Positions 1-60,201 of a stretch of DNA of 60,201 bases are shown piece after piece. Source of the stretch: Deltaproteobacteria bacterium (GTDB taxonomy: Bacteria; Desulfobacterota; Desulfobacteria; Desulfobacterales; ETH-SRB1); NCBI GenBank assembly GCA_030262895.1, contig JAJSZW010000004.1:1-60201 (forward strand). Direction: 5' to 3'. Below the pieces are notes generated by a model. The model worked only from the letters and a program-made list of their open reading frames with translations, was not told the DNA's origin and did not search any database. Position 1 is the stretch's first letter. The number at the start of each line of letters is the position of its first letter. Position numbers and translations under genes: made by a program.

Positions 1-1
1 G

Positions 2-313
2 GTGCTTCGGGAGAAAACCTATCGGGAGCGAGCGCTAAAGCTTTTCCCGTGGATCTGTGCGCGATGCGGGCGCGAATTCACAGGCAAGAGAGTTCGAGAG
101 CTCACAGTCCATCACAAAGATCACAACCACGATAATAATCCGCCTGACGGCAGCAACTGGGAGTTACTGTGCCTTTATTGTCACGACAATGAGCACTCGC
201 GGGACCAGGTAGCGGAATGGTATGGCGAGGTGACGCCGGGTGGCGAGCAAGAGCCACCTTCTACCCACAGGCCGTTCGCTGGTCTCGATGCTTTGCTGAA
301 GGATAAAAAATAG
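2..313 (+). CDS. yajD: YajD-family HNH nuclease (5' end probably outside the window)
   Basis: YRERALKLFPWICARCGREF, LTVHHKDHNHDNNPPDGSNWELLCLYCHDNEH: CxxC and HNH motifs typical of YajD. Confidence 0.85.
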   Translation: MLREKTYRERALKLFPWICARCGREFTGKRVRELTVHHKDHNHDNNPPDGSNWELLCLYCHDNEHSRDQVAEWYGEVTPGGEQEPPSTHRPFAGLDALLKDKK

Positions 314-486
314 GTAACTACTCACGTAGTCAGACTGAAGCTGTTTAGACTGAAGGCTGAAGGGGTCAGAAGAGCACGATTGCCGTACTTTGGCGGAAAT
401 ATCTGATTTTTGCACCAAACATGGCTTCAAAATGCGCTTTTTCCTAACAGTCTTCAGTCTTCAGCCTAACCAACCTGAGTAGTTAC
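314..486. repeat. Palindromic MITE/REP-like element with GTAACTACTCA terminal inverted repeats
   Basis: GTAACTACTCA (314) ... TGAGTAGTTAC (486); internal (A/G)G(A)CTGAAG repeats mirrored by CTTCAG; related copy at 37290-37356. Confidence 0.75.
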
Positions 487-620
487 ATTTTTTTTATCTT
501 TTGTTAATTCTATATTTGACTCTAAAGATGAGTTCTGTATATTATAACCATGAGCAATTATGACGAAATTCATACTTTGCCCCAAGCCTCAGTTTCCATG
601 AACCTTTTTGAGAGCACGTA

Positions 621-2447
621 ATGGGAAAACTTAAAATGAAAAATGAAGACAAGACAAAAAAAGAGCTTATTGATGATTTTGTGAGAGTTGGACGACAACT
701 GAAGCAATGCACTGATTTGCTCGACGTAATACCCGATATTGTTTACAAAGTAGATAGTGATGGGCATTTTATCTATATAAACGGCACCATCAAGTCTATG
801 GGCTATTCGCCTGAAGAATTGATAGGGAAACATTTTAGTACTATAATTCATCCTGATGATATTACATCTGTGAGCCGTTCCACTGTTTTGAAAAAATATA
901 AGGGATCAATAACCGGAGATAAGAACGCACCAAAACTATTTGATGAGAGAAGGACCGAAAAAAGAGGAACAAAATGTCTTATTGTTAGATTAATACAAAA
1001 GGGCTGGGAACGAGAAGAAGATTCGAAGAATGTAGAAAATTCAAAAACAGTGTATGTAGAAGTGATGGCGAGCGGACAATACGATAACGTGGTCAGCAGA
1101 AAGGATAAGGCTTTTCTTGGAACCGTGGGCGCCATCCGGGACATAGAAAAGCAGAAATATGCGCCTGTTAATGATGGCGAGATAAGCTGCGGAGAAGTAT
1201 CTTCGTCCGGCCCAGATGGTATTGACGCAGATAGCCCTGACAGAAAGCATGAGGGTACAGTCGGAATCATAAGGGATATCACTGAACGCAGAATATTTGA
1301 ACAACAGAAAGCAAAGCTTGAAAAACGATTGCAGCAGGCTCGGAAGATGGAAGCACTCGGACAACTTGCAGGCGGAATCGCTCATAACTTTAACAACCTT
1401 CTTATGGCAATCCAGGGAAATGCCTCTTTGATGCTTTTGGAGACTGTTTCCTCGCATTCACATTATGCAAGACTACGAAGCATTGAGGAGCAGGTTCGAA
1501 GCGCTTCGAAACTCACCGCTCAGCTTCTTGGTTATGCCAGGAAGGGAAAGTATGAGGTCAAGCAACTTGACCTTAATCAGGTGGTGGAAGAAACCTCAGA
1601 GATTTTGGGTAAAGCTAAAATGGGGATTACGATTCATAAAGAGCTTGCTGAGGGGTTGTTTGCCATAGAGGCTGACGAGGCCCAGCTTAGGCAGGTCCTG
1701 TTTGATCTGTATCTGAATGCTGCCGAGGCGATGCTAGATAGCGGGGATCTCATTTTGAAGACCTCAAACGTGACCCATGAAGACATGAGTAAGGAATACG
1801 ATCCAAGGCCGGGAAACTATGTTTTGCTGACAATTACCGACACGGGTATTGGCATGGATAAAAGTACTATAGGGCTCATCTTTGATCCCTTTTTTACAAC
1901 TAAGCACATGGGCATGGGCACTGGTCTTGGCCTGGCTGCTACTTACGGTATCATAACCAGCCATGGCGGATATATTAACGTGGAATCCAGGAAGGGGCAT
2001 GGGAGCACCTTCAGTCTTTATTTCCCTGCATCGGTGGAAAAGGTCCGGAAAGTTTCCAGAACTGCAGATGAAATTACCAGGACAACCGGAACAGTCCTCC
2101 TGGTAGATGATGAAGACATTATTCTGGAGGTAGAAAAAGAGTTGTTGGAGACATTAGGCTACGAGGTGCTTACAGCCAGAGATGGAAAAGAAGCTGTCGA
2201 GATTTATAAGAAAAAATGGGACAGGATTGACTTAGTCCTTATGGATATGGTTATGCCGAATATGGGTGGCGGTGAGGCCTATGACCGGATGAAGGAAATC
2301 AATCCGCGTGTAAAAGTCTTGCTTTCAAGTGGCTACAGTATTGACAGAGAAGCGAAGGAGATATTAGCACGAGACTGTGACGGTTTTATACAGAAGCCCT
2401 GTACTATAAAGGAGTTGTCTGAGAAAATAAGGGGGATTCTGGACTAA
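621..2447 (+). CDS. PAS-domain hybrid sensor histidine kinase/response regulator
   Basis: PAS (PDIVYKVD..G.F.YIN, IIHPDD), H-box GGIAHNFNNLL, G-boxes DTGIGM and GTGLGL, FDPFFTTK, C-terminal REC (LVDDE, LMDMVMP). Confidence 0.93.
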   Translation: MGKLKMKNEDKTKKELIDDFVRVGRQLKQCTDLLDVIPDIVYKVDSDGHFIYINGTIKSMGYSPEELIGKHFSTIIHPDDITSVSRSTVLKKYKGSITGDKNAPKLFDERRTEKRGTKCLIVRLIQKGWEREEDSKNVENSKTVYVEVMASGQYDNVVSRKDKAFLGTVGAIRDIEKQKYAPVNDGEISCGEVSSSGPDGIDADSPDRKHEGTVGIIRDITERRIFEQQKAKLEKRLQQARKMEALGQLAGGIAHNFNNLLMAIQGNASLMLLETVSSHSHYARLRSIEEQVRSASKLTAQLLGYARKGKYEVKQLDLNQVVEETSEILGKAKMGITIHKELAEGLFAIEADEAQLRQVLFDLYLNAAEAMLDSGDLILKTSNVTHEDMSKEYDPRPGNYVLLTITDTGIGMDKSTIGLIFDPFFTTKHMGMGTGLGLAATYGIITSHGGYINVESRKGHGSTFSLYFPASVEKVRKVSRTADEITRTTGTVLLVDDEDIILEVEKELLETLGYEVLTARDGKEAVEIYKKKWDRIDLVLMDMVMPNMGGGEAYDRMKEINPRVKVLLSSGYSIDREAKEILARDCDGFIQKPCTIKELSEKIRGILD

Positions 2448-2450
2448 TTT

Positions 2451-4295
2451 TTACTTTTCAAGCTCTTCCAGTTTCTTTTCGAACTTAGCCTGCTTTTTTT
2501 CCAGAGAGCCTGTAAGCTTTTCCAGCTCGTCAAAAATGCGGTCTATTTCAGACTGGCGCTTGTGAATGGACCGGGAAAACTCGACAATTTTTTTACCGTC
2601 CTGGTTCTGAGATGCTTCCTGCATAGCCTGGTTAAGCTCTGAAAGCTCATCTTCAAATCTTCCTATATCATTTTCCGCCTTTGCTATGTTCTGCTCTATC
2701 GGCGTGAGAACTCTTCCCCTTTCTGTGACTATCTCTGAGCGTCTTCGCCTGAGTTCCTTTTTTGTCAATTTTAAAACAGCTTTTTCCCCTTCGGGCTTCT
2801 GCACAGGACCTTCATGTTTCCATCCTACTTTTTCAAGAAAATCTCCATAACTCCCGGCAAATACTTCAATCCGGTCATTTTGGAAAACAATCAGGCGCTG
2901 GGCAAGGGCATGTAGAAACATTTCGTTGTGGGTAACCATGATCACAACACCGTCAAAGCTGTCGATTGCAGCCAGCAGCGCATCGCATGATTCCATATCC
3001 AGGTGGTTGGTCGGTTCATCAAGAAGCAGAAGGTTTACCGGCGTTACAAGAAGCTTGCCCAGCATTACTCTGCTTTTTTCACCCCCTGAAAGGACACTGA
3101 TTTTCTTTAAAGCATCATCGCCTTCAAACATCATGGCGCCGCAGATATTGCGGGCCGACTGCCTGTCAACATCAGAATGTGAACTCAGCATCTCCTCTTC
3201 CACGGTTCTTTCGTCAACCAGGCTTCTGATGTTGGTCTGCTCAAAAACTCCTTTTATGATCCTGGGGTTGTATGTAACCTCACCCTGTTGAGGGGTAATG
3301 GCTCCTGCAAGAAGTTTAAGCAGAGTTGTTTTGCCTTTTCCGTTTTTGCCCACAATACAGATCCGCTCACCAGATCCGATGGAAATGTTAAAATTCCTTA
3401 TAAGCGGTTTGTCAGGCTGGTATGAAAAGGACACATCTTTGGCCGTCATCACATGTTTTCCCGAAAACGTGCTGCTTTTAAAGGAAAAATCAAGAGACTT
3501 GATTTTCTCAAGTCTTTCCAGCTTTTCTGTTTTCTTAAGGGTTTTAATCCTGGACTGAACCATGTTCGCAAGTCTCGCCTTGGCCCTGAACCTTGATATG
3601 AACTGCTCAACTTCTTTTCTGCGCCGCTCGTCGTTTGCGCGGGTTTTTTCGTATATCTCCTCATCCTGGGCGAGCTGGGCATAATACTTTCCTGTATTTC
3701 CTGCGATTTTGCGCACTTTTTTGCGGTGGAGGCCGACCGTATGGGTGATGATCTTGTCCATGAAGCTTCTATTATGTGTGATGAGCATTACTTCATGCGG
3801 CCAGTTAAGCAGAAAACGCTCAACCCAGCGTATGGATGTAATGTCAAGATAATTGGTAGGCTCGTCGAGCAGAAGCAGGTCCGGCTCAGATACAAGCACT
3901 TTTGCAAGATTCAGGCGAACCTGGTATCCGCCTGAAAACTCCAGCGGGTCTTTTTCCATGTCGGCTTGAGAGAAACCCAGACCTGTAAGGATTTTCTCAA
4001 CTTTCCAGCTATGATCACGTTCCGATTCCGGAAGGCCCCTCATCCCTTCTCTGAGCACGGATTTTTCTGTAAATTCTATTTGCTGGCGAACATAACCAAT
4101 CCTGTAATTCCGGGGTATGACAATAGCCCCATTGTCCATTGATTCTTCACCGGCCATGAGCCCGAAAAGAGTTGTCTTCCCGTGCCCATTCCTTCCAACA
4201 AGCCCAATCCTCTCACGAGGATTGATCTTAAAACTGACTCCTTCAAAGAGTACTCGGTTGCCGAAGCTTTTTGTGATATTTTCTACGCTAATCAT
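2451..4295 (-). CDS. ABC-F family ATP-binding protein
   Basis: Two ABC cassettes (GRNGHGKT/FSGG/LLLLDEPTN; GKNGKGKT/LSGGE/LLLLDEPTNHLD), no TM segments, C-terminal coiled coil. Confidence 0.93.
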   Translation of the reverse strand: MISVENITKSFGNRVLFEGVSFKINPRERIGLVGRNGHGKTTLFGLMAGEESMDNGAIVIPRNYRIGYVRQQIEFTEKSVLREGMRGLPESERDHSWKVEKILTGLGFSQADMEKDPLEFSGGYQVRLNLAKVLVSEPDLLLLDEPTNYLDITSIRWVERFLLNWPHEVMLITHNRSFMDKIITHTVGLHRKKVRKIAGNTGKYYAQLAQDEEIYEKTRANDERRRKEVEQFISRFRAKARLANMVQSRIKTLKKTEKLERLEKIKSLDFSFKSSTFSGKHVMTAKDVSFSYQPDKPLIRNFNISIGSGERICIVGKNGKGKTTLLKLLAGAITPQQGEVTYNPRIIKGVFEQTNIRSLVDERTVEEEMLSSHSDVDRQSARNICGAMMFEGDDALKKISVLSGGEKSRVMLGKLLVTPVNLLLLDEPTNHLDMESCDALLAAIDSFDGVVIMVTHNEMFLHALAQRLIVFQNDRIEVFAGSYGDFLEKVGWKHEGPVQKPEGEKAVLKLTKKELRRRRSEIVTERGRVLTPIEQNIAKAENDIGRFEDELSELNQAMQEASQNQDGKKIVEFSRSIHKRQSEIDRIFDELEKLTGSLEKKQAKFEKKLEELEK

Positions 4296-4655
4296 TTGGA
4301 GTATGCCTTTAATCTTGTAATCTTTATCAAGTCAAGCTATATGTGGATTTTATTTCCGTCAACCATATATCACAAGTATTAAAAACTGCAATTCTCAAAG
4401 TAACTTCTCAATAAGCAAGGTCTCAACATAATAGAAACTTGGGGCAACTCATCCTTTCCCTCTCTGGGGGAAAGGCAATTTGATTGTCGTATCCCACCCG
4501 ACCGCCCCCACGTCCCCATAAGCGCTTATGCCCCACGTCCCCCACCAGGGTAAGGGGAAAAAGGTGTCCAGCTCGGAGAGGGTATGGGCGGTCAGACTTT
4601 ATTGTTGACCCAATCGAACCTCGGTGATAAAAAAACGATGAATGGAGATTTGACC

Positions 4656-5732
4656 ATGAACGTTGCTCATCATGTTATAAGAAATGCCAGGAGTTATAGG
4701 AGATGGTCTGCACTGGTTGTTGGCCTTTCTCTATTTATTATTTTTTGTGTTGGAACGTCTCAAGGTAGTGTCGGCGATGAATTCAAGATAGTGAGAGTTA
4801 AGAAGGGAGATTCGGTTAGTTGTATCTCTTTTAAGCTTTATAAAAAGTATAATAAGATGATCGTAGACTCAATCCGTTCATGTAACCCTGAGATGAAAGA
4901 TATAAACCTGATTTACGTTGGGCAAAAGCTGAGATTTCCACGATTGAGTTATATTGAACAGGGAAAATATCTCTCCAAAAAAGAGATAAAGGCGAGAAAA
5001 AAGAGACCGGTAGCAGCTTCAGAAGAAAAGGAACAGAGAAAGAAGATGCTCAAGATGGAGGCGTTTATAACCTATATAGCAGGCGATGTGGAGATCCTTC
5101 GCCAAGGCACCAGCGATTGGCGGCCTGCAAAAATGAATGAGGAGTTATCTGAAGGGGATCGGATCAAGGTAAAGAAGAATTCAATGGCTGAATTAATAAC
5201 CGAAAAGAATAGCGTGATTCGTCTGTCTGAAAATTCGGCGTTCGAGATTACTAAGCTCGAAAAAGATCCTGTGAAAAAAACAGAGACATCAAAGTTTGCA
5301 TTATCTCTGGGAAGACTATGGAACAAAGCAAGAAAGCTTTTAAGTCCTAGATCAGAATATACCGTAAGTACTCCTACTGCCATCTCCGGCATTCGTGGAA
5401 CGGTATACAGTATAGATATTCTGGCGAACAGCGATACCCGCTTCAAGACCTATTCCGGTTCCATAGACGTCTGGAATCCTTGTGAGAGACCAGCAGGTGA
5501 TATGATGCCACCTAAAAAGGTATCAGGGCCTGTTCCGGTTGCGGGACCTCATCCGGTAAGCATGAAAGAATGGACCTCCATTATACTTACAAAACATCAA
5601 CAGCTTGTAGTAACCAAACAGGGTCCCTTAAAAAAGGAGGCTTTCGATCCTTTAAAGGACAGAGATGACGCATGGGTTAAATGGAATGTGGAAAGGGATC
5701 AAGATTTTGAAAAAAGTGAACCCTGGCTTTAG
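4656..5732 (+). CDS. Secreted or membrane-anchored LysM + FecR-domain protein
   Basis: N-terminal hydrophobic segment; LysM (VRVKKGDSV...NLIYVGQKLRFP); FecR-like beta domain (LSEGDRI, VIRLSENS, VSTPTAISGIRGT). Start moved from 4584 to the ATG after GGAG. Confidence 0.8.
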   Translation: MNVAHHVIRNARSYRRWSALVVGLSLFIIFCVGTSQGSVGDEFKIVRVKKGDSVSCISFKLYKKYNKMIVDSIRSCNPEMKDINLIYVGQKLRFPRLSYIEQGKYLSKKEIKARKKRPVAASEEKEQRKKMLKMEAFITYIAGDVEILRQGTSDWRPAKMNEELSEGDRIKVKKNSMAELITEKNSVIRLSENSAFEITKLEKDPVKKTETSKFALSLGRLWNKARKLLSPRSEYTVSTPTAISGIRGTVYSIDILANSDTRFKTYSGSIDVWNPCERPAGDMMPPKKVSGPVPVAGPHPVSMKEWTSIILTKHQQLVVTKQGPLKKEAFDPLKDRDDAWVKWNVERDQDFEKSEPWL

Positions 5733-8157
5733 AAAATCCTACCTTGTTGGTTTAACCATTACTCTTTTGATTATTCCCTTGATGCTTATTGATCCTGATG
5801 TCTTTAAGCTTGTCGAGCTGAAGTCGCTCGACTTTCGCTTTGCCCTTAGGGGACAATCCGAACATGGCAGAGACGTAGTCATTGTCAGCATAGATGACAA
5901 GAGTATTTCCAAGATAGGTAACTGGCCGTGGGGCAGGGAAAAGCATGCTATAGTGATAGATAAGCTGAAACAAGCCGGTGCCAGGGTGATCGCCTTTGAT
6001 GTCTATTTTCAAGAAACAGGCGGTGGCGTATTGAGTCGTGAAAATAAAAGACTGGTGGATTCAGTTCGTAAAGCGGGAAACGTTATCCTTCCTTTGTACT
6101 TTAACCTTAACAAACGGGAAAAAAGCAGGGGAGAAGCTGAATTAGAAAACATAGGGTTGTTTGCTATAAGGGATGTTGAAAATCGAGAATTGCTTAATGA
6201 GTACCCGGTGGTTAGAGGATATGAACTATTTTCATCCTTTCCAGAACTAAATCGAGCCGCTTTCGGTATGGGTCATATCAATATGATTACTGACAAAGAT
6301 GGGATAGTAAGAAAAGAACTGATGGTTGTGGGCTATAAAAACGGATATGTTCCTTCATTAGCTTTGAAGGTAGCCCAAAAATACCTGGGAGTGGACAACA
6401 AAAACATGACATTGATTGGGGGAGAAGGTGTTGCGTTAGAAGACAGAAAGATACTCATATCTCCGGAACAGATAAGTGGTGCCATGTTGTGGGGGGTGGT
6501 CCATATCAACTATATAGGTGGTTATAGAACATTCGATTACGTTTCTTTTGTTGATGTTATCAATGACAGGGTTCCGACGGACACCTTCAGGGATAAAGTC
6601 GTTCTTATTGGCGCAACTGCCGCAGGTTTGTATGATTTTCATTCAATCCCATTTGCCACGGTATTTCCCGGGATAGAAAAACAGGCCACCGTGATAGATA
6701 ATATCATTCACGGAGATTTTATCACAAAGCCCTTTCAGTCAGATGTTTTGAGCCTAATCTTATGTATCTTCATTGGCTTGGCATTGACTTTTTTGATACC
6801 GCGGATGAGGTTGTTGCATACCATGATCATGGTGTGCGTGCTAACAGCGGTTATCATTTTGGCTGGATATGTCGCGTTCGCAAAGGCGGACTCCTGGATA
6901 AACATGACCTATCCCATAGTTACAACGTGGTTTGTATTTCTCTCATCTGTTCTGACACTGTACGCTTCAGCTAGGAGGGGGGAGCACATAGCTCTTGAGA
7001 AAGGCCATGAAGCAATAAAAATGCTCGGGCTTTCTTATCAAGAAAAAGGTTCCTTGGAACTGGCCTATAATACTTATAACAAGTTACCTCTCAATGGGGA
7101 GGTCATGACATTATTATACCACCTCGCAATACAGTTGGAAAAGAAGCGTAAGGATTCTCTCGCCGTACAGATCTATAAGAAAATTCATAATAAGGACAAG
7201 GACTTCGAGGATGTGGCCCAGCGACTGAGTACATTTGGCGTAAAGACACTTGAACCAACCTCGGACGTCAGTACCATTTCGCTAAAGCAAGGCCAGACAT
7301 TGGGACGCTATGAGATAGTTAAAGAGCTTGGAAAAGGTGCGATGGGTGAGGTCTATTTAGCCAAGGACGCTCATATTGATCGACATGTGGCAATTAAAAC
7401 GTTCCGTTTTGGTCGGGAGATAGATGAGAAGTCATTACGAACGATCAAAGAGAATCTTTTGCGCGAAGCCCGGATGGCAGGGAAATTGTCTCACCCCAAC
7501 ATAGTCACTATTTATGATGCAGGGGAGGATTGGGATCTATCTTACATTGCAATGGAGGTGCTGGAAGGAGTTGAATTACCCAATTATTGTAAACCTGGGA
7601 ACTTCTTTCCGTATGAAAGGGTTGTCGAAATCGTTTCATCTGTTGCCTGTGCTCTCGATTATGCTCACGACCACGGGGTTATTCATCGGGACATTAAGCC
7701 GGCTAACATTTTGATTCAGCAGGTGGGTGGTATAAAAGTCACTGACTTTGGGATAGCGTGCGTCAAAGAGAAAAGGGATCACAGGGAAATTGCCGGGACC
7801 CCTGTCTATATGTCTCCTGAGCAGATTAGTGGCCATGAAATCGATGGCCGTACAGATCTCTATTCCCTTGGTGTGGTCTTGTTTGAACTGTTGACCGGCA
7901 GAAAGCCATTTACGGCTCCAAATCTCGTAACGTTAAGGAAAAAAATTGTGAATGACCCGGTTCCTCAATTACGAGAAATAAGGGGGGGAGTACCCGAATA
8001 CTTTCAATCGATCATTAACAAGCTTCTGGAGAAAGATAAGGAGAAGAGATACAGCCGCGGAGAAGATTTGGTGAATGACATGAAAAAGGCAAGGATGGGT
8101 TCCTTTGAAGACGGAGGCACCATCTATCTGGACCTGGATCAAGATCCGAAGAAATAG
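5716..8157 (+). CDS. CHASE2-domain membrane Ser/Thr protein kinase
   Basis: CHASE2 (VVIVSIDDKS, WPWGR, IAFDVYF, DKDGIVR, VLIGATAAGL), 3 TM helices, Hanks kinase (LGKGAMGEVY, VAIK, HRDIKPAN, DFG, YMSPEQ). The GTG start overlapping the FecR gene end is my choice; the ORF track starts at 5665. Confidence 0.9.
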   Translation: MNPGFRKSYLVGLTITLLIIPLMLIDPDVFKLVELKSLDFRFALRGQSEHGRDVVIVSIDDKSISKIGNWPWGREKHAIVIDKLKQAGARVIAFDVYFQETGGGVLSRENKRLVDSVRKAGNVILPLYFNLNKREKSRGEAELENIGLFAIRDVENRELLNEYPVVRGYELFSSFPELNRAAFGMGHINMITDKDGIVRKELMVVGYKNGYVPSLALKVAQKYLGVDNKNMTLIGGEGVALEDRKILISPEQISGAMLWGVVHINYIGGYRTFDYVSFVDVINDRVPTDTFRDKVVLIGATAAGLYDFHSIPFATVFPGIEKQATVIDNIIHGDFITKPFQSDVLSLILCIFIGLALTFLIPRMRLLHTMIMVCVLTAVIILAGYVAFAKADSWINMTYPIVTTWFVFLSSVLTLYASARRGEHIALEKGHEAIKMLGLSYQEKGSLELAYNTYNKLPLNGEVMTLLYHLAIQLEKKRKDSLAVQIYKKIHNKDKDFEDVAQRLSTFGVKTLEPTSDVSTISLKQGQTLGRYEIVKELGKGAMGEVYLAKDAHIDRHVAIKTFRFGREIDEKSLRTIKENLLREARMAGKLSHPNIVTIYDAGEDWDLSYIAMEVLEGVELPNYCKPGNFFPYERVVEIVSSVACALDYAHDHGVIHRDIKPANILIQQVGGIKVTDFGIACVKEKRDHREIAGTPVYMSPEQISGHEIDGRTDLYSLGVVLFELLTGRKPFTAPNLVTLRKKIVNDPVPQLREIRGGVPEYFQSIINKLLEKDKEKRYSRGEDLVNDMKKARMGSFEDGGTIYLDLDQDPKK

Positions 8158-8187
8158 GAGTGCTTATGCCGGATGAGACACCGTCAT

Positions 8188-8256
8188 CCTTCAATAGCCG
8201 CTTGGAATCTTGGTCAGGGCGAAAGCGAGGTTTTGACATTGGCATTGGAAAAACCT
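8188..8256 (+). pseudogene. Fragment of a DUF3368-type PIN toxin gene
   Basis: Manual translation PSIAAWNLGQGESEVLTLALEKP matches the LGxGESE motif of DUF3368 PIN proteins; no intact frame. Confidence 0.55.
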
Positions 8257-8325
8257 CGCACAGGAGTTTCCACATCTTCGGGAATTTTTTAAAAGACCAA
8301 CGGTCGTTAATTAGGAGACAATACT

Positions 8326-8607
8326 ATGCAACCATATGAAGTAAAAATAGAAGTACCTCATGAAGTGTTATTAAATCTTCATAAATCACCTGATGAGGCT
8401 GCCGAAGATATCAAACGACAGGCAGCTATTCGTTATTATAAAAAACGCTCTCTCTCATTGGGAAAAGCAGCAGATCTGGCGGGGATGAGCAGGTTTGAGT
8501 TCATTGATTATTTACGTTTTAATGATGAACCTGTTTTTCAATACACGGATGAAGAACTTGAAGAAATCAAAAGAGACGCAGCAGAGTTAGAGAAAGTTAT
8601 AAGATGA
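8326..8607 (+). CDS. UPF0175-family antitoxin
   Basis: SLSLGKAADLAGMSRFEF HTH motif; ATGA overlap with the downstream PIN gene. Confidence 0.85.
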   Translation: MQPYEVKIEVPHEVLLNLHKSPDEAAEDIKRQAAIRYYKKRSLSLGKAADLAGMSRFEFIDYLRFNDEPVFQYTDEELEEIKRDAAELEKVIR

Positions 8608-8975
8608 GCAATATTGTCATATCCAATGCTACGCCAATTATATCCCTTTGTTCAGTTGGGTACGAGTTTGTTCTGAAGGAACTCTTTCACCACATATTTA
8701 TACCCCAAGCTGTTGATATGGAATTGAGATCACTTGACAAGCCTGGATCACATTTTAGCGATTTAAAATGGGTTGAAGTTGTTTCAGTTCAGAATAAAGA
8801 AGTCATTGTTTTCCTCAGAAAAGATATTGATAAAGGCGAGGCGGAAACAATTGCGTTGGCAAAACAGATGAATGCATACGTCATCATAGACGAAAATGCT
8901 GGTTATCAAATAGCCAAACATTTTGGTTTACCAGTGGTTAGAACGCTTTCCATTCTCCGCCGCAAGCGGATTTAG
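8604..8975 (+). pseudogene. DUF3368 PIN-domain toxin, 3'-truncated
   Basis: VISNATPII, IPQAV..EL, DKGEAETIALA, IIDE; ends just after RTLSIL, lacking the usual C-terminal part. Confidence 0.7.
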
Positions 8976-9072
8976 TGTATACCCTTTCATTCGGAAACTA
9001 AGAAAGCAAAGAAAAATCCAGTAAATCCTGCCTGTTCCGTCAAATTCCAGAGGATTATTCGACTGAGGTCAC

Positions 9073-9123
9073 TCCTGTCTAATAAAGGCAGAAACTTATG
9101 AACTAATGGGCGCCCCCCACTCT
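9073..9123 (+). repeat. Repeat A, copy 1 (TCCTGTCTAA...CAGAAACTTATRAACTAAT..GCGYCC)
   Basis: Near-identical copies begin at 10273 and 11639. Confidence 0.85.
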
Positions 9124-9143
9124 AATCAAGGTTTGACCCCAAA
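9123..9143 (+). repeat. Repeat B, copy 1 (TAATCAAGGTTTGACCCCAAA)
   Basis: Exact 21-bp direct repeat of 10077-10097; the pair brackets one TA module. Confidence 0.9.
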
Positions 9144-9209
9144 TTCAAAGCCGATAAATTTCAAATCGGCTCGCTATTCCCCGGTCAACTTGAGTGTTTG
9201 GTTCGGCAA

Positions 9210-9491
9210 TTAAGCAAATTGAAGTTTTAGTTTTTTTCCAAGTGCAACAGCAACATTCTCCAGAGTTAGAAGCGTTACTGAAGAATTTTTAGGATCCAGC
9301 AATCTGTCTACCGAAGAACGGCTTGTTTTCATCATTCTAGCCAAAGCTGCTTTTGAGATATGACGTAATTCCATCTCCTGCCTAATCTGATAAGCAAGTA
9401 CACGCTTTAAAGCTGTTGCTTCAGCTTCAGCCATTAACCCTTCCTTTTGAAGAAAATCGTCGAAACTGCTTCCGATATGTTTACCTTTCAT
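9210..9491 (-). CDS. XRE/HigA-like antitoxin
   Basis: KHIGSSFDDFL..EG, ISKAALARMMKTSRSSVDRLLDP HTH; directly downstream of a RelE-like gene. Confidence 0.85.
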   Translation of the reverse strand: MKGKHIGSSFDDFLQKEGLMAEAEATALKRVLAYQIRQEMELRHISKAALARMMKTSRSSVDRLLDPKNSSVTLLTLENVAVALGKKLKLQFA

Positions 9492-9492
9492 T

Positions 9493-9843
9493 TTAATCCT
9501 CCTGATACTCTTTCAACCGTGACAGGGCTGTTTTTAATTCATTCTTAGGAATTTTTTGGGACTTCTTAATGAAACCATGCAGCAGAATCATGACATTTCC
9601 ATCAATTGTGAATAAAACTCTGGCAATCCCATTTGGAATTTTTGACCGTACCTCCCATAGAAACGGCTTGATTTTTTCAACCAAAGGCATGCCAAGAGGC
9701 CATCCGAACTGAACTGTCTTAATATCTTCACCAATTATTTTCTTATGCGCTGTTGATAGCGACTGCAGCCATTTTCTAACCGGCTCTGTTCCTGAACCCG
9801 TCTTATAAAAATGAACTTTTAGTTTAATATCATCGAAATCCAT
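9493..9843 (-). CDS. RelE/HigB-like toxin (Gp49/DUF891 type)
   Basis: FYKTGSGTEPVRKWL, GWPLGMP, LWEVRS, ILLHGFIKKSQK. Confidence 0.88.
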   Translation of the reverse strand: MDFDDIKLKVHFYKTGSGTEPVRKWLQSLSTAHKKIIGEDIKTVQFGWPLGMPLVEKIKPFLWEVRSKIPNGIARVLFTIDGNVMILLHGFIKKSQKIPKNELKTALSRLKEYQED

Positions 9844-9852
9844 GTATTATAT

Positions 9853-9878
9853 ATGTACCAAAATTAGTACATTTGTCA
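9853..9878 (-). promoter_or_regulatory. TA autoregulatory operator next to a -35 box
   Basis: Palindrome ATGTAC-N8-GTACAT immediately after TTGACA on the minus strand, upstream of the toxin. Confidence 0.6.
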
Positions 9879-10076
9879 AATATTTTTTGGCTCTATATGG
9901 ATTTCAGGTTGGTGGCAGGTTTTTTTTGGTAGCTGGAGGCTTTTGTCTCGAAAGGCAGAGAATATAAGATAGATAAATCAAGAAGTTATATGCCATAATT
10001 TCGACAGGCTGGGTAAGCCAAACGAGGATATTACTTCACCAACCTGGAATCCATATAGAGCCTAAACTAAATGAAA

Positions 10077-10114
10077 TAATCAAGGTTTGACCCCAAACCG
10101 AGACCCCAAACCGA
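10077..10114 (+). repeat. Repeat B, copy 2, with 13-bp tandem duplication
   Basis: TAATCAAGGTTTGACCCCAAA followed by (GACCCCAAACCGA)x2. Confidence 0.88.
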
Positions 10115-10194
10115 CCTAAAAAACGGATTACGGTTAAGCTGTGTTGCTTATTATATCACTCACTTATGTTCCCACATAATCCGTTAGAATCAGA

Positions 10195-10218
10195 TTAATA
10201 ATTAAGATGCGACCCTGT
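10195..10218 (+). repeat. Repeat C, copy 1 (TTAATAATTAAGATGCGACCCTGT)
   Basis: Exact 24-bp direct repeat of 15584-15607. Confidence 0.9.
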
Positions 10219-10223
10219 TTGTC

Positions 10224-10314
10224 AACTTTCGTAACAAATGTCCCCTTTGAGATTGCCCGCTTGGAGAGTTCATCCTGTCTAAAAAAACAGAAACTTATAA
10301 ACTAATATGCGTCC
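10224..10314 (+). repeat. About 90-bp direct repeat containing repeat A, copy 2
   Basis: AACAAATGTCCCCTTTGAGATTGCCCGC...CATCCTGTCTAAAAAAACAGAAACTTATAAACTAAT matches 11589-11680. Confidence 0.9.
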
Positions 10315-10444
10315 AAGGTTTCACAAGTTTCCCTCGATAGGATGTCCCCTTTATATCTGTCAATTCAAAAAGTGCGCTTGCGTAAACTTTCTTTGATTTT
10401 TTGATGAAAGTGTATATAATAAAAGCAAGTAATATATCTGGACT

Positions 10445-10700
10445 GCACACCTCAGCCGATTGGAAAACGGAAGATACCAGCCTTCTATTGAAGTTTTAAA
10501 AAAAACTGGCTGACACACTTCAGGTAGGCACGAACTATCTGCTTAGCGATACTGATGATGAAGCAGAAGAGATAAGGATTAAGGATCAATCTTTTGCTGA
10601 TAAAATCAGATTGCTGGATTCTTTGGACGGCAAAGAAAAAGAAACTGTTATCAACGTACTTGATGTCATGCTTACAAAAAATGCTCAACCTTTTAACAGA
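10445..10700 (+). pseudogene. XRE-family HTH regulator pseudogene
   Basis: Manual translation AHLSRLENGRYQPSIEVLKK/[frameshift in A8 at 10498-10505]/LADTLQVGTNYLLSD...DKIRLLDSLDGKEKETVINVLD; 5' end missing. Confidence 0.75.
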
Positions 10701-10734
10701 AAAAAATGAACATATTTAAGACGGGAGACGGATC

Positions 10735-10956
10735 ATGCCGGAAGCAAACTATAACCAAGTCATATCCGAGATAAAAACATTAAATTTATCAGACCAACTT
10801 CGTCTTTTGGAAGAAATGGCAACGCTGATTCGCAAAAAGACAAGCGGAACACGACCCCGCAGCATTATGGAACTTAAAGGAAAAGGCAAGGATATCTGGA
10901 AGGGGCTTAATATAAAAGCGTATATTGATGAGGAAAGATCATCGTGGAATGGATAA
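10735..10956 (+). CDS. Putative VapB-type antitoxin
   Basis: 73 aa, RBS present, SIMELKGKGKDIW...YIDEERSSW; overlaps the downstream PIN gene. Confidence 0.75.
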   Translation: MPEANYNQVISEIKTLNLSDQLRLLEEMATLIRKKTSGTRPRSIMELKGKGKDIWKGLNIKAYIDEERSSWNG

Positions 10957-11381
10957 ACGTTCTACGGGGGAAAACGGTTGGCCTTGATACTGCGCCGCTG
11001 ATTTATTTTATTGAAGAAAACCCCGCTTATATTGAAATTGTACGGTTTTTCTTTGAAGCAATGGACAGAGGTGATTTCATAGTTGTCACTTCAACCGTGA
11101 CCTTACTGGAAGTACTGGTGCATCCATTACGCAGCAATAACAGAGAACTGGCAACAGAATACCGAGACATCTTGCTTAATTCAAGACTGATGACTTTGGA
11201 AGTTTCAAATGCCATTGCGGAACAGGCAGCCCAGCTCAGGGCTACCCATAATATCCGCACACCAGATGCCATTCAGATAAGCGCTGCATTAAACGCAGGT
11301 GCAACCCATTTTTTCACCAATGATATCAGACTGCCTGAAATTCCATCCTTACAGATTCTTTCCATTGATGCACTTGTCTAA
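10944..11381 (+). CDS. vapC: VapC-family PIN toxin
   Basis: VGLDTAPLIY, TSTVTLLEV, IRTPDAIQISAA, FFTND acidic PIN motifs. Confidence 0.88.
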   Translation: MEWINVLRGKTVGLDTAPLIYFIEENPAYIEIVRFFFEAMDRGDFIVVTSTVTLLEVLVHPLRSNNRELATEYRDILLNSRLMTLEVSNAIAEQAAQLRATHNIRTPDAIQISAALNAGATHFFTNDIRLPEIPSLQILSIDALV

Positions 11382-11437
11382 AAAAATTTGTCCTGGGCAT
11401 ATGTAGAAGCAGCGAACTTTGCGATCAGGCATAGTGT

Positions 11438-11532
11438 GCCAGACGGTTCGACTATCGGAAAAAGGTGTGCACAAGATAGAGACCTATCCCAACCCCGGCA
11501 AAAATAAACGCCATACGAATCCAGATTTTGCG
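11438..11532 (-). pseudogene. Duplicated 3' half of the small membrane-protein gene at 13483-13671
   Basis: 95-bp near-identity to 13469-13563; encodes RKIWIRMAFIFAGVGIGLYLVHTFFR* without its 5' half. Confidence 0.8.
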
Positions 11533-11588
11533 CCATGCCCTTATCCAGCAACGAGCAAAAGTATTTGTCTGCAAGAAAAAAAGTTAGG

Positions 11589-11729
11589 AACGTTCGGAAC
11601 AAATGTCCCCCTTTGAGATTGCCCGCCTGGAGGGTTCATCCTGTCTAAAAAACAGAAACTTATAAACTAATGAGCGTCCCCCACTCCACACGCTTATAAA
11701 CTAATGAGCGTCCCCCACTCCACACGCTT
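11589..11729 (+). repeat. About 90-bp repeat/repeat A copy 3 plus a 34-bp tandem duplication
   Basis: Matches 10224-10314; (CTTATAAACTAATGAGCGTCCCCCACTCCACACG)x2 at 11659-11726. Confidence 0.9.
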
Positions 11730-11753
11730 CTAATACACATCGCGCTTCCCATC

Positions 11754-12305
11754 TTGAAACACATAGGAACTCCTGTCGATTGGAAAAAGCTTGCAAAGGA
11801 AACGGGCATGGGTTCCCACCACACGGCACACGATTACATCAGTATACTTTCTGACTCCTATATCCTTTATTTCCTTCAAGCCTTAGATACCAACAAAAAT
11901 TTGCCAAAGCTAAGAAAAGGGAAAAAAATCTACCCCTTTGATCCCGTCATTAGCACTGTTTTACTCACATATCATCCTTATTTAAAGATTGAAGACTCCA
12001 TGCTTATCGAAGCTGTCGTAGGGAGTCATCTTTTGAGGAAAAGCCGATTTATAAACGCCGGCCTGTCTTCGATTTCGGATCTCTTTTATTGGCAAAGCAA
12101 GGTGGGCAAAGAAGTCGATTTTGTGTTTCTTGATCAGAAGGGGCCACAATCTATTGAGGTGAAATACCAGAATCACGTTACGTTGCGAGACAGCATCACC
12201 ATGATCAGACATTTTAAGAAGGGCCTGCTTCTTTCCAAAAAAGATTTTGAAGTTGGCTCCAATGCCTTAATGCTGCCTGTCTCATGGTTTCTCGCCATGA
12301 TTTAA
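11754..12305 (+). pseudogene. C-terminal DUF4143 part of an AAA_14 ATPase (5'-truncated)
   Basis: KKIYPFDP, LIEAVV..HL, FYWQ...KEVDFV, IEVK; no ATPase domain; begins just after the repeats. Confidence 0.75.
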
Positions 12306-12398
12306 TTCCTAAATCTTTACCTCGCCTGCCCCATATGTCCAAATTATCACAAATAATTTGATTTAAGGTGAATTTCATCATATAAATCGTTTATAAAA

Positions 12399-12522
12399 AT
12401 GGACAAACTAATAAATCGAATTCAACAGATTGATTTGCCCTCAAACCGTTCCGCTTTTTTGTGGGGACCCAGGAAGACTGGAAAAACAACCTTATTAAGA
12501 CAACTGTTTCCCAATGCATATC
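12399..12522 (+). pseudogene. N-terminal fragment of an AAA_14/DUF4143 ATPase
   Basis: SAFLWGPRKTGKTTLL Walker A, then the frame runs into the 3' end of the antisense antitoxin gene. Confidence 0.75.
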
Positions 12523-12900
12523 TCATAGGAAAACTTTATATTCGGTACGTAAAGCCCTGGCTAAACGCTTTGCCATGTTTTTACCAATGGAACGTTTGCC
12601 ATTCTCCATTTCAGAGATGTGGCTTGGTTTGACTCCTATCATATCCGCGAGTTGTTTTTGCGTCAATCCTTCACGGGAACGAAGCCCTCGCAAGGCATGA
12701 CCTATATGTAATTCGGGAAAGACTTCTTCAATAGAATATAAGTTGCCATCGTCTTCCTCTATATTTTGTAGAGACATTCCTGCCAGGTTAAGGATCTTTT
12801 CAATGGCCTCACTTATCAATCCCGCTTTGTCGGAAGGTACGCCGCGCAAGCGGATCTCAACAAATCCGTTCATAATCTGCGTTTTCGTGAGTTCCAACAT
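12523..12900 (-). CDS. HigA-like XRE antitoxin
   Basis: LRGLRSREGLTQKQLADMIGVKPSHISEMENGKRSIG; start reassigned to MLELTK after GGAGG. Confidence 0.85.
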   Translation of the reverse strand: MLELTKTQIMNGFVEIRLRGVPSDKAGLISEAIEKILNLAGMSLQNIEEDDGNLYSIEEVFPELHIGHALRGLRSREGLTQKQLADMIGVKPSHISEMENGKRSIGKNMAKRLARALRTEYKVFL

Positions 12901-13153
12901 ATCGCACCTCCACATGCTTACTCTCTTTTCTTGTAACTTTCCAAATGGCAACATAGGTTGGCTTGCCCTTTTTTAGGTGGCAATGATAGCAATGCTTCTT
13001 GCCTTTTATCGTGCCATAGTTATACCACGTATTTCTCGTAGGACCAAGTTGCTTCATTTCCAAAACCAAAGCGAAAAGGCTTTCTCGCACTTTAGGCGGA
13101 AGATTTTTGGCTTGCTTTTTAGCCTTACTTGTAAATCTTACGTCCCACACCAT
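12857..13153 (-). CDS. HigB/RelE-like toxin
   Basis: WDVRFTSKAKKQAKNLP, YHCHL, VRYVGTHE; toxin-first arrangement. Confidence 0.8.
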   Translation of the reverse strand: MVWDVRFTSKAKKQAKNLPPKVRESLFALVLEMKQLGPTRNTWYNYGTIKGKKHCYHCHLKKGKPTYVAIWKVTRKESKHVEVRYVGTHENADYERIC

Positions 13154-13163
13154 AGTTACCTAT

Positions 13164-13187
13164 TACCATCTATTGGTATTTTGTCAA
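13164..13187 (-). promoter_or_regulatory. TA operator/promoter
   Basis: TACCA-N5-TGGTA palindrome beside TTGACA on the minus strand. Confidence 0.55.
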
Positions 13188-13482
13188 GCAGGAGTTACCA
13201 AAATCAAGAAAAAATGGGGATATCTTCCGTTTCCCGGAAGGATGTAACCATCATGGGCAAGAGCGGTTATTAAGTCATACCAAGAAGGATCTGTTGTTGA
13301 CGGAAACCGGGCGCCCGTACTTCAAAAAGTGGCTGGCCGGGCTGCAAAATGGCCAGTTCCAAAGCAGCGGCGGCCCGCTGGCGTTGGAAGTTGGAAGCCG
13401 GTTCATTGAGTATCAAATGGGCATCCAAAAAGAGTAGGATAATTTTTTGATGCTCAGTCATACCGTTGGCCAGACGGTTCGA

Positions 13483-13671
13483 CTATCGGAAAAAAGTGTG
13501 CACAAGGTACAGGCCTATCCCAACCCCGGCAAAAATGAACGCCATACGAATCCAGATTTTTCGAGCAATGGTCAGCTTTCCTTCTGCCTTCAAGTAATCG
13601 CGGAAAGAAATACCGAGGAAGACGACCGCTATAGCTATAAAGATGATTCCCAGAGATGATGGGCTGTTCAT
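13483..13671 (-). CDS. Small two-TM hypothetical protein
   Basis: 62 aa with two hydrophobic segments; its 3' half is conserved at protein level in the duplicate at 11438-11532. Confidence 0.65.
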   Translation of the reverse strand: MNSPSSLGIIFIAIAVVFLGISFRDYLKAEGKLTIARKIWIRMAFIFAGVGIGLYLVHTFFR

Positions 13672-13703
13672 AATTATTCTCAGATTATAATTTGTGTTCT
13701 TTT

Positions 13704-13864
13704 ACCTAAGTTGAGCGATTTTTTGCGAAGAAATGTGCTAAGATCTTGATGCAGCAAGGTTTGCGAAAAGCGTAGGCATACCAATGGATATATCGAGACT
13801 TTTCGCAAGTCCTTGATGCACAAGAGATTGGTACAGGTTGAGTAAAAAATCGCTCAATTTAGGT
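13704..13864. mobile_element. Palindromic MITE-like element (161 bp)
   Basis: Termini ACCTAAGTTGAGCGATTTTTT / AAAAAATCGCTCAATTTAGGT; internal TTGCGAAAAG / CTTTTCGCAA stem. Confidence 0.75.
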
Positions 13865-13870
13865 TTTATA

Positions 13871-15226
13871 CTACGAGTGAATCAGTTGTCCGGCAAAATA
13901 CCACTCACCCTCACGAAAACGGCTCCCATTCGTTTTGATCCACTCAGCATATTTTCCTATGGTCTGCTTTTGCTGTGATACCAGCATGTCGGTTTCAAAG
14001 GGGAAGTCGATGCCGTAGCGGATTACCAATTCTTCATACGCCATTTGCCGTACTATACGCGGGCTTTTTTCTGATTCCAGGTTTTCTAACAGACAGGCTG
14101 GCGAATAAGGTTTGCCGTTACGATACCGAATTGCGGGGTTAAAGTGTGATTTATTTTCTGCCCACCACTTTTGCCAGTCTTCAGGTTTTTGTGAGATGCG
14201 GGTGATGGTGGTGCCTGGTTCTTCTCCCGGGGAATAGAGACTTTCCCCGCGTTTCAGCTTTTCAAGTTCTTCTTCAAACAGTTCGTCTTCATCTATTTCT
14301 TCAGGAATAAAAACTTCTTCGTAAATTCCTGCGCCGGTAATGAGATTGAATGCTATTGCCGCAGACTCGGCAAAATCGGCATTACCAAGATCTGATAGAA
14401 GTGTGTCAACAGCCGAAATATCGCCGAGCAAACCCAATGCGATCAGGCAATCAGCGCTTGCCTTGTTGTTATTGGCACTTTCTATCAGAACCGCTGCCGT
14501 TGAGCGATTGCCTCCAAGTCCAAGCAGCAGAAACGGCCAATTCCCTGAATGGACAGAATGCAAGCAATGGTCTAAGGCTTGCGGATCGCCGATACGCAAA
14601 AGAGCCAGCGCTGTTGCAGAACAGACTGATTCATCTTCGTGTTTAAGATACTTATTGAAAAGGAGGGTGCGCGCATATTGTTCGCGGACGCGGCCAATAG
14701 ACCAAATAATATTAGATACTGCTTGTGAATTGTTTTGCTGCAATGCATTGAGAAGTTCTTTTCCTGAAGACAACCGTCGATACCCTATAAGTTTAGCAGC
14801 AACAGGAATTAGCCTTTGATCCCCTTCTGATAGAATACGAATAAATTCATCTGTCCATTCCGACGGCAGCTCATGGTTGAGGGCGTCACTTATGGCTTGC
14901 ACCCTTTCTGTATCCTTTGGATCAAGGGCTTCCAAACATTCCTGCACAAAGTCCAGCTGGTTTTGCCGACAGAAAACTCTTACCGCTGCATGGAGTTCGC
15001 CAAAGTCGCCTTCCATTGCCTGAGTTTTGCAAACATTCAATGCCAGATCTTCGCCAACTACCAAAGCGTCTATATGCGCTTCAAAACGTTCCTCAAAGTC
15101 TGCGATGTCCAGCCACGTTATTTCGGGATCATCGAACAGGGTCAGACGCTGCTCGTAAAGGAAGGAGGCTTCCTCAAGATGTTCCTGGTATAGTTCTGTT
15201 TCAAAATCTAATATTGTTTGGGTCAT
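13871..15226 (-). CDS. TIGR02270-like HEAT-repeat protein of vgrG/DUF2169 clusters
   Basis: EHLEEASFLY..R, EERFEAHIDAL, RYRNGKP; last gene of the effector block. Confidence 0.8.
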   Translation of the reverse strand: MTQTILDFETELYQEHLEEASFLYEQRLTLFDDPEITWLDIADFEERFEAHIDALVVGEDLALNVCKTQAMEGDFGELHAAVRVFCRQNQLDFVQECLEALDPKDTERVQAISDALNHELPSEWTDEFIRILSEGDQRLIPVAAKLIGYRRLSSGKELLNALQQNNSQAVSNIIWSIGRVREQYARTLLFNKYLKHEDESVCSATALALLRIGDPQALDHCLHSVHSGNWPFLLLGLGGNRSTAAVLIESANNNKASADCLIALGLLGDISAVDTLLSDLGNADFAESAAIAFNLITGAGIYEEVFIPEEIDEDELFEEELEKLKRGESLYSPGEEPGTTITRISQKPEDWQKWWAENKSHFNPAIRYRNGKPYSPACLLENLESEKSPRIVRQMAYEELVIRYGIDFPFETDMLVSQQKQTIGKYAEWIKTNGSRFREGEWYFAGQLIHS

Positions 15227-15249
15227 TTTGGGTATGGTTATTTTAGCTG

Positions 15250-15405
15250 TTAGAGAAGCTGGAGTCCGTTTTTCAAGATCTCGTCAACCAACGGATCATT
15301 GCGGTTAAAGGATTCCTTTCTAAAGGGACGTGGTTCAATATTTTTTCCCACTTCACGAAGAAAAATCTGAATTGTCCTATTTAGGTCGTCATTGTTTTCA
15401 GCCAT
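15250..15405 (-). pseudogene. C-terminal fragment of a minimal nucleotidyltransferase (MNT)-like gene
   Basis: Manual translation ...LREVGKNIEPRPFRKESFNRNDPLVDEILKNGLQLL* resembles MNT C-termini; no N-terminal GS..DxD motif. Confidence 0.5.
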
Positions 15406-15500
15406 TTGAATGTCTCTTTGATGTTTTTCATCTGCTCAAAGGTATATTTTTTGGTACAGGGAAAGGCCACAACAGGAAAACACAAAAGCACCGAACAACA

Positions 15501-15607
15501 GCCGCATCTTAAATTTTGAAAAACAGTTCCCTATGCTGTGATATTTATAAATACAACATATTTATGCCCAATATCCACAATAGTTAATAATTAAGATGCG
15601 ACCCTGT
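15501..15607. repeat. Repeat C copy 2 with an inverted partner (REPIN-like)
   Basis: GCCGCATCTTAA (15501) ... TTAAGATGCGAC (15591); 15584-15607 is identical to 10195-10218. Confidence 0.75.
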
Positions 15608-15717
15608 ACTCTTCCTTTGTTCATACAGGCCTTTGAAAAGATACGGATTAGTCGCACTCATCTGTGCGGGTATCGATTAAATTTTAAACCACTCTGTTTC
15701 TCTGATCTCAAGGAAAC

Positions 15718-16275
15718 TCAACCTGCCCAGTTCCTTGGATCGTAGAAGACCATGCCAGGTATACCGCGACGTTCGATCTCAAGTCGAACATTATTGGACA
15801 CAATGATTGCATTGACGCTCTCTGCCAGTCGGAACAGCTTAAAGGGCTTTGCTTTCTCTTCGTCGATCACCAAACTATCGAAGTCGACATCAATCATAGT
15901 GGAGGATGATGTTTGCATTAGCTCGGAGGCATCCATATCTGCTGCTGCGACGACGCCCACTATGTTGAACGCCTTATAGTTTGTGTATTCTTTGCCAGTC
16001 TCAGGGTCCCGAACAACCGCATCAAAAAGTTGAAGGTTATCGACACCAGCTGCTTGGAGGGCGGTAATCAGGTCTTCGCGCATGATCGGATATTGTGGCC
16101 CAGTATACATTGCCTTCATATTCCCGGATGGTTCAGAATCCAGAATGTACACTAGCTGACAATCTGGAGGACGCACAACAGAACCATGCATCCAGGGCGG
16201 CTTACCCAGATGGGGTGTATCATCCAAAGTTCTGATCGGATACTCGCCTTCACACTCCATAACATAGTAATCCAT
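15718..16275 (-). CDS. Imm11/DUF1629-like immunity protein
   Basis: Directly downstream of the AHH nuclease; YKAFNIVG...D...S, LVIDE, LFRLAE...IIVS pattern. Confidence 0.7.
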   Translation of the reverse strand: MDYYVMECEGEYPIRTLDDTPHLGKPPWMHGSVVRPPDCQLVYILDSEPSGNMKAMYTGPQYPIMREDLITALQAAGVDNLQLFDAVVRDPETGKEYTNYKAFNIVGVVAAADMDASELMQTSSSTMIDVDFDSLVIDEEKAKPFKLFRLAESVNAIIVSNNVRLEIERRGIPGMVFYDPRNWAG

Positions 16276-16311
16276 AAGAATCTCCTTTCTAAATAAGACC
16301 TGGAATTCGAC

Positions 16312-17355
16312 TTACTTCGGCAACGGTCGTTCCAGAACAGTTAATTTCGCCCCTGCGGATACCCGTCGGAATTCTCTAGCTACCTCGTATTTGTCTGCCT
16401 GGACTTTAGTGAAGTAGTGCTTAGCCCAACGATTCGACGTTAACAAGGTTTGTTTCCACTGCGAAGGAGTACCCATTAGATGATAACGTAAGCGTTTGGA
16501 AAAGCCAAAAAGCCGGCGTTTTATTCGGTACGGCGGTGGGATCTCTTTTTTTCCCTCTTCTTTACAGATATCACAGCAATCCAAATGCACAGCCAGTGCT
16601 GTACTTATCTTGTTTAGGTTCCTCAACACATGATCACTATAATTACTGTGGCTATCGTGGAATTGTGCACCAGTGGCCTTACATGTTCCAGCCACATAGG
16701 TGAACTGCCACTCTTCATTTTCGGCGCTGAGTTTTGACCATGATTCGCCTTTTACCGGCGTCGTACCCTCTCGAGCTTTACGAACATAAGGCTTTTTGTT
16801 TTTGGGTTTGATCTTCTTTTCGGGCATTGCTGTTTTAATCGCATAGTTACCCGGGAGCCACACACCATTATGAGCGCCATTTATATCGTAACCGATATGG
16901 TGCTTGATCGTGTATTGACGACCACCCCTGCTTTCTACCTTGCCTCCTTCCTTCATGAACTCAACGAGTGCCTCAGCAGGTTTAAGGGAGGCATTCCCTG
17001 GAATTAAATGATGTGCTGCAACAACAAAAGGGAAGTCACCTTCCTTCACGTCATGATGCCCGGGGATGTGTATCTTTGGATTTCGACCTTCACGTTTTGT
17101 ATCACTCGGTTTCATCTTGACGAGGTAGTCGTCCGGAGGGTACGGCCCACCATCTGCTTTTCCTTTTTCCCCTTTCAAGAGATTTTGTCCTAAAATTCCG
17201 CCGTCATTCGCTTGTGCTTCTTCAGCAGAATCTCTATCGTCATCTAAAATATTCTCTGGTTTAGCCTCGGGTCCACCCGGTTCATCCTCATTGAAGGGAC
17301 ATTTCAATTCATATTCTTTTTCAAGAGAGTCTGATATGACTTCGCCGATTTCCAT
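16312..17355 (-). CDS. AHH-family (HNH/EndoVII) nuclease T6SS effector
   Basis: VAAHHLIPG, GYDINGAHNGVWLP, QFHDSH..Y. Confidence 0.82.
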   Translation of the reverse strand: MEIGEVISDSLEKEYELKCPFNEDEPGGPEAKPENILDDDRDSAEEAQANDGGILGQNLLKGEKGKADGGPYPPDDYLVKMKPSDTKREGRNPKIHIPGHHDVKEGDFPFVVAAHHLIPGNASLKPAEALVEFMKEGGKVESRGGRQYTIKHHIGYDINGAHNGVWLPGNYAIKTAMPEKKIKPKNKKPYVRKAREGTTPVKGESWSKLSAENEEWQFTYVAGTCKATGAQFHDSHSNYSDHVLRNLNKISTALAVHLDCCDICKEEGKKEIPPPYRIKRRLFGFSKRLRYHLMGTPSQWKQTLLTSNRWAKHYFTKVQADKYEVAREFRRVSAGAKLTVLERPLPK

Positions 17356-17825
17356 GGATTCCGCCTTTCAGGGAGACGATCGATTTGAATGACTAATCAT
17401 TTAGATCGTCTATTTTTTGCGAGTACCTGATTCAACACCGCTACGTTCCCTGCTGCCCATATGTTTTTCTGATCTGCCATGACTTGTTGTTTAAGAAAAT
17501 TCTTCGCTCGTATTCTGAAGATACCTTTCAGTGCTCATCTGTTCCCGCATATCCTGAATAGAAAATACAATGTGTATCGCTATCAGGATTTCCTACCAGT
17601 GTAACCTTGGTGCAAAAAATACTATGATTACCAACTTTTGCATACGGGGATACAATATTTTAACAGGATATCTGAATTGCATGATCAAAAAACAGAACTT
17701 TCACCCGCTGAAAACGTAACATTATAGGCTACACATATTGGATGATAAACGATGCTGAGACTGCAATAGCTGTTACCATTCTGCAAAGATGGAGTAACAA
17801 AGATGGATTCATCCTAACATAGTGA

Positions 17826-18206
17826 CTATCCCATAATATTCTTTTTATTATGAAAAAGCGGATCCCCTAACCGACAAACATTCTTTCCTTCGAACTTAAC
17901 ATCGAAAGAGTACATCATATATTCCGCCTCTCCCTTGGTCTTGCTACTTATCACACCACCGGCGCTTCCGGCCTCATCGCCAGTGGTCGTACTGTACTTT
18001 GCCCCTTTTACCATCGGCATTTTGCCATCAGTTTTAACCTTTTTCGGTCCTTTTGATGTATCAGATGATTTTCCAATGTTTGGATAAGGGATAGGAATCG
18101 GACCCGCAGGTGATGGTGTTTTGCAGACATCAGGAAAAACCGGACTCATTCCCCCACTTCCTTTATGAACTATCCCTCGTGAGTTGACAAACGTTGTTTG
18201 ACCCAT
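17826..18206 (-). CDS. Stand-alone PAAR-like DUF4150 protein
   Basis: FPDVCKTPSP..P.PIPYPN, GDEAG..GGV.S, SFDVKFEGKNVCRLGD. Confidence 0.92.
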   Translation of the reverse strand: MGQTTFVNSRGIVHKGSGGMSPVFPDVCKTPSPAGPIPIPYPNIGKSSDTSKGPKKVKTDGKMPMVKGAKYSTTTGDEAGSAGGVISSKTKGEAEYMMYSFDVKFEGKNVCRLGDPLFHNKKNIMG

Positions 18207-18227
18207 ATTTTGTCTCCATATTTTGCT

Positions 18228-19295
18228 CTAAACCATATCCACAGTCAATGCCGCTCTTGCCCCATAATCTGAAGAACACCACACCAGACAGGGCGTATCT
18301 ATTACTTTCTTTGCTATGCCTATTGCTGATAACCCTGTCATAAGTGTTCCAAGCGCGGCGCCCGGATCTCCAAAACAGTCAACAGGATGCTCAAAACAAA
18401 AATTTTCGTCAAAATGATCCTTGTTTCGCATATAGGCAACACCCCATTCCTTTGCTCCAAGATTTTCCCCGTTTAATCCCGCATACACAGTTCTAATTTT
18501 ACCGATATAACTGTCATTAGAAGAAAACATTGCCTGAAATGCTTCTGTCAATCCATCACCATGATAAACCTCTTTGCTGTAACGGTGTCCTTTTTCATAT
18601 CCTGTGCCAATGGCTTGAATCTTAGCAATAGGCTCTTTACCCAAAACTCCAATTTTATCAAGCGAACCGAGCAACAAAAAACCTGCACCTTCACCCGGAA
18701 TAAAACCATCCATAGTATTTGTTCCTAAAATACGATTTTCCATGTCAAGAGAACTAAGCAAATAAAGGTCTAAATAGGTATCAACACCACCAACAATCGT
18801 GAATTGATTCGTACCTGAGGCAAGACGCTGCATGGCGTCTTCAATGGCAAACAACCCGGCAGAGCGTCCCTGCGGAAAAAGTTTACTCTCTGCAACATTA
18901 AAATGAACTCCTGATTGAGCACTGAGATGTTCAAGGAATAGATCATCAACGGGTTTTAGACGGCTCGGAAGTGGTTCAGGAACACCAAGGTAAAGCGGAA
19001 TGTTTTCAATATCAGGCGCATCCTCTAAAGCTTCCTGAAGGGCCGGAGCCGCAAGCCGCAACATCCGTGACTGCCTGGCAGTAATGCCGACAATCTTATC
19101 AACCTCCGGTTCCAGAGACGGCAAAACCTCATCAGGCAATATTGACATGACAAATGGTTCAAATCTTCTGTCATGTATAGTGGTCTCAGAAAAACGGGTG
19201 ATTCCTGCCCGCACCGAGGCCGCTGTCTGTTTAGCGCCAATCCCAACAGCGGTTATCATGCCGACGCCCAAAATAGCCACACCTTTATCCGGCAT
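18228..19295 (-). CDS. Thiolase/ketoacyl-synthase-like T6SS accessory protein (PRK06147-like)
   Basis: GMITAVG...ASVRAGI, GGVDT, DGFIPGEGAG, LNGE...KEW, GDPGAA; follows DUF2169. Confidence 0.85.
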   Translation of the reverse strand: MPDKGVAILGVGMITAVGIGAKQTAASVRAGITRFSETTIHDRRFEPFVMSILPDEVLPSLEPEVDKIVGITARQSRMLRLAAPALQEALEDAPDIENIPLYLGVPEPLPSRLKPVDDLFLEHLSAQSGVHFNVAESKLFPQGRSAGLFAIEDAMQRLASGTNQFTIVGGVDTYLDLYLLSSLDMENRILGTNTMDGFIPGEGAGFLLLGSLDKIGVLGKEPIAKIQAIGTGYEKGHRYSKEVYHGDGLTEAFQAMFSSNDSYIGKIRTVYAGLNGENLGAKEWGVAYMRNKDHFDENFCFEHPVDCFGDPGAALGTLMTGLSAIGIAKKVIDTPCLVWCSSDYGARAALTVDMV

Positions 19296-20329
19296 CAACC
19301 TGTCCTTTCGTCTATATGCAGATTTTTTGGGTTAATGTCTATCTGTTCCACTTTTAATGTTTTTTTATCGCATTCAACCGCGGCTCTCCAGAGCATAGAA
19401 AAATGCGACTCATTCGTTTCGATTAAGATGGTTTCTAAATTTAAAGCAGGATATTCTGTTTTTCCGGCAATTCGCACTGCCGCCTCAAGTTGGCAGACCG
19501 GCAATTTGAATTTCAAAGGCCCGTTATGCGACATCCCTTTAATCATAACAGGTTCACCGCCTTTAAGATAACCACTGCAAACCAGATCAGGGTGAGCTGC
19601 GTTAAAAAAGCGGGGATCAAAGTCTTCGGGAAGATAAGGAGCCCGTTTTTGCTGCCAGGCATCGTCATAGGTCCCGGCAAACGATTTCCGCGGTTCCCAT
19701 GATGATTCAACATAGCCAAAACACGCTGGTGTGGGCAGATCACTGATTTTCTTAATTAGTTGAGCTGGATCTTCAAGATTTGGTAACTTAGTTCCTATTA
19801 GTTCTTTTTTGCTTCTTTTACCTTTAAATCCACTGCCAACAGGGTTTCGTGCTTCAAACAAGACTTCCTGCTTATCAGGGCTTATCTTATGCACACCGCC
19901 AAACGCACGTTCATAAACTAAAGGCATACTCTCAAATGGGACAGGCGGAGTAATGCGAAGTCCCCAAAACCCATGAGTCCACTGTCTATCCCCAAAAACC
20001 CTCACAACTTTTTTTCGACCAGCAACCGCAAGCATCACATCAATCTGCGAAACAGGATGCTTATCAGGAGAAAGCGCTTTGCCTATCATTACAATATCAG
20101 TGGAGGGTTTTGTCAGATGCAATTCAGAAGCATACTTTAAACTTGATTGACCCGGCTCACCCCAATACTCATCGGCCATAACTATGGACGACTGGTTTTC
20201 AGCTATTTCGATTTTATTCCCTGATAAAAAGGTGGCTTTAACGATTACATACAGGGTATCCACAGCATTTTCATTAGGGAGGACAGCAATAGTAGCTTCA
20301 AATTGTGTTTTATTTTTTAGTTGTAACAT
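19295..20329 (-). CDS. DUF2169 T6SS effector adaptor
   Basis: VIVKATF, KPSTDI, VFGDR.W, MPLVYERAFGG, NPVG.G, LPNLED, AGTYD..W, P.DFDPRFFNAA. Confidence 0.93.
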   Translation of the reverse strand: MLQLKNKTQFEATIAVLPNENAVDTLYVIVKATFLSGNKIEIAENQSSIVMADEYWGEPGQSSLKYASELHLTKPSTDIVMIGKALSPDKHPVSQIDVMLAVAGRKKVVRVFGDRQWTHGFWGLRITPPVPFESMPLVYERAFGGVHKISPDKQEVLFEARNPVGSGFKGKRSKKELIGTKLPNLEDPAQLIKKISDLPTPACFGYVESSWEPRKSFAGTYDDAWQQKRAPYLPEDFDPRFFNAAHPDLVCSGYLKGGEPVMIKGMSHNGPLKFKLPVCQLEAAVRIAGKTEYPALNLETILIETNESHFSMLWRAAVECDKKTLKVEQIDINPKNLHIDERTG

Positions 20330-20363
20330 TGACCGAAAAGCACTCAGAGATTGGACTCAATAT

Positions 20364-20876
20364 CTAATTGATGCTTACACTCGACCCTTTTATTCGCTGG
20401 GGACCTGAGGACCGTGACAAAAAATGAGTCCCTTTTATGATAATCTTGCCATCTTTTTGAATGAGAATACTTCCCTTACCGCATTTGATCTCAACTTCGT
20501 CTTCAGCTTCGATTGTTATGCGCTTACCGTCAATCAATACATCATTAGGCCTTTCATTCTGATCACCTGGTAGTTCTAAAGATAACAGGCCTTCAAGAGG
20601 ATCTGCCATCAAGTCCGCAATAATCGGATAATCGGGATTCCCTTTTTCAAATACAAGAAGGACTTCACGTCCTTTGTATTCCTTTTTTATGAGCTCGATC
20701 TTATTCAAACCCGCGACCAATTTAGCGGCTCTCGGCGCACAGCCATCAAACTCTACTAAAATATCACTTCGTCCATTAGTACCGGCAAGATGCCCGATGC
20801 ATGGAGCTAATGATGCAAACTGAGTCGTGGTGAGCATATTATCAGCATGTTGATTTTGTGTTTTCTGCATGACCAT
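20364..20876 (-). CDS. DUF6484 / OB-fold protein of vgrG clusters
   Basis: GREVLLVFEKGNPDYPII, IDGKRITIEAEDEVEIKCGKGSI.I..DGKI.IKG, RIKGSSVSIN. Confidence 0.85.
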   Translation of the reverse strand: MVMQKTQNQHADNMLTTTQFASLAPCIGHLAGTNGRSDILVEFDGCAPRAAKLVAGLNKIELIKKEYKGREVLLVFEKGNPDYPIIADLMADPLEGLLSLELPGDQNERPNDVLIDGKRITIEAEDEVEIKCGKGSILIQKDGKIIIKGTHFLSRSSGPQRIKGSSVSIN

Positions 20877-21169
20877 ACGTAAATTTCCAAATTAAGTGTC
20901 CGAGCATAAATTTTTTGGTAAAAGGCCTCCGAATTCGTGCTCTTCCACTAATATTTTGATTCAGTAGAAGCGGAATGGATAAGCAGATTTTAAAGCGTAT
21001 AACTCTCTGAATATATTAAAAAATCGTTAAGAAAAAACAGATTTTTATATAGTTTTTCTAATAATTCAAAGATTTTGCACTCTGTTCTTTCTTTAGGATC
21101 CTTTATACGTGAGTTTTACACGATTTAAAATCTGATTATCCATAGAGCGGTACTATTCCTCAAAGTGTT

Positions 21170-21315
21170 AGTGATAGAGAGCATCTTTATTTCCATCCAT
21201 GTTTGAGATCTTCACAGTAGACCTGGCAGGCAGGGCCAAAAGGATTGGCCTGATAATCTACCAGTATATGACCAGCCTTGTCTGCTGACACAAGTTTCCC
21301 TACGCATACCCCTTG
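21170..21315 (-). pseudogene. Degenerate second DUF6484 gene fragment
   Basis: Manual translation QGVCVGKLVSADKAGHILVDYQANPFG/[frameshift]/LPARSTVKISNMDGNKDAL. Confidence 0.6.
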
Positions 21316-21399
21316 GTTTCTGTAGAGATATCTTTCAATCGAAAGGCATCGTCCGTGGGGCTCTCCAGTTCAAAGATTTTCGCCAAGAGCTCCCCTGTA

Positions 21400-23562
21400 T
21401 CAGTTTTCCTTGATCTTACTTCCCTTGATAATGACATCTCCACTACCTTTGATCTGAATTTTCTTCCCCTTGACCATTATGTCGCCATTCTTTTTCATCA
21501 CAATTTCGGCCTTCCCTGTTTTCAATACAATCTGATCTTCGGCCATGAGTTGTATTTTTTTTGCATTGACTGCATATTCTTTGCTGACTTGTTCGGTATG
21601 TTTGCCGCCGACCTTTTCGGTAAGATCTTTATTAATTGTCACTGATTGGCTTTTTCCCACTGTTTCTGTCAGATCTTTACCTGTACTTAAATTTTTACTG
21701 CCTCCTATCGTCTCAGATTTCTTGCCCCCAACAGCCTCCATCTTATACGCGCCCACCTCTTCCATCTTGGCGCCACCCACGGTCTCATTCATCGCCGCAC
21801 CAACAGTAACCTGGTAAGCAGCACCAATCGTGAGTTCTTTTGCCGCCCCAATTGTCTCTGCTGTGTTAATTGTGACGGTCTCAGTTTTGTTCTTTCCAAC
21901 ACTGAGGCTCATATTAGCGCCTATGCTTTCAGTATGATTCGCCCCGATCTCAATTGTTTTATCGTTCCCTACCGAAAGAGTCTCATCATGCCCAACAGTC
22001 TGATTCTTGTCGTTCTCAATAGCAATAGTCCAGTCCTTCTGACCATGCAAATATACCTCTTCTTCCCCCTTTTTATCCTCAAACCTGATCTCATTCGACC
22101 CACCGCCTCCAAGAGAAGAATCCGATTTTATAGTACTTTTTGTTTTTTCATCAGGAAGAGAATAGGGCGGCGTGTTGGTGCCGTGGTAAACACGACCGGT
22201 GATAATCGGTCTGTCAGGATCTCCTTCAAGAAAATCTACAATTACCTCCTGACCGATACGGGGTATGTGCATAGCCCCCCATCCTGCACCCGCCCACACT
22301 TGACTGACACGTATCCAGCAGGAGCTGTTCTCGTTGTTTTCCCCCTCACGATCCCAGTGAAACTGAACTTTTATCCGTCCGTGTTCGTCAGTATAAATTT
22401 CTTCCCCTGCCGGACCCACGACAATTGCCGTCTGCGCGCCTTCTACCACCGGTTTTGGGGTAAGCCGGGGAGGGCGGTACGGTACATCAAAGGGAATACA
22501 GGTAAAACTGTTGGCATACGATTGTCCCGACTCCTGTCCAGAACCCCCCACTGGCTCGGTTGCCCCATGATTGACGGATGTCATAACATACGGTTTGTTG
22601 TTCATATCCTCCCGGAAATACTCCAGAAGATCAAACCTGTACCCGCTTGTAAATGCCCTGCAATCACTTGAACCGGTTATAGTCGTGATCTTTGTTTCTT
22701 CTTCCTCCATGCGTATTGTGGTTAAACGCTCTCCTTGCGCCTTTTTTGTATAAAGCCCTGGATAATCGTATATCTCGCGCTCTCCAGGACCCAACATCTG
22801 TTTAGTGGAAACATCCACCTTCATATCAGTGCCTGGTATCTCAAAATTAAAATCGTTAATGGAATATTTGGCAGGTCTGATCTCCTGCATTTTCTCCAGG
22901 CTGGTTATCACGTCCTCCTCCAACCAACCACCGGCACTGATCTGATACCGTGCAGATTCCTGTTTGGGACATGGCTTGAACTTGTCAGAGGCATCAGCCA
23001 AAATTAGCGTATGCTTTTTTTCTTCGTGTTCAAAGAAATAACATATCCCTTCTTCTTCCAGAAGGCGGGAAATAAAGTTAAAATCAGTTTCTCTGTACTG
23101 CACGCAGTAGTCCCTTTTATCGTAGCTGTCATTGAGAAGGAGCTTGTAATCTAAAAACTCTTTTTCGGTAAATATTTTTTCCACTATATCCGGCACGGAA
23201 AGCTTTTGAAATATTCTCGAATCCGCTGTCCTTGTGAGCAGCCAGAGCCATGGAACCATGGTGGCTGTATAATGCGAAAAATGCGTATCACCTCCGGCTT
23301 CGCCGCCGCCCCTTCCCTGCGAAAAACTGGATATTATACCATTAAAAAAACGTTTGTCTCCATCTGCCAGGATAATGGAGACTGCGACGTTTTTCCCGAT
23401 AATGTCTTCAAATGTTATGTTGTGATTTTCTGAAAGGAGGTCGAGTTCAAAGCTGAAAAGATCGGAGATGCCTTCTATTCCATGGCATCCTGTAAGAAGC
23501 AGCACATCCGTGCCCAGCGGGGTGTTAATGGCAATTAGTCTGTTTTCTTGCGTATAGGACAT
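21400..23562 (-). CDS. vgrG: T6SS spike protein VgrG (no effector extension)
   Basis: YCVQYRETDFNFISRLLEEEG, GRIKVQFHWDR, SCWIRVSQ.WAG.GWG, PRIGQEV.VDFLEGDPDRP, beta-helix repeats. Confidence 0.97.
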   Translation of the reverse strand: MSYTQENRLIAINTPLGTDVLLLTGCHGIEGISDLFSFELDLLSENHNITFEDIIGKNVAVSIILADGDKRFFNGIISSFSQGRGGGEAGGDTHFSHYTATMVPWLWLLTRTADSRIFQKLSVPDIVEKIFTEKEFLDYKLLLNDSYDKRDYCVQYRETDFNFISRLLEEEGICYFFEHEEKKHTLILADASDKFKPCPKQESARYQISAGGWLEEDVITSLEKMQEIRPAKYSINDFNFEIPGTDMKVDVSTKQMLGPGEREIYDYPGLYTKKAQGERLTTIRMEEEETKITTITGSSDCRAFTSGYRFDLLEYFREDMNNKPYVMTSVNHGATEPVGGSGQESGQSYANSFTCIPFDVPYRPPRLTPKPVVEGAQTAIVVGPAGEEIYTDEHGRIKVQFHWDREGENNENSSCWIRVSQVWAGAGWGAMHIPRIGQEVIVDFLEGDPDRPIITGRVYHGTNTPPYSLPDEKTKSTIKSDSSLGGGGSNEIRFEDKKGEEEVYLHGQKDWTIAIENDKNQTVGHDETLSVGNDKTIEIGANHTESIGANMSLSVGKNKTETVTINTAETIGAAKELTIGAAYQVTVGAAMNETVGGAKMEEVGAYKMEAVGGKKSETIGGSKNLSTGKDLTETVGKSQSVTINKDLTEKVGGKHTEQVSKEYAVNAKKIQLMAEDQIVLKTGKAEIVMKKNGDIMVKGKKIQIKGSGDVIIKGSKIKEN

Positions 23563-23633
23563 GGTCTTTTTACCGGGGCAGACATTTTGTTCGCTATTTA
23601 TTTACCGGATAAACCAATTAGCGCCCTTCGGGC

Positions 23634-23663
23634 AAGCTGTTAAGCTGTTGAGCCGTTAAGCTT
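23634..23663 (+). repeat. Octamer tandem array (AAGCTGTT type), inverted relative to the other copies
   Basis: AAGCTGTTAAGCTGTTGAGCCGTTAAGCTT. Confidence 0.7.
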
Positions 23664-23758
23664 ACCTGCTAAGAGCTATGAACCATTATTGCAGACTGAT
23701 AGTTTCCAACCTATTAATAAGATTGACTAAAAAATGAAAATTTCTATACTATAAAATT

Positions 23759-23787
23759 ACAATACCAGTGTGGTTTGTCATTGTCAA
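23759..23787 (-). promoter_or_regulatory. Putative sigma70 promoter for the vgrG block
   Basis: TTGACA-N17-TATTGT about 200 bp upstream of vgrG. Confidence 0.55.
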
Positions 23788-23852
23788 TATAGTATTGGAG
23801 GGAGGCGCAAAGTTCATAAACAGTAACAATTTAGCCTTTTGAAAAAGAGTCC

Positions 23853-24029
23853 GACAGGATAACAGGATAAACAAGATTTGTAAGCGTTCACGGAACATTG
23901 AAATTAGAAATTTGGCCTTCATGCTTTTGTACTGTTTTTCCCAATGTCTAATTTCTACTTTCCAATTTCAAGTTTCAAGCCATGAACGGCTACAATAATA
24001 TAAATCCTGAATATCCTGTAAATCCTGTC
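23853..24029. repeat. Nested palindromic short-tandem-repeat element
   Basis: Outer ACAGGAT repeats mirrored by ATCCTG(T) repeats; inner CGTTCACGG/CCATGAACG; innermost GAAATT / (A/G)TTTC heptamers. Confidence 0.7.
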
Positions 24030-24084
24030 AAAAAAATAATATTTAAAAGCGCTAACATGCTACCATAGACATTATCTTGTTTGC

Positions 24085-25638
24085 CTAACTCCATCGCCCG
24101 GCCAAACTGGTTAAAGGATCGGCTATCGACTGGAAGCGTGCTATCCGGATGATGTCCTGGTTTCGGAAACAAAGGAGCGGCATCAAGCCCTTATCCAGGA
24201 TGATTTCAACGGCTCGCTCGGTAAGTACCACCTCGGCACAGGGTTTAACCCTGGATTCACCCTCTTCTTTATAGATGTATAATGGCAGGCCTTCAATATC
24301 CTGGATGATGCCGGGTCGAAAGTTCCAGCCATACTGGCTAAATGCCTGGGCCAGCAGGTACACACAGGCAAAGGATGGGTTGCCCCACAAGTAATAATTG
24401 TGGTCCGGCTCGGACGGCATTTCTTCAAATTCAAACTGCTCTATAGGGTCAGTATCCGCTCCATATGGGAGTCGTAGCATGAATCGGGGTAGGGCAAGGC
24501 CGAGGTATGCTGCATCCGGAAGTTTTCTCAGCGCTTGCCATGCCTGACTCTGTTCTGCCCCGTGCAATTTCTGCCAGTCGACAGGGTCCGGCGTCTTGGC
24601 TAAAGACTCGCAACCCAACACTTTGTCATTTGCAGCCGTTATAAACGGCGCTCCGGAAGCTTTAGCAATTTTCGCAATGCAGCCCAGAAGTTCAGCATCT
24701 TCATGGGAATTGTCAAATATATAGTTGCCTGCCAGAACAGCCCACGGCTCGCCGCCGAATGTTTCAACTATCTGCTCTACAAGAAGTTTATAGATACCGG
24801 TTGACCGCATGTTATCTGTAGCTCCCAGATCAGCGGTCAGTTCGGCTTTTGATATATCGAGTAAATATAGTTTGAGCTGCTCATCTGTTTCCAATCTGGA
24901 TACAAGGAAATAAACTCCTCGCCAGGCAGACTCTATTGCCTGAAAATCGGGGTGGTGCAATATCCTTTGCATTAGCTCGCTTGTGGCAGCATCTACAGCA
25001 TCCAGCATCTCTGCCTGCTGCGGTTCAATGTCAGGGACGAGATGTGGTGTGACTATTTGGTTTAAGAAATTATCCCACTCTGATGTAACCCGCGATGATT
25101 CGGTCTCAGGCGCTTTTTCCCGGGTTTCTTCAAGAACCTGGTCGAGCAGGTTACCTGTTGTCTGCCCTGAAATGCTTTCTATAGATTTTCCCATATCTTT
25201 CGGAGGCGGAACAAATTCAGATGGTTTATCCGCTCTTTTGAGTTCTTTTGCTAACTCAGCAAAAGTTGAGGGGTCTTTTATCCCTTTGCGGGTCTCTCTC
25301 AATGCCTCAAACACTTCAAGTCTTTCAAAGAGACTGTCAGGATGAAAATCATCAAGTTCGGAAAATTCGATAGTAACAGGTGGGGATTCTTTGCCAAGGA
25401 TTGGAAGCTTGATCTTGACTTTAAGTCTTGCAAGCACCTCATCAAGATTATCCCGATCCACCATAAGAATTCTTCGGTTGTCCAATGCAGGATCAATAAT
25501 CCCCCGATTAGTCCTTCCGCTGAAATCGCCGAAAATACCAATCCGAAATGGCGTCTCCGGCTCTGGCACACCGTGTGTTTTCTCCATGGTCGAGACAATG
25601 TTAACCTCGACCTTTTCAAATGAAATTGGTTTTGACAT
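24085..25638 (-). CDS. Single-chain TssB-TssC-like sheath-domain protein
   Basis: N-term VipA-like (PFRIGIFGDFSG, VDRDNLDEVL, FSELDDFHPD) plus VipB-like (ILHHPDFQAIESAWRG, LALPRFMLRLPYG, YLWGN). Start moved to MSKPIS; the longer ORF reads through the REP. Confidence 0.8.
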   Translation of the reverse strand: MSKPISFEKVEVNIVSTMEKTHGVPEPETPFRIGIFGDFSGRTNRGIIDPALDNRRILMVDRDNLDEVLARLKVKIKLPILGKESPPVTIEFSELDDFHPDSLFERLEVFEALRETRKGIKDPSTFAELAKELKRADKPSEFVPPPKDMGKSIESISGQTTGNLLDQVLEETREKAPETESSRVTSEWDNFLNQIVTPHLVPDIEPQQAEMLDAVDAATSELMQRILHHPDFQAIESAWRGVYFLVSRLETDEQLKLYLLDISKAELTADLGATDNMRSTGIYKLLVEQIVETFGGEPWAVLAGNYIFDNSHEDAELLGCIAKIAKASGAPFITAANDKVLGCESLAKTPDPVDWQKLHGAEQSQAWQALRKLPDAAYLGLALPRFMLRLPYGADTDPIEQFEFEEMPSEPDHNYYLWGNPSFACVYLLAQAFSQYGWNFRPGIIQDIEGLPLYIYKEEGESRVKPCAEVVLTERAVEIILDKGLMPLLCFRNQDIIRIARFQSIADPLTSLAGRWS

Positions 25639-25663
25639 TACAAAATTTTTTCCTGAAAGGCTC

Positions 25664-25693
25664 GTAGGTTGGGTTGAGGAACGAAACCCAACA
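25664..25693 (+). repeat. GTAG-family REP (left)
   Basis: GTAGGTTGGGTTGAGGAACGAAACCCAACA, perfect inverted copy at 26278-26307. Confidence 0.93.
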
Positions 25694-25712
25694 ACAAGCA
25701 ATAAAGTAAACG

Positions 25713-26255
25713 CTACTCTTTTCCAATTAACTCATCAAACGAAATATCACGACCTGCCCCCCACTCCAAATTAAATACACCTTCGCGAACATAACGGTGA
25801 AAACTGGAATACTCCCAATTCTTCGGCGTCTTCACCAATCCGTGCTTTACCGGGTTATAATGAATATATTCAACATGTTTGACAAAATCTTGCTCATCAC
25901 GAATCAAATGTTCCCAAAATCGATGTTGCCAAACAGCTTGTTCTTTTTTTATCTGTCTTGATGCAGATGGGGTTTTCTTATACCTGTTATCGCAGTTTCT
26001 GGTGAAATGCGTCTTGATCAAGCGCCACCGTTTGGAAAAATCCCGATCACCTTGTGGTAATGTCCACAGACAATGCAGATGTTCCGGCAGAAGGACAAAA
26101 GCATCAATGGTGAAGGGATGTTTTTTCATGACTTGTCTCAGAGATTCACGTAATAGCGAAACATTGTCAGGATGGCAGAGAATCTTCTTTCTTGTATGTG
26201 TGACCACTGTAAAAAAATATGTTCCGCCTTTTTTTCGTGCTCTGCGATATCGCAT
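25713..26255 (-). mobile_element. rayT: REP-associated tyrosine transposase (RAYT, Y1 HUH)
   Basis: GGTYFFTVVT, VLLPEHLHCLWTLP (HUH), VWQHRFWEHLIRD, YIHYNPVKHGLV, W.YSSF; flanked by inverted REPs. Confidence 0.93.
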
Positions 26256-26277
26256 GATTCTTATGTTGCCTGGTTAT

Positions 26278-26307
26278 TGTTGGGTTTCGTTCCTCAACCC
26301 AACCTAC
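26278..26307 (-). repeat. GTAG-family REP (right)
   Basis: TGTTGGGTTTCGTTCCTCAACCCAACCTAC. Confidence 0.93.
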
Positions 26308-26318
26308 AATGTCTTACA

Positions 26319-26347
26319 AACTCATCAGCTTACCAGCTCATCAGCTA
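26319..26347 (-). repeat. Octamer array overlapping the tssH stop codon
   Basis: Coding strand TAGCTGATGAGCTGGTAAGCTGATGAGTT. Confidence 0.75.
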
Positions 26348-28987
26348 TATTACTTCAAACACAAATCCCGCTTCACCCAAAGACACTTTCACCTCTTTTA
26401 TTTGCTCCCCTGTCGCCATCCTGGACAGCAGCTCCTTCGACATCTCCGGCAGCAAGGTGTTGGTTAAGATATGATCCACGTTTCTGGCGCCGCTGTCGAC
26501 TTCGGTGCAGCGGCTTCCGATTGACTCTATTAATTCCTCATTGTATTTAAAGGTAACATTTCTGTTTTCCAGCATTCGCTTTGCAATACGATCCAGCTTG
26601 AGCTTGACGATGAGGCGCATGTTCTTGTCTGTAATGGGAAAGAACGGCACGACCTTTAAACGACCCAGAAACGCTGGCTTGAAGCGTTTCAACAACTCTG
26701 GTCGCAGCATTTCCGTCAGGGCCGGTGCATCCGGCATGGTCTCTTCATCAGCGCAGACCTTCATGATCATGTCTGTGCCCAGATTGGATGTAAGAATGAT
26801 CAGGGTGTTTTTAAAATCTATTCGTCGGCCTTCCCCGTCTTCCAGCATGCCTTTGTCAAAAACCTGGTAAAAGAGTTCCATCACATCAGGGTGGGCCTTT
26901 TCCACTTCATCCAGAAGGACGACGCTGTACGGCCTTCTCCTGACAGCTTCGGTCAAGACCCCTCCCTCGCCGTAGCCGACATATCCCGGAGGAGATCCTT
27001 TCAGGCCTGAAACCGTGTGCGCCTCCTGATACTCAGACATGTTGATGGTGATTACGTTTTCTTCGCCCCCGTACAGGACCTCGGAAAGCACCAAGGCTGT
27101 TTCGGTCTTGCCGACCCCGCTCGGTCCAACAAAGAGGAAGACTGCCGTCGGTTTTGACGGGTCTTCAATACCTGCGTGGGCTGTCTGGATCATCTGAGCT
27201 ACGGCGTCCAATGCATAGTCCTGTCCGATAATCCTTTCTGCTAATAAATCCGCCATGTTAAGGACGGTTTCGATTTCATCGGTCAGCATGCGTCCCGTGG
27301 GGATACCTGTCCATCCGGAGATCACTTCAGATATAATCTCAGGATCCACCATAATCTGAACCAGTGGTGAACCCCCTTGCGCTTCAGCAAGTTCCTTTTT
27401 CAGTCCTTTCAGAACATCCTGTTTTTCGGATAATGCTTGTTTGTCGGAAGGATCCTTTTCGTGGATTTCCTCTATCTTCTTCCGGACATCAATGACACGA
27501 TTAGCGATTTCCATTTCCTTTTGCCACTTTTGAGTCAGATCATCGAGGCGGGTCAGGGCTGCTTCCTTTTCTGTGACAAGAGACCGGATCCGCTCAACGT
27601 GCTCATGGCCTATCAATTCTTCCCTTTGAAGGATCTTCATCTCCCTGTCGATTCTGCCAATATTCCGGGTAGCTTCTTCAATGGCGGAAGGACTTGTATT
27701 CAGTCCTATGGCCACCCTGGCGCAAGCCGTGTCCAGAACACTCACGGACTTATCAGGGAGCTGTCTGCCTGTGAGATAACGATGGGACAGGTGGACTGCA
27801 TCAAACAAGGCATCATCTGTTATCATGACATTGTGATGATGCTCAAGAAACGGGGCAATCGCCCGCATCATCATCAGGGCCTTTTCTTCTTCCGGTTCTT
27901 CGATTTTGACCACCTGAAACCGCCGGGCCAGGGCAGCGTCTTTTTCAAAGTACTTTTTGTATTCAGACCAGGTGGTTGCCGCGATGGTGCGCAACTCACC
28001 CCGGGCCAGCGCGGGTTTGAGCATGTTGGCTGCATCCCCGGAACCCGCAGAGCCTCCTGCGCCTATTAGGGTGTGGGCTTCGTCTATGAAGAGAATTATA
28101 GGGATGGGGGATGCCTTTACCTCATCAATAACCGATTTTAACCGGTTTTCGAACTCTCCTTTTATTCCTGCCCCAGCCTGCAAAAGACCCAGGTCGAGTG
28201 TGTGGATCGCCACGTTTTTTAGCGGCGGAGGGATATCTCCTTCTACAATCCTGAGAGCAAATCCTTCCACCACTGCGGTCTTGCCCACACCGGCTTCTCC
28301 GGTCAGTATGGGATTGTTTTGCCTGCGCCGTATCAGGATATCCACCATCTGTCTGATCTCAAAGTCACGCCCAAGAACCGGGTCTATCTCTCCCTTTCGG
28401 GCCCTTTCGGTCAAGTTGATCGTATATTGAGCCAGGGCCTGTGCCTTTCCGGCCGGCATCCGCCGCCCTGCCGCATCTTCAGCCAGCGCCGGCTGCGCGG
28501 CGTCAGTCTCTTCAACGGACCCGGAAGTCAGATCAGTTAAATGCTCTCTTAAGGTCTCCACAGAGATTTTTTTAAAGCTTTCCGAGCTTCCAGATAACAT
28601 CCTGGCCATTTCATCGTTGCTCATAAGGGAAAGGAGAATGTGTCCTGAACGGATACTCGGAGCCTGAAAGTCAACAGAGGCAACCAGCCATGCTTCCTGA
28701 ATCATGCTGGGTATACGGGGAGAGAGAGCAGGAGTCCTGGCGTTGCCTGTTTTAAATCCCTCCATGGTACGTGTGAGATCAGATACCAAACGGGCCTCAT
28801 TGATTTCAAAGTGCCTGAGTATCTTCTGCATATCAGTGTTTGCTATCTCAAGAAGTTTGATGAGAAAGTGTTCTATGTCCACTTCATAATGGGTTTGAGA
28901 CAGGCAAAGGCCGGCAGCCGATTCCAGAGCGCTTCGGCAGGTAGTGTTTAATTTTCCTATCAACGATTTTAGATTTGATGCTGGCAT
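26345..28987 (-). CDS. tssH: T6SS ATPase ClpV
   Basis: LKSLIGKLN...ALESAAGLC, RRRQNNPILTGEAGVGKT, GPSGVGKT, SGARN. Confidence 0.97.
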   Translation of the reverse strand: MPASNLKSLIGKLNTTCRSALESAAGLCLSQTHYEVDIEHFLIKLLEIANTDMQKILRHFEINEARLVSDLTRTMEGFKTGNARTPALSPRIPSMIQEAWLVASVDFQAPSIRSGHILLSLMSNDEMARMLSGSSESFKKISVETLREHLTDLTSGSVEETDAAQPALAEDAAGRRMPAGKAQALAQYTINLTERARKGEIDPVLGRDFEIRQMVDILIRRRQNNPILTGEAGVGKTAVVEGFALRIVEGDIPPPLKNVAIHTLDLGLLQAGAGIKGEFENRLKSVIDEVKASPIPIILFIDEAHTLIGAGGSAGSGDAANMLKPALARGELRTIAATTWSEYKKYFEKDAALARRFQVVKIEEPEEEKALMMMRAIAPFLEHHHNVMITDDALFDAVHLSHRYLTGRQLPDKSVSVLDTACARVAIGLNTSPSAIEEATRNIGRIDREMKILQREELIGHEHVERIRSLVTEKEAALTRLDDLTQKWQKEMEIANRVIDVRKKIEEIHEKDPSDKQALSEKQDVLKGLKKELAEAQGGSPLVQIMVDPEIISEVISGWTGIPTGRMLTDEIETVLNMADLLAERIIGQDYALDAVAQMIQTAHAGIEDPSKPTAVFLFVGPSGVGKTETALVLSEVLYGGEENVITINMSEYQEAHTVSGLKGSPPGYVGYGEGGVLTEAVRRRPYSVVLLDEVEKAHPDVMELFYQVFDKGMLEDGEGRRIDFKNTLIILTSNLGTDMIMKVCADEETMPDAPALTEMLRPELLKRFKPAFLGRLKVVPFFPITDKNMRLIVKLKLDRIAKRMLENRNVTFKYNEELIESIGSRCTEVDSGARNVDHILTNTLLPEMSKELLSRMATGEQIKEVKVSLGEAGFVFEVI

Positions 28988-28991
28988 GATA

Positions 28992-30020
28992 TTAGCTCCT
29001 TATTTGCTCATCAAACGTTACATAAGGATCCTCACCCTGAATTACACCGGGAGTCTTGATCCATGTTGACCAGCCGAGCTGCGGACAGGCTGGAGTTTCC
29101 ATACCTAATGCACACAGGGGAACTTCCTTACGTTTTAGAAATAGGCGAATCTCGAATTCATACTCTATTCCCACCATATATTTGACCAGGGAAAAGATGG
29201 AACAGAGCTTCTTGCCTGTGGGCATAAAACAAATAAAATCATCATAACTCATTGGCCCCAGGTTGATGCGAAATTTTGTCTGGCTTTCCCGGGCCCACGA
29301 TCCGCAAATAGCGTCGATTCCTATTTGTCCATTGGTTTCGCCGAGTTGAGTCTGATCTTCCAGGTCTAATGGGAGCATCCGTTCGATAAATTGTTCGACC
29401 TCGACATCAGCGCCGGAAAAATACTCCACCGCTGCCTCGATAGCAACCGCAGATGGAACCGGCCTCGATAATAAACCGCTGTAAAATATCAGAGACTCCT
29501 CTGATAATCCGATTCTTTTGGTGAGTCCGGCTGTCCCCAAACCTGTTAAACTTAGTAAATGTCCGGAAAGTCTGTCTCCGGCTCCAGGAAGATAATTTAC
29601 AGGAAATTTGTATTTTTTCCAGGCCAGGTAAAAAAGAGAGATAAGACGGTGATGGAAAATATCATAAAACGCGGTAAGGCTGAAATCTTTCCGGCGATTT
29701 CTCTCCATAGCCAGTTCATTGTGCCAATTCGGCAAAACACCGGATGGACCGATCAACCCCATAAATGCGACTTCCATATTAACCGGTCTTTTCTTATTGC
29801 TATGTGTTAAGTTTGAAATATCGCTGGGGGGAAATGAAAAACCGGGTTTCACTGAAAATTGCACTACTTCTTCATCCGGCGCCAGTGTCTGTCCTAACGG
29901 TTTTTTGTCGGGGAAAAGAGATTCCAGTAAATCTACAGCCTTAAAAAATGAAAAACCGTAAAATTCCTTAAAAAGACGCTCTCTTAGAGGAGTATTCGAT
30001 TGCCGTTTCTTGGAGGCCAT
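28992..30020 (-). CDS. tssG: T6SS baseplate TssG
   Basis: FMGLIGPSGVLP, FYDIFHHRLISLFYLAWKKY, LGWSTW. Confidence 0.95.
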   Translation of the reverse strand: MASKKRQSNTPLRERLFKEFYGFSFFKAVDLLESLFPDKKPLGQTLAPDEEVVQFSVKPGFSFPPSDISNLTHSNKKRPVNMEVAFMGLIGPSGVLPNWHNELAMERNRRKDFSLTAFYDIFHHRLISLFYLAWKKYKFPVNYLPGAGDRLSGHLLSLTGLGTAGLTKRIGLSEESLIFYSGLLSRPVPSAVAIEAAVEYFSGADVEVEQFIERMLPLDLEDQTQLGETNGQIGIDAICGSWARESQTKFRINLGPMSYDDFICFMPTGKKLCSIFSLVKYMVGIEYEFEIRLFLKRKEVPLCALGMETPACPQLGWSTWIKTPGVIQGEDPYVTFDEQIRS

Positions 30021-31795
30021 TTTTTTAACACCTCTTTTTTCTGTATGGTTTTTGCAATCAATTGGGAAAAGGAATTAATGGAAACATATTGTCCTAAAAA
30101 CCTTTCCAATACAGATGCAAACAGATACAGACCTGTTCCAACAAATTTATCCTCGTCAAATGTTATGGTAACCTGCACCCCGCGGCAAAATGATTGGCCT
30201 ATTCTTTTTGTGACAGGTTGAGACTGAATAGATACTATGCCGTTTATCTGCTGTCTTGTAGCTGGTGAGTTTTCAAAATCATAAAGTTTGAGGATTTCCT
30301 TGAGGGCATCTTCTCCTCCCTGCACAAGAGAAATATAATTGAGGGACAGATGGGATATCAAACGCCATTGCAGGTTCCCGTCCATAAAGGGTCTGCGGGT
30401 TGGAGTGGGTTTTATCAGACTCTTTATCCGTGCAACAGGAGCCGTTATTTCCATATCAAAATCGCCCTTATCGTCCCCAAAGGGAAGACGGGCAGGCAAG
30501 TCTCGATTAGAGCATGTAATATGGATAGTTAATATTTCCACCTCCGGATCAATTGATTTGAAGTTCGAGTCTGCAAAGGAAAGATAGACCTCTGTTCCCT
30601 CATCCCCTTTTTTACCCGAAGAGCGGCGTTGAATATACCAAAAAGCCATTCGGTCATTGCTATCCTCTTCATCAAGATGGTGTTTTATGGAGTAAAAGGG
30701 TTTGAAATCAAACCCTTTTCCCGGAAAAGAATCCGAAGAGGCGGTAACCCTGTCAATACTGAAGACTTCTGTTGCTTCCTGGCTTCTGATATTTGGAATA
30801 ACATGATATTCGGTCTTTCGTTGTTCAATTCGTACAGGTTCGGCAATACGTTTAAATAAATTGACTACAGGCGCAGTGTTGATGCAAAAGGTATCTTTAT
30901 TGATCACAAGATTCGATTTGGCATTCCTGTTCAAGTATATCCAAATATTAAGAGTGTCATTGAAATCCGGATGTTTAATTTTATCCAGGCCGCCAAGATC
31001 AAAGAAAAGGAACTTTTCAGGGAAACAAAAGTATTCAAAAAGGAGAAGAAAGCCAGGAAAAGCTCTTTGGGTATAGGGAATCAAATGCTCATCAGGGTCA
31101 AATCCAACGGGTTTTATGTCATCTTTGGTTAATGATATCTTTTCTATAATCTTTTGTTCTTCACTATTTATCAACTCACATTCAACACAACACACATTGT
31201 TGAATAAAAGTTCGTACAGATGAAAGACATGCTGGGCCGGGCCATTTAGGAAAAAACGCAGGTCATTCCAGCCAAGATTGGAAAAGCTCAAGTTATTAAA
31301 AGTCTTTAATTGAATTAAAATAGCTTGCTGGGCGTCTTTCACCGGTTTTTTGGGATCACAAAGCTCTGCTGAAACAACCTCGACAGGCCAGAGCTTGACA
31401 GAATAAGATGTGTCAAACCTGCATTGAATGCCGTTGACTGATTTGGAATAGAGCATGGTATCTTCAGGTATCAGGTGTCCGGACTCGGTAACATTCTGTT
31501 TTACCGGTTCAAATCTGACTATGGACATGGAGGGTATCGGATTGATGTAATGAGGGTAAATTATATTAAGCAACGATTCTGTTATTTCAGGAAAATCATC
31601 ATCAATCTTCTTATGTATACGTCCGCTAAGAAAGGCAAATGCCTCAATCAAACGTTCAGTATGCGGGTCTTCACATTTATCATGTTCAAGGAGCAGCCGA
31701 CCGGCAATCTTGGGGTATTTCCTGGCAAACTCAGCCCCCATTTTGCGGATAAATGTGAGTTCGCGCTCATAATAACTTAGAAGTTTATCATCCAT
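29984..31795 (-). CDS. tssF: T6SS baseplate TssF
   Basis: YYERELTF, YPKIAGRL, DPHTERLIEAFAFL, WRLISHLSLN, SINSF. Confidence 0.97.
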   Translation of the reverse strand: MDDKLLSYYERELTFIRKMGAEFARKYPKIAGRLLLEHDKCEDPHTERLIEAFAFLSGRIHKKIDDDFPEITESLLNIIYPHYINPIPSMSIVRFEPVKQNVTESGHLIPEDTMLYSKSVNGIQCRFDTSYSVKLWPVEVVSAELCDPKKPVKDAQQAILIQLKTFNNLSFSNLGWNDLRFFLNGPAQHVFHLYELLFNNVCCVECELINSEEQKIIEKISLTKDDIKPVGFDPDEHLIPYTQRAFPGFLLLFEYFCFPEKFLFFDLGGLDKIKHPDFNDTLNIWIYLNRNAKSNLVINKDTFCINTAPVVNLFKRIAEPVRIEQRKTEYHVIPNIRSQEATEVFSIDRVTASSDSFPGKGFDFKPFYSIKHHLDEEDSNDRMAFWYIQRRSSGKKGDEGTEVYLSFADSNFKSIDPEVEILTIHITCSNRDLPARLPFGDDKGDFDMEITAPVARIKSLIKPTPTRRPFMDGNLQWRLISHLSLNYISLVQGGEDALKEILKLYDFENSPATRQQINGIVSIQSQPVTKRIGQSFCRGVQVTITFDEDKFVGTGLYLFASVLERFLGQYVSINSFSQLIAKTIQKKEVLKKWPPRNGNRILL

Positions 31796-31802
31796 TATTT
31801 TT

Positions 31803-31857
31803 TAGCTCATCAGCTCAACAGTTTATCAGCTTATCAGCTCAAAAGCTCAACAGGCTA
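31803..31857 (-). repeat. Octamer array filling the tssE-tssF spacer
   Basis: Coding strand TAGCCTGTTGAGCTTTTGAGCTGATAAGCTGATAAACTGTTGAGCTGATGAGCTA. Confidence 0.8.
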
Positions 31858-32331
31858 TCTCGATATAATATACTCACCTTTGTTGACATCAAAATAGGTA
31901 TCAAAAGTCACCGGTTCTGCTACAGGTTCTACAACCAACAGGCCTTTAATCCTGAACCTGAGATTACGTTCGTTGTGAGCTGTTGTTTCAAGATGTACAG
32001 TTATATTTTTTAACCTGGGTTCAAACCGTGAAATACTCTTTTCAATATCCTGTCGCAGCCGCTGTCTTACGAATGGGCTTCCAGGATTTTTGGAGGTAAA
32101 GTCCTTTAGGCCATATACAAAAAGAGAATTATTGACCCGGCTATATTCAACCGGAGGAATCAATATCTGGCGCCTGGTGTTAAGAAGATTTTCCAGATCT
32201 CTTATGACCGAGTCCATGATTTGCCCGATACTGACCAGGCAATACTGGACAGGCTCACGAGAAATGCCTGGTTCATGATCGATAAGCCTATCCAGTATAG
32301 ATGCCCGGAGATTTTGGTGTGTTTGTTTCAA
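31855..32331 (-). CDS. tssE: T6SS baseplate TssE (gp25-like)
   Basis: SILDRLID, RDLENLLNTR, YGLKD, FEPRL. Confidence 0.95.
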   Translation of the reverse strand: MKQTHQNLRASILDRLIDHEPGISREPVQYCLVSIGQIMDSVIRDLENLLNTRRQILIPPVEYSRVNNSLFVYGLKDFTSKNPGSPFVRQRLRQDIEKSISRFEPRLKNITVHLETTAHNERNLRFRIKGLLVVEPVAEPVTFDTYFDVNKGEYIISR

Positions 32332-32358
32332 CCTGTCAAAACCATGTTAGCTAAGGTG

Positions 32359-32856
32359 TTATATTTTTGTATTTGTTTCAAGGTTCCAACCGCCTGCCAC
32401 ATTTCCTCCTCCGCTGCCGTCTGCGCGTTTTTGCTGGGTGTAAGTCCATTCAATTTTGCCATAATTGAAGGAAACCTCCTCAAGAGGCAGTGTCTCACCA
32501 CCTTGAGCAGATCCACCCGGGCGGACTGAACTCACGATGCAGTCGCTCATTTTGTACTCCATGTATTGCACCTTGTCGCCACCTGCCCGGCACAAGGCAA
32601 GAACGACCTCTGAAATGTGGGTCCCGTCAGCGCATGCCACGGCCAGCTTTGGAGAGGCCTTATCCAGGGCCTTGACAATAGAAAAATCCTGGAAATCAGC
32701 CCGTTCCGACGAGGCCCCGCCACCACTGCTGGCCGACGCCGATGCTGTTTGAGATACCCCTGCGCTATAGGAGAGCACCTCTATCTCGTCTGCGTGGGCG
32801 TCATCCGTGCTTTCTCCTGGTATACCATCTATCTTTAAAAATGCATCAAATGCCAT
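32359..32856 (-). CDS. hcp: T6SS tube protein Hcp
   Basis: DAFLKIDGIPGES.D..H, DKASPKL, EEVSFNYGKIEW.Y. Confidence 0.97.
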   Translation of the reverse strand: MAFDAFLKIDGIPGESTDDAHADEIEVLSYSAGVSQTASASASSGGGASSERADFQDFSIVKALDKASPKLAVACADGTHISEVVLALCRAGGDKVQYMEYKMSDCIVSSVRPGGSAQGGETLPLEEVSFNYGKIEWTYTQQKRADGSGGGNVAGGWNLETNTKI

Positions 32857-32928
32857 GATCTGTTCCCTCCTTCTATTAATTGTTGGTTAATTGTTGGTTT
32901 TGCTTTGGAAGAAATTAATTTATCAGGG

Positions 32929-32958
32929 CGAAACCCAACAAATCAATTCATGGGTTTC
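32929..32958. repeat. Degenerate REP/REPIN remnant upstream of hcp
   Basis: CGAAACCCAACA...TGGGTTTC, the same core as the RAYT-flanking REPs. Confidence 0.55.
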
Positions 32959-33030
32959 CATTTTCAGGCAAAAACGGCTTTAAAAGTTAAAATAACAGGT
33001 TATTAACTCGCCAACCTTACCATTTTCCTT

Positions 33031-33069
33031 ACAGCTCAACAACTCAACAACTCAACAGCTTATCAGCTA
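33031..33069 (-). repeat. Octamer array just after the tssC stop
   Basis: Coding strand TAGCTGATAAGCTGTTGAGTTGTTGAGTTGTTGAGCTGT. Confidence 0.8.
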
Positions 33070-33073
33070 ATCC

Positions 33074-34570
33074 CTACCCCTTTGCAGGAGGAGGCAGTTC
33101 CGCTACCAACCTTAAGGACACGGTCAGTTCGTCCAGTTGGTAATGGGGCTTAAGAAAGGCCACTGCCCGATAAGCCCCGGTTTTACCAGGGATTTCGCTG
33201 ACATCAACCCTTGCTTCCCGCAAAGGGAACTTAGCCTTGGTTTCCTGCCCAGCATCATCATCCAAAAGAACATAGTTGCTAATCCACCGGTTTAAAAAAT
33301 CTTCGACATTCTTGCGGGTCATGAAACTACCGATCTTGTCTCGCATGATCGATTTCAGGTAATGAGCAAATCTCGAGACAGCAAGGATATACTGAAGTTG
33401 GGAAGAGAGCCTTGCATTGGCATTGGCAAAATCAGTGTCATATGCTTTAGGTTTATTGGTTGTCTGGGTGCTAAAAAAGGCCGCATAATCGGTTCCCTTG
33501 CAATGGACCAAAGGTATAAAACCAAGATCGGCAAACTCCTTTTCCCGCCTGTCTGTAATGGCTATTTCCGTGGGGCACTTGAGCGCCACGTCTCCCTCAT
33601 CTGTCTTGAATGTGTGGACAGGCAGACCTTCCACAAGGCCGCCGCCTTCCACCCCCCTGATGGCCGCGCACCAGTGGTATTTGGCAAATGCATCCGTCAA
33701 ACGTGTACCAAGCGCATATGCCGCATTACCCCAAAGATACTTGCTGTGGTCTGTACCATCCACATCCTCTTCGTAGTTAAAAGATTCAACTGGAATATTG
33801 GCCTGACCGTAAGGAAGACGCATAAGGACATGGGGAAGGGCCAGCGCCACATACCTGGCATCTTCCGAGTCACGGAATGACTTCCATTTGGCATATTCCA
33901 CAGTCTGGAAAACCTTTGCCATGTCACGAGGACCGCCAAGCTCAGTAAATCTGTCCCAATTAAATAGCTGTGGAGATGCAGCAGAGATAAACGGAGCATG
34001 GGCCGCTGCCGCCACCTGGGAAATTTTTTCGAGAAGGGCTATATCCTGAGGATGGTTACTGAACTCATAATCACCCATCAAAGCGCCATAGGATGCGCCG
34101 CCGAACATACCGAACTCTTCTTCATATATCTTTTTGAAAAGTGACGACTGGTCGAATTCGCTGGCTTTTTCCATGTCCTTGAGGAGGTCTTTCTTGGAGA
34201 CATTCATCACCCTGATTTTTAATCTTTCTCCTGTTTCACTCTGATGCACAAGATAGTGCAACCCCCTCCAAGACGCTTCAAGTTTTTGCAATTCAGGATT
34301 GTGCATGACTTCATTGAGCTGCATGGAAATCAGTTTATCGATTTGACTGATCCTGGTATTGATCATGGTCTCTGTGTCTTTTGAGACGACCATGGTCCCT
34401 TCCATGATCTGGCTGACAAACTCACCAATAACATCTTTGGCCCATTCTCTTTGACTCTCATCACGGGTCATACGGCCGTCTTCTATAATCCGGTCTAAAA
34501 TGTTCTTTTCTTCCTGAGTTTCTTCGGCCTGAGCAGACTCCGGTTGGACTTGTTTTTCATTTTCAGCCAT
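33074..34570 (-). CDS. tssC: T6SS sheath large subunit
   Basis: LEASWRGL, YEEEFG.FGG, AAAAHAPF, IRGVEGGG, CPTEIAITDRRE, SRFAHYLK. Confidence 0.97.
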   Translation of the reverse strand: MAENEKQVQPESAQAEETQEEKNILDRIIEDGRMTRDESQREWAKDVIGEFVSQIMEGTMVVSKDTETMINTRISQIDKLISMQLNEVMHNPELQKLEASWRGLHYLVHQSETGERLKIRVMNVSKKDLLKDMEKASEFDQSSLFKKIYEEEFGMFGGASYGALMGDYEFSNHPQDIALLEKISQVAAAAHAPFISAASPQLFNWDRFTELGGPRDMAKVFQTVEYAKWKSFRDSEDARYVALALPHVLMRLPYGQANIPVESFNYEEDVDGTDHSKYLWGNAAYALGTRLTDAFAKYHWCAAIRGVEGGGLVEGLPVHTFKTDEGDVALKCPTEIAITDRREKEFADLGFIPLVHCKGTDYAAFFSTQTTNKPKAYDTDFANANARLSSQLQYILAVSRFAHYLKSIMRDKIGSFMTRKNVEDFLNRWISNYVLLDDDAGQETKAKFPLREARVDVSEIPGKTGAYRAVAFLKPHYQLDELTVSLRLVAELPPPAKG

Positions 34571-34585
34571 GGGACTTCTCCTCTA

Positions 34586-35116
34586 TTATTTATCTTTTTC
34601 TTTTGGTTCTTCCGGTTTTTCTACACCGACCTCATCCCCGAGTTTTTGTAAGGAGTCAGTGCTTGTAATGACATCTTGAAGCAGTTCATCCAGCCTGTCG
34701 TTGCCATCTAATTTGTTGAGCAAATTGGAAAGTTTCTGTCTTGCTTCCACCATTTTTCGCACTGGTGTTATCTGATCCGCAACACGTTCCGGATGAAAAT
34801 CGTCAATCGACTTGAAGCGGAGTTCAACCGCTATTTTTGTATCTTCTTCCGTCAGTTTGTTATCTACTTTGAATGCCAGCCTCGGTTTCATCCCCTCAAG
34901 CACATTGTTGAAATTATCACGGTCTATTTCAACAAATTTTCTATCTTTAAGCTTTGGAAGCGGTTCATCCGGCTTGCCGGATAAATCGCCCAATACCCCG
35001 ACAACAAACGGGATCTCCTTCATCTCAATAGCATCACCGATTTCCACATCATAGGTTATTTGTACTCTTGGCGATCTCACTCTGTCAAGTGTGTGTTGTA
35101 AACTCTCTTTAGCCAT
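34586..35116 (-). CDS. tssB: T6SS sheath small subunit
   Basis: PRVQITYDVE, PFVVGVLGDLSG, IDRDNF, DDFHP. Confidence 0.97.
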   Translation of the reverse strand: MAKESLQHTLDRVRSPRVQITYDVEIGDAIEMKEIPFVVGVLGDLSGKPDEPLPKLKDRKFVEIDRDNFNNVLEGMKPRLAFKVDNKLTEEDTKIAVELRFKSIDDFHPERVADQITPVRKMVEARQKLSNLLNKLDGNDRLDELLQDVITSTDSLQKLGDEVGVEKPEEPKEKDK

Positions 35117-35134
35117 GGTCTATCCTCCTTTTCG

Positions 35135-36454
35135 TTAACTTCTGTAACTCATCGCCTTTGTAACATCTGTGGTGCAGAGCCTCTGCAACAGCGCCCTTGC
35201 TCTGCCAATATCCTCATCTGTCGGTTCTCCTGTTGTCAGACACTTATAAAGGGTATCGAGCACATCCGCAATCCATACAGGGGATTCCCAGCGCTCCAGT
35301 TGCAACTCCTCAATTAATATGTTCAACTTTTCCGCAATCGGTCTGGCCAGATCCGGCCTCTCGGCCTTCAGGCAAAGCTTGGCCATGAGGAGCTGGTAGC
35401 GATTCTTTTCTCTCACGGACGGCGCACTGCAAGAAGCGCTAAAAAGCTGTCCCAGAGCCTTTTTGATCCCTGATGCCTTAAGTTTTGCAAGCGCGTCTTT
35501 CCACATGGCCTTTTCAAGAGACCCTGAATCTAAAATTCGGTCTTCCGGAAACGGCAAAACATCCTCGAACGAGGCGTTTTCCTCTTCTTCCACCTCATTG
35601 ACTTCTGTTGCCTCAGCCTCTTCTGTTGCCGGCTCAGGCTCCTCAATAGCATCAAGATCCTTCTTTTCCTTAAAGATTTTCATAATAACCCGTTCGCAAT
35701 CCTCGAGCGCCTCTCTCAATTCCGCAAGCCTGGGGGCCTCTGAGCCGAATTTTTCATCCACCGTGTCATCGAACCTCTTGAATTCTTCCAGGCATACGGT
35801 CAAGTCTTTCGCCAGGGACTCGTAATATGCTTTTGACGAACGAGCTACTGCTGCATCAAAATCCTCGGCAGTTATCTTGCCCTCGGCTATCGAGGCATTG
35901 CGAGCCTTCTTTTTATTTTCATCCACATCGCCGTATTGGTTTCGTATATCAGCCTCATAGCCCACCTGCCTCGATTCTTGCCATTGCAGCCACGAATACC
36001 CAGGCGTTGCATCCTTATCGGTCAATGGAACCTGCTTCACGGCAAGCCAGACTTTATCATTCATGAGTTCAATCGGGCCAATCCTGAAATCGAGGTCACC
36101 ATCCTCTATTACCGGATAAACATGTTCCCAGTAATCGCTCAAAAAGCCGGCAAGCAACTTAAGACCTATGGCAAGTCCGCTGAAACCTTCGGTATTAACT
36201 AATGCTTCAGTAAGCCACGCGGCTATCTGCAAGTCTTTGGACTTATTGATAAGCGCATCGACAGCGGTAGTAATTACCGCATCCCAGTCAGAGGTCTTGA
36301 TTTCACGTTGCCAATCCCCACGATCAAGAAGGTCATCGGCTCTCCGCGCCTCCTTAATCTGATCATAGGCGGGGCTGTAGCGAAGGTCCTCACCCGCCGG
36401 GTTATCGCCCGGAATTGGGGCCAATATGGCTTCTATATCGATCTCTTGTTTCAT
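35135..36454 (-). CDS. tssA: T6SS TssA (ImpA_N plus VasJ-like C-terminus)
   Basis: ILAPIPGDNPAGEDLRY, SKDLQIAAWLTEA, LERWE. Confidence 0.92.
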   Translation of the reverse strand: MKQEIDIEAILAPIPGDNPAGEDLRYSPAYDQIKEARRADDLLDRGDWQREIKTSDWDAVITTAVDALINKSKDLQIAAWLTEALVNTEGFSGLAIGLKLLAGFLSDYWEHVYPVIEDGDLDFRIGPIELMNDKVWLAVKQVPLTDKDATPGYSWLQWQESRQVGYEADIRNQYGDVDENKKKARNASIAEGKITAEDFDAAVARSSKAYYESLAKDLTVCLEEFKRFDDTVDEKFGSEAPRLAELREALEDCERVIMKIFKEKKDLDAIEEPEPATEEAEATEVNEVEEEENASFEDVLPFPEDRILDSGSLEKAMWKDALAKLKASGIKKALGQLFSASCSAPSVREKNRYQLLMAKLCLKAERPDLARPIAEKLNILIEELQLERWESPVWIADVLDTLYKCLTTGEPTDEDIGRARALLQRLCTTDVTKAMSYRS

Positions 36455-36458
36455 AACT

Positions 36459-37256
36459 TCAGATATTTTGTAGGTTAAATAAAGCCTCCCGGATTTCCAG
36501 AATGCTTATGTCCTCTTCACCTGCCTGAAAGACATGTTGGCCGATGCCTTTTGTAAACTGTCCTCCAAGAGAGAACCAGTCAGTCATTCTGCCAAGCTTT
36601 ATCCTGTCATCCTCATGAAGAAATGAATTTGGATAGAGCACAGGAAGATAACAGTTCATAGTCAGTCCGTCCCATGTGGTTATCCGGGTTGTAATCCAGA
36701 GGAGATCAAAAAGCGTCTTGGGAGCCGAAACAACAAGTTCTCTAATTGCCTCAAAAGGTATCCATACATACCGCTCATGGACAATCGCTTCGAGGAAAAG
36801 GGACAGAAAAGTGTCTGTGTCCTTAAAACCGGTAAAGCTCTTTCCATTCACTGTCCCGGATATAACGGGGCGTTGCGCCTCTACTTGATCTAAAAGCAGC
36901 TTTGCCTCATCTATATTTTTTTCACCTATCTTTGTCTGGGCCGCGTAGTACATTTCAAGGTAGGATGGAGTTTCCGACAGGAATGAAGGGCGACGTTTCA
37001 GCTTGCAGACTTCCGTACGTTCTCTCTCCGCATGGATCAAGTTTTTGTACACCTGGACTGCGACATCGACAGCTACATCCTGGGTACCGATCGCGTCAAG
37101 ATGCCGCTCAGCCTTGTCCCACTCACCGTAAAAAGCGAGAACTTGAAACAGAAGTGTTCGCCTTCCGCTATCACCAGGTTTCGTCTTGACTTCCTCAGTG
37201 AGCTGCTTGCGGGCATCTGAAAGCCTGCCTGCTTTGATAAGATCTTTTGAGTCCAT
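36459..37256 (-). CDS. tagJ: T6SS accessory TagJ/ImpE
   Basis: LLFQVLAF.GEWDKA, YVWIPF, DLLW, LPVLYP, LGRMTDW, GIGQ. Confidence 0.9.
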   Translation of the reverse strand: MDSKDLIKAGRLSDARKQLTEEVKTKPGDSGRRTLLFQVLAFYGEWDKAERHLDAIGTQDVAVDVAVQVYKNLIHAERERTEVCKLKRRPSFLSETPSYLEMYYAAQTKIGEKNIDEAKLLLDQVEAQRPVISGTVNGKSFTGFKDTDTFLSLFLEAIVHERYVWIPFEAIRELVVSAPKTLFDLLWITTRITTWDGLTMNCYLPVLYPNSFLHEDDRIKLGRMTDWFSLGGQFTKGIGQHVFQAGEEDISILEIREALFNLQNI

Positions 37257-37289
37257 GACGCATAAAACCTCTTACACTCAATATCTTTT

Positions 37290-37356
37290 GTAACTACTCA
37301 GGTGTTTAGACTGAAGGCTATAGGCTGAAGGAAACAGATGATTCCTGAGTAGTTAC
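37290..37356. mobile_element. 67-bp mini element with 13-bp TIRs
   Basis: GTAACTACTCAGG ... CCTGAGTAGTTAC; flanks TATCTTTT / TATCTTTC (possible 8-bp TSD with 1 mismatch); same family as 314-486. Confidence 0.75.
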
Positions 37357-37381
37357 TATCTTTCTATCATAATTATTTCAA

Positions 37382-37420
37382 TAGCTCAACAGCTTAATAG
37401 CTTACCAGCTCAACAGCTTA
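37382..37420 (-). repeat. Octamer array overlapping the tagF stop
   Basis: Coding strand TAAGCTGTTGAGCTGGTAAGCTATTAAGCTGTTGAGCTA. Confidence 0.8.
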
Positions 37421-38179
37421 CTTATCCGACCATAACCGAACAAAATTAGCCGGCACTAAAGGTCTTTTAAAGACCGCTAAATAAACATCATCCGGAGTCC
37501 CGCCAAAAAAGACTGCATTCGGAATCTCCCGGATACGTGACTTCAAAAAGGAATGCCATAGACCTGCCAATCTAATCGGGTCATTGGACGATACACTGTC
37601 AAGCGGAACAAAAAATTCAGTCTTTTTTGTCAAGCTATCGACACTCTCTTTCATGCCTTTAAGATCTTGGTGAAATAATCTGTTATTGGAAGAATACTCA
37701 AATCGACTGCCTTTTTGATTTGTAAACTCCGACCAGTTGGGATAAGGCGGCTTTATGATTCGGACTCCATCTTCCATTTGTTTAAAATCCAGGAATCTTT
37801 TTGTGGTTAGATACTCTATATGACTCCAGGTCTCTTCAAAGGCAAGGGGTAAAAGATCCCAGTGATCTTCCCATTCTTGCAGAGGACCGGTTCCGATAAT
37901 CAGTAGCGGATATGATCGGCCAAGGCTGTCACTGCTGTCCCTTCCGACACCGCAAACAATGTTATCTTTCTCAGAGCCTCTGGCCCAAAAACGCCATGAA
38001 TAGAGATTTGAAGAATAGTTCCGTTTTGAACCTAACATATGATAACCTTTTTCAACCCAATCAGAAAACGCCTTTAATAGTGGAGCTTGAGAACCAACTC
38101 TGAAATAGTCTCTGGCCACTGGATGCTTACCCCACGCGGCCCAGTTCCAGGAGCGCTTCGATTTTACTAATCCCAGCAT
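37418..38179 (-). CDS. tagF: T6SS-associated TagF-family protein
   Basis: GKHPVARDY, WRFW, SSDSLGRSYPL; directly after tssM. Confidence 0.85.
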   Translation of the reverse strand: MLGLVKSKRSWNWAAWGKHPVARDYFRVGSQAPLLKAFSDWVEKGYHMLGSKRNYSSNLYSWRFWARGSEKDNIVCGVGRDSSDSLGRSYPLLIIGTGPLQEWEDHWDLLPLAFEETWSHIEYLTTKRFLDFKQMEDGVRIIKPPYPNWSEFTNQKGSRFEYSSNNRLFHQDLKGMKESVDSLTKKTEFFVPLDSVSSNDPIRLAGLWHSFLKSRIREIPNAVFFGGTPDDVYLAVFKRPLVPANFVRLWSDK

Positions 38180-41100
38180 TGTACGATATTCCTTGGCGCT
38201 CTTCCAGGAGCGCTTGTGAGAAGTGTTATAATCGGCCGGTTACCATTAAACTGATAATTTGCCTTGATATATCTGATTCCCAAACGTTTGAGGGCCGCCT
38301 TATGCCTGGGGAATTCTTTAGGATAAAAAGTCCGCCGTCCATCGATAAAATCTTTTAAAAACTTAGCGAATGCTCGATAACCTGTATACTTTTTGGTCAA
38401 AACGAGGTTCCCTACCTCAATCTGAAAAATAACATCCCTACAGGTCTCGGGTGACCAGTTAAAAGTCTTTCTCACAGGATAGTTGAGATTAATCAGCTTT
38501 TGGGCTTTATCCGCGCACTGAAGCTCAAGACTGGTTGCATGGGGTCTTATTTGGGCTTCCTGATTGATATCAGTGGGCAGCCCTTTGATCGAAACGGTGT
38601 AATTGGCTTTCACAAGTCTTGAGGCTATATCTCCTTTTGTTAAGAACGAAAAAAAGGAGGAGTTGAAAGCTATCCTCCTGTCCAGAGCAGTTTTTGCATA
38701 ATAACCACCTTTTTGCGGACTTCTGCTGACGAATGGCGCGGCAGGCCCATTCACAAATTTTAAAGCATAACCATCTTGACCTAAAAGGATCCGGATTAAA
38801 GTCTTTTGATCAGACACTCCTTGAATTTCCACCAAAACTTCCTTTTCCCAAAGGTCCTGGAGATGGCAAGCAGTTTCCGAGCAAACAAAGTTCCATAAAT
38901 AATCGAGAGGGCCGATTACCAGGTTCCAGAAAATCTTGTCATCGCCGATCGACTTGCCGGACATAGAAGCACTGAGCTTGTCATAGGCCATGCGGGCCAC
39001 AAAAAAAGGAGACTTGCTGGTGACTGTATCTTCATTGAAGACTTGGGCGGCCATATTGTAAGCCACTGTTTTTGAAGCAGCCGCCGGCATAACCTCGGCC
39101 AGAGCGTTTTGATATTCTCGAAATGCCTTTGCAGCTAATAACTGAGACTCCAGGGTCTTTTTGCTCACGGCTTTGCCGATCTTTCCTTCTAATTTGGAAA
39201 TAATGGTTTTTCCTTTGTTTGCAGCCTTTGCCAGAGCCCCCTTGCTTCCGATTTCCAGCTTGGCCGCTTTGGCTTTAGTGGATTGAAACTCGTAGATACG
39301 CTCAATCCATGAAGGGACATCCTGGTCTATTACTAAAGGTTTCAGTTCAATCGCCATTCTGTTCAGAACGGCAAAATACGGACCTTGATCAATTGCTATC
39401 CTTGCCGCCGCCTGTTGCCTCTCTTTTCTCCCTTGAAGCCGTTCAGCGCCTTTTGGAAAAACAAGCCCAAAATTGTGCCAGGCTTGAAAATAAGCCTTCC
39501 TGTACCAGGTTTGAAATTCAAGTTTTTGACCTGCTATAATAAGAGGATCGACGAGAGCGGATTCCATTTCATTAAGAAACGAATCGATTTGCTCCTTCCC
39601 TTTAAGGGTAAAGACCGGAGGTACACTCGTTTGATGTGAAGTCGACAAACTGCCTCCCCAGAAATCTTCCAGGGTCACATGCGACAGAGATTCATCTGCG
39701 TTGACCCAGGTGACAAGCCACCCGAGATCGACACCCTTTAAAGTCAATATATGCTTTAACCATGCATGCAGATTATTCATTTCCTGGTTAAGGCTGCTCG
39801 AATCGGTTTGCCAGACCAGATTATAAAGATACTGGTTGGCAAATTGCTTCCTTATCTCAGGGATAATCTTTTGATCTGCCATTAAAACGATAGGTTCGTA
39901 AGAAGGCTGAGGCATGGATTTGAGTGTTTCAAGGCTTTCAGCTTGCAGACGGGCGTGCAAAAGATTGATGCGCCTTACGAGGTAAACTGCGTGTTGGCCG
40001 ATAACTTCGTTGGGAGTGAAATCAGAAAAGTTTACTATCCTCTCTCCTATCTGCCTGTCAAAAGAGACCAGAAAACCATCCTTAAGCTGTTTGCAATACT
40101 TTTCCTTGAGTCGAATCTCAACATCATTACTTTCATTCAACCCAAATCTGGGAATCCACCAGTTGCGATTATCCTCTTCCACCTTCAGAAGCGCCTCCCT
40201 AAAGCGATCCATGATCATCACATCCGTCAAGATTTCTCCCTGTAATATAAGAGGTTTTGAAAACTCATAAGAAATTCCTCTCATGGTTCTAAGATTCTTT
40301 ACAAAGGAAAAGCTCAACAGTCCACAAATGGCAACCGCAACAGCAACCCATGAAGCTATGCCAAGATTCCTGGTTAGCAGGCTCCATTCAAGTCTCCGCT
40401 GGGTAGGGGCAAACAGATTTCTGTCATTAGGTAGAGTTTGCTCAAAAAAATCATGTAGAAACAAGCCATTATTCGTTCCAGGCAAGACATCTCTCTCTTC
40501 AATAAGCCCGAGAGACTTTAAGAAATGTGAGTATGGGCTCCCTTCCTGTCGTCCGCTGCTAAAGAAAAGACCTCTTAAAAGTGGAGTCTCCTGGTAGGGA
40601 TTTTCCCAAAAAGCCCCTTTAATGAAAGAATCAAAGCCGGATTTCATTTTTTCAAACTCTTCAGGAAAAAGAAGGAGGCCCGGATCAGCGCCTATGGACC
40701 CGGCCTTATGGAAAAGGAGGAGCCTGAGATCTCTTAAGCGCCCCCCGATTGTATGTATGGCACGGTCGACAAAGGCAACTACATCTGTTGACAGGTCATG
40801 ATTCATGAGCCCCATGGCCTGTTCAAGGCTTTTATCCGGAAGATGATCACAAAATTGAGTCATACCTTGAATCAAGTCGCATTTGGTTACAAGAACGTAT
40901 ACCGGAAACTTTATACCTAAAACCCGCATCAATTCATCAATACGACGCCGGATGTTTCGACCATCTTCTTCAAGAGCTTCGGGGTCGGAGCCAAGTAACT
41001 TATCAGCCGCAATGGTAACAATGAGACCATTGAGAGATTCTCTTTTTCTGTATTTGACCAAAAGGTTGAGGAATTTTTGCCATTCCTCTTTATCACGGCC

Positions 41101-41652
41101 TTCATCGACAGGAATGGCATACCTGCCGGCTGTATCGATAATAATAGCCTGTTCAAAAAACCACCAGTCACAATTCTTTGTCCCGGAAATGCCCGAAGTT
41201 CGGCTGACATCCGCAAACGGTGAAGAAAGACCCGCGCTTTTAATTGCAGTGGTTTTTCCGGAACCACTTTCTCCGATCACCATATACCACGGAAGCACAT
41301 AAAGAGGGTTGCCATATTTTTTCAAGTGAGAAGACTTAAGAGACTCAATGGCCTCTTTCCAACTATCCTGAAGCTCTCTTAAACGCACACTCTCTTTATC
41401 GTCCACGGTTTTCAGATAGGAGTCATCCTGCTCAATGATCTGGTCAACAAAATGCTCTTCCCGACGTTTAAGCCATAGCTTTCTTAGAAAAAGCAAACAT
41501 AGCCCTAAGCCTAAAAGGCCCAGCAAAATGAAAAATCCTACCCACCAGGCCCAATCAAGGCTCAGTACGATCCCAAAAACCAGAAGGATAGTCAGTAGAA
41601 TTGCTGCTATAATAAAAAAGACTTTAAGAATTTTAAAAAGAATCTGCTTCAT
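38167..41652 (-). CDS. tssM: T6SS membrane complex TssM/IcmF
   Basis: LPWYMVIGESGSGKTT, CDWWF, IDTAGRY, LNG, PVYVLVTKCDL, RGLFFSSG.Q. Confidence 0.95.
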   Translation of the reverse strand: MKQILFKILKVFFIIAAILLTILLVFGIVLSLDWAWWVGFFILLGLLGLGLCLLFLRKLWLKRREEHFVDQIIEQDDSYLKTVDDKESVRLRELQDSWKEAIESLKSSHLKKYGNPLYVLPWYMVIGESGSGKTTAIKSAGLSSPFADVSRTSGISGTKNCDWWFFEQAIIIDTAGRYAIPVDEGRDKEEWQKFLNLLVKYRKRESLNGLIVTIAADKLLGSDPEALEEDGRNIRRRIDELMRVLGIKFPVYVLVTKCDLIQGMTQFCDHLPDKSLEQAMGLMNHDLSTDVVAFVDRAIHTIGGRLRDLRLLLFHKAGSIGADPGLLLFPEEFEKMKSGFDSFIKGAFWENPYQETPLLRGLFFSSGRQEGSPYSHFLKSLGLIEERDVLPGTNNGLFLHDFFEQTLPNDRNLFAPTQRRLEWSLLTRNLGIASWVAVAVAICGLLSFSFVKNLRTMRGISYEFSKPLILQGEILTDVMIMDRFREALLKVEEDNRNWWIPRFGLNESNDVEIRLKEKYCKQLKDGFLVSFDRQIGERIVNFSDFTPNEVIGQHAVYLVRRINLLHARLQAESLETLKSMPQPSYEPIVLMADQKIIPEIRKQFANQYLYNLVWQTDSSSLNQEMNNLHAWLKHILTLKGVDLGWLVTWVNADESLSHVTLEDFWGGSLSTSHQTSVPPVFTLKGKEQIDSFLNEMESALVDPLIIAGQKLEFQTWYRKAYFQAWHNFGLVFPKGAERLQGRKERQQAAARIAIDQGPYFAVLNRMAIELKPLVIDQDVPSWIERIYEFQSTKAKAAKLEIGSKGALAKAANKGKTIISKLEGKIGKAVSKKTLESQLLAAKAFREYQNALAEVMPAAASKTVAYNMAAQVFNEDTVTSKSPFFVARMAYDKLSASMSGKSIGDDKIFWNLVIGPLDYLWNFVCSETACHLQDLWEKEVLVEIQGVSDQKTLIRILLGQDGYALKFVNGPAAPFVSRSPQKGGYYAKTALDRRIAFNSSFFSFLTKGDIASRLVKANYTVSIKGLPTDINQEAQIRPHATSLELQCADKAQKLINLNYPVRKTFNWSPETCRDVIFQIEVGNLVLTKKYTGYRAFAKFLKDFIDGRRTFYPKEFPRHKAALKRLGIRYIKANYQFNGNRPIITLLTSAPGRAPRNIVQCWD

Positions 41653-42320
41653 TTACTTAATAAACTTTCTCCAATATTGTTTAGAATAAACCTGTAAATC
41701 AAAAACAGAACCGAGTAAAGGAGAACGGGGGTTCCAAGACAAAGAAGCGTAAAAGTTGAGAAACGTTTTTTTTCTTTAGGAGAGATCATCTTGCTCGACT
41801 CAACAGGATATGCTTCCGGAAAAAGCTCTCCTTTTTCAAGAGAAGGTAGTCCCACTGAACTTCCTGTAAGAAGTTTCAAATTTGATGTCTTTAGCTGTTC
41901 CAGGAGATATTCATCTCCTTCATGGCAATAGCGTCCCATAAAACCTATAGCCAGACAGAGATAATAAATCTCCCTCACATCTCTTTGATGGGGACCAAGA
42001 GTATTTAAGCGTTCAAAAAAAATCTCGCCGGCGTCGGCAGTCTGATAATAAAAGCGCTGGAGTTGTTCACCCTGCCACAGATGTTTTTCTTTCCACGAAG
42101 AGTTTAAAATAGCCTCATCAATCCAGGCAAAAATGGCAAAGCGCGCCAGGTTGTAATCCTCCTGAGAGAAAGCGCCGTTATTGAGACTCTCTTGACTCTT
42201 CGAGATCAGACGTTGAATATCGGCCTTAACCTGATCAAAGGGTGGTTGTCTTTTGGCCACTGTTTTCAAAAAATATGCCGCGTAGGCAATGAGCTCTATA
42301 AAACAATCGGTCAATCGCAT
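41649..42320 (-). CDS. tssL: T6SS TssL/DotU (no OmpA domain)
   Basis: AWIDEAIL, LQ, AGEIFFERL, YYLCLAIGF.GRY, C-terminal TM. Confidence 0.93.
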   Translation of the reverse strand: MRLTDCFIELIAYAAYFLKTVAKRQPPFDQVKADIQRLISKSQESLNNGAFSQEDYNLARFAIFAWIDEAILNSSWKEKHLWQGEQLQRFYYQTADAGEIFFERLNTLGPHQRDVREIYYLCLAIGFMGRYCHEGDEYLLEQLKTSNLKLLTGSSVGLPSLEKGELFPEAYPVESSKMISPKEKKRFSTFTLLCLGTPVLLYSVLFLIYRFILNNIGESLLSK

Positions 42321-42322
42321 AT

Positions 42323-43708
42323 CTAACCTTTCCCCACAACCATCAGTTCTACCTTTAAATCTTCAGGAGCTGCATCCCAATACAAAGCAATGTTGTAATC
42401 TTTGTGCACACGGGCCCATTGATCACTGTGATGGTCAATCTGAAAATAAATAGAGTAAGTCCGACGAGGCAATTCTTGTGGCGGTGTCGGAAGGTGTTGC
42501 AGCTTTACTCCGGGAAGAGCACGGGCCATAAGAATAGGTAAAGATTCTCGCGAACTTATTTTTGCGATTGTCTCCAGGGACTGAAGCACGAAATCAGGAT
42601 CCTTTTCGGTTTCAAAAACCAGGTAAAAACGGTTTCGTCCTTCAAAAATCGTTGGGGATAGATCACACGTATAATAGGTTCCGTCGTATATGAGTTGAAT
42701 CACATATTCCGGCCCGGCCGTAATCTCATCCAAAAGTTGGGTGACTATAGCCTGGGCGCCTGAAAAACATTTCCACAGGTTTTGATGATCATATCCGGAT
42801 AGAAGACGGGTTCCGTCTTCCAGTTCTCCCATCACATTGACCTGCTCTGAAAAAGAAGAGAGTTCGCCGATCAACTCTCTTAAGAGGGCATAGACCGTCC
42901 AGGGATGAACTTGTTGCGATTCAGTCAAATGAAAAAGGGAAGGAATGTAGCGGTTAAGGGACCTTAAGGCTAAGAGATAAACCATATCTCTTGTCCCGAA
43001 TTCGACAGTATGAATCCCCCTTTCACGTTTATACGATTCAAGCTGGTGGCCGCGAGATGCGATCTGGTCTCTTATTTCCTTGACAATCTTTACGAGAGGA
43101 TCTGAACCGGAAATGGTAAGTGAGGGAGGAACAAACTGTTCGGAAAGCGTTATTTCTTCGCCTGATCTTTCCAGTTGAGCAAGAGGAATAAGTATATAGT
43201 CTCCGATTTGCTCCTTTTCCGTTTCCCAAAATATTTTCAGGACATAGTGAAGCCTCTTAACCTGAGCCGGCGGCCCGCTTTGATGTAAGTCGGAAACCTC
43301 TTCAGGGTCGGTCGTTGTAACAAATCTGGTGGTCACTTCTGAAAGGTTTTCTAATTTGGAAAGGACGGTAACATTTTCTCCGGCATCATTCCATTTTTTC
43401 AGGCCGATAAAAACGGTAAAAGGTTTGTCGCCATCCACCCAGGCTTCATCAAAAGAACGGGCCTCGATAAGAGAATTGCCCGGGAAAACCAGATAGGTCA
43501 TATCCGGAAACAAAAATTCACCCTTCAGGAGATTAAAAGAAAGATTTCCCAGAGCGGTTTTCCGGATCTCTAAATTCCCGACGCCCCATAGGTGGGGCTG
43601 AAGGAATTTATGAAAAGGTGTCAACAGAGACTGAAAATGAAGGTCTTCCAGTTGAAAATGTTGTGGTTGTAAAAAGAGGCCTTGATGCCAAAAAAGAGGT
43701 CTTTCCAT
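42323..43708 (-). CDS. tssK: T6SS baseplate TssK
   Basis: WHQGLFLQPQHFQ, PLAQL, FVPP, HP, ALPG. Confidence 0.95.
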   Translation of the reverse strand: MERPLFWHQGLFLQPQHFQLEDLHFQSLLTPFHKFLQPHLWGVGNLEIRKTALGNLSFNLLKGEFLFPDMTYLVFPGNSLIEARSFDEAWVDGDKPFTVFIGLKKWNDAGENVTVLSKLENLSEVTTRFVTTTDPEEVSDLHQSGPPAQVKRLHYVLKIFWETEKEQIGDYILIPLAQLERSGEEITLSEQFVPPSLTISGSDPLVKIVKEIRDQIASRGHQLESYKRERGIHTVEFGTRDMVYLLALRSLNRYIPSLFHLTESQQVHPWTVYALLRELIGELSSFSEQVNVMGELEDGTRLLSGYDHQNLWKCFSGAQAIVTQLLDEITAGPEYVIQLIYDGTYYTCDLSPTIFEGRNRFYLVFETEKDPDFVLQSLETIAKISSRESLPILMARALPGVKLQHLPTPPQELPRRTYSIYFQIDHHSDQWARVHKDYNIALYWDAAPEDLKVELMVVGKG

Positions 43709-43761
43709 AATCCTGTCGTCCCATGATGTTGGGGATAGGGAAGTTATTTCGCCTCCATCCC

Positions 43762-44283
43762 TTATTGAATCTGTTGCGGGCCCAACGTAAGTTCTATATT
43801 TAAGAGGCCTGGTTTTAAAATTTTAGTCCGTTTAATCCACCCTTTTTTTTCTATAATCACCGGAATATCAAATAACCTCACCATTCTTTCTTTGTAAAGG
43901 AAATAGTAACCGGCTACAATGGCCACGTATTTTGCACCCTCGGCTCGGTTCAAAGTAAAAGTCAAATCTTGCCCCGGATGAATGATTAATCTTTCTGAGC
44001 CAGCCACGCTGGCGTCAAAAAGGCCGCATTCCAAAAGTTTGTAAAGCCCGTTATTATCGCCGGCAAGCTGATTGAAAGTATTCGGATCTCTGAGTTGATA
44101 GACACATATAAGGAGAGTGTGAGGCGTTCCCTCGTGGAGGTTTAATTGAAAATCGGCTTTTAAGTGAAGTTGAATGGTCTCTTTTTCGTATCTCCACTCC
44201 GGAGGAGCAAGAGGCCGGGACGCACATGAATAGACTCCGAAAGCAATCAACAACAGGAAGAGTGTGTTAATATATTTTTTCAC
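43762..44283 (-). CDS. tssJ: T6SS lipoprotein TssJ
   Basis: Lipobox VYSC, LN....PH...CVYQL, PGQ, YVAIVAGY. Confidence 0.9.
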   Translation of the reverse strand: MKKYINTLFLLLIAFGVYSCASRPLAPPEWRYEKETIQLHLKADFQLNLHEGTPHTLLICVYQLRDPNTFNQLAGDNNGLYKLLECGLFDASVAGSERLIIHPGQDLTFTLNRAEGAKYVAIVAGYYFLYKERMVRLFDIPVIIEKKGWIKRTKILKPGLLNIELTLGPQQIQ

Positions 44284-44295
44284 TTTGTTACCTCC

Positions 44296-45030
44296 TTATG
44301 GTACAAACAATTTTTGAGAATTCTTTTCAAATTCTCTTAAGAATTTCTCCATGAAGCGTCCTGAGTCAAACCATTTTTTGCATGTATAAAACTTTTTTTC
44401 ATATACTTCAAACAATTCTGCTTTTTGGAACGGTCCAAACTTAAAACCTCTGCTACCGTCGGCTTTGATATGATCAGGGTCCAATTCGTGTAGAATTTCG
44501 CCTATCTCGGTGTGGGCAGCCTCTTTAAATGCTTGATGTGCAATCAGAAAAGCTTTTTCGATCTGCCCAAGATAGCTCTCAAGGGATCGGGCATGGCTTT
44601 CTCCACCTTCCAGATGAAAACCTATAACCTGCCTGATCGTTTCATCCCCGGTGCTTTCGCCAAGAAAGGTTGTATTAATCACACCCACCACTTGATTGAG
44701 GGCATCAAAGATAGTATTCAAGGATTCAGCCAATTTTTGTAAAAGTTCTGTGGAAGATAGATCGGCCTGAGATATCTTTCTTCCTAACAACAACGAAAAA
44801 AGTCTCGTAAGAACCTCTTCATCTATGTTTAAACCGCTGTATCTGCTTGAGATCGCTATATTAAATTCAGTCGTCAGCCTCTCAAGCAACGTTAATTTTT
44901 TGCTATCTGAAAATTCTTTTAGCCTTTCTTCAAGATATGTTTCGATTAAAGTTTCAGCACGCAAGCGATCTGACTTATAAATTTTTCTAATTTCATTTGA
45001 TAGTTGTTCTGTTGATATTTGGTTGTTCAT
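44296..45030 (-). CDS. Hypothetical protein resembling the TagH/Fha C-terminal domain without FHA
   Basis: Helical; AHQAFKEAA...ILHELDP..I, AELFEVY pattern; sits upstream of tssJ. Start moved to MNNQIS. Confidence 0.5.
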   Translation of the reverse strand: MNNQISTEQLSNEIRKIYKSDRLRAETLIETYLEERLKEFSDSKKLTLLERLTTEFNIAISSRYSGLNIDEEVLTRLFSLLLGRKISQADLSSTELLQKLAESLNTIFDALNQVVGVINTTFLGESTGDETIRQVIGFHLEGGESHARSLESYLGQIEKAFLIAHQAFKEAAHTEIGEILHELDPDHIKADGSRGFKFGPFQKAELFEVYEKKFYTCKKWFDSGRFMEKFLREFEKNSQKLFVP

Positions 45031-45034
45031 GTCC

Positions 45035-46984
45035 CTATTTTTTGTCACCGCCATTATCGGGATGAAGGATAACCGTCTCGGATATAAAATCGTTTTCCTC
45101 GGGTTCGTCTGCTCCCTTTGTTGCCGGAATATCGTTCTCCTCTGCCTGAATAGACGGTGATCTCTCTTTTCTAAAGTCATCAGGTGAAAGAATGACCGTC
45201 TCCTCTATTCCATACTCATCTTGTGAGACAACATTTTTATTGTCAAACCACTCCCCGTTTGTTGTTGAGACAACAACCGTTTTTTCTAATTCATCCTTTT
45301 GTGCATCAAAGCCGATACTCCATTTTTCCATGATCTTAGCGAGGATCTCAGAAATAGCCTTATTTTCCGGTGCAGGCTCTGCTTGTACAAAATTGAGCTC
45401 ATGAGAAAACAATTTGTCTTTGACCTCTTTTCTGAGGTTTTCCAACTCTTGCTGAAATTTGTCCTTCGACCATTTAGAATCTTTCATCAAGCCGGTTCTC
45501 AACCCAATCTTCAATAAAGACCAGCCTAAACCGATAGATTTTTCCCAAAGCCTCATCCAGTCTTGACTAACACTCTTTCCATCAGGAATCCAGAAAATGT
45601 TTTCAGGAGAAAAAGTGCCATCGGAGCTGTTTTTTAGAAAGCTCTCCAGGCTATCATCATCACTTGGGACTATTTTCTCAACTTTTTCTCCAAGAGTCAC
45701 ATATACCTTTGAAACATCTTGTTTTTTGTTGACCAGAAGCGTGTAAAACCAAATAATCCCCAAAAAATGGGGGCTGTAATATGGGAATAATTTCGGAAGA
45801 AACGGTGGCTTGACGGTATTTCCCCCTATGTCTATAAGCTTCAGCTTAAAGTTCCAGAAAAACGGCAACAGGCCACTCTGATCTGTAAGGTTAATCCAGA
45901 TTCTATCGATAGATAAACCAAACCCTGGATCATCTATTCTGGAAAAGATAGTCTGAACAAGCTCGCCCAAAAAAGAAAGCTTTAAATACAAGACTTCCAG
46001 AAAATATCTTTTGTTTTTGTCAAAGAAAAAAGGGGTTGCTGACAAACTATTTCGTTTTAAAGCCTTCAGACAGTTTATTCTGCCTGATTCTTGTTTTTCG
46101 CTAAGCCTGCTTTCCAAGTCGTCAAATGAGGCGCCTGAAATTAGAGACAAAAAATCGAGAGCGTTAACCGATGCGGCTTCAAAAATCAACATGTAAAAAG
46201 GATAAAAGGAGAGCGGAACAATTCTTGAGGCGCCTAAACCATCTGATCCATAGCACTCCTGCCGGCTGGAGCAATCAATACAAGGAAACCGATTCAAGCG
46301 GTTTCTCACTTCTGTGAGGCGACCGAAGTCTTTGATCAAATCCCACCTGTCTTTAAGTGCGGAATGGTCGGAACTCTCCAATGAAAAAACGTAAAAATCG
46401 GACTTGCCTCTTGAACCAAAACACGACGGACAAAACAGATAGCGCTTAAGTGAGGTAGAATACCGCTGAAACCCCAAGTCGGTCAAAATGTCGTCATCAT
46501 AGCATTGTTGAAGAGGCAGCCCGCACTTCGGACACGGAGGGTGAAAAAAAATCCGCTTTGATTTGCAAAAAAATAAAGGCTGTAAAGATATTAACCCTCC
46601 ATCTTCTCCGACTTGATCAGCCAGGATGATGGCGGAATTATCCTGATTTTTTTTCGAATAAAACAAAAAGGCCTTCTGCCAGCATTGATCAATATCCTGG
46701 TTGTTGAAAGGCCGTAATTCATCCCGCGTTAGATGATATTCATCTTTTTGCAACAAAAGGAATGCTCGTTTAATTTCACTTCCGGCATCGGTAACAAACC
46801 GAGCTTCAATGAGCCTGGCAAAAGGGTCTGACTCACTGATAACCAGAAATGGAAAAGGAGATTTTTCCAGAATGGAACTATCTTGAGAGATCAAAGAAAG
46901 ATTCAATCGGAACTTCGTATCGGTAAGCTCAAGATAAGGTAGTAAAGATGGCATCTCAATATTATTCACTCTAAATTTCTCCAT
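45035..46984 (-). CDS. Cys-rich (putative Zn-binding) hypothetical protein with acidic tail
   Basis: FFC..FHPPCPKCG..C, FCPSC, PCIDC....C; tail repeats KTVVV, ETVIL, ETVIL. Confidence 0.8.
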   Translation of the reverse strand: MEKFRVNNIEMPSLLPYLELTDTKFRLNLSLISQDSSILEKSPFPFLVISESDPFARLIEARFVTDAGSEIKRAFLLLQKDEYHLTRDELRPFNNQDIDQCWQKAFLFYSKKNQDNSAIILADQVGEDGGLISLQPLFFCKSKRIFFHPPCPKCGLPLQQCYDDDILTDLGFQRYSTSLKRYLFCPSCFGSRGKSDFYVFSLESSDHSALKDRWDLIKDFGRLTEVRNRLNRFPCIDCSSRQECYGSDGLGASRIVPLSFYPFYMLIFEAASVNALDFLSLISGASFDDLESRLSEKQESGRINCLKALKRNSLSATPFFFDKNKRYFLEVLYLKLSFLGELVQTIFSRIDDPGFGLSIDRIWINLTDQSGLLPFFWNFKLKLIDIGGNTVKPPFLPKLFPYYSPHFLGIIWFYTLLVNKKQDVSKVYVTLGEKVEKIVPSDDDSLESFLKNSSDGTFSPENIFWIPDGKSVSQDWMRLWEKSIGLGWSLLKIGLRTGLMKDSKWSKDKFQQELENLRKEVKDKLFSHELNFVQAEPAPENKAISEILAKIMEKWSIGFDAQKDELEKTVVVSTTNGEWFDNKNVVSQDEYGIEETVILSPDDFRKERSPSIQAEENDIPATKGADEPEENDFISETVILHPDNGGDKK

Positions 46985-47013
46985 GAATTAAGAGCTAAGA
47001 GCGGGAATTGCTG

Positions 47014-48645
47014 CTAAAATATTTTTTCTTTATTGAAGTGCTTCTCCATAAAGTCTGCAAGATCTGACCTGTCATAAGTGATGTTTAATTTCGTTTTGAG
47101 GTGTATCAAATCGTCATGAAGTTCTTGTGCGCTTTGATATCTTAATTTTTTGTCTTTCTCCAGGCATTTCATCACAATGCTATTTAACTCGTCAGGGATA
47201 TCCGGTCTTAATTTTATTATAGGAGCTATCTCTTTTTCCGGAATGAACCTAATGGCTTCTATATCACTGCCAAATTGATATAATTTTTTTCCGGATAATA
47301 TTTCATAAAAGACAATACCCAACGCATATATGTCAGCTCTATGGTCGACAGATTGCCCCAATGCCTGTTCCGGAGACATGTAGGAAAGTTTACCTTTAAT
47401 GACACCAGCCAGAGTTAAACTTGGCTCAGATCTGGCTTTTGAGATTCCGAAATCGCTTATCTTGACCTCTCCTTGAAATGAAACAAGGATATTCTGAGGA
47501 CTAATATCTCGATGAACAATATTCAGAGGTTCTCCGGTCTTGTCGTCTAGTTTAGAATGCGAGTAGTGCAAACCTCTACTAATCTGTGAAACAAGAAAAA
47601 CTGACTGATTAACAGGGATGCCCTTTTTTGTCACCGCCGTGATTTCAGCCAGATTTTTGCCGCGGACATATTCCATAGCGATATAGTAAACATTCTGGAA
47701 CTTGCCAAAATCATTTATCTGAACAATGTTTGGGTGTTGCAATAATGCGGCTAGCCTGGCCTCTCGGATGAACATTTTAATAAACTCTGAATTCTCAATA
47801 AGATGAGGCAGTATTTTTTTTACGGCTACAATCCTTCGAAAACCATCATCGCGCACATAGTCTGCTATGAATAACTCGGCCATTCCTCCTTGCGCTATTT
47901 TCTTTTGCAATATATAAGGGCCGATCCGAGTCATACCTTCAGATTCTTTTTGAATCTTTAATGCTTTTGTCTTAGAAATACGATCTATCGCTGCCACGAT
48001 CGCTGAAAACAATAAAACACTAAAGACCATCGCATAGACAAAGAGCGCTTTGTATTTACTTGTGGAGCTGTATAGGTGGGTTGAAGAAAATACCAAATAC
48101 ACTTTGCCGATATTTATTCCGGAAAAGCTGACAATCGTTGAAAAGCTGACAATTTTTTCATTGTCAGGTAAAGACGTTGTTTCGATAGAAACCCCTTTAA
48201 TAGTATCTATATATCTTCCATTCTTTATGGGAATAGATGTTCCATTTATCATATCAGAATCCGTATGAGCCACCACCTTATTTTCATGATTCAGAATCGA
48301 TATGAATATCAAGTTATTACTATCTTTAACCTCGCCAATTGCCACATTCAGAGACAACATGTTCTTTTCTAAAAGAGACGGGCCGATATTAGCGGCAAGC
48401 TTCTGGGTTACCGACGATCCGTGTTGATAAAAATCATTATTCAGACGTGTTACACGGCTATTTAAAATTAAATAGCCGGTTACAGAGGCTATGAGCCAAA
48501 TGATAAGACATATAACTATGCTTTTTCTATTACGTCGAACAAATTCTATCTCAAGTAATTTACTAGTGGTCTTCCTGAAAATGTTCGTTGGGAATTCTTT
48601 TACCCATAACATGGTTGATGAGGCAATTTCGCGAACAGACGCCAT
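47014..48645 (-). CDS. Membrane Ser/Thr kinase with N-terminal periplasmic sensor
   Basis: TM-sensor-TM, then IAQGGMAELF, VAVKK, HRDISPQN, DFG, YMSPEQ. Confidence 0.92.
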   Translation of the reverse strand: MASVREIASSTMLWVKEFPTNIFRKTTSKLLEIEFVRRNRKSIVICLIIWLIASVTGYLILNSRVTRLNNDFYQHGSSVTQKLAANIGPSLLEKNMLSLNVAIGEVKDSNNLIFISILNHENKVVAHTDSDMINGTSIPIKNGRYIDTIKGVSIETTSLPDNEKIVSFSTIVSFSGINIGKVYLVFSSTHLYSSTSKYKALFVYAMVFSVLLFSAIVAAIDRISKTKALKIQKESEGMTRIGPYILQKKIAQGGMAELFIADYVRDDGFRRIVAVKKILPHLIENSEFIKMFIREARLAALLQHPNIVQINDFGKFQNVYYIAMEYVRGKNLAEITAVTKKGIPVNQSVFLVSQISRGLHYSHSKLDDKTGEPLNIVHRDISPQNILVSFQGEVKISDFGISKARSEPSLTLAGVIKGKLSYMSPEQALGQSVDHRADIYALGIVFYEILSGKKLYQFGSDIEAIRFIPEKEIAPIIKLRPDIPDELNSIVMKCLEKDKKLRYQSAQELHDDLIHLKTKLNITYDRSDLADFMEKHFNKEKIF

Positions 48646-48665
48646 AGAAACCTCTCTATCAAAGG

Positions 48666-49529
48666 CTAAACAGCCAGTTTTTTAATAATTTCTATGCACC
48701 GGACAATTACTTGACGTTTTAACCAACCCAAGTCTTTTCTTTTAGCGATTTCCGATAAAAAGATATCTTTAGATTTATCAGACCCTTCTGGCTTTAGTTC
48801 ACTATTTGTTGACCGGATAATTTTGAACCTGTTCAGGTTTATACAATTAAAAACTTCTTGGGAAAAAGGTTGGTTTGTTCCACACAGAGGGCATGCAATA
48901 CAGGTTATTTCCGCAAAAGCGCTCCTGCTGCGTGCTTGTGATATATAAGCAGCTCTTAACTTGCTAACTATAAACCTGAAATTTTTGTAATATAACACAA
49001 TTATCACAAACAACAATACAGTAAAACTCGAAAGCGTACCAAGACCAAAGAGCTTTTCAAATTTGTCAATTTCAGCGGCTGAAATGGCCAGATATATTTC
49101 GCCAATTTTTGTTCCCGCATAAGTCACATCTGAAGAAAAGTTGACAATCCTTTTGTAGTCGGATGAATCCCCTTCCCAAAAAGAAACTTGATCAACAGTA
49201 AGCGCCCCCTCCTTCTTTATAGACACTATCAGTTCAACATTGGTGTAAGCTATGACGTTGTTTTTATGATCAACAATAGCTGCATAAACTATATCCGAAC
49301 TACTGGTATAATCACTAAGCAATGCACTCAGAGTCGGCATGTCCAGTTCTAACAGAGGTAAACTGGCCCGACTGGAAAACACACCGGCCATTTCAACACC
49401 GGATTGACTGATAGCCTTCCTTATCCGGCTAATCTTACTTGTAGTAATCATATAGAAAACTGCAATACACATCCACCAGACCAAGAGACACAGGATTAAA
49501 CGGCTTCTGTTTTTCTGTACCAATTTCAT
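48666..49529 (-). CDS. Membrane sensor paralogous to the kinase ectodomain, with a CxxCPxC tail
   Basis: IVDHKNNVIAYT vs ILNHENKVVAHT; FSSDVTYAGTKIGEIYL vs FSTIVSFSGINIGKVYL; CIACPLCG. Confidence 0.75.
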   Translation of the reverse strand: MKLVQKNRSRLILCLLVWWMCIAVFYMITTSKISRIRKAISQSGVEMAGVFSSRASLPLLELDMPTLSALLSDYTSSSDIVYAAIVDHKNNVIAYTNVELIVSIKKEGALTVDQVSFWEGDSSDYKRIVNFSSDVTYAGTKIGEIYLAISAAEIDKFEKLFGLGTLSSFTVLLFVIIVLYYKNFRFIVSKLRAAYISQARSRSAFAEITCIACPLCGTNQPFSQEVFNCINLNRFKIIRSTNSELKPEGSDKSKDIFLSEIAKRKDLGWLKRQVIVRCIEIIKKLAV

Positions 49530-49702
49530 TTTAACGTGTCTTGTTCACTATAATATTCGCTAAATTTGTAGAAATCAGGTAATAGTTCAGCCACAAAGAC
49601 ACTAAGTCCTTTAATTAAAATTATTGTAATAATGAAAAATTGTCAAGTATCTTCTTTTCTTATGTATCATCAATGCAAGGAATGAGACGAAAACCATTCT
49701 TC

Positions 49703-49731
49703 TTGATTTTTTATTTTTATATTATTATAAT
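49703..49731 (+). promoter_or_regulatory. Putative sigma70 promoter of the divergent operon
   Basis: TTGATT-N17-TATAAT; an opposite-facing TTGACA lies at 49641-49646. Confidence 0.6.
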
Positions 49732-49802
49732 ATTTAAATGAAAACTCCATGAATTTCGGTCTTCCTGTTTTTAGAAAAATATATTTTCACTGAAGTTAAT
49801 CT

Positions 49803-50816
49803 ATGAGAAACCAGGTATCTAACGGACTTAAATATTTGGCAATCACTCTGCTTATAATTGGAGGAGGGTTCTTTTTTTCATCCTGTACCACATTTAGCAT
49901 TGATAGAAAATCCATGCTTTTTCGATCGGAAGAATATGTTGTTTACAGACTTAAAAAGAGAAAAACACCTACTATGCTGGCTGAAATGTTTTTGGGGGAT
50001 AAAAAAAGGTCGTGGGTGATAGAAGACGCTAACGAGAACGCTGCTTTTAAAAAAGGCGAGGTCATTGTTATTCCTCTCAAAGAGAAAAATAAGGGGGGGC
50101 TTACAGTTGACGGATTCCAGGTGGTGCCTATTCTTTCATATCATCGTTTTGCTGATAATTGCGACTCTCCCCTTTGCCTGCCTGCCCGTGTTTTTGATCA
50201 ACAGATGAAGTATTTGAAAGACAATGGTTATAGAGTCATCACCTTGGCAGAACTTTATGAATTTTTAAAATATCGCAATTCCCTTCCAAAAAGGTCTGTG
50301 GTTATTAGCATAGATGACGGCTATAGATCGGTTTATAATATTGCCTGGCCTATTCTGAAAAAATATGACTTCAGAGCAACCTTCTTCATATATACCGATT
50401 TTGTTGGTATCTCAAAAAACGCCATAACATGGGATCAACTCAGAGAGATGAAGAAAAGTGGTTTTGAGATAGGCGCTCACACGATGTCTCACTGCGATCT
50501 TACCAGACAAAATAAAGGAGAAGATACTCAGGCGTATATGTCCAGGATCGAAAAGGAACTTAGTATGTCAAAACAGATCATTGATAAAAAGCTGAACCAG
50601 AATACTGTTTTTTTAGCTTTTCCCTATGGACGTTATGATCAGGGGGTATTGGATATGTGTAAACGCTTAGGTTATAAAATCGCAGTATCTGTGAAAAGAG
50701 GGAGTAACCCATTTTTTACTGATCCTCTTGCTCTGAGGAGAAACCAGATATTGAAAAGAGATATAAAGAGTTTTATTTCCAGACTCAAAACCTTTAATAA
50801 ACTTTTATTAGAGTAA
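49803..50816 (+). CDS. Polysaccharide deacetylase (CE4/NodB) lipoprotein
   Basis: Lipobox FSSC, PILSYHRF, SIDDGY, AHTMSH, AFPYG. Confidence 0.9.
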   Translation: MRNQVSNGLKYLAITLLIIGGGFFFSSCTTFSIDRKSMLFRSEEYVVYRLKKRKTPTMLAEMFLGDKKRSWVIEDANENAAFKKGEVIVIPLKEKNKGGLTVDGFQVVPILSYHRFADNCDSPLCLPARVFDQQMKYLKDNGYRVITLAELYEFLKYRNSLPKRSVVISIDDGYRSVYNIAWPILKKYDFRATFFIYTDFVGISKNAITWDQLREMKKSGFEIGAHTMSHCDLTRQNKGEDTQAYMSRIEKELSMSKQIIDKKLNQNTVFLAFPYGRYDQGVLDMCKRLGYKIAVSVKRGSNPFFTDPLALRRNQILKRDIKSFISRLKTFNKLLLE

Positions 50817-50823
50817 CAGCATC

Positions 50824-52056
50824 ATGAAAAAAAATATAGCGCTTATCTGTATTGTCATTCTATTAACAATGGTCAGCGGCTGTGCCGAACATTTTAAAAG
50901 GTTCTCCCAAAAAATCGCTGAACACAGGAAGGAAAAATTACTTCAGTCATATCTGCAAACCGGCAAAGAGTATGAAAACAAAGGAAAGCTGGCAGAGGCA
51001 TATAAACAGTATAAACTGGCCATTACTGTAAGCCCTCAAAACAAGGAAGCTGTTAAGGGCATTGACCGACTGGAAAAAGAGTTGTTCAAATGGGCAGAAA
51101 AATATTATCGGGAAGGCATGAAATTGTATAATCAGGGGAAATATCGCCCGGCCCGTCGTAAATTTTTAACAGCTTTGAAATTTTGGCCGGATCATTCCAA
51201 AGCACTTAAAATGCTTACCCCTCGCAAACACGTCAAATATAAAAAGTATATTGAGCATATAATCAAACCGAGTGAAAGCCTTTCAAAGATAGCGATGATT
51301 TATTATGGGGATTATCGCAAGTTTCCTGTTATAGCTGAATACAATAACATAGCCGATGCCACATTGACACATGTCGGGCAGAAAATCAGAGTCCCTGAAA
51401 TAGAGGGGACGCCATTTTTAACAGAAAAGCAGGCTATCAAGACTGAAGAAATAAAGACCCCTGATTCGGCCCCTCTTGATCGAAAGATCAAAAAAGTGGA
51501 GGTGAAAGAGAAGGAAGAGCCAGTAGATAAAGAAGTAAAAGAAGAATTTGAAGAGCCTGTAGATGAGGAGATAGAAGAAGAACTTGAAGAGCCTGTAGAT
51601 GAGGTGGAAATCTATAGAGATCAGGGCGTCGAATTCTTTAACAAGATGAAATACCAGGAAGCTATTGCTGAATTCAACAAGGTTATGAATGTAAATCCCG
51701 ATGATGCAATTACCCTTGAATACCTTGCCGGGTCGCACTTTCAATGGGCCATGGGCTTGTTTGAAAAAAAGGATTACTTGAAAGCAAAAAAGGAGTTTGA
51801 AGTATCTCTCCAATACAATAAGAACTGCCCAAAATGCCGGGAATACATCAAAAAAAGTGAAGAAACATACATGGAAATCCATTACAAACGGGGTGTAGCA
51901 CACTTTGGAAAAGAACAATTGGTTGAGGCCATTATGGAGTGGGAACTGGTCCGGGCTGTTGATTCCAACTATAAAGAGGTAGCAAACAATATCAAAAAGG
52001 CAAAAATTCTTTTGAAAAGACTGGAGGAAATAAAAAAGTCTCAGAAGGCCAAATGA
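50824..52056 (+). CDS. TPR + LysM lipoprotein
   Basis: Lipobox VSGC, TPR-like helices, LysM HIIKPSESLSKIAMIYYG...VGQKIRVP. Confidence 0.85.
   Translation: MKKNIALICIVILLTMVSGCAEHFKRFSQKIAEHRKEKLLQSYLQTGKEYENKGKLAEAYKQYKLAITVSPQNKEAVKGIDRLEKELFKWAEKYYREGMKLYNQGKYRPARRKFLTALKFWPDHSKALKMLTPRKHVKYKKYIEHIIKPSESLSKIAMIYYGDYRKFPVIAEYNNIADATLTHVGQKIRVPEIEGTPFLTEKQAIKTEEIKTPDSAPLDRKIKKVEVKEKEEPVDKEVKEEFEEPVDEEIEEELEEPVDEVEIYRDQGVEFFNKMKYQEAIAEFNKVMNVNPDDAITLEYLAGSHFQWAMGLFEKKDYLKAKKEFEVSLQYNKNCPKCREYIKKSEETYMEIHYKRGVAHFGKEQLVEAIMEWELVRAVDSNYKEVANNIKKAKILLKRLEEIKKSQKAK
51514..51604 (+). repeat. Intragenic 36-bp tandem repeat (about 2.5 units)
   Basis: GAAGAGCCWGTAGAT at 51514, 51550 and 51586, encoding EEPVD.E..EE. 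Confidence 0.85.
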
Positions 52057-52130
52057 CAGGCAGCAAACCAGACTATCAATTAACCATGAAAATCCTATGA
52101 AACCGGAATATATACTTTGCAGCACATAAT

Positions 52131-53048
52131 ATGAAAACGCCCATTATTGTTGTCCAACTGGTTCATATCTATGGACCTTTGAAAGGTGAAATTCAGGAGT
52201 TTTCTGAATCAATGATCTTGATTGGCCGCCATCCTTCTTGCCATGTGCTATTCCCGAAAGACGTTGCAATCGTCTCTCGAAGACATGCACAAATCGTCAG
52301 AGAAGGGAATCGTTTTAAGTTAATTGACCAGAGCGCCAACGGGACATTTGTGAACGGAAAAAGAGTAAAAGAAGCATATCTAAAAGATGGAGATGTTTTG
52401 ATTTTTGCTGAAGGCGGGCCCAAGGTGAGTTTTTTGACCAAGATAGTGGAACGTCAACATGAAATCAAAGACATCCCTTTGCCAGGCTCACCGCAAGAAC
52501 CGGAAATGGCTGAGGTTGAGGCGCCATCTATTGCTCAGGCTCAATCCGAATCGAACCTGGCAGAAGGGATTTCCATACAGGAGGTTCATGTCCCGCTTGT
52601 CATTCAATTCGGTCCTACCATACACTCTTTTAAAAAACTTCCTGTGACCATCGGAAAAAATCCGAACTGTGATTTGAGCATGAACCACCCAGCAGTCCTT
52701 GATCGTCATGCCCAGTTTTTTTTCAGTCAGGATCAATACTGGATAAAGGATCTCACTGGACAGATGTTGATATCGATCAATGGGCAGCCTGTTAATTTTC
52801 AGAGTCCTTTAACTCCTGAAGACCTTCTGGCATTAACTCTTCAGGGACCAACTTTTCGATTTCTGAATGGTGGGCGTTTAGCGGAAATTGAAAAATCCGA
52901 TTCTGAAGAACGCATAACCGCGCCCCATGAAAAAGAAGAGGCATGTCTGCCGGACAAGCATCAAGAAGGATGCATCAAAAAGGCCATGTCTATAATGAAT
53001 AAGTTGTTAAGTCTCATCGTGAATTTGTGGAAAAATCCTCAGCCTTGA
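52131..53048 (+). CDS. Tandem FHA-domain protein
   Basis: FHA1 IGRHP..VSRRHA..DQSANGTFVNG; degenerate FHA2 IGKNP..LDRHA..ING. Confidence 0.88.
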   Translation: MKTPIIVVQLVHIYGPLKGEIQEFSESMILIGRHPSCHVLFPKDVAIVSRRHAQIVREGNRFKLIDQSANGTFVNGKRVKEAYLKDGDVLIFAEGGPKVSFLTKIVERQHEIKDIPLPGSPQEPEMAEVEAPSIAQAQSESNLAEGISIQEVHVPLVIQFGPTIHSFKKLPVTIGKNPNCDLSMNHPAVLDRHAQFFFSQDQYWIKDLTGQMLISINGQPVNFQSPLTPEDLLALTLQGPTFRFLNGGRLAEIEKSDSEERITAPHEKEEACLPDKHQEGCIKKAMSIMNKLLSLIVNLWKNPQP

Positions 53049-53068
53049 CTCTACTTTAATGTTTGAGT

Positions 53069-53128
53069 ACAGTTCATGGTTGTCGGTTTACAGTTTACAG
53101 TTTTATGTTTTGATCAACCGTGAACTGT
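53069..53128. repeat. Inverted repeat with internal heptamers (possible terminator or stabiliser)
   Basis: ACAGTTCATGGTTG / CAACCGTGAACTGT with TTTACAG x2 inside. Confidence 0.55.
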
Positions 53129-53157
53129 TACATATTAGACTTATGTGATGCAAAAAT

Positions 53158-53883
53158 ATGCCTGAAATAAACTTTGTCGGCAAATCGGATAGCGGTCTTA
53201 AACGCAGAAATAACGAGGATCGCTTTATGGTAAGGAGCGAACTCGGCTTTTGTCTCGTGGCTGACGGCATGGGTGGCGCTGCGGCTGGAGAAATAGCCAG
53301 TCGTATCTTTGCTGAAACTACATTAGAGATTTTTTCAACCTCTGCCGGCAGATCTGAAAAAGATACAATCGAATTGGTCCAAAGGGCTTTTAACTTTGCT
53401 AATGAAAGAATCTTGAGTCATGTAAAGAAAAATCCTCATCACAAGGGAATGGGATGTACAGCAGAACTGATGGCCTTTTCCGATAAGGGCTTTGTTATCG
53501 GTCACATAGGAGACAGCCGAACTTATTGTTTAAGAGATGGACAACTCAAACAACTGACTCAGGATCACTCACTTGTCCAGAATCAGATAGACCAGCGTCT
53601 GATTACTCCGGCCGAAGCCAGAAACCATCCTCTTCGAAACGTCATTCTTCGGGCAGTCGGTATCAAAAAAAAATTAGCTCTTGATTTGATAAGGGGAATT
53701 ATGTTTTCCGGCGATCTGTTTCTTCTATGCTCAGACGGCCTTTCGGATATGGTCGATGATAACCAGATCCGGAATATCCTCTTTTCTACAGCCCCTTTGC
53801 TTCAAAAAGTAGAAAAACTCATTGAATCAGCTAACGCGGCCGGAGGTTACGACAATATTACCGTTGTTCTTGCAGACATTTAG
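53158..53883 (+). CDS. PP2C-family Ser/Thr phosphatase (PppA/Stp1-like)
   Basis: RRNNED, VADGMGG, HIGDSR, LTQDHS, LCSDGL, GGYDNIT. Confidence 0.94.
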   Translation: MPEINFVGKSDSGLKRRNNEDRFMVRSELGFCLVADGMGGAAAGEIASRIFAETTLEIFSTSAGRSEKDTIELVQRAFNFANERILSHVKKNPHHKGMGCTAELMAFSDKGFVIGHIGDSRTYCLRDGQLKQLTQDHSLVQNQIDQRLITPAEARNHPLRNVILRAVGIKKKLALDLIRGIMFSGDLFLLCSDGLSDMVDDNQIRNILFSTAPLLQKVEKLIESANAAGGYDNITVVLADI

Positions 53884-53884
53884 A

Positions 53885-53990
53885 TATAGACTTTCAGATA
53901 ATTAATTTCACAAGGCCAGAAGGAGGAAGGCGTATTAGTTATACGTCGACGACTGATAACACAGTGAAATTATTTATCTGAAAGTCTATA
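53885..53990. mobile_element. Palindromic MITE-like element (106 bp)
   Basis: 27-bp TIR TATAGACTTTCAGATAAWTAATTTCAC with 1 mismatch; TATA termini. Confidence 0.78.
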
Positions 53991-54025
53991 CGTGGCTCCC
54001 AGGAACTTACAGCCCTTACCCTCCC

Positions 54026-56305
54026 ATGGAACTATTAAGCGAACTTAAAAAATATTTTAATCTCTCCTCATTCCGCCCCGGCCAGGAAGAAGTGGTTAGA
54101 ACGGTTCTGGAGGGGAGAGATGCCCTGGTGGTCATGCCAACCGGAGGAGGAAAATCGCTGTGCTACCAGCTCCCTGCCTTAATCCGTGAGGGAACGGCGC
54201 TTGTGGTTTCTCCCCTTATCGCTTTGATGAAGGATCAGGTGGATGTCCTTCAAAAAAGAGGGATTGCCGCATCATTCATCAATTCTACCCTTTCCCTGGT
54301 GGAACAAAGACAGGTACTTAAAAGACTTGAGGCAGGAGAGTTAAAGCTTTTGTATGTCGCTCCGGAACGGTTTCGCCAGAAGGAGTTTCTACATACCCTT
54401 TCCCGCTCCAGGATCAGTTTTGTGGCGATAGATGAAGCCCATTGTATTTCCCAGTGGGGACACGACTTTCGCCCCGATTACCTGCGGCTTGGAAGAATCC
54501 TGGAAAGTATAGGACAAAATCAGATCCTCGGAGCTACTGCCACTGCCACTGAATCCGTCATATCCGATATCATATCTTCCCTTCATCTTAAAAATTGCCG
54601 ACAGTTTGTAACAGGATTTTATCGAAACAACCTGCAGTTGAGAGTGCTTCACTGTGCAAATAAAAAAGATAAGCAAGGCGCCCTTATGTCCGCTCTTACT
54701 GAAGAAAAGCTTCCCGCAATTGTATATTGCGCCACGAGAAAAGGCGTGGATGAAGTAGTAACCCTGTTGAAAGATCAAGGGCATCCTGCATCAGGATACC
54801 ATGCCGGCATGGACGATGAAACACGAAGTCGTGTGCAGGAACGATTCATGACAGGACGCAGCGAAATAATTGTGGCAACCAATGCCTTTGGGATGGGAAT
54901 TGATAAATTAGACATACGTCAGGTCATCCATTACCAGTTTCCCGGTTCTATAGAATCGTATTATCAGGAGATAGGAAGAGCGGGAAGAGATGGAAAAAAA
55001 TCAATATGCTCGCTCCTTTTTTCTATGGGGGATAACTATATCCAGGAATTCTTTATTGACATGAACTACCCTTCGCAGGAAGCAGTCCATGATGTTTTTG
55101 AGTTTTTAAAGAGTGATGGGAGGGATTATCTGAGCGTTAGAAATAATGAAATTTCTGAAATGACCAGCTCCGTCCAGAGCGACGGACAGGCAGGGATCAT
55201 CATAAAAATGCTGGAACAGGCCGGTTATCTGGAAAGGCTATATTCGGGGAGGCGGCTCTGTTTTGTTGCGGCCGGCATAGGAAAACCAAGAGGACCTGTC
55301 CGAAAAAAGATATTTGACGCTGTGTCAAGAATTGCAGGATCTAAAGGAAAAAAAGTTTCAATTGACATCCTGGCAAAGACCGCCGGTATCGAAAAACCAG
55401 CGCTTCTTAGAGGCCTTAGAGCACTTTCAGCAGACGGATTGATTACATACATACCTCCAACCGCCGGTCGCGACATCAAAATAGTACGGCCCCAGACAAC
55501 CTTTAAGGAGTTGAAAATAGATTTTGAGCTCCTTGAGAAAAGAAAAGAGAATGATCTGGAAAAACTCAAAGAAGTGGTAGCTTACGGGTATTTTGGAGGG
55601 TGCAGATGGGATTTTCTCCTTTCTTATTTTGGGGACGACAGTGCGACAGACCAGTGCGGGTCCTGCGACATGTGCATTCAAAGAAAACTAAAAAGGACAG
55701 ATACGAACAAAAAAGAAGAGGAAACAACAATCCTTAAAATATTGAGCTGTGTGGCGCGCATGCAGGGCCGGTTTGGCCGGGCACGTGTTGCCCAGGTACT
55801 TACCGGCGCTTCAAGAAAATGGATAACCTCACAGGGAATGAATCGACTCTCCACTTATGGCTTGTTGTCCAATTTCACCCAGGAAGAGGTTATTGATCTT
55901 ATTAACCAGTTAGATCGGCAGGGATGTTTTGTTCGCCAGGGGGATCGACTTTATCCGACTATAACCCTGAGTGAAAAAGGGCTTGCGGTGATGAAAAAAG
56001 AGGAGGATGCGTTTCTGAATCTGCCGGAAATCAAAAAACCGGTCAGGACTTTTGCAGAGGTAGCTACTGATTTTTCTCCGGAACTCTATGAGCTATTGCG
56101 TCAAAAAAGAGAAAAATTCGGAACCACAGCAGGACTTCCCTTGTTTATGATAGTCTCAAACCGGACACTGAAAGAGATGGCAGCGTCAGTACCAAAAAAC
56201 ATGACGGAACTTCTCCAGGTACACGGAATCGGACCAGCAAAAATGGAAAAATATGGACAAGATTTTTTAGACGTGATTTTGGAATATTGTGATAAATCAA
56301 GTTAG
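54026..56305 (+). CDS. recQ: RecQ-family DNA helicase
   Basis: MPTGGGKSLCYQ, DEAH.ISQWGHDFRP, QEIGRAGRDG, Zn/RQC and C-terminal HRDC. Confidence 0.93.
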   Translation: MELLSELKKYFNLSSFRPGQEEVVRTVLEGRDALVVMPTGGGKSLCYQLPALIREGTALVVSPLIALMKDQVDVLQKRGIAASFINSTLSLVEQRQVLKRLEAGELKLLYVAPERFRQKEFLHTLSRSRISFVAIDEAHCISQWGHDFRPDYLRLGRILESIGQNQILGATATATESVISDIISSLHLKNCRQFVTGFYRNNLQLRVLHCANKKDKQGALMSALTEEKLPAIVYCATRKGVDEVVTLLKDQGHPASGYHAGMDDETRSRVQERFMTGRSEIIVATNAFGMGIDKLDIRQVIHYQFPGSIESYYQEIGRAGRDGKKSICSLLFSMGDNYIQEFFIDMNYPSQEAVHDVFEFLKSDGRDYLSVRNNEISEMTSSVQSDGQAGIIIKMLEQAGYLERLYSGRRLCFVAAGIGKPRGPVRKKIFDAVSRIAGSKGKKVSIDILAKTAGIEKPALLRGLRALSADGLITYIPPTAGRDIKIVRPQTTFKELKIDFELLEKRKENDLEKLKEVVAYGYFGGCRWDFLLSYFGDDSATDQCGSCDMCIQRKLKRTDTNKKEEETTILKILSCVARMQGRFGRARVAQVLTGASRKWITSQGMNRLSTYGLLSNFTQEEVIDLINQLDRQGCFVRQGDRLYPTITLSEKGLAVMKKEEDAFLNLPEIKKPVRTFAEVATDFSPELYELLRQKREKFGTTAGLPLFMIVSNRTLKEMAASVPKNMTELLQVHGIGPAKMEKYGQDFLDVILEYCDKSS

Positions 56306-56655
56306 TGCATCTTCGGTGCGGACATGAGTGCCTAAAGTTAAGGAATTCCGAAGAGGGGATTGGCACGGAAAATAAGCAGAAAGTAGCTGTGCGGATACTG
56401 ACGAATAGAGTGCCCCCTGTCCTCAGAACGCCTGAGCGGAAACCAGGTGCGGAAAATGCAGGACAAACGTATTCTCGGAACTGTTGGAAGCACCTTGCTG
56501 ATCGCAAAAAGATCATAAGGAAGCCGAGTTCAAACCCTTGAATTCATCAACATTAAACATTGCCCTCTATTATGAAATTGACTGAATGGGAAGCACGAGA
56601 AGCCGAGAGGTCAGATAACTCTGGTATAACAGTAAGGAAAATGAACAGTTACGGC

Positions 56656-57270
56656 TCAATAGCTCCTTCGAATGATACCGACAAATTTGCCGACAATCCT
56701 GATCCGGCCCCGGTGCCACCCGCTAAAAACCATGGGAGGATAAGCACTGTTAGCCGAATGTAATTCCATAGTACCTTTTGTTTTCCGCAAAATTTTGAGA
56801 GTTGCTTCATGTAGAATGTTTCTAACTATAACGGCAACTATCTGCCCGCTTTCCGCTTGATTCTGTGGACGAATAATGGCCAGGTCCCCATCAGCGATAT
56901 GGGCATCGATCATGGAATCACCCTGAACACGAAAAGCAAAGCAAGTTTTGGAGCCAAAAATCGACGGGTCAATCGGCAACTCATCTTCCCGATTTTCCAG
57001 CGCCATAATGGGAGTGCCTGCAGCGATTCTGCCGATTATCGGGATGGTTTTTCCAACAGGCCCGCCAGGAATACGCCATGACCTTTTCTTGCCGGCAGGA
57101 GCAATAAGATACCCTTTTTCAACCAGAACATGTAGAATGCGATGGATACCTGCCGGTCCTTTTAAACCAAAATGACTGCATATCTCGCGTATCGTAGGCG
57201 TAATACCGAGTTTTTCCTGATATGAACGGATATAATATAATACTTCCGCCTGCCTTTGAGTGAGCTCCAA
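56656..57270 (-). CDS. lexA: LexA-family SOS repressor
   Basis: LTQRQ..PTIREI wHTH, Ala-Gly cleavage site IAAGTP, catalytic GDSM and ATLK; TTG start after GGAGG. Confidence 0.9.
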
Positions 57271-57282
57271 AATATAACCCTC

Positions 57283-57554
57283 CTATGAGAACAGCATATC
57301 TCCCGGACTTTTGACACCCTTACCTCCACGATTTCCTTTTCACCCATCTCGGCAGGATGTCGTTTGCCATGATAAAAGATAAATTTCCTTATCCATTCGA
57401 TATAAGCCTGCTCTGTTCGAATACTATAGTGTTTGCAACGAATTCTGTTTCGAACCTGGTCCAATAGCTTCGGTTGTCTCGTGTCTGATCTATAAAATGC
57501 TTTTCTTTCCTCATAATGCTTTGCTTTTGCACGAGATTTCAATGAATTTTTCAC
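57283..57554 (-). pseudogene. intI: Integron integrase with the catalytic domain deleted
   Basis: N-term [22 protein letters not shown]...HGKRHP.EMG..EI joined out of frame to the C-terminus [16 protein letters not shown]. Confidence 0.9.
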
Positions 57555-57799
57555 GATTCAGCATTTCCCCTTGTTGTCTTCCGAATAATAATTTCGTTGA
57601 CTTTATCTCACATGAAAGTTAAAAATAATAACCATTTTGGGCGAAAATTCACTTTGTATGATCATTTGTTCATGTACCGATATAATACTAAAATCAAAAT
57701 TTTTATCAAGCAAAAAAGTCGTCTAATCCACAAATAGATCGTTTTATACGACCAAACAGCCGTATAAAACAATTTAGTACGTAGATTAGCCGTATTACA

Positions 57800-57833
57800 A
57801 GACGACTATTCGGCAGTCTACTATATGTTATCC
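57800..57833 (+). other. Putative attI site (crossover G|TTATCC)
   Basis: GTTATCC at 57827 is the exact complement of GGATAAC ending cassette 1; located between the divergent intI and the first cassette. Confidence 0.7.
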
Positions 57834-57859
57834 ATTAAATATAAACTGAGAAATTAAAT

Positions 57860-58663
57860 ATGGAAATAAGAAAAGACCTTTTAGAAATTTCTGATTTACT
57901 TCAACGCTTAATTGTTTTCTCTGGAGTCTTTTGGAAAAACAATTCAAAAAATTGGCCATACCTTAAAAACAGAGAAGATTTTCATCGAGTTTATGCTCTA
58001 AAAGATGAACACAGATATCCATTAGAAGAAGTATATGCGACAGGCAGAGATATAGCTGGATATATGTCTATGCAACTTACTTTATTTAATGAACCAGATA
58101 TATATCCAACCCTAACTTCCTTTATAAATTCCTTCAAAGGTAGTTGTCTTGATGAAATCGATCAGCTAAAAAAAATTACTAAAAAAGCACATAATATTTC
58201 AGAAGAACTTAAAAATTGTCCTTGGGCTGTCGGGCGTATGATCAAATTATTCAATGATCAGTTGGATATGTTTAAACCTATAAAACGAAGCTTAGATATT
58301 CTTCGTGAAACTGATTTATTCAAACGTGAAAATGGAGAAGCAGTAATGGAGGAGGCAAAAGGAGGAGATACTTTTAATATCTCCACAGTTAGTGGAAAAG
58401 TTAACGTAAACTCGGAAGATAATTCAACCAATGTTTCTATTAATGTTGAAGGTAATATATTTGGGGAAATTGCCGATGCTATTAAATCTGCTGATATCGC
58501 TGATAATGAAAAAGAAAAACTTATTAGTGAAGTGTTTGAATTAGAAAAATCTGTTGGAGATGATAGCTTTATCCCAAAATATAAAAGCTTTTTGCAGACT
58601 GCTGCAAATCATATGACGATATTGGCTCCATTCATCCCAGCTCTGAGCCAATTTCTTGGATAA
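57860..58663 (+). CDS. Integron cassette 1, hypothetical protein
   Basis: AT-rich 267-aa ORF with its stop inside the attC R'' box (GGATAAC). Confidence 0.8.
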   Translation: MEIRKDLLEISDLLQRLIVFSGVFWKNNSKNWPYLKNREDFHRVYALKDEHRYPLEEVYATGRDIAGYMSMQLTLFNEPDIYPTLTSFINSFKGSCLDEIDQLKKITKKAHNISEELKNCPWAVGRMIKLFNDQLDMFKPIKRSLDILRETDLFKRENGEAVMEEAKGGDTFNISTVSGKVNVNSEDNSTNVSINVEGNIFGEIADAIKSADIADNEKEKLISEVFELEKSVGDDSFIPKYKSFLQTAANHMTILAPFIPALSQFLG

Positions 58664-59020
58664 CCAGCGGGTGAACCGGACAGCAAGGGTCTGCTTCTTT
58701 TTAAACATTGAAAAACTTTTAAACTGAAGTTTCACGCTTTTTTCATAATGCCATTGTTGTAAATGCCATTATTGACTGATATCTGGGCCAAATTGGATTT
58801 AATTTTATAGGAGTTTGCCTCTACAGTAGCAAAACCCTATAAAACCTTTTTCAAAATCACAACAATCCAAAGTGGCTTTTAAAGCCGCATGTTATAAAGG
58901 TTTTATGATAATAACTTTGGTTCATAATATTCAAAAACGGTGAAACTTCAGCTTTTAAATAATGTGCTTTCAATCAACTTTTTTTGGAAACCCTTGCTGC
59001 CCGTTACCCCAACGTTATAT
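58658..59020 (+). other. attC site interrupted by a MITE
   Basis: GGATAAC-CAGCG-GGTGAACCGGACAGCAAGGGT ... ACCCTTGCTGCCCGTTACC-CCAAC-GTTATAT; 127 bp after removing the MITE and one TSD. Confidence 0.85.
58724..58951. mobile_element. 228-bp MITE, probably IS1634-related
   Basis: TIR CTGAAGTTTCAC / GTGAAACTTCAG; direct repeat CTTTTAAA on both sides. Confidence 0.88.
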
Positions 59021-59038
59021 AAAAAGGATTAATATTGA

Positions 59039-59640
59039 ATGGTAGAGCTCGATTTGATTGCAAAGATAAGGGAAACGGTTTCTAAGAAGGAAGCCCTGGG
59101 AGAAGCGGACGTGCGCTCTCTGATGATTCTTATCAGAAAACTGCTGGATCTAATGCAACAACAATCAGATCAACAATCATTCTTGATCACAAGGCTTTTT
59201 GCTAATTGGGCAGTTCATATCGAGATCACTAAATCAAATACAGGCCTTAGAATACTGTCGGCAATAAATGACGCACTGGTTACCTTTAAATCTGCCGATA
59301 CAGATGCATTGCGAAATGGTATTTCGAACGAAATAGGTTTTTCTGCCCTGCGTAGAGAAATGAAACTGTTTTTAAATAATACAGGAATAGACGATACGAT
59401 AGTTTCTGATAATCAGGTATGGGCCGTATTTGTAAATCATCTAATAGAAATAATTCGTGATGTGCCTTTATCCTTTCCTCCAATATCCACTTTAGACAAT
59501 GCAAAACGCAATATTTATGATCAAATAGCTCGTAATCCTATTAAACCTGGTGCAGGAGTGGTTGCAATTCAGATAACTAATGTAGACTACTCTGCTCTTG
59601 GAGCAAAAGACACTGGAGAAATCATGTGCCTTGCTATTAG
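59039..59640 (+). pseudogene. Integron cassette 2 ORF interrupted by an IS
   Basis: Starts 19 bp after attC; the last residues of the called ORF (PTFALFSS) come from the IS end at 59641. Confidence 0.7.
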
Positions 59641-60201
59641 CCCGACTTTCGCGCTTTTCTCAAGCTAAATTTTTCTTAAAATTGTAATTTGCAACAATAC
59701 CAATCAGTTGTGGAATCTATGCAATTTTTGATAAAAACACAATCTATTGATAATAAAGGGAATAAAATTTTGAGATCAAATGTAGTGCCTGTATAAAGTA
59801 CTGCGTGATAAAAATATATCTTGACATGATCCATTGTTCTATGCTTAGCTGATTTAATAAAATCAGAGGTGGAGCAATGTTTTTCAGAGAAGCAATTTCT
59901 AAAAATTCCAAGTCGCCAGTATTGCAATTGGTCGAAAACATTCGTACCGAAAAAGGTCCCAGGCAACGACTTGTTGTATCTCTTGGAACCTATCTCAAAA
60001 TTCCAAAAGAGAAACGTCGGGAAGTTGCTCGCATAGTAAAGGAAAGATTATTCGGTCAACAGAGTTTGTTTGAATATGATTCTCAGCTCATTGCTTATGC
60101 TGATAAAATTGTAAAAAAGATTCAGACTGAAGGAAAATGGAATTCAGTTAGAGAACAGGTATGTAAATTTAAAAAAACGACAAAAGACAAAGCTACAGCG
60201 G
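59641..60201 (+). mobile_element. IS1634-family insertion sequence (left end, runs off the window)
   Basis: Terminus CCCGACTTTCGC followed by a transposase ORF at 59877. Confidence 0.75.
59877..60201 (+). CDS. IS1634-family transposase, N-terminal part (not in the ORF track)
   Basis: MFFREAISKNSKSPVLQLVENIRTEKGPRQRLVVSLG; RBS GAGGTGGAG; open to the window end. Confidence 0.78.
   Translation, partial: MFFREAISKNSKSPVLQLVENIRTEKGPRQRLVVSLGTYLKIPKEKRREVARIVKERLFGQQSLFEYDSQLIAYADKIVKKIQTEGKWNSVREQVCKFKKTTKDKATA

What the first reader, a model, noticed from the sequence alone, without database searches (positions are those of the whole stretch)
8166..13700. Repeat-punctuated toxin-antitoxin array: candidate non-integron cassette-capture system
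Seen: four TA modules of different families plus at least six gene fragments in 5.5 kb. Repeat A recurs at 9073, 10273 and 11639, with one TA module in each of the two intervals. Exact repeat B (9123, 10077) brackets the RelE/XRE module, and a 90-bp repeat (10224, 11589) brackets vapBC. The repeats end in TGACCCC, TGTCCCC, CGTCCCC or CGACCC and lack attC (RYYYAAC..GTTRRRY) structure, and modules occur in both orientations. Inference: a hotspot where small modules are serially inserted at these motifs, truncating earlier cargo. It may be driven in trans by a Y1/HUH (RAYT-like) transposase. I know of no named system with this layout.
Basis: partly seen in the sequence, partly recalled or inferred. 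Interest (0 to 1): 0.78.

Follow-up and report, generated by a model that had tools for sequence, protein, structure and literature searches.

The report
Transposon-end repeats punctuating a toxin-antitoxin junkyard
The repeats that separate these toxin-antitoxin genes are leftover ends of a little-studied family of jumping genes, and they mark the points where this stretch of a marine sediment bacterium's genome has been repeatedly cut, filled and reshuffled.

Summary
Repeats A, B and the 90-nt repeat are real, and they bracket three Pfam-supported toxin-antitoxin (TA) modules, one putative one and seven gene fragments. They are not an unnamed system. Repeat A and repeat B are terminal inverted repeats (TIRs) of "TIRtrons", elements that encode a Y1/HUH tyrosine transposase with a DnaA-type HTH tail (TIRYT; Di Nocera 2013, Quentin 2018). 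The genome holds 144 such TIR sites on 63 contigs, at least 24 TIRYT gene starts and four full-length genes. The B repeat even carries the last eight codons and the stop codon of a TIRYT gene.

All five TIR sites scored in the window lie in this locus, on one strand. Sister genomes carry the same blocks (TA1, vapBC) in other combinations, with breakpoints at TIR tips. Similar TIR-punctuated arrays with other cargo (RhuM, BrkB, an ATPase, other TA modules) occur elsewhere in this genome and in relatives. There is no attC structure.

The Y1/HUH guess is therefore supported. "Hotspot at the motifs" is partly supported. "Cassette capture" is unproven, because either the TIR units or the cargo could be the moving part.

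The scan has filed TIRtrons before on other DNA; the eight notes it listed do not mention arrays of cargo modules. Verdict: a known class in a new arrangement, of moderate interest.

The parts
8184..8268 (+). Fragment of a second DUF3368 PIN-like toxin gene, at the left edge of the variable region
   Evidence: 98.8% identical to part of the intact 144-aa DUF3368 gene of G009:C146. Homology with G001:C227 and an X6 contig stops at 8182/8183.
8326..8975 (+). TA1: UPF0175 antitoxin (8326-8607) and a DUF3368/PDC-S70-type PIN-like toxin (8604-8975) that lacks its 3' end
   Evidence: Pfam UPF0175, E 2.4e-22. PADLOC PDC-S70, E 3e-31, covering profile positions 2-121 of 161/162. Three relatives carry 157 nt more at 8953/8954.
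9073..9122 (+). Repeat A1: solo A-type TIRtron TIR, tip pointing right
   Evidence: tip scored at 9120. In run X2 a 20-nt tandem copy of the tip is inserted behind 9102 (table 4).
9123..9143 (+). Repeat B1: minimal solo B-type TIR, directly abutting the A1 tip
   Evidence: Exact 21-mer shared with 10077-10097. Same sequence as the TIR beside the TIRYT gene of G009:C146.
9210..9843 (-). TA2: Gp49/RelE-like toxin (9493-9843) and HTH_37 antitoxin (9210-9491)
   Evidence: Pfam Gp49, E 1.2e-19; HTH_37, E 2.6e-6. Only ~71% DNA matches in 2 of 25 family genomes.
9885..10066 (.). 30-nt inverted repeat pair with a 122-nt spacer, upstream of TA2; unique to this locus in the genome
   Evidence: I1, 93% complementary. 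No other copy in G000.
10066..10097 (+). Repeat B2: right-end remnant of a B-type TIRtron, holding the last 8 codons (KLNEIIKV) and TGA stop of a TIRYT gene plus the TIR tip
   Evidence: Read from the sequence against the C-terminus of the G009:C146 gene. Tip scored at 10096. An X6 contig of 2233 nt fits 9683-10095 and then runs on unlike the window (table 8).
10195..10218 (+). TIR-like tip ending in GCGACCC, same strand; a second exact copy lies at 15584-15607
   Evidence: A G009 counterpart was seen.
10224..10314 (+). Repeat A2: the 90-nt A unit (inner tip-like word AATGTCCCC plus an A-type TIR) with a shortened tip
   Evidence: Homology with G010:C229 starts at 10313, exactly at the tip.
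10315..11393 (+). vapBC block: degenerate B-like TIR remnant, decayed XRE-HTH gene, TA3 (73-aa protein at 10735-10956, PIN toxin at 10944-11381)
   Evidence: PIN, E 6e-16. 98.5% identical block in G010:C229. In G001:C193 the A-TIR tip abuts the sequence that follows 11393 here.
11391..11574 (-). 3' remnant of a paralogous DUF202 gene (the partner of the 360-aa HEAT-like gene)
   Evidence: 97.9% identical to G001:C193, where the gene is whole and sits next to the 360-aa gene. 94% identical to 13469-13563.
11533..11720 (+). Spacer plus repeat A3 (90-nt unit, tip at 11684) and its 34-nt tandem copy (tip at 11718)
   Evidence: G007:C121 holds 11527-11685 at 95% identity, and homology ends at the tip.
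11754..12530 (+). Two pieces of AAA_14/DUF4143 ATPase genes: a C-terminal half (11754-12305), then an N-terminus (12399-12530)
   Evidence: Pfam DUF4143, E 2.4e-16; AAA_14, E 1.8e-4, below the curated cut-off. An X2 contig is unlike the window before 11725 (table 8).
12523..13153 (-). TA4 (putative): 98-aa protein of no known family (12857-13153) and an HTH_3 protein (12523-12954)
   Evidence: HTH_3, E 2.3e-14. HigA/Y4mF-type NCBIfam hits fall below their cut-offs. The 98-aa protein has no hit.
13285..13461 (-). 3' end of a 360-aa HEAT-like gene that is whole in relatives
   Evidence: 86-90% identical to G009:C146, G012:C317 and G001:C193. The ORF end matches the C-terminus of the 360-aa protein.
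13469..13671 (-). Intact DUF202 gene (62 aa), at the right edge of the variable region
   Evidence: Pfam DUF202, E 1.6e-5. Syntenic with the HEAT gene in G012:C36.

Best explanation
The locus is a decaying, strain-variable island between a kinase gene and a DUF202/HEAT gene pair. The repeats that punctuate it are solo ends (TIRs) of TIRtrons. TIRtrons are elements whose only gene is a RAYT-like Y1/HUH tyrosine transposase with a DnaA-C-type HTH tail (TIRYT).

Shown: the repeats are such TIRs. The genome is full of them. All five TIR sites scored in the window sit here on one strand. TIRs sit directly against other TIRs. Several homology breakpoints with sister genomes fall at TIR tips.

Inferred: TIRtrons and their gene-less TIR units insert preferentially right next to an existing TIR tip, so ends pile up head to tail. 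Tip-adjacent breakage, deletion and re-joining then truncate neighbouring genes and bring blocks together. TA modules are over-represented among what survives because losing them is penalised. TIRYT proteins encoded elsewhere in the genome would supply the activity in trans.
For: - Identity. The A core is the end of elements whose 5' and 3' gene remnants encode TIRYT. The full genes C114:3037-4038 and C144:2712-3713 are bracketed by inverted TIRs. They hit Y1_Tnp (E 4.7e-11 and 6e-9), Bac_DnaA_C (E 5e-6, below its cut-off) and REP_Tyr_transpos (below its cut-off).
- The B repeat is the TIR beside the Y1_Tnp gene of G009:C146.
- Abundance. There are 24 TIRYT N-terminal sites. Full-length frames: three of 337-339 aa and one of 322 aa.
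- 144 TIR sites lie on 63 contigs. Five are in the 60-kb window, all within 9120-11718 and on one strand.
- 24 adjacent TIR pairs lie 120 nt or less apart.
- Tip junctions: A1|B1 at 9122/9123. G010 homology starts at 10313. G007:C121 homology ends at 11685. In G001:C193 the A tip abuts the sequence found at window 11394. In G010, vapC is cut by an A-type right end. Three different TIR types sit at the left end of the vapBC block in three genomes.
- Toxin genes of six Pfam families: 9 of 51 outside this contig lie within 1 kb of a TIR site, against 2.5 expected (binomial p = 7e-4).
- Literature. TIRtrons/TIRYT, the GGGGWSAS consensus, and TIR families occurring singly, as dimers or in clusters (PMC3733652, passages; PMC6006769, passages).
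Against: - No TIRYT activity has ever been tested. Only 2 works in the library mention the name.
- The window's TIR tips fit GGGGWSAS at 7 of 8 positions, not 8.
- 38 of 51 toxin genes lie more than 3 kb from any TIR site, and both features may simply share accessory regions.
- Same-strand bias of neighbouring TIRs 301-3000 nt apart is absent genome-wide: 17 same against 15 opposite.
- Many breakpoints are plain internal deletions with no TIR: 8953/8954, 10441/10684 and 11103.
- TA2 and TA4 have no near-identical copy in 25 family genomes, so their history cannot be read.
- The genome is an 85%-complete assembly of 257 contigs. No listed public contig bridges the A2 or A3 junctions.
Confidence: 0.6

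Rival explanations
1. True cassette system. A module together with one TIR unit is the mobile unit. A TIRYT nicks one strand at a TIR tip and again at the next tip on the same strand. This releases a circle that carries the cargo and one TIR, which then re-enters at another tip. Head-to-tail arrays would build up this way, much as integron cassettes or IS91/ISCR-type one-ended capture do.
For: - Arrays of same-strand TIR units with 0.9-2 kb modules recur. In this genome: C116 (ATPase | TIR | BrkB | TIR | RhuM | TIR TIR | HsdS), C39 (TIR | vapBC | TIR | UPF0175), C26 and C144.
- In relatives: G010:C35 (HsdS | TIR | BrkB | TIR | RhuM-Fic | TIR | RhuM | TIR unit | Phd-ParE) and G011:C67 (HEPN-MNT | TIR | RhuM | TIR unit).
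- The RhuM block ends at the same base, directly against the next TIR tip, in two different contexts.
- The order of BrkB and RhuM next to HsdS differs between G000 and G010.
- B1 and B2 are exact 21-nt direct repeats around TA2, as expected from a circle with one TIR recombining with a resident TIR.
- The vapBC block lies exactly between an A tip and the flank that the tip touches in G001.
Against: - TA1 has no fixed left end: 8185, 8260, 8279 and 8307 in different genomes.
- RhuM in G004:C33 and BrkB in G006:C201 lack the TIR unit, so units may insert beside resident genes instead.
- No circle junction or clean empty/filled pair at one orthologous site was found.
- The skip joints seen in public contigs have sides under 30 nt at a repeated motif, so they prove nothing.
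- The HsdS genes of G000 and G010 gave no DNA match at E <= 1e-20, so the two arrays are not shown to be the same locus.
Confidence: 0.25
2. Passive repeats. The TIRs are dead debris. The patchwork arose by ordinary homologous recombination between dispersed repeats, plus random deletion, in non-essential DNA.
For: - Most TIRYT genes are fragments: of the 23 TIRYT-like frames found (18, excluding a response-regulator false match, and 5), 4 are full-length.
- The genome carries many unrelated MITE families, for example 127 copies of the 13704-13864 element.
- D2a and D2b are paralogue remnants, not insertion footprints.
Against: - Junctions fall at or within about 13 nt of the tip rather than anywhere inside the repeats.
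- Three different TIR types occupy the same junction beside the vapBC block in three genomes. Recombination between like repeats cannot produce that.
- Short tandem copies of tip plus flank recur (window A3, G001, G007, G009, G010) and vary between samples (table 4).
Confidence: 0.12
3. An integron cassette array without a nearby integrase (CALIN), served by the genome's two integron integrases.
For: - Two full IntI genes exist: C37:26630-27571 (466 bits) and C16:55-990 (423 bits), both over the 265-bit cut-off.
- TA cassettes are typical of chromosomal integrons (recalled, not checked here).
Against: - No R''/R' box pair on either strand (0 found, against 1.47 expected).
- The repeats do not fold as hairpins (z = +1.68, +0.87 and +0.94 for the A units).
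- Modules lie on both strands.
- The repeats are demonstrably ends of Y1 transposase genes.
Confidence: 0.02

Closest known systems
TIRtrons / TIRYT (Di Nocera, De Gregorio and Rocco 2013, PMC3733652); equals TnpA subclass 2.1 of Quentin et al. 2018 (PMC6006769)
   Same: A Y1/HUH transposase with a DnaA_C-type HTH tail, flanked by non-hairpin terminal inverted repeats that begin GGGG(A/T)(C/G)A. TIR copies are scattered singly, as dimers and in clusters.
   Different: Here the TIR units stand on one strand between small accessory modules (TA, RhuM, BrkB, ATPase). They mark breakpoints between sister genomes. The passages I read do not describe this. The tips match the consensus at 7 of 8 positions.
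REPtrons / REPINs with RAYT (TnpA-REP) (PMC3333891; PMC3116915, listing only)
   Same: A related Y1 enzyme acts in trans on short dispersed repeats that flank its gene. In E. coli the REPtron locus is replaced by the hicAB toxin-antitoxin pair in 24 strains (PMC3333891, passage read).
   Different: REPs are palindromic hairpins with a GTAG/CGTC tag. The repeats here do not fold, and the proteins score below the RAYT model cut-off (63.9 and 58.4 bits against 80).
Integron cassette arrays / CALINs
   Same: Arrays of small, often TA-encoding modules, each separated by a recombination-site-like repeat. The cargo differs between strains.
   Different: No attC structure, no adjacent IntI, and modules on both strands. 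The repeats are ends of HUH transposase genes, not tyrosine-recombinase sites.
IS200/IS605 and IS91/ISCR (other HUH elements); recalled from general knowledge and the abstracts listed
   Same: Strand-specific HUH chemistry and insertion next to a short specific sequence. IS91/ISCR capture adjacent genes by one-ended transposition.
   Different: Those elements have subterminal hairpins or ori/ter ends and no TIRs. Cargo capture by TIRtrons has not been reported in the papers found.

Membership tests
TIRtron / TIRYT TIR repeat family | Gene for a RAYT-like Y1/HUH transposase, usually with a C-terminal HTH (Bac_DnaA_C, HTH_23 or HTH_28) | tested here: met
   C114 and C144 proteins hit Y1_Tnp at E 4.7e-11 and 6e-9. 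Bac_DnaA_C scores E 5e-6, below its cut-off. REP_Tyr_transpos scores 63.9 and 58.4 bits, below its cut-off of 80. The G009 gene hits Y1_Tnp at E 1.9e-14. The gene is not in the finding region itself, which keeps only its last 8 codons (10070-10096).
TIRtron / TIRYT TIR repeat family | The gene is flanked by terminal inverted repeats rather than hairpin REPs | tested here: met
   Inverted ends were read at C114 and C144. Paired outward tips were scored at C144 (2659/3743) and C41 (26547/27573). Folds of the ends are not significant (z = -1.4 and -1.6).
TIRtron / TIRYT TIR repeat family | The TIR begins with GGGGWSAS | tested here: inconclusive
   Window tips read on the other strand are GGGGTCAA, GGGGACAT and GGGG(G)ACGC. 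That is 7 of 8 positions. The consensus is taken from PMC3733652.
TIRtron / TIRYT TIR repeat family | The window's repeats are the same sequences as TIRs that flank TIRYT genes | tested here: met
   A core: it adjoins TIRYT gene starts (C22, C140) and TIRYT gene ends (C7, C22, C145). B: it adjoins the start and the stop of the G009:C146 gene.
TIRtron / TIRYT TIR repeat family | TIR copies dispersed through the genome as single units, dimers or clusters | tested here: met
   144 sites on 63 contigs. 24 adjacent pairs lie 120 nt or less apart. A and B cores are present in 13 of 25 other genomes of the family.
TIRtron / TIRYT TIR repeat family | Transposase cuts or joins DNA at the TIRs | not testable with these tools
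   No biochemical study was found. Only 2 works in the library hold the terms.
Integron cassette array / CALIN | attC sites: R'' RYYYAAC and R' GTTRRRY boxes forming an imperfect hairpin | tested here: not met
   0 box pairs on either strand of 8100-13900, against 1.47 in shuffles. The A units fold no better than shuffles. No attC covariance model was available.
Integron cassette array / CALIN | Cassettes co-oriented, IntI/attI at one end (for a full integron) | tested here: not met
   Modules lie on both strands. The IntI genes lie on other contigs, C37 and C16.
REP / RAYT (REPtron, REPIN) | 20-40 nt palindromic repeats with a GTAG or CGTC tag that form hairpins | tested here: not met
   No significant hairpin in the A units. 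The sequences carry no GTAG-tagged palindrome.
Type II toxin-antitoxin modules | An adjacent small toxin and antitoxin gene pair from known families | tested here: met
   In TA1, TA2 and TA3, at least one partner is above its Pfam cut-off. TA4 meets this only for the HTH partner, and its 98-aa partner has no family. Toxicity was not tested.

The most novel reading that the evidence does not exclude
TIRtron ends act as the recombination sites of a non-integron cassette system. A single TIR unit (tip plus a promoter-like leader of about 180 nt) together with its downstream cargo (TA pair, RhuM, Fic, BrkB or ATPase) is moved by a Y1/HUH TIRYT supplied in trans. It is inserted at the tip of another TIR, which builds and reshuffles head-to-tail arrays of addiction and defence genes in these sediment sulfate reducers.
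Probability: 0.25. Interest if true: 0.8.

Novelty: new variant of a known kind. Interest (0 to 1): 0.5.

Why it matters
TIRtrons are widespread, but no one has shown what they do. Only two works in the searched library name them. This locus and its sister arrays give a concrete, testable picture. TIR tips behave as preferred junctions. TIR units sit in front of accessory genes. The same modules appear in different orders and places in closely related genomes.

If a TIRYT is shown to cut and join at these tips, it would add an HUH-based route for assembling TA and defence-gene islands alongside integrons. It would also explain why such islands in repeat-rich environmental genomes look like patchworks. 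If not, the locus remains a well-documented example of how dead transposon ends and addictive TA genes accumulate together.

Tried and rejected
- Integron reading. Rejected: the attC box scan found nothing, the repeats do not form hairpins, and the IntI genes lie on other contigs.
- tRNA-like or att-site reading of the 95-nt duplicate (11438-11532 / 13469-13563). Rejected. The first copy is 97.9% identical to a whole paralogous DUF202 gene in G001:C193, so the two copies are paralogue remnants. The 247-bp gene-end duplication around an ATPase insert on C22 was not resolved.
- Rfam scan of 7500-14500 at E <= 0.1: no match.
- Public runs. All four runs laid were short Logan contigs. Skip joints at 9145->10075, 10094->11655, 10095->12511 and 10097->13568 have sides of 20-29 nt on a repeated motif. 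I do not count them as excision events. Depth differences between segments were not used. No listed contig bridges 10095-10330 or 11420-11725.
- Strand bias. Neighbouring TIRs 301-3000 nt apart are 17 same against 15 opposite. Contigs with three solo loci are all-same in 4 of 5 (3 of 4 without the window). That is too few to claim a bias.
- Synteny of the kinase gene. There are only 45%-identical kinase domains in five relatives, so the left flank could not be followed.
- The 98-aa TA4 partner has no match in Pfam, NCBIfam, PADLOC or PDB sequences. No structure prediction was run.
- A planned test of TA genes next to TIRYT genes across other phyla (search for related loci) was not run.
- The supplements of PMC3733652 (TIRYT alignment, lists) and PMC6006769 were not opened. 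They may list TIR families or neighbours that bear on novelty.

Full report
**The observation.**
- The A core lies at 9073-9122, 10273-10321 and 11639-11686, with a 34-nt tandem copy ending at 11720.
- B is an exact 21-mer at 9123 and 10077.
- A roughly 90-nt unit at 10224-10314 and 11589-11685 is 91-94% identical.

Pfam places UPF0175 at 8326-8607, Gp49/RelE-like and HTH_37 at 9493-9843 and 9210-9491 (minus strand), PIN at 10944-11381 and HTH_3 at 12523-12954. The protein at 8604-8975 matches PADLOC PDC-S70 over profile positions 2-121 of 161/162, so it has lost its end. The 98-aa partner of the fourth pair has no match in Pfam, NCBIfam, PADLOC or PDB sequences. That gives three TA modules with family support and one putative module. 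Seven gene fragments are listed under parts.

**What the repeats are.** Both repeat cores occur elsewhere in this 3.86-Mb, 257-contig genome. When the flanks of the A-core sites were lined up, one group continued into the reverse complement of a gene start reading MPRQSRIDAPGALHHIIARGIERKRIF. Another group followed a gene end reading ...SQPAVSLAVKRGEQLVIRHNYSLKA.

Full copies of such genes (C114:3037-4038, twice; C144:2712-3713) are bracketed by inverted repeats that begin GGGGGACG. They hit Y1_Tnp (E 4.7e-11 and 6e-9). They also hit Bac_DnaA_C and the RAYT model, both below their cut-offs.

A sister genome shows what B is. In G009:C146 a Y1_Tnp gene (E 1.9e-14) starts just inside GGGGTCAAACCTTGATTA. 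It ends with codons for KLNEIIKV and a TGA stop, which together form the other copy of that repeat. Window 10070-10096 is exactly that gene end.

This architecture was named TIRtron, and its enzyme TIRYT, in 2013. The shared TIR motif is GGGGWSAS, and TIR families occur singly, as dimers or in clusters (PMC3733652, passages read). The enzyme is subclass 2.1 of Quentin et al. 2018 (PMC6006769, passages read). The window's tips match that motif at 7 of 8 positions.

**How common they are here.** A regular-expression scan found 24 TIRYT gene starts with at least a dozen different TIR variants. Only four frames are full length. Seeding BLAST with the 21 upstream ends plus the window's A and B gave 144 TIR sites on 63 contigs. 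The five in the 60-kb window all lie between 9120 and 11718 and all point the same way. The shortened A2 tip and the smaller tip-like words (10236-10245, 10212-10218, 10340-10349, 11601-11611) add to this but were not scored. TIRs cluster: 24 adjacent pairs lie within 120 nt.

**Not an integron.** The genome has two integron integrases above the curated cut-off, on contigs C37 and C16. However, no R''/R' box pair exists in 8100-13900 (0 found, against 1.47 in shuffles). The A units fold no better than shuffled sequence (z = +1.68, +0.87 and +0.94). Rfam finds nothing.

**Comparison with sister genomes.** The HEAT gene at 13871-15226 has orthologues in 3 of 12 same-genus genomes.
- G012:C36 keeps DUF202 and HEAT but lacks the 161-nt MITE at 13704-13864.
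- G009:C146 has, in place of most of the array, a TIRYT gene, three tandem partial B tips, an intact UPF0175/DUF3368 pair and a 96-aa gene. The window keeps only 85 nt of that DUF3368 gene, at 98.8% identity.
- TA1 (8185-8953) is 94-98% identical in G007:C115, G001:C227 and G004:C23. All three carry 157 nt that the window lacks at 8953/8954.
- TA1's left end differs in each genome (8185, 8260, 8279, 8307). In three of the five contexts, TIR tips of three different types stand 8 to about 70 nt upstream.
- The vapBC block is 98.5% identical in G010:C229. Homology begins at 10313, the tip of A2. In G010 a different TIR, with the start of its TIRYT gene, occupies that place, and in G004:C76 a third type does.
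- In G010, vapC is cut at the equivalent of window position 11281 by an A-type right end with a 35-nt tandem copy.
- In G001:C193 two tandem A tips directly touch the sequence found at window 11394. The window's 10315-11393 therefore lies exactly between an A tip and that flank.
- G007:C121 shares 11527-11685 and diverges at the tip. There it shows CGTCCCCCACTT three times, then another TIR type.

**The 95-nt duplicate.** 11391-11532 is 97.9% identical to a whole DUF202 gene that lies beside a 360-aa HEAT-like gene in G001:C193. The 3' end of that 360-aa gene survives at window 13285-13461. The duplicate is therefore the remnant of a paralogous gene pair split by about 1.75 kb of inserted material. 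It is not an attachment-site footprint.

**Is the pattern general?** Toxin genes of six Pfam families (53 hits) are enriched near TIR sites. Of 51 outside this contig, 9 lie within 1 kb, against 2.5 expected (binomial p = 7e-4). But 38 of 51 lie more than 3 kb from any TIR site, and the two features are not independent.

Other same-strand arrays exist.
- C39: TIR | vapBC | TIR | UPF0175.
- C26 and C144: TA pairs between tips.
- C116: ATPase | TIR | BrkB | TIR | RhuM | TIR TIR | HsdS-HsdM.
- G010:C35: HsdM-HsdS | TIR | BrkB | TIR | RhuM-Fic | TIR | RhuM | TIR unit | Phd-ParE.
- G011:C67: HEPN-MNT | TIR | RhuM | TIR unit | aminotransferase.

In contrast, G004:C33 has RhuM without the unit, and G006:C201 has BrkB between housekeeping genes without any TIR.

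In these arrays the unit is the left-end type: the tip plus about 180 nt with promoter-like words. It sits 5' of the cargo where the transposase gene would be. The RhuM block ends at the same base against the next tip in two contexts.

Genome-wide, however, neighbouring TIRs 301-3000 nt apart show no strand bias, at 17 same against 15 opposite.

**Public metagenomes.** Parts of the stretch occur in 20 of 24 listed runs from 11 studies of cold-seep and marine sediments. In four runs from four studies, laid as short contigs:
- Contigs bridge A1/B1 into TA2 (9030-9712, 9070-9700, 9103-9712), cover vapBC (10426-11415), and bridge TA4 into DUF202 (12659-13492).
- One X6 contig fits up to 8183 and another up to 10095, and each then runs on unlike the window.
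- An X2 contig is unlike the window before 11725.
- X2 carries a 20-nt tandem copy of the A1 tip.
- The MITE-less joint 13699->13864 is present in all four runs.
- Skip joints at B have sides under 30 nt and are not counted.
- No listed contig bridges the A2 or A3 junctions, so misassembly there is not excluded. G010:C229 and G007:C121 each support one side of those junctions.

**Reading.** Identity of the repeats as TIRtron ends is close to certain. TIR tips are preferred junctions, and ends accumulate next to ends; several independent junctions support this. Whether cargo modules are mobilised with a TIR, or TIR units simply insert beside genes and later recombine, is open. Only 2 works in the library mention TIRYT or TIRtron. 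A search for Y1/IS200 elements with passenger or TA genes turned up nothing comparable among the 12 of 40 titles listed. The one related note is that the E. coli REPtron is replaced by hicAB in 24 strains (PMC3333891, passage read). Earlier notes of this scan file TIRtrons on other genomes as a known class and mention tandem repeats at their ends and rearranged neighbours. None of the eight listed mentions arrays of cargo modules.

Noticed in passing
window 13704-13864: A 161-nt hairpin MITE (21-nt inverted ends) between DUF202 and the HEAT gene. It has 127 BLAST matches in this genome. It is absent from the orthologous site in G012:C36. A MITE-less joint appears in contigs of 4 of 4 public runs.
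   Followed up: partly
G000:C22:25141-28151 (L001 3641-6652): A 247-bp duplicate (96% identical) of the 3' end of a 209-aa gene flanks a 2.5-kb insert. The insert holds a 525-aa ATPase-like gene, a 125-nt MITE and an A-type TIR whose tip points at the partial gene copy. It was not resolved whether this is a paralogue remnant, like the DUF202 case, or a true insertion footprint.
   Followed up: partly
G000:C37:26630-27571 and C16:55-990; window 57327-57467: Two integron integrase genes score above the curated cut-off elsewhere in the genome. A 131-aa frame in the window matches only the first 47 positions of that model. Their cassette arrays were not examined.
   Followed up: no
G000:C114:3037-4038 and 7502-8518: Two identical TIRYT genes, each with the same flanks, lie in inverted orientation about 3.5 kb apart. 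A truncated third TIRYT start lies inside each arm.
   Followed up: no
window 11754-12305 and 12399-12530: The C-terminal half of an AAA_14/DUF4143 ATPase precedes an N-terminal piece on the same strand, as if from two tandem genes or a permuted one. Full-length relatives sit next to TIR units on C116 and in G006:C106 and G012:C278.
   Followed up: partly
L061 (G000:C116) 4090-8180 and L065 (G010:C35) 2285-7640: The inner part of the roughly 180-nt left-end unit is shared by units with different cargo. In G004:C114 it is present upstream of BrkB without the outer 56 nt that hold the TIR, so the unit may be a mosaic of two repeats.
   Followed up: partly
window 9885-10066: A pair of 30-nt inverted repeats (93% complementary) encloses 122 nt just upstream of the RelE-like/XRE pair. 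It has no other copy in the genome. It may be the operator region of that pair, or a one-off element.
   Followed up: partly
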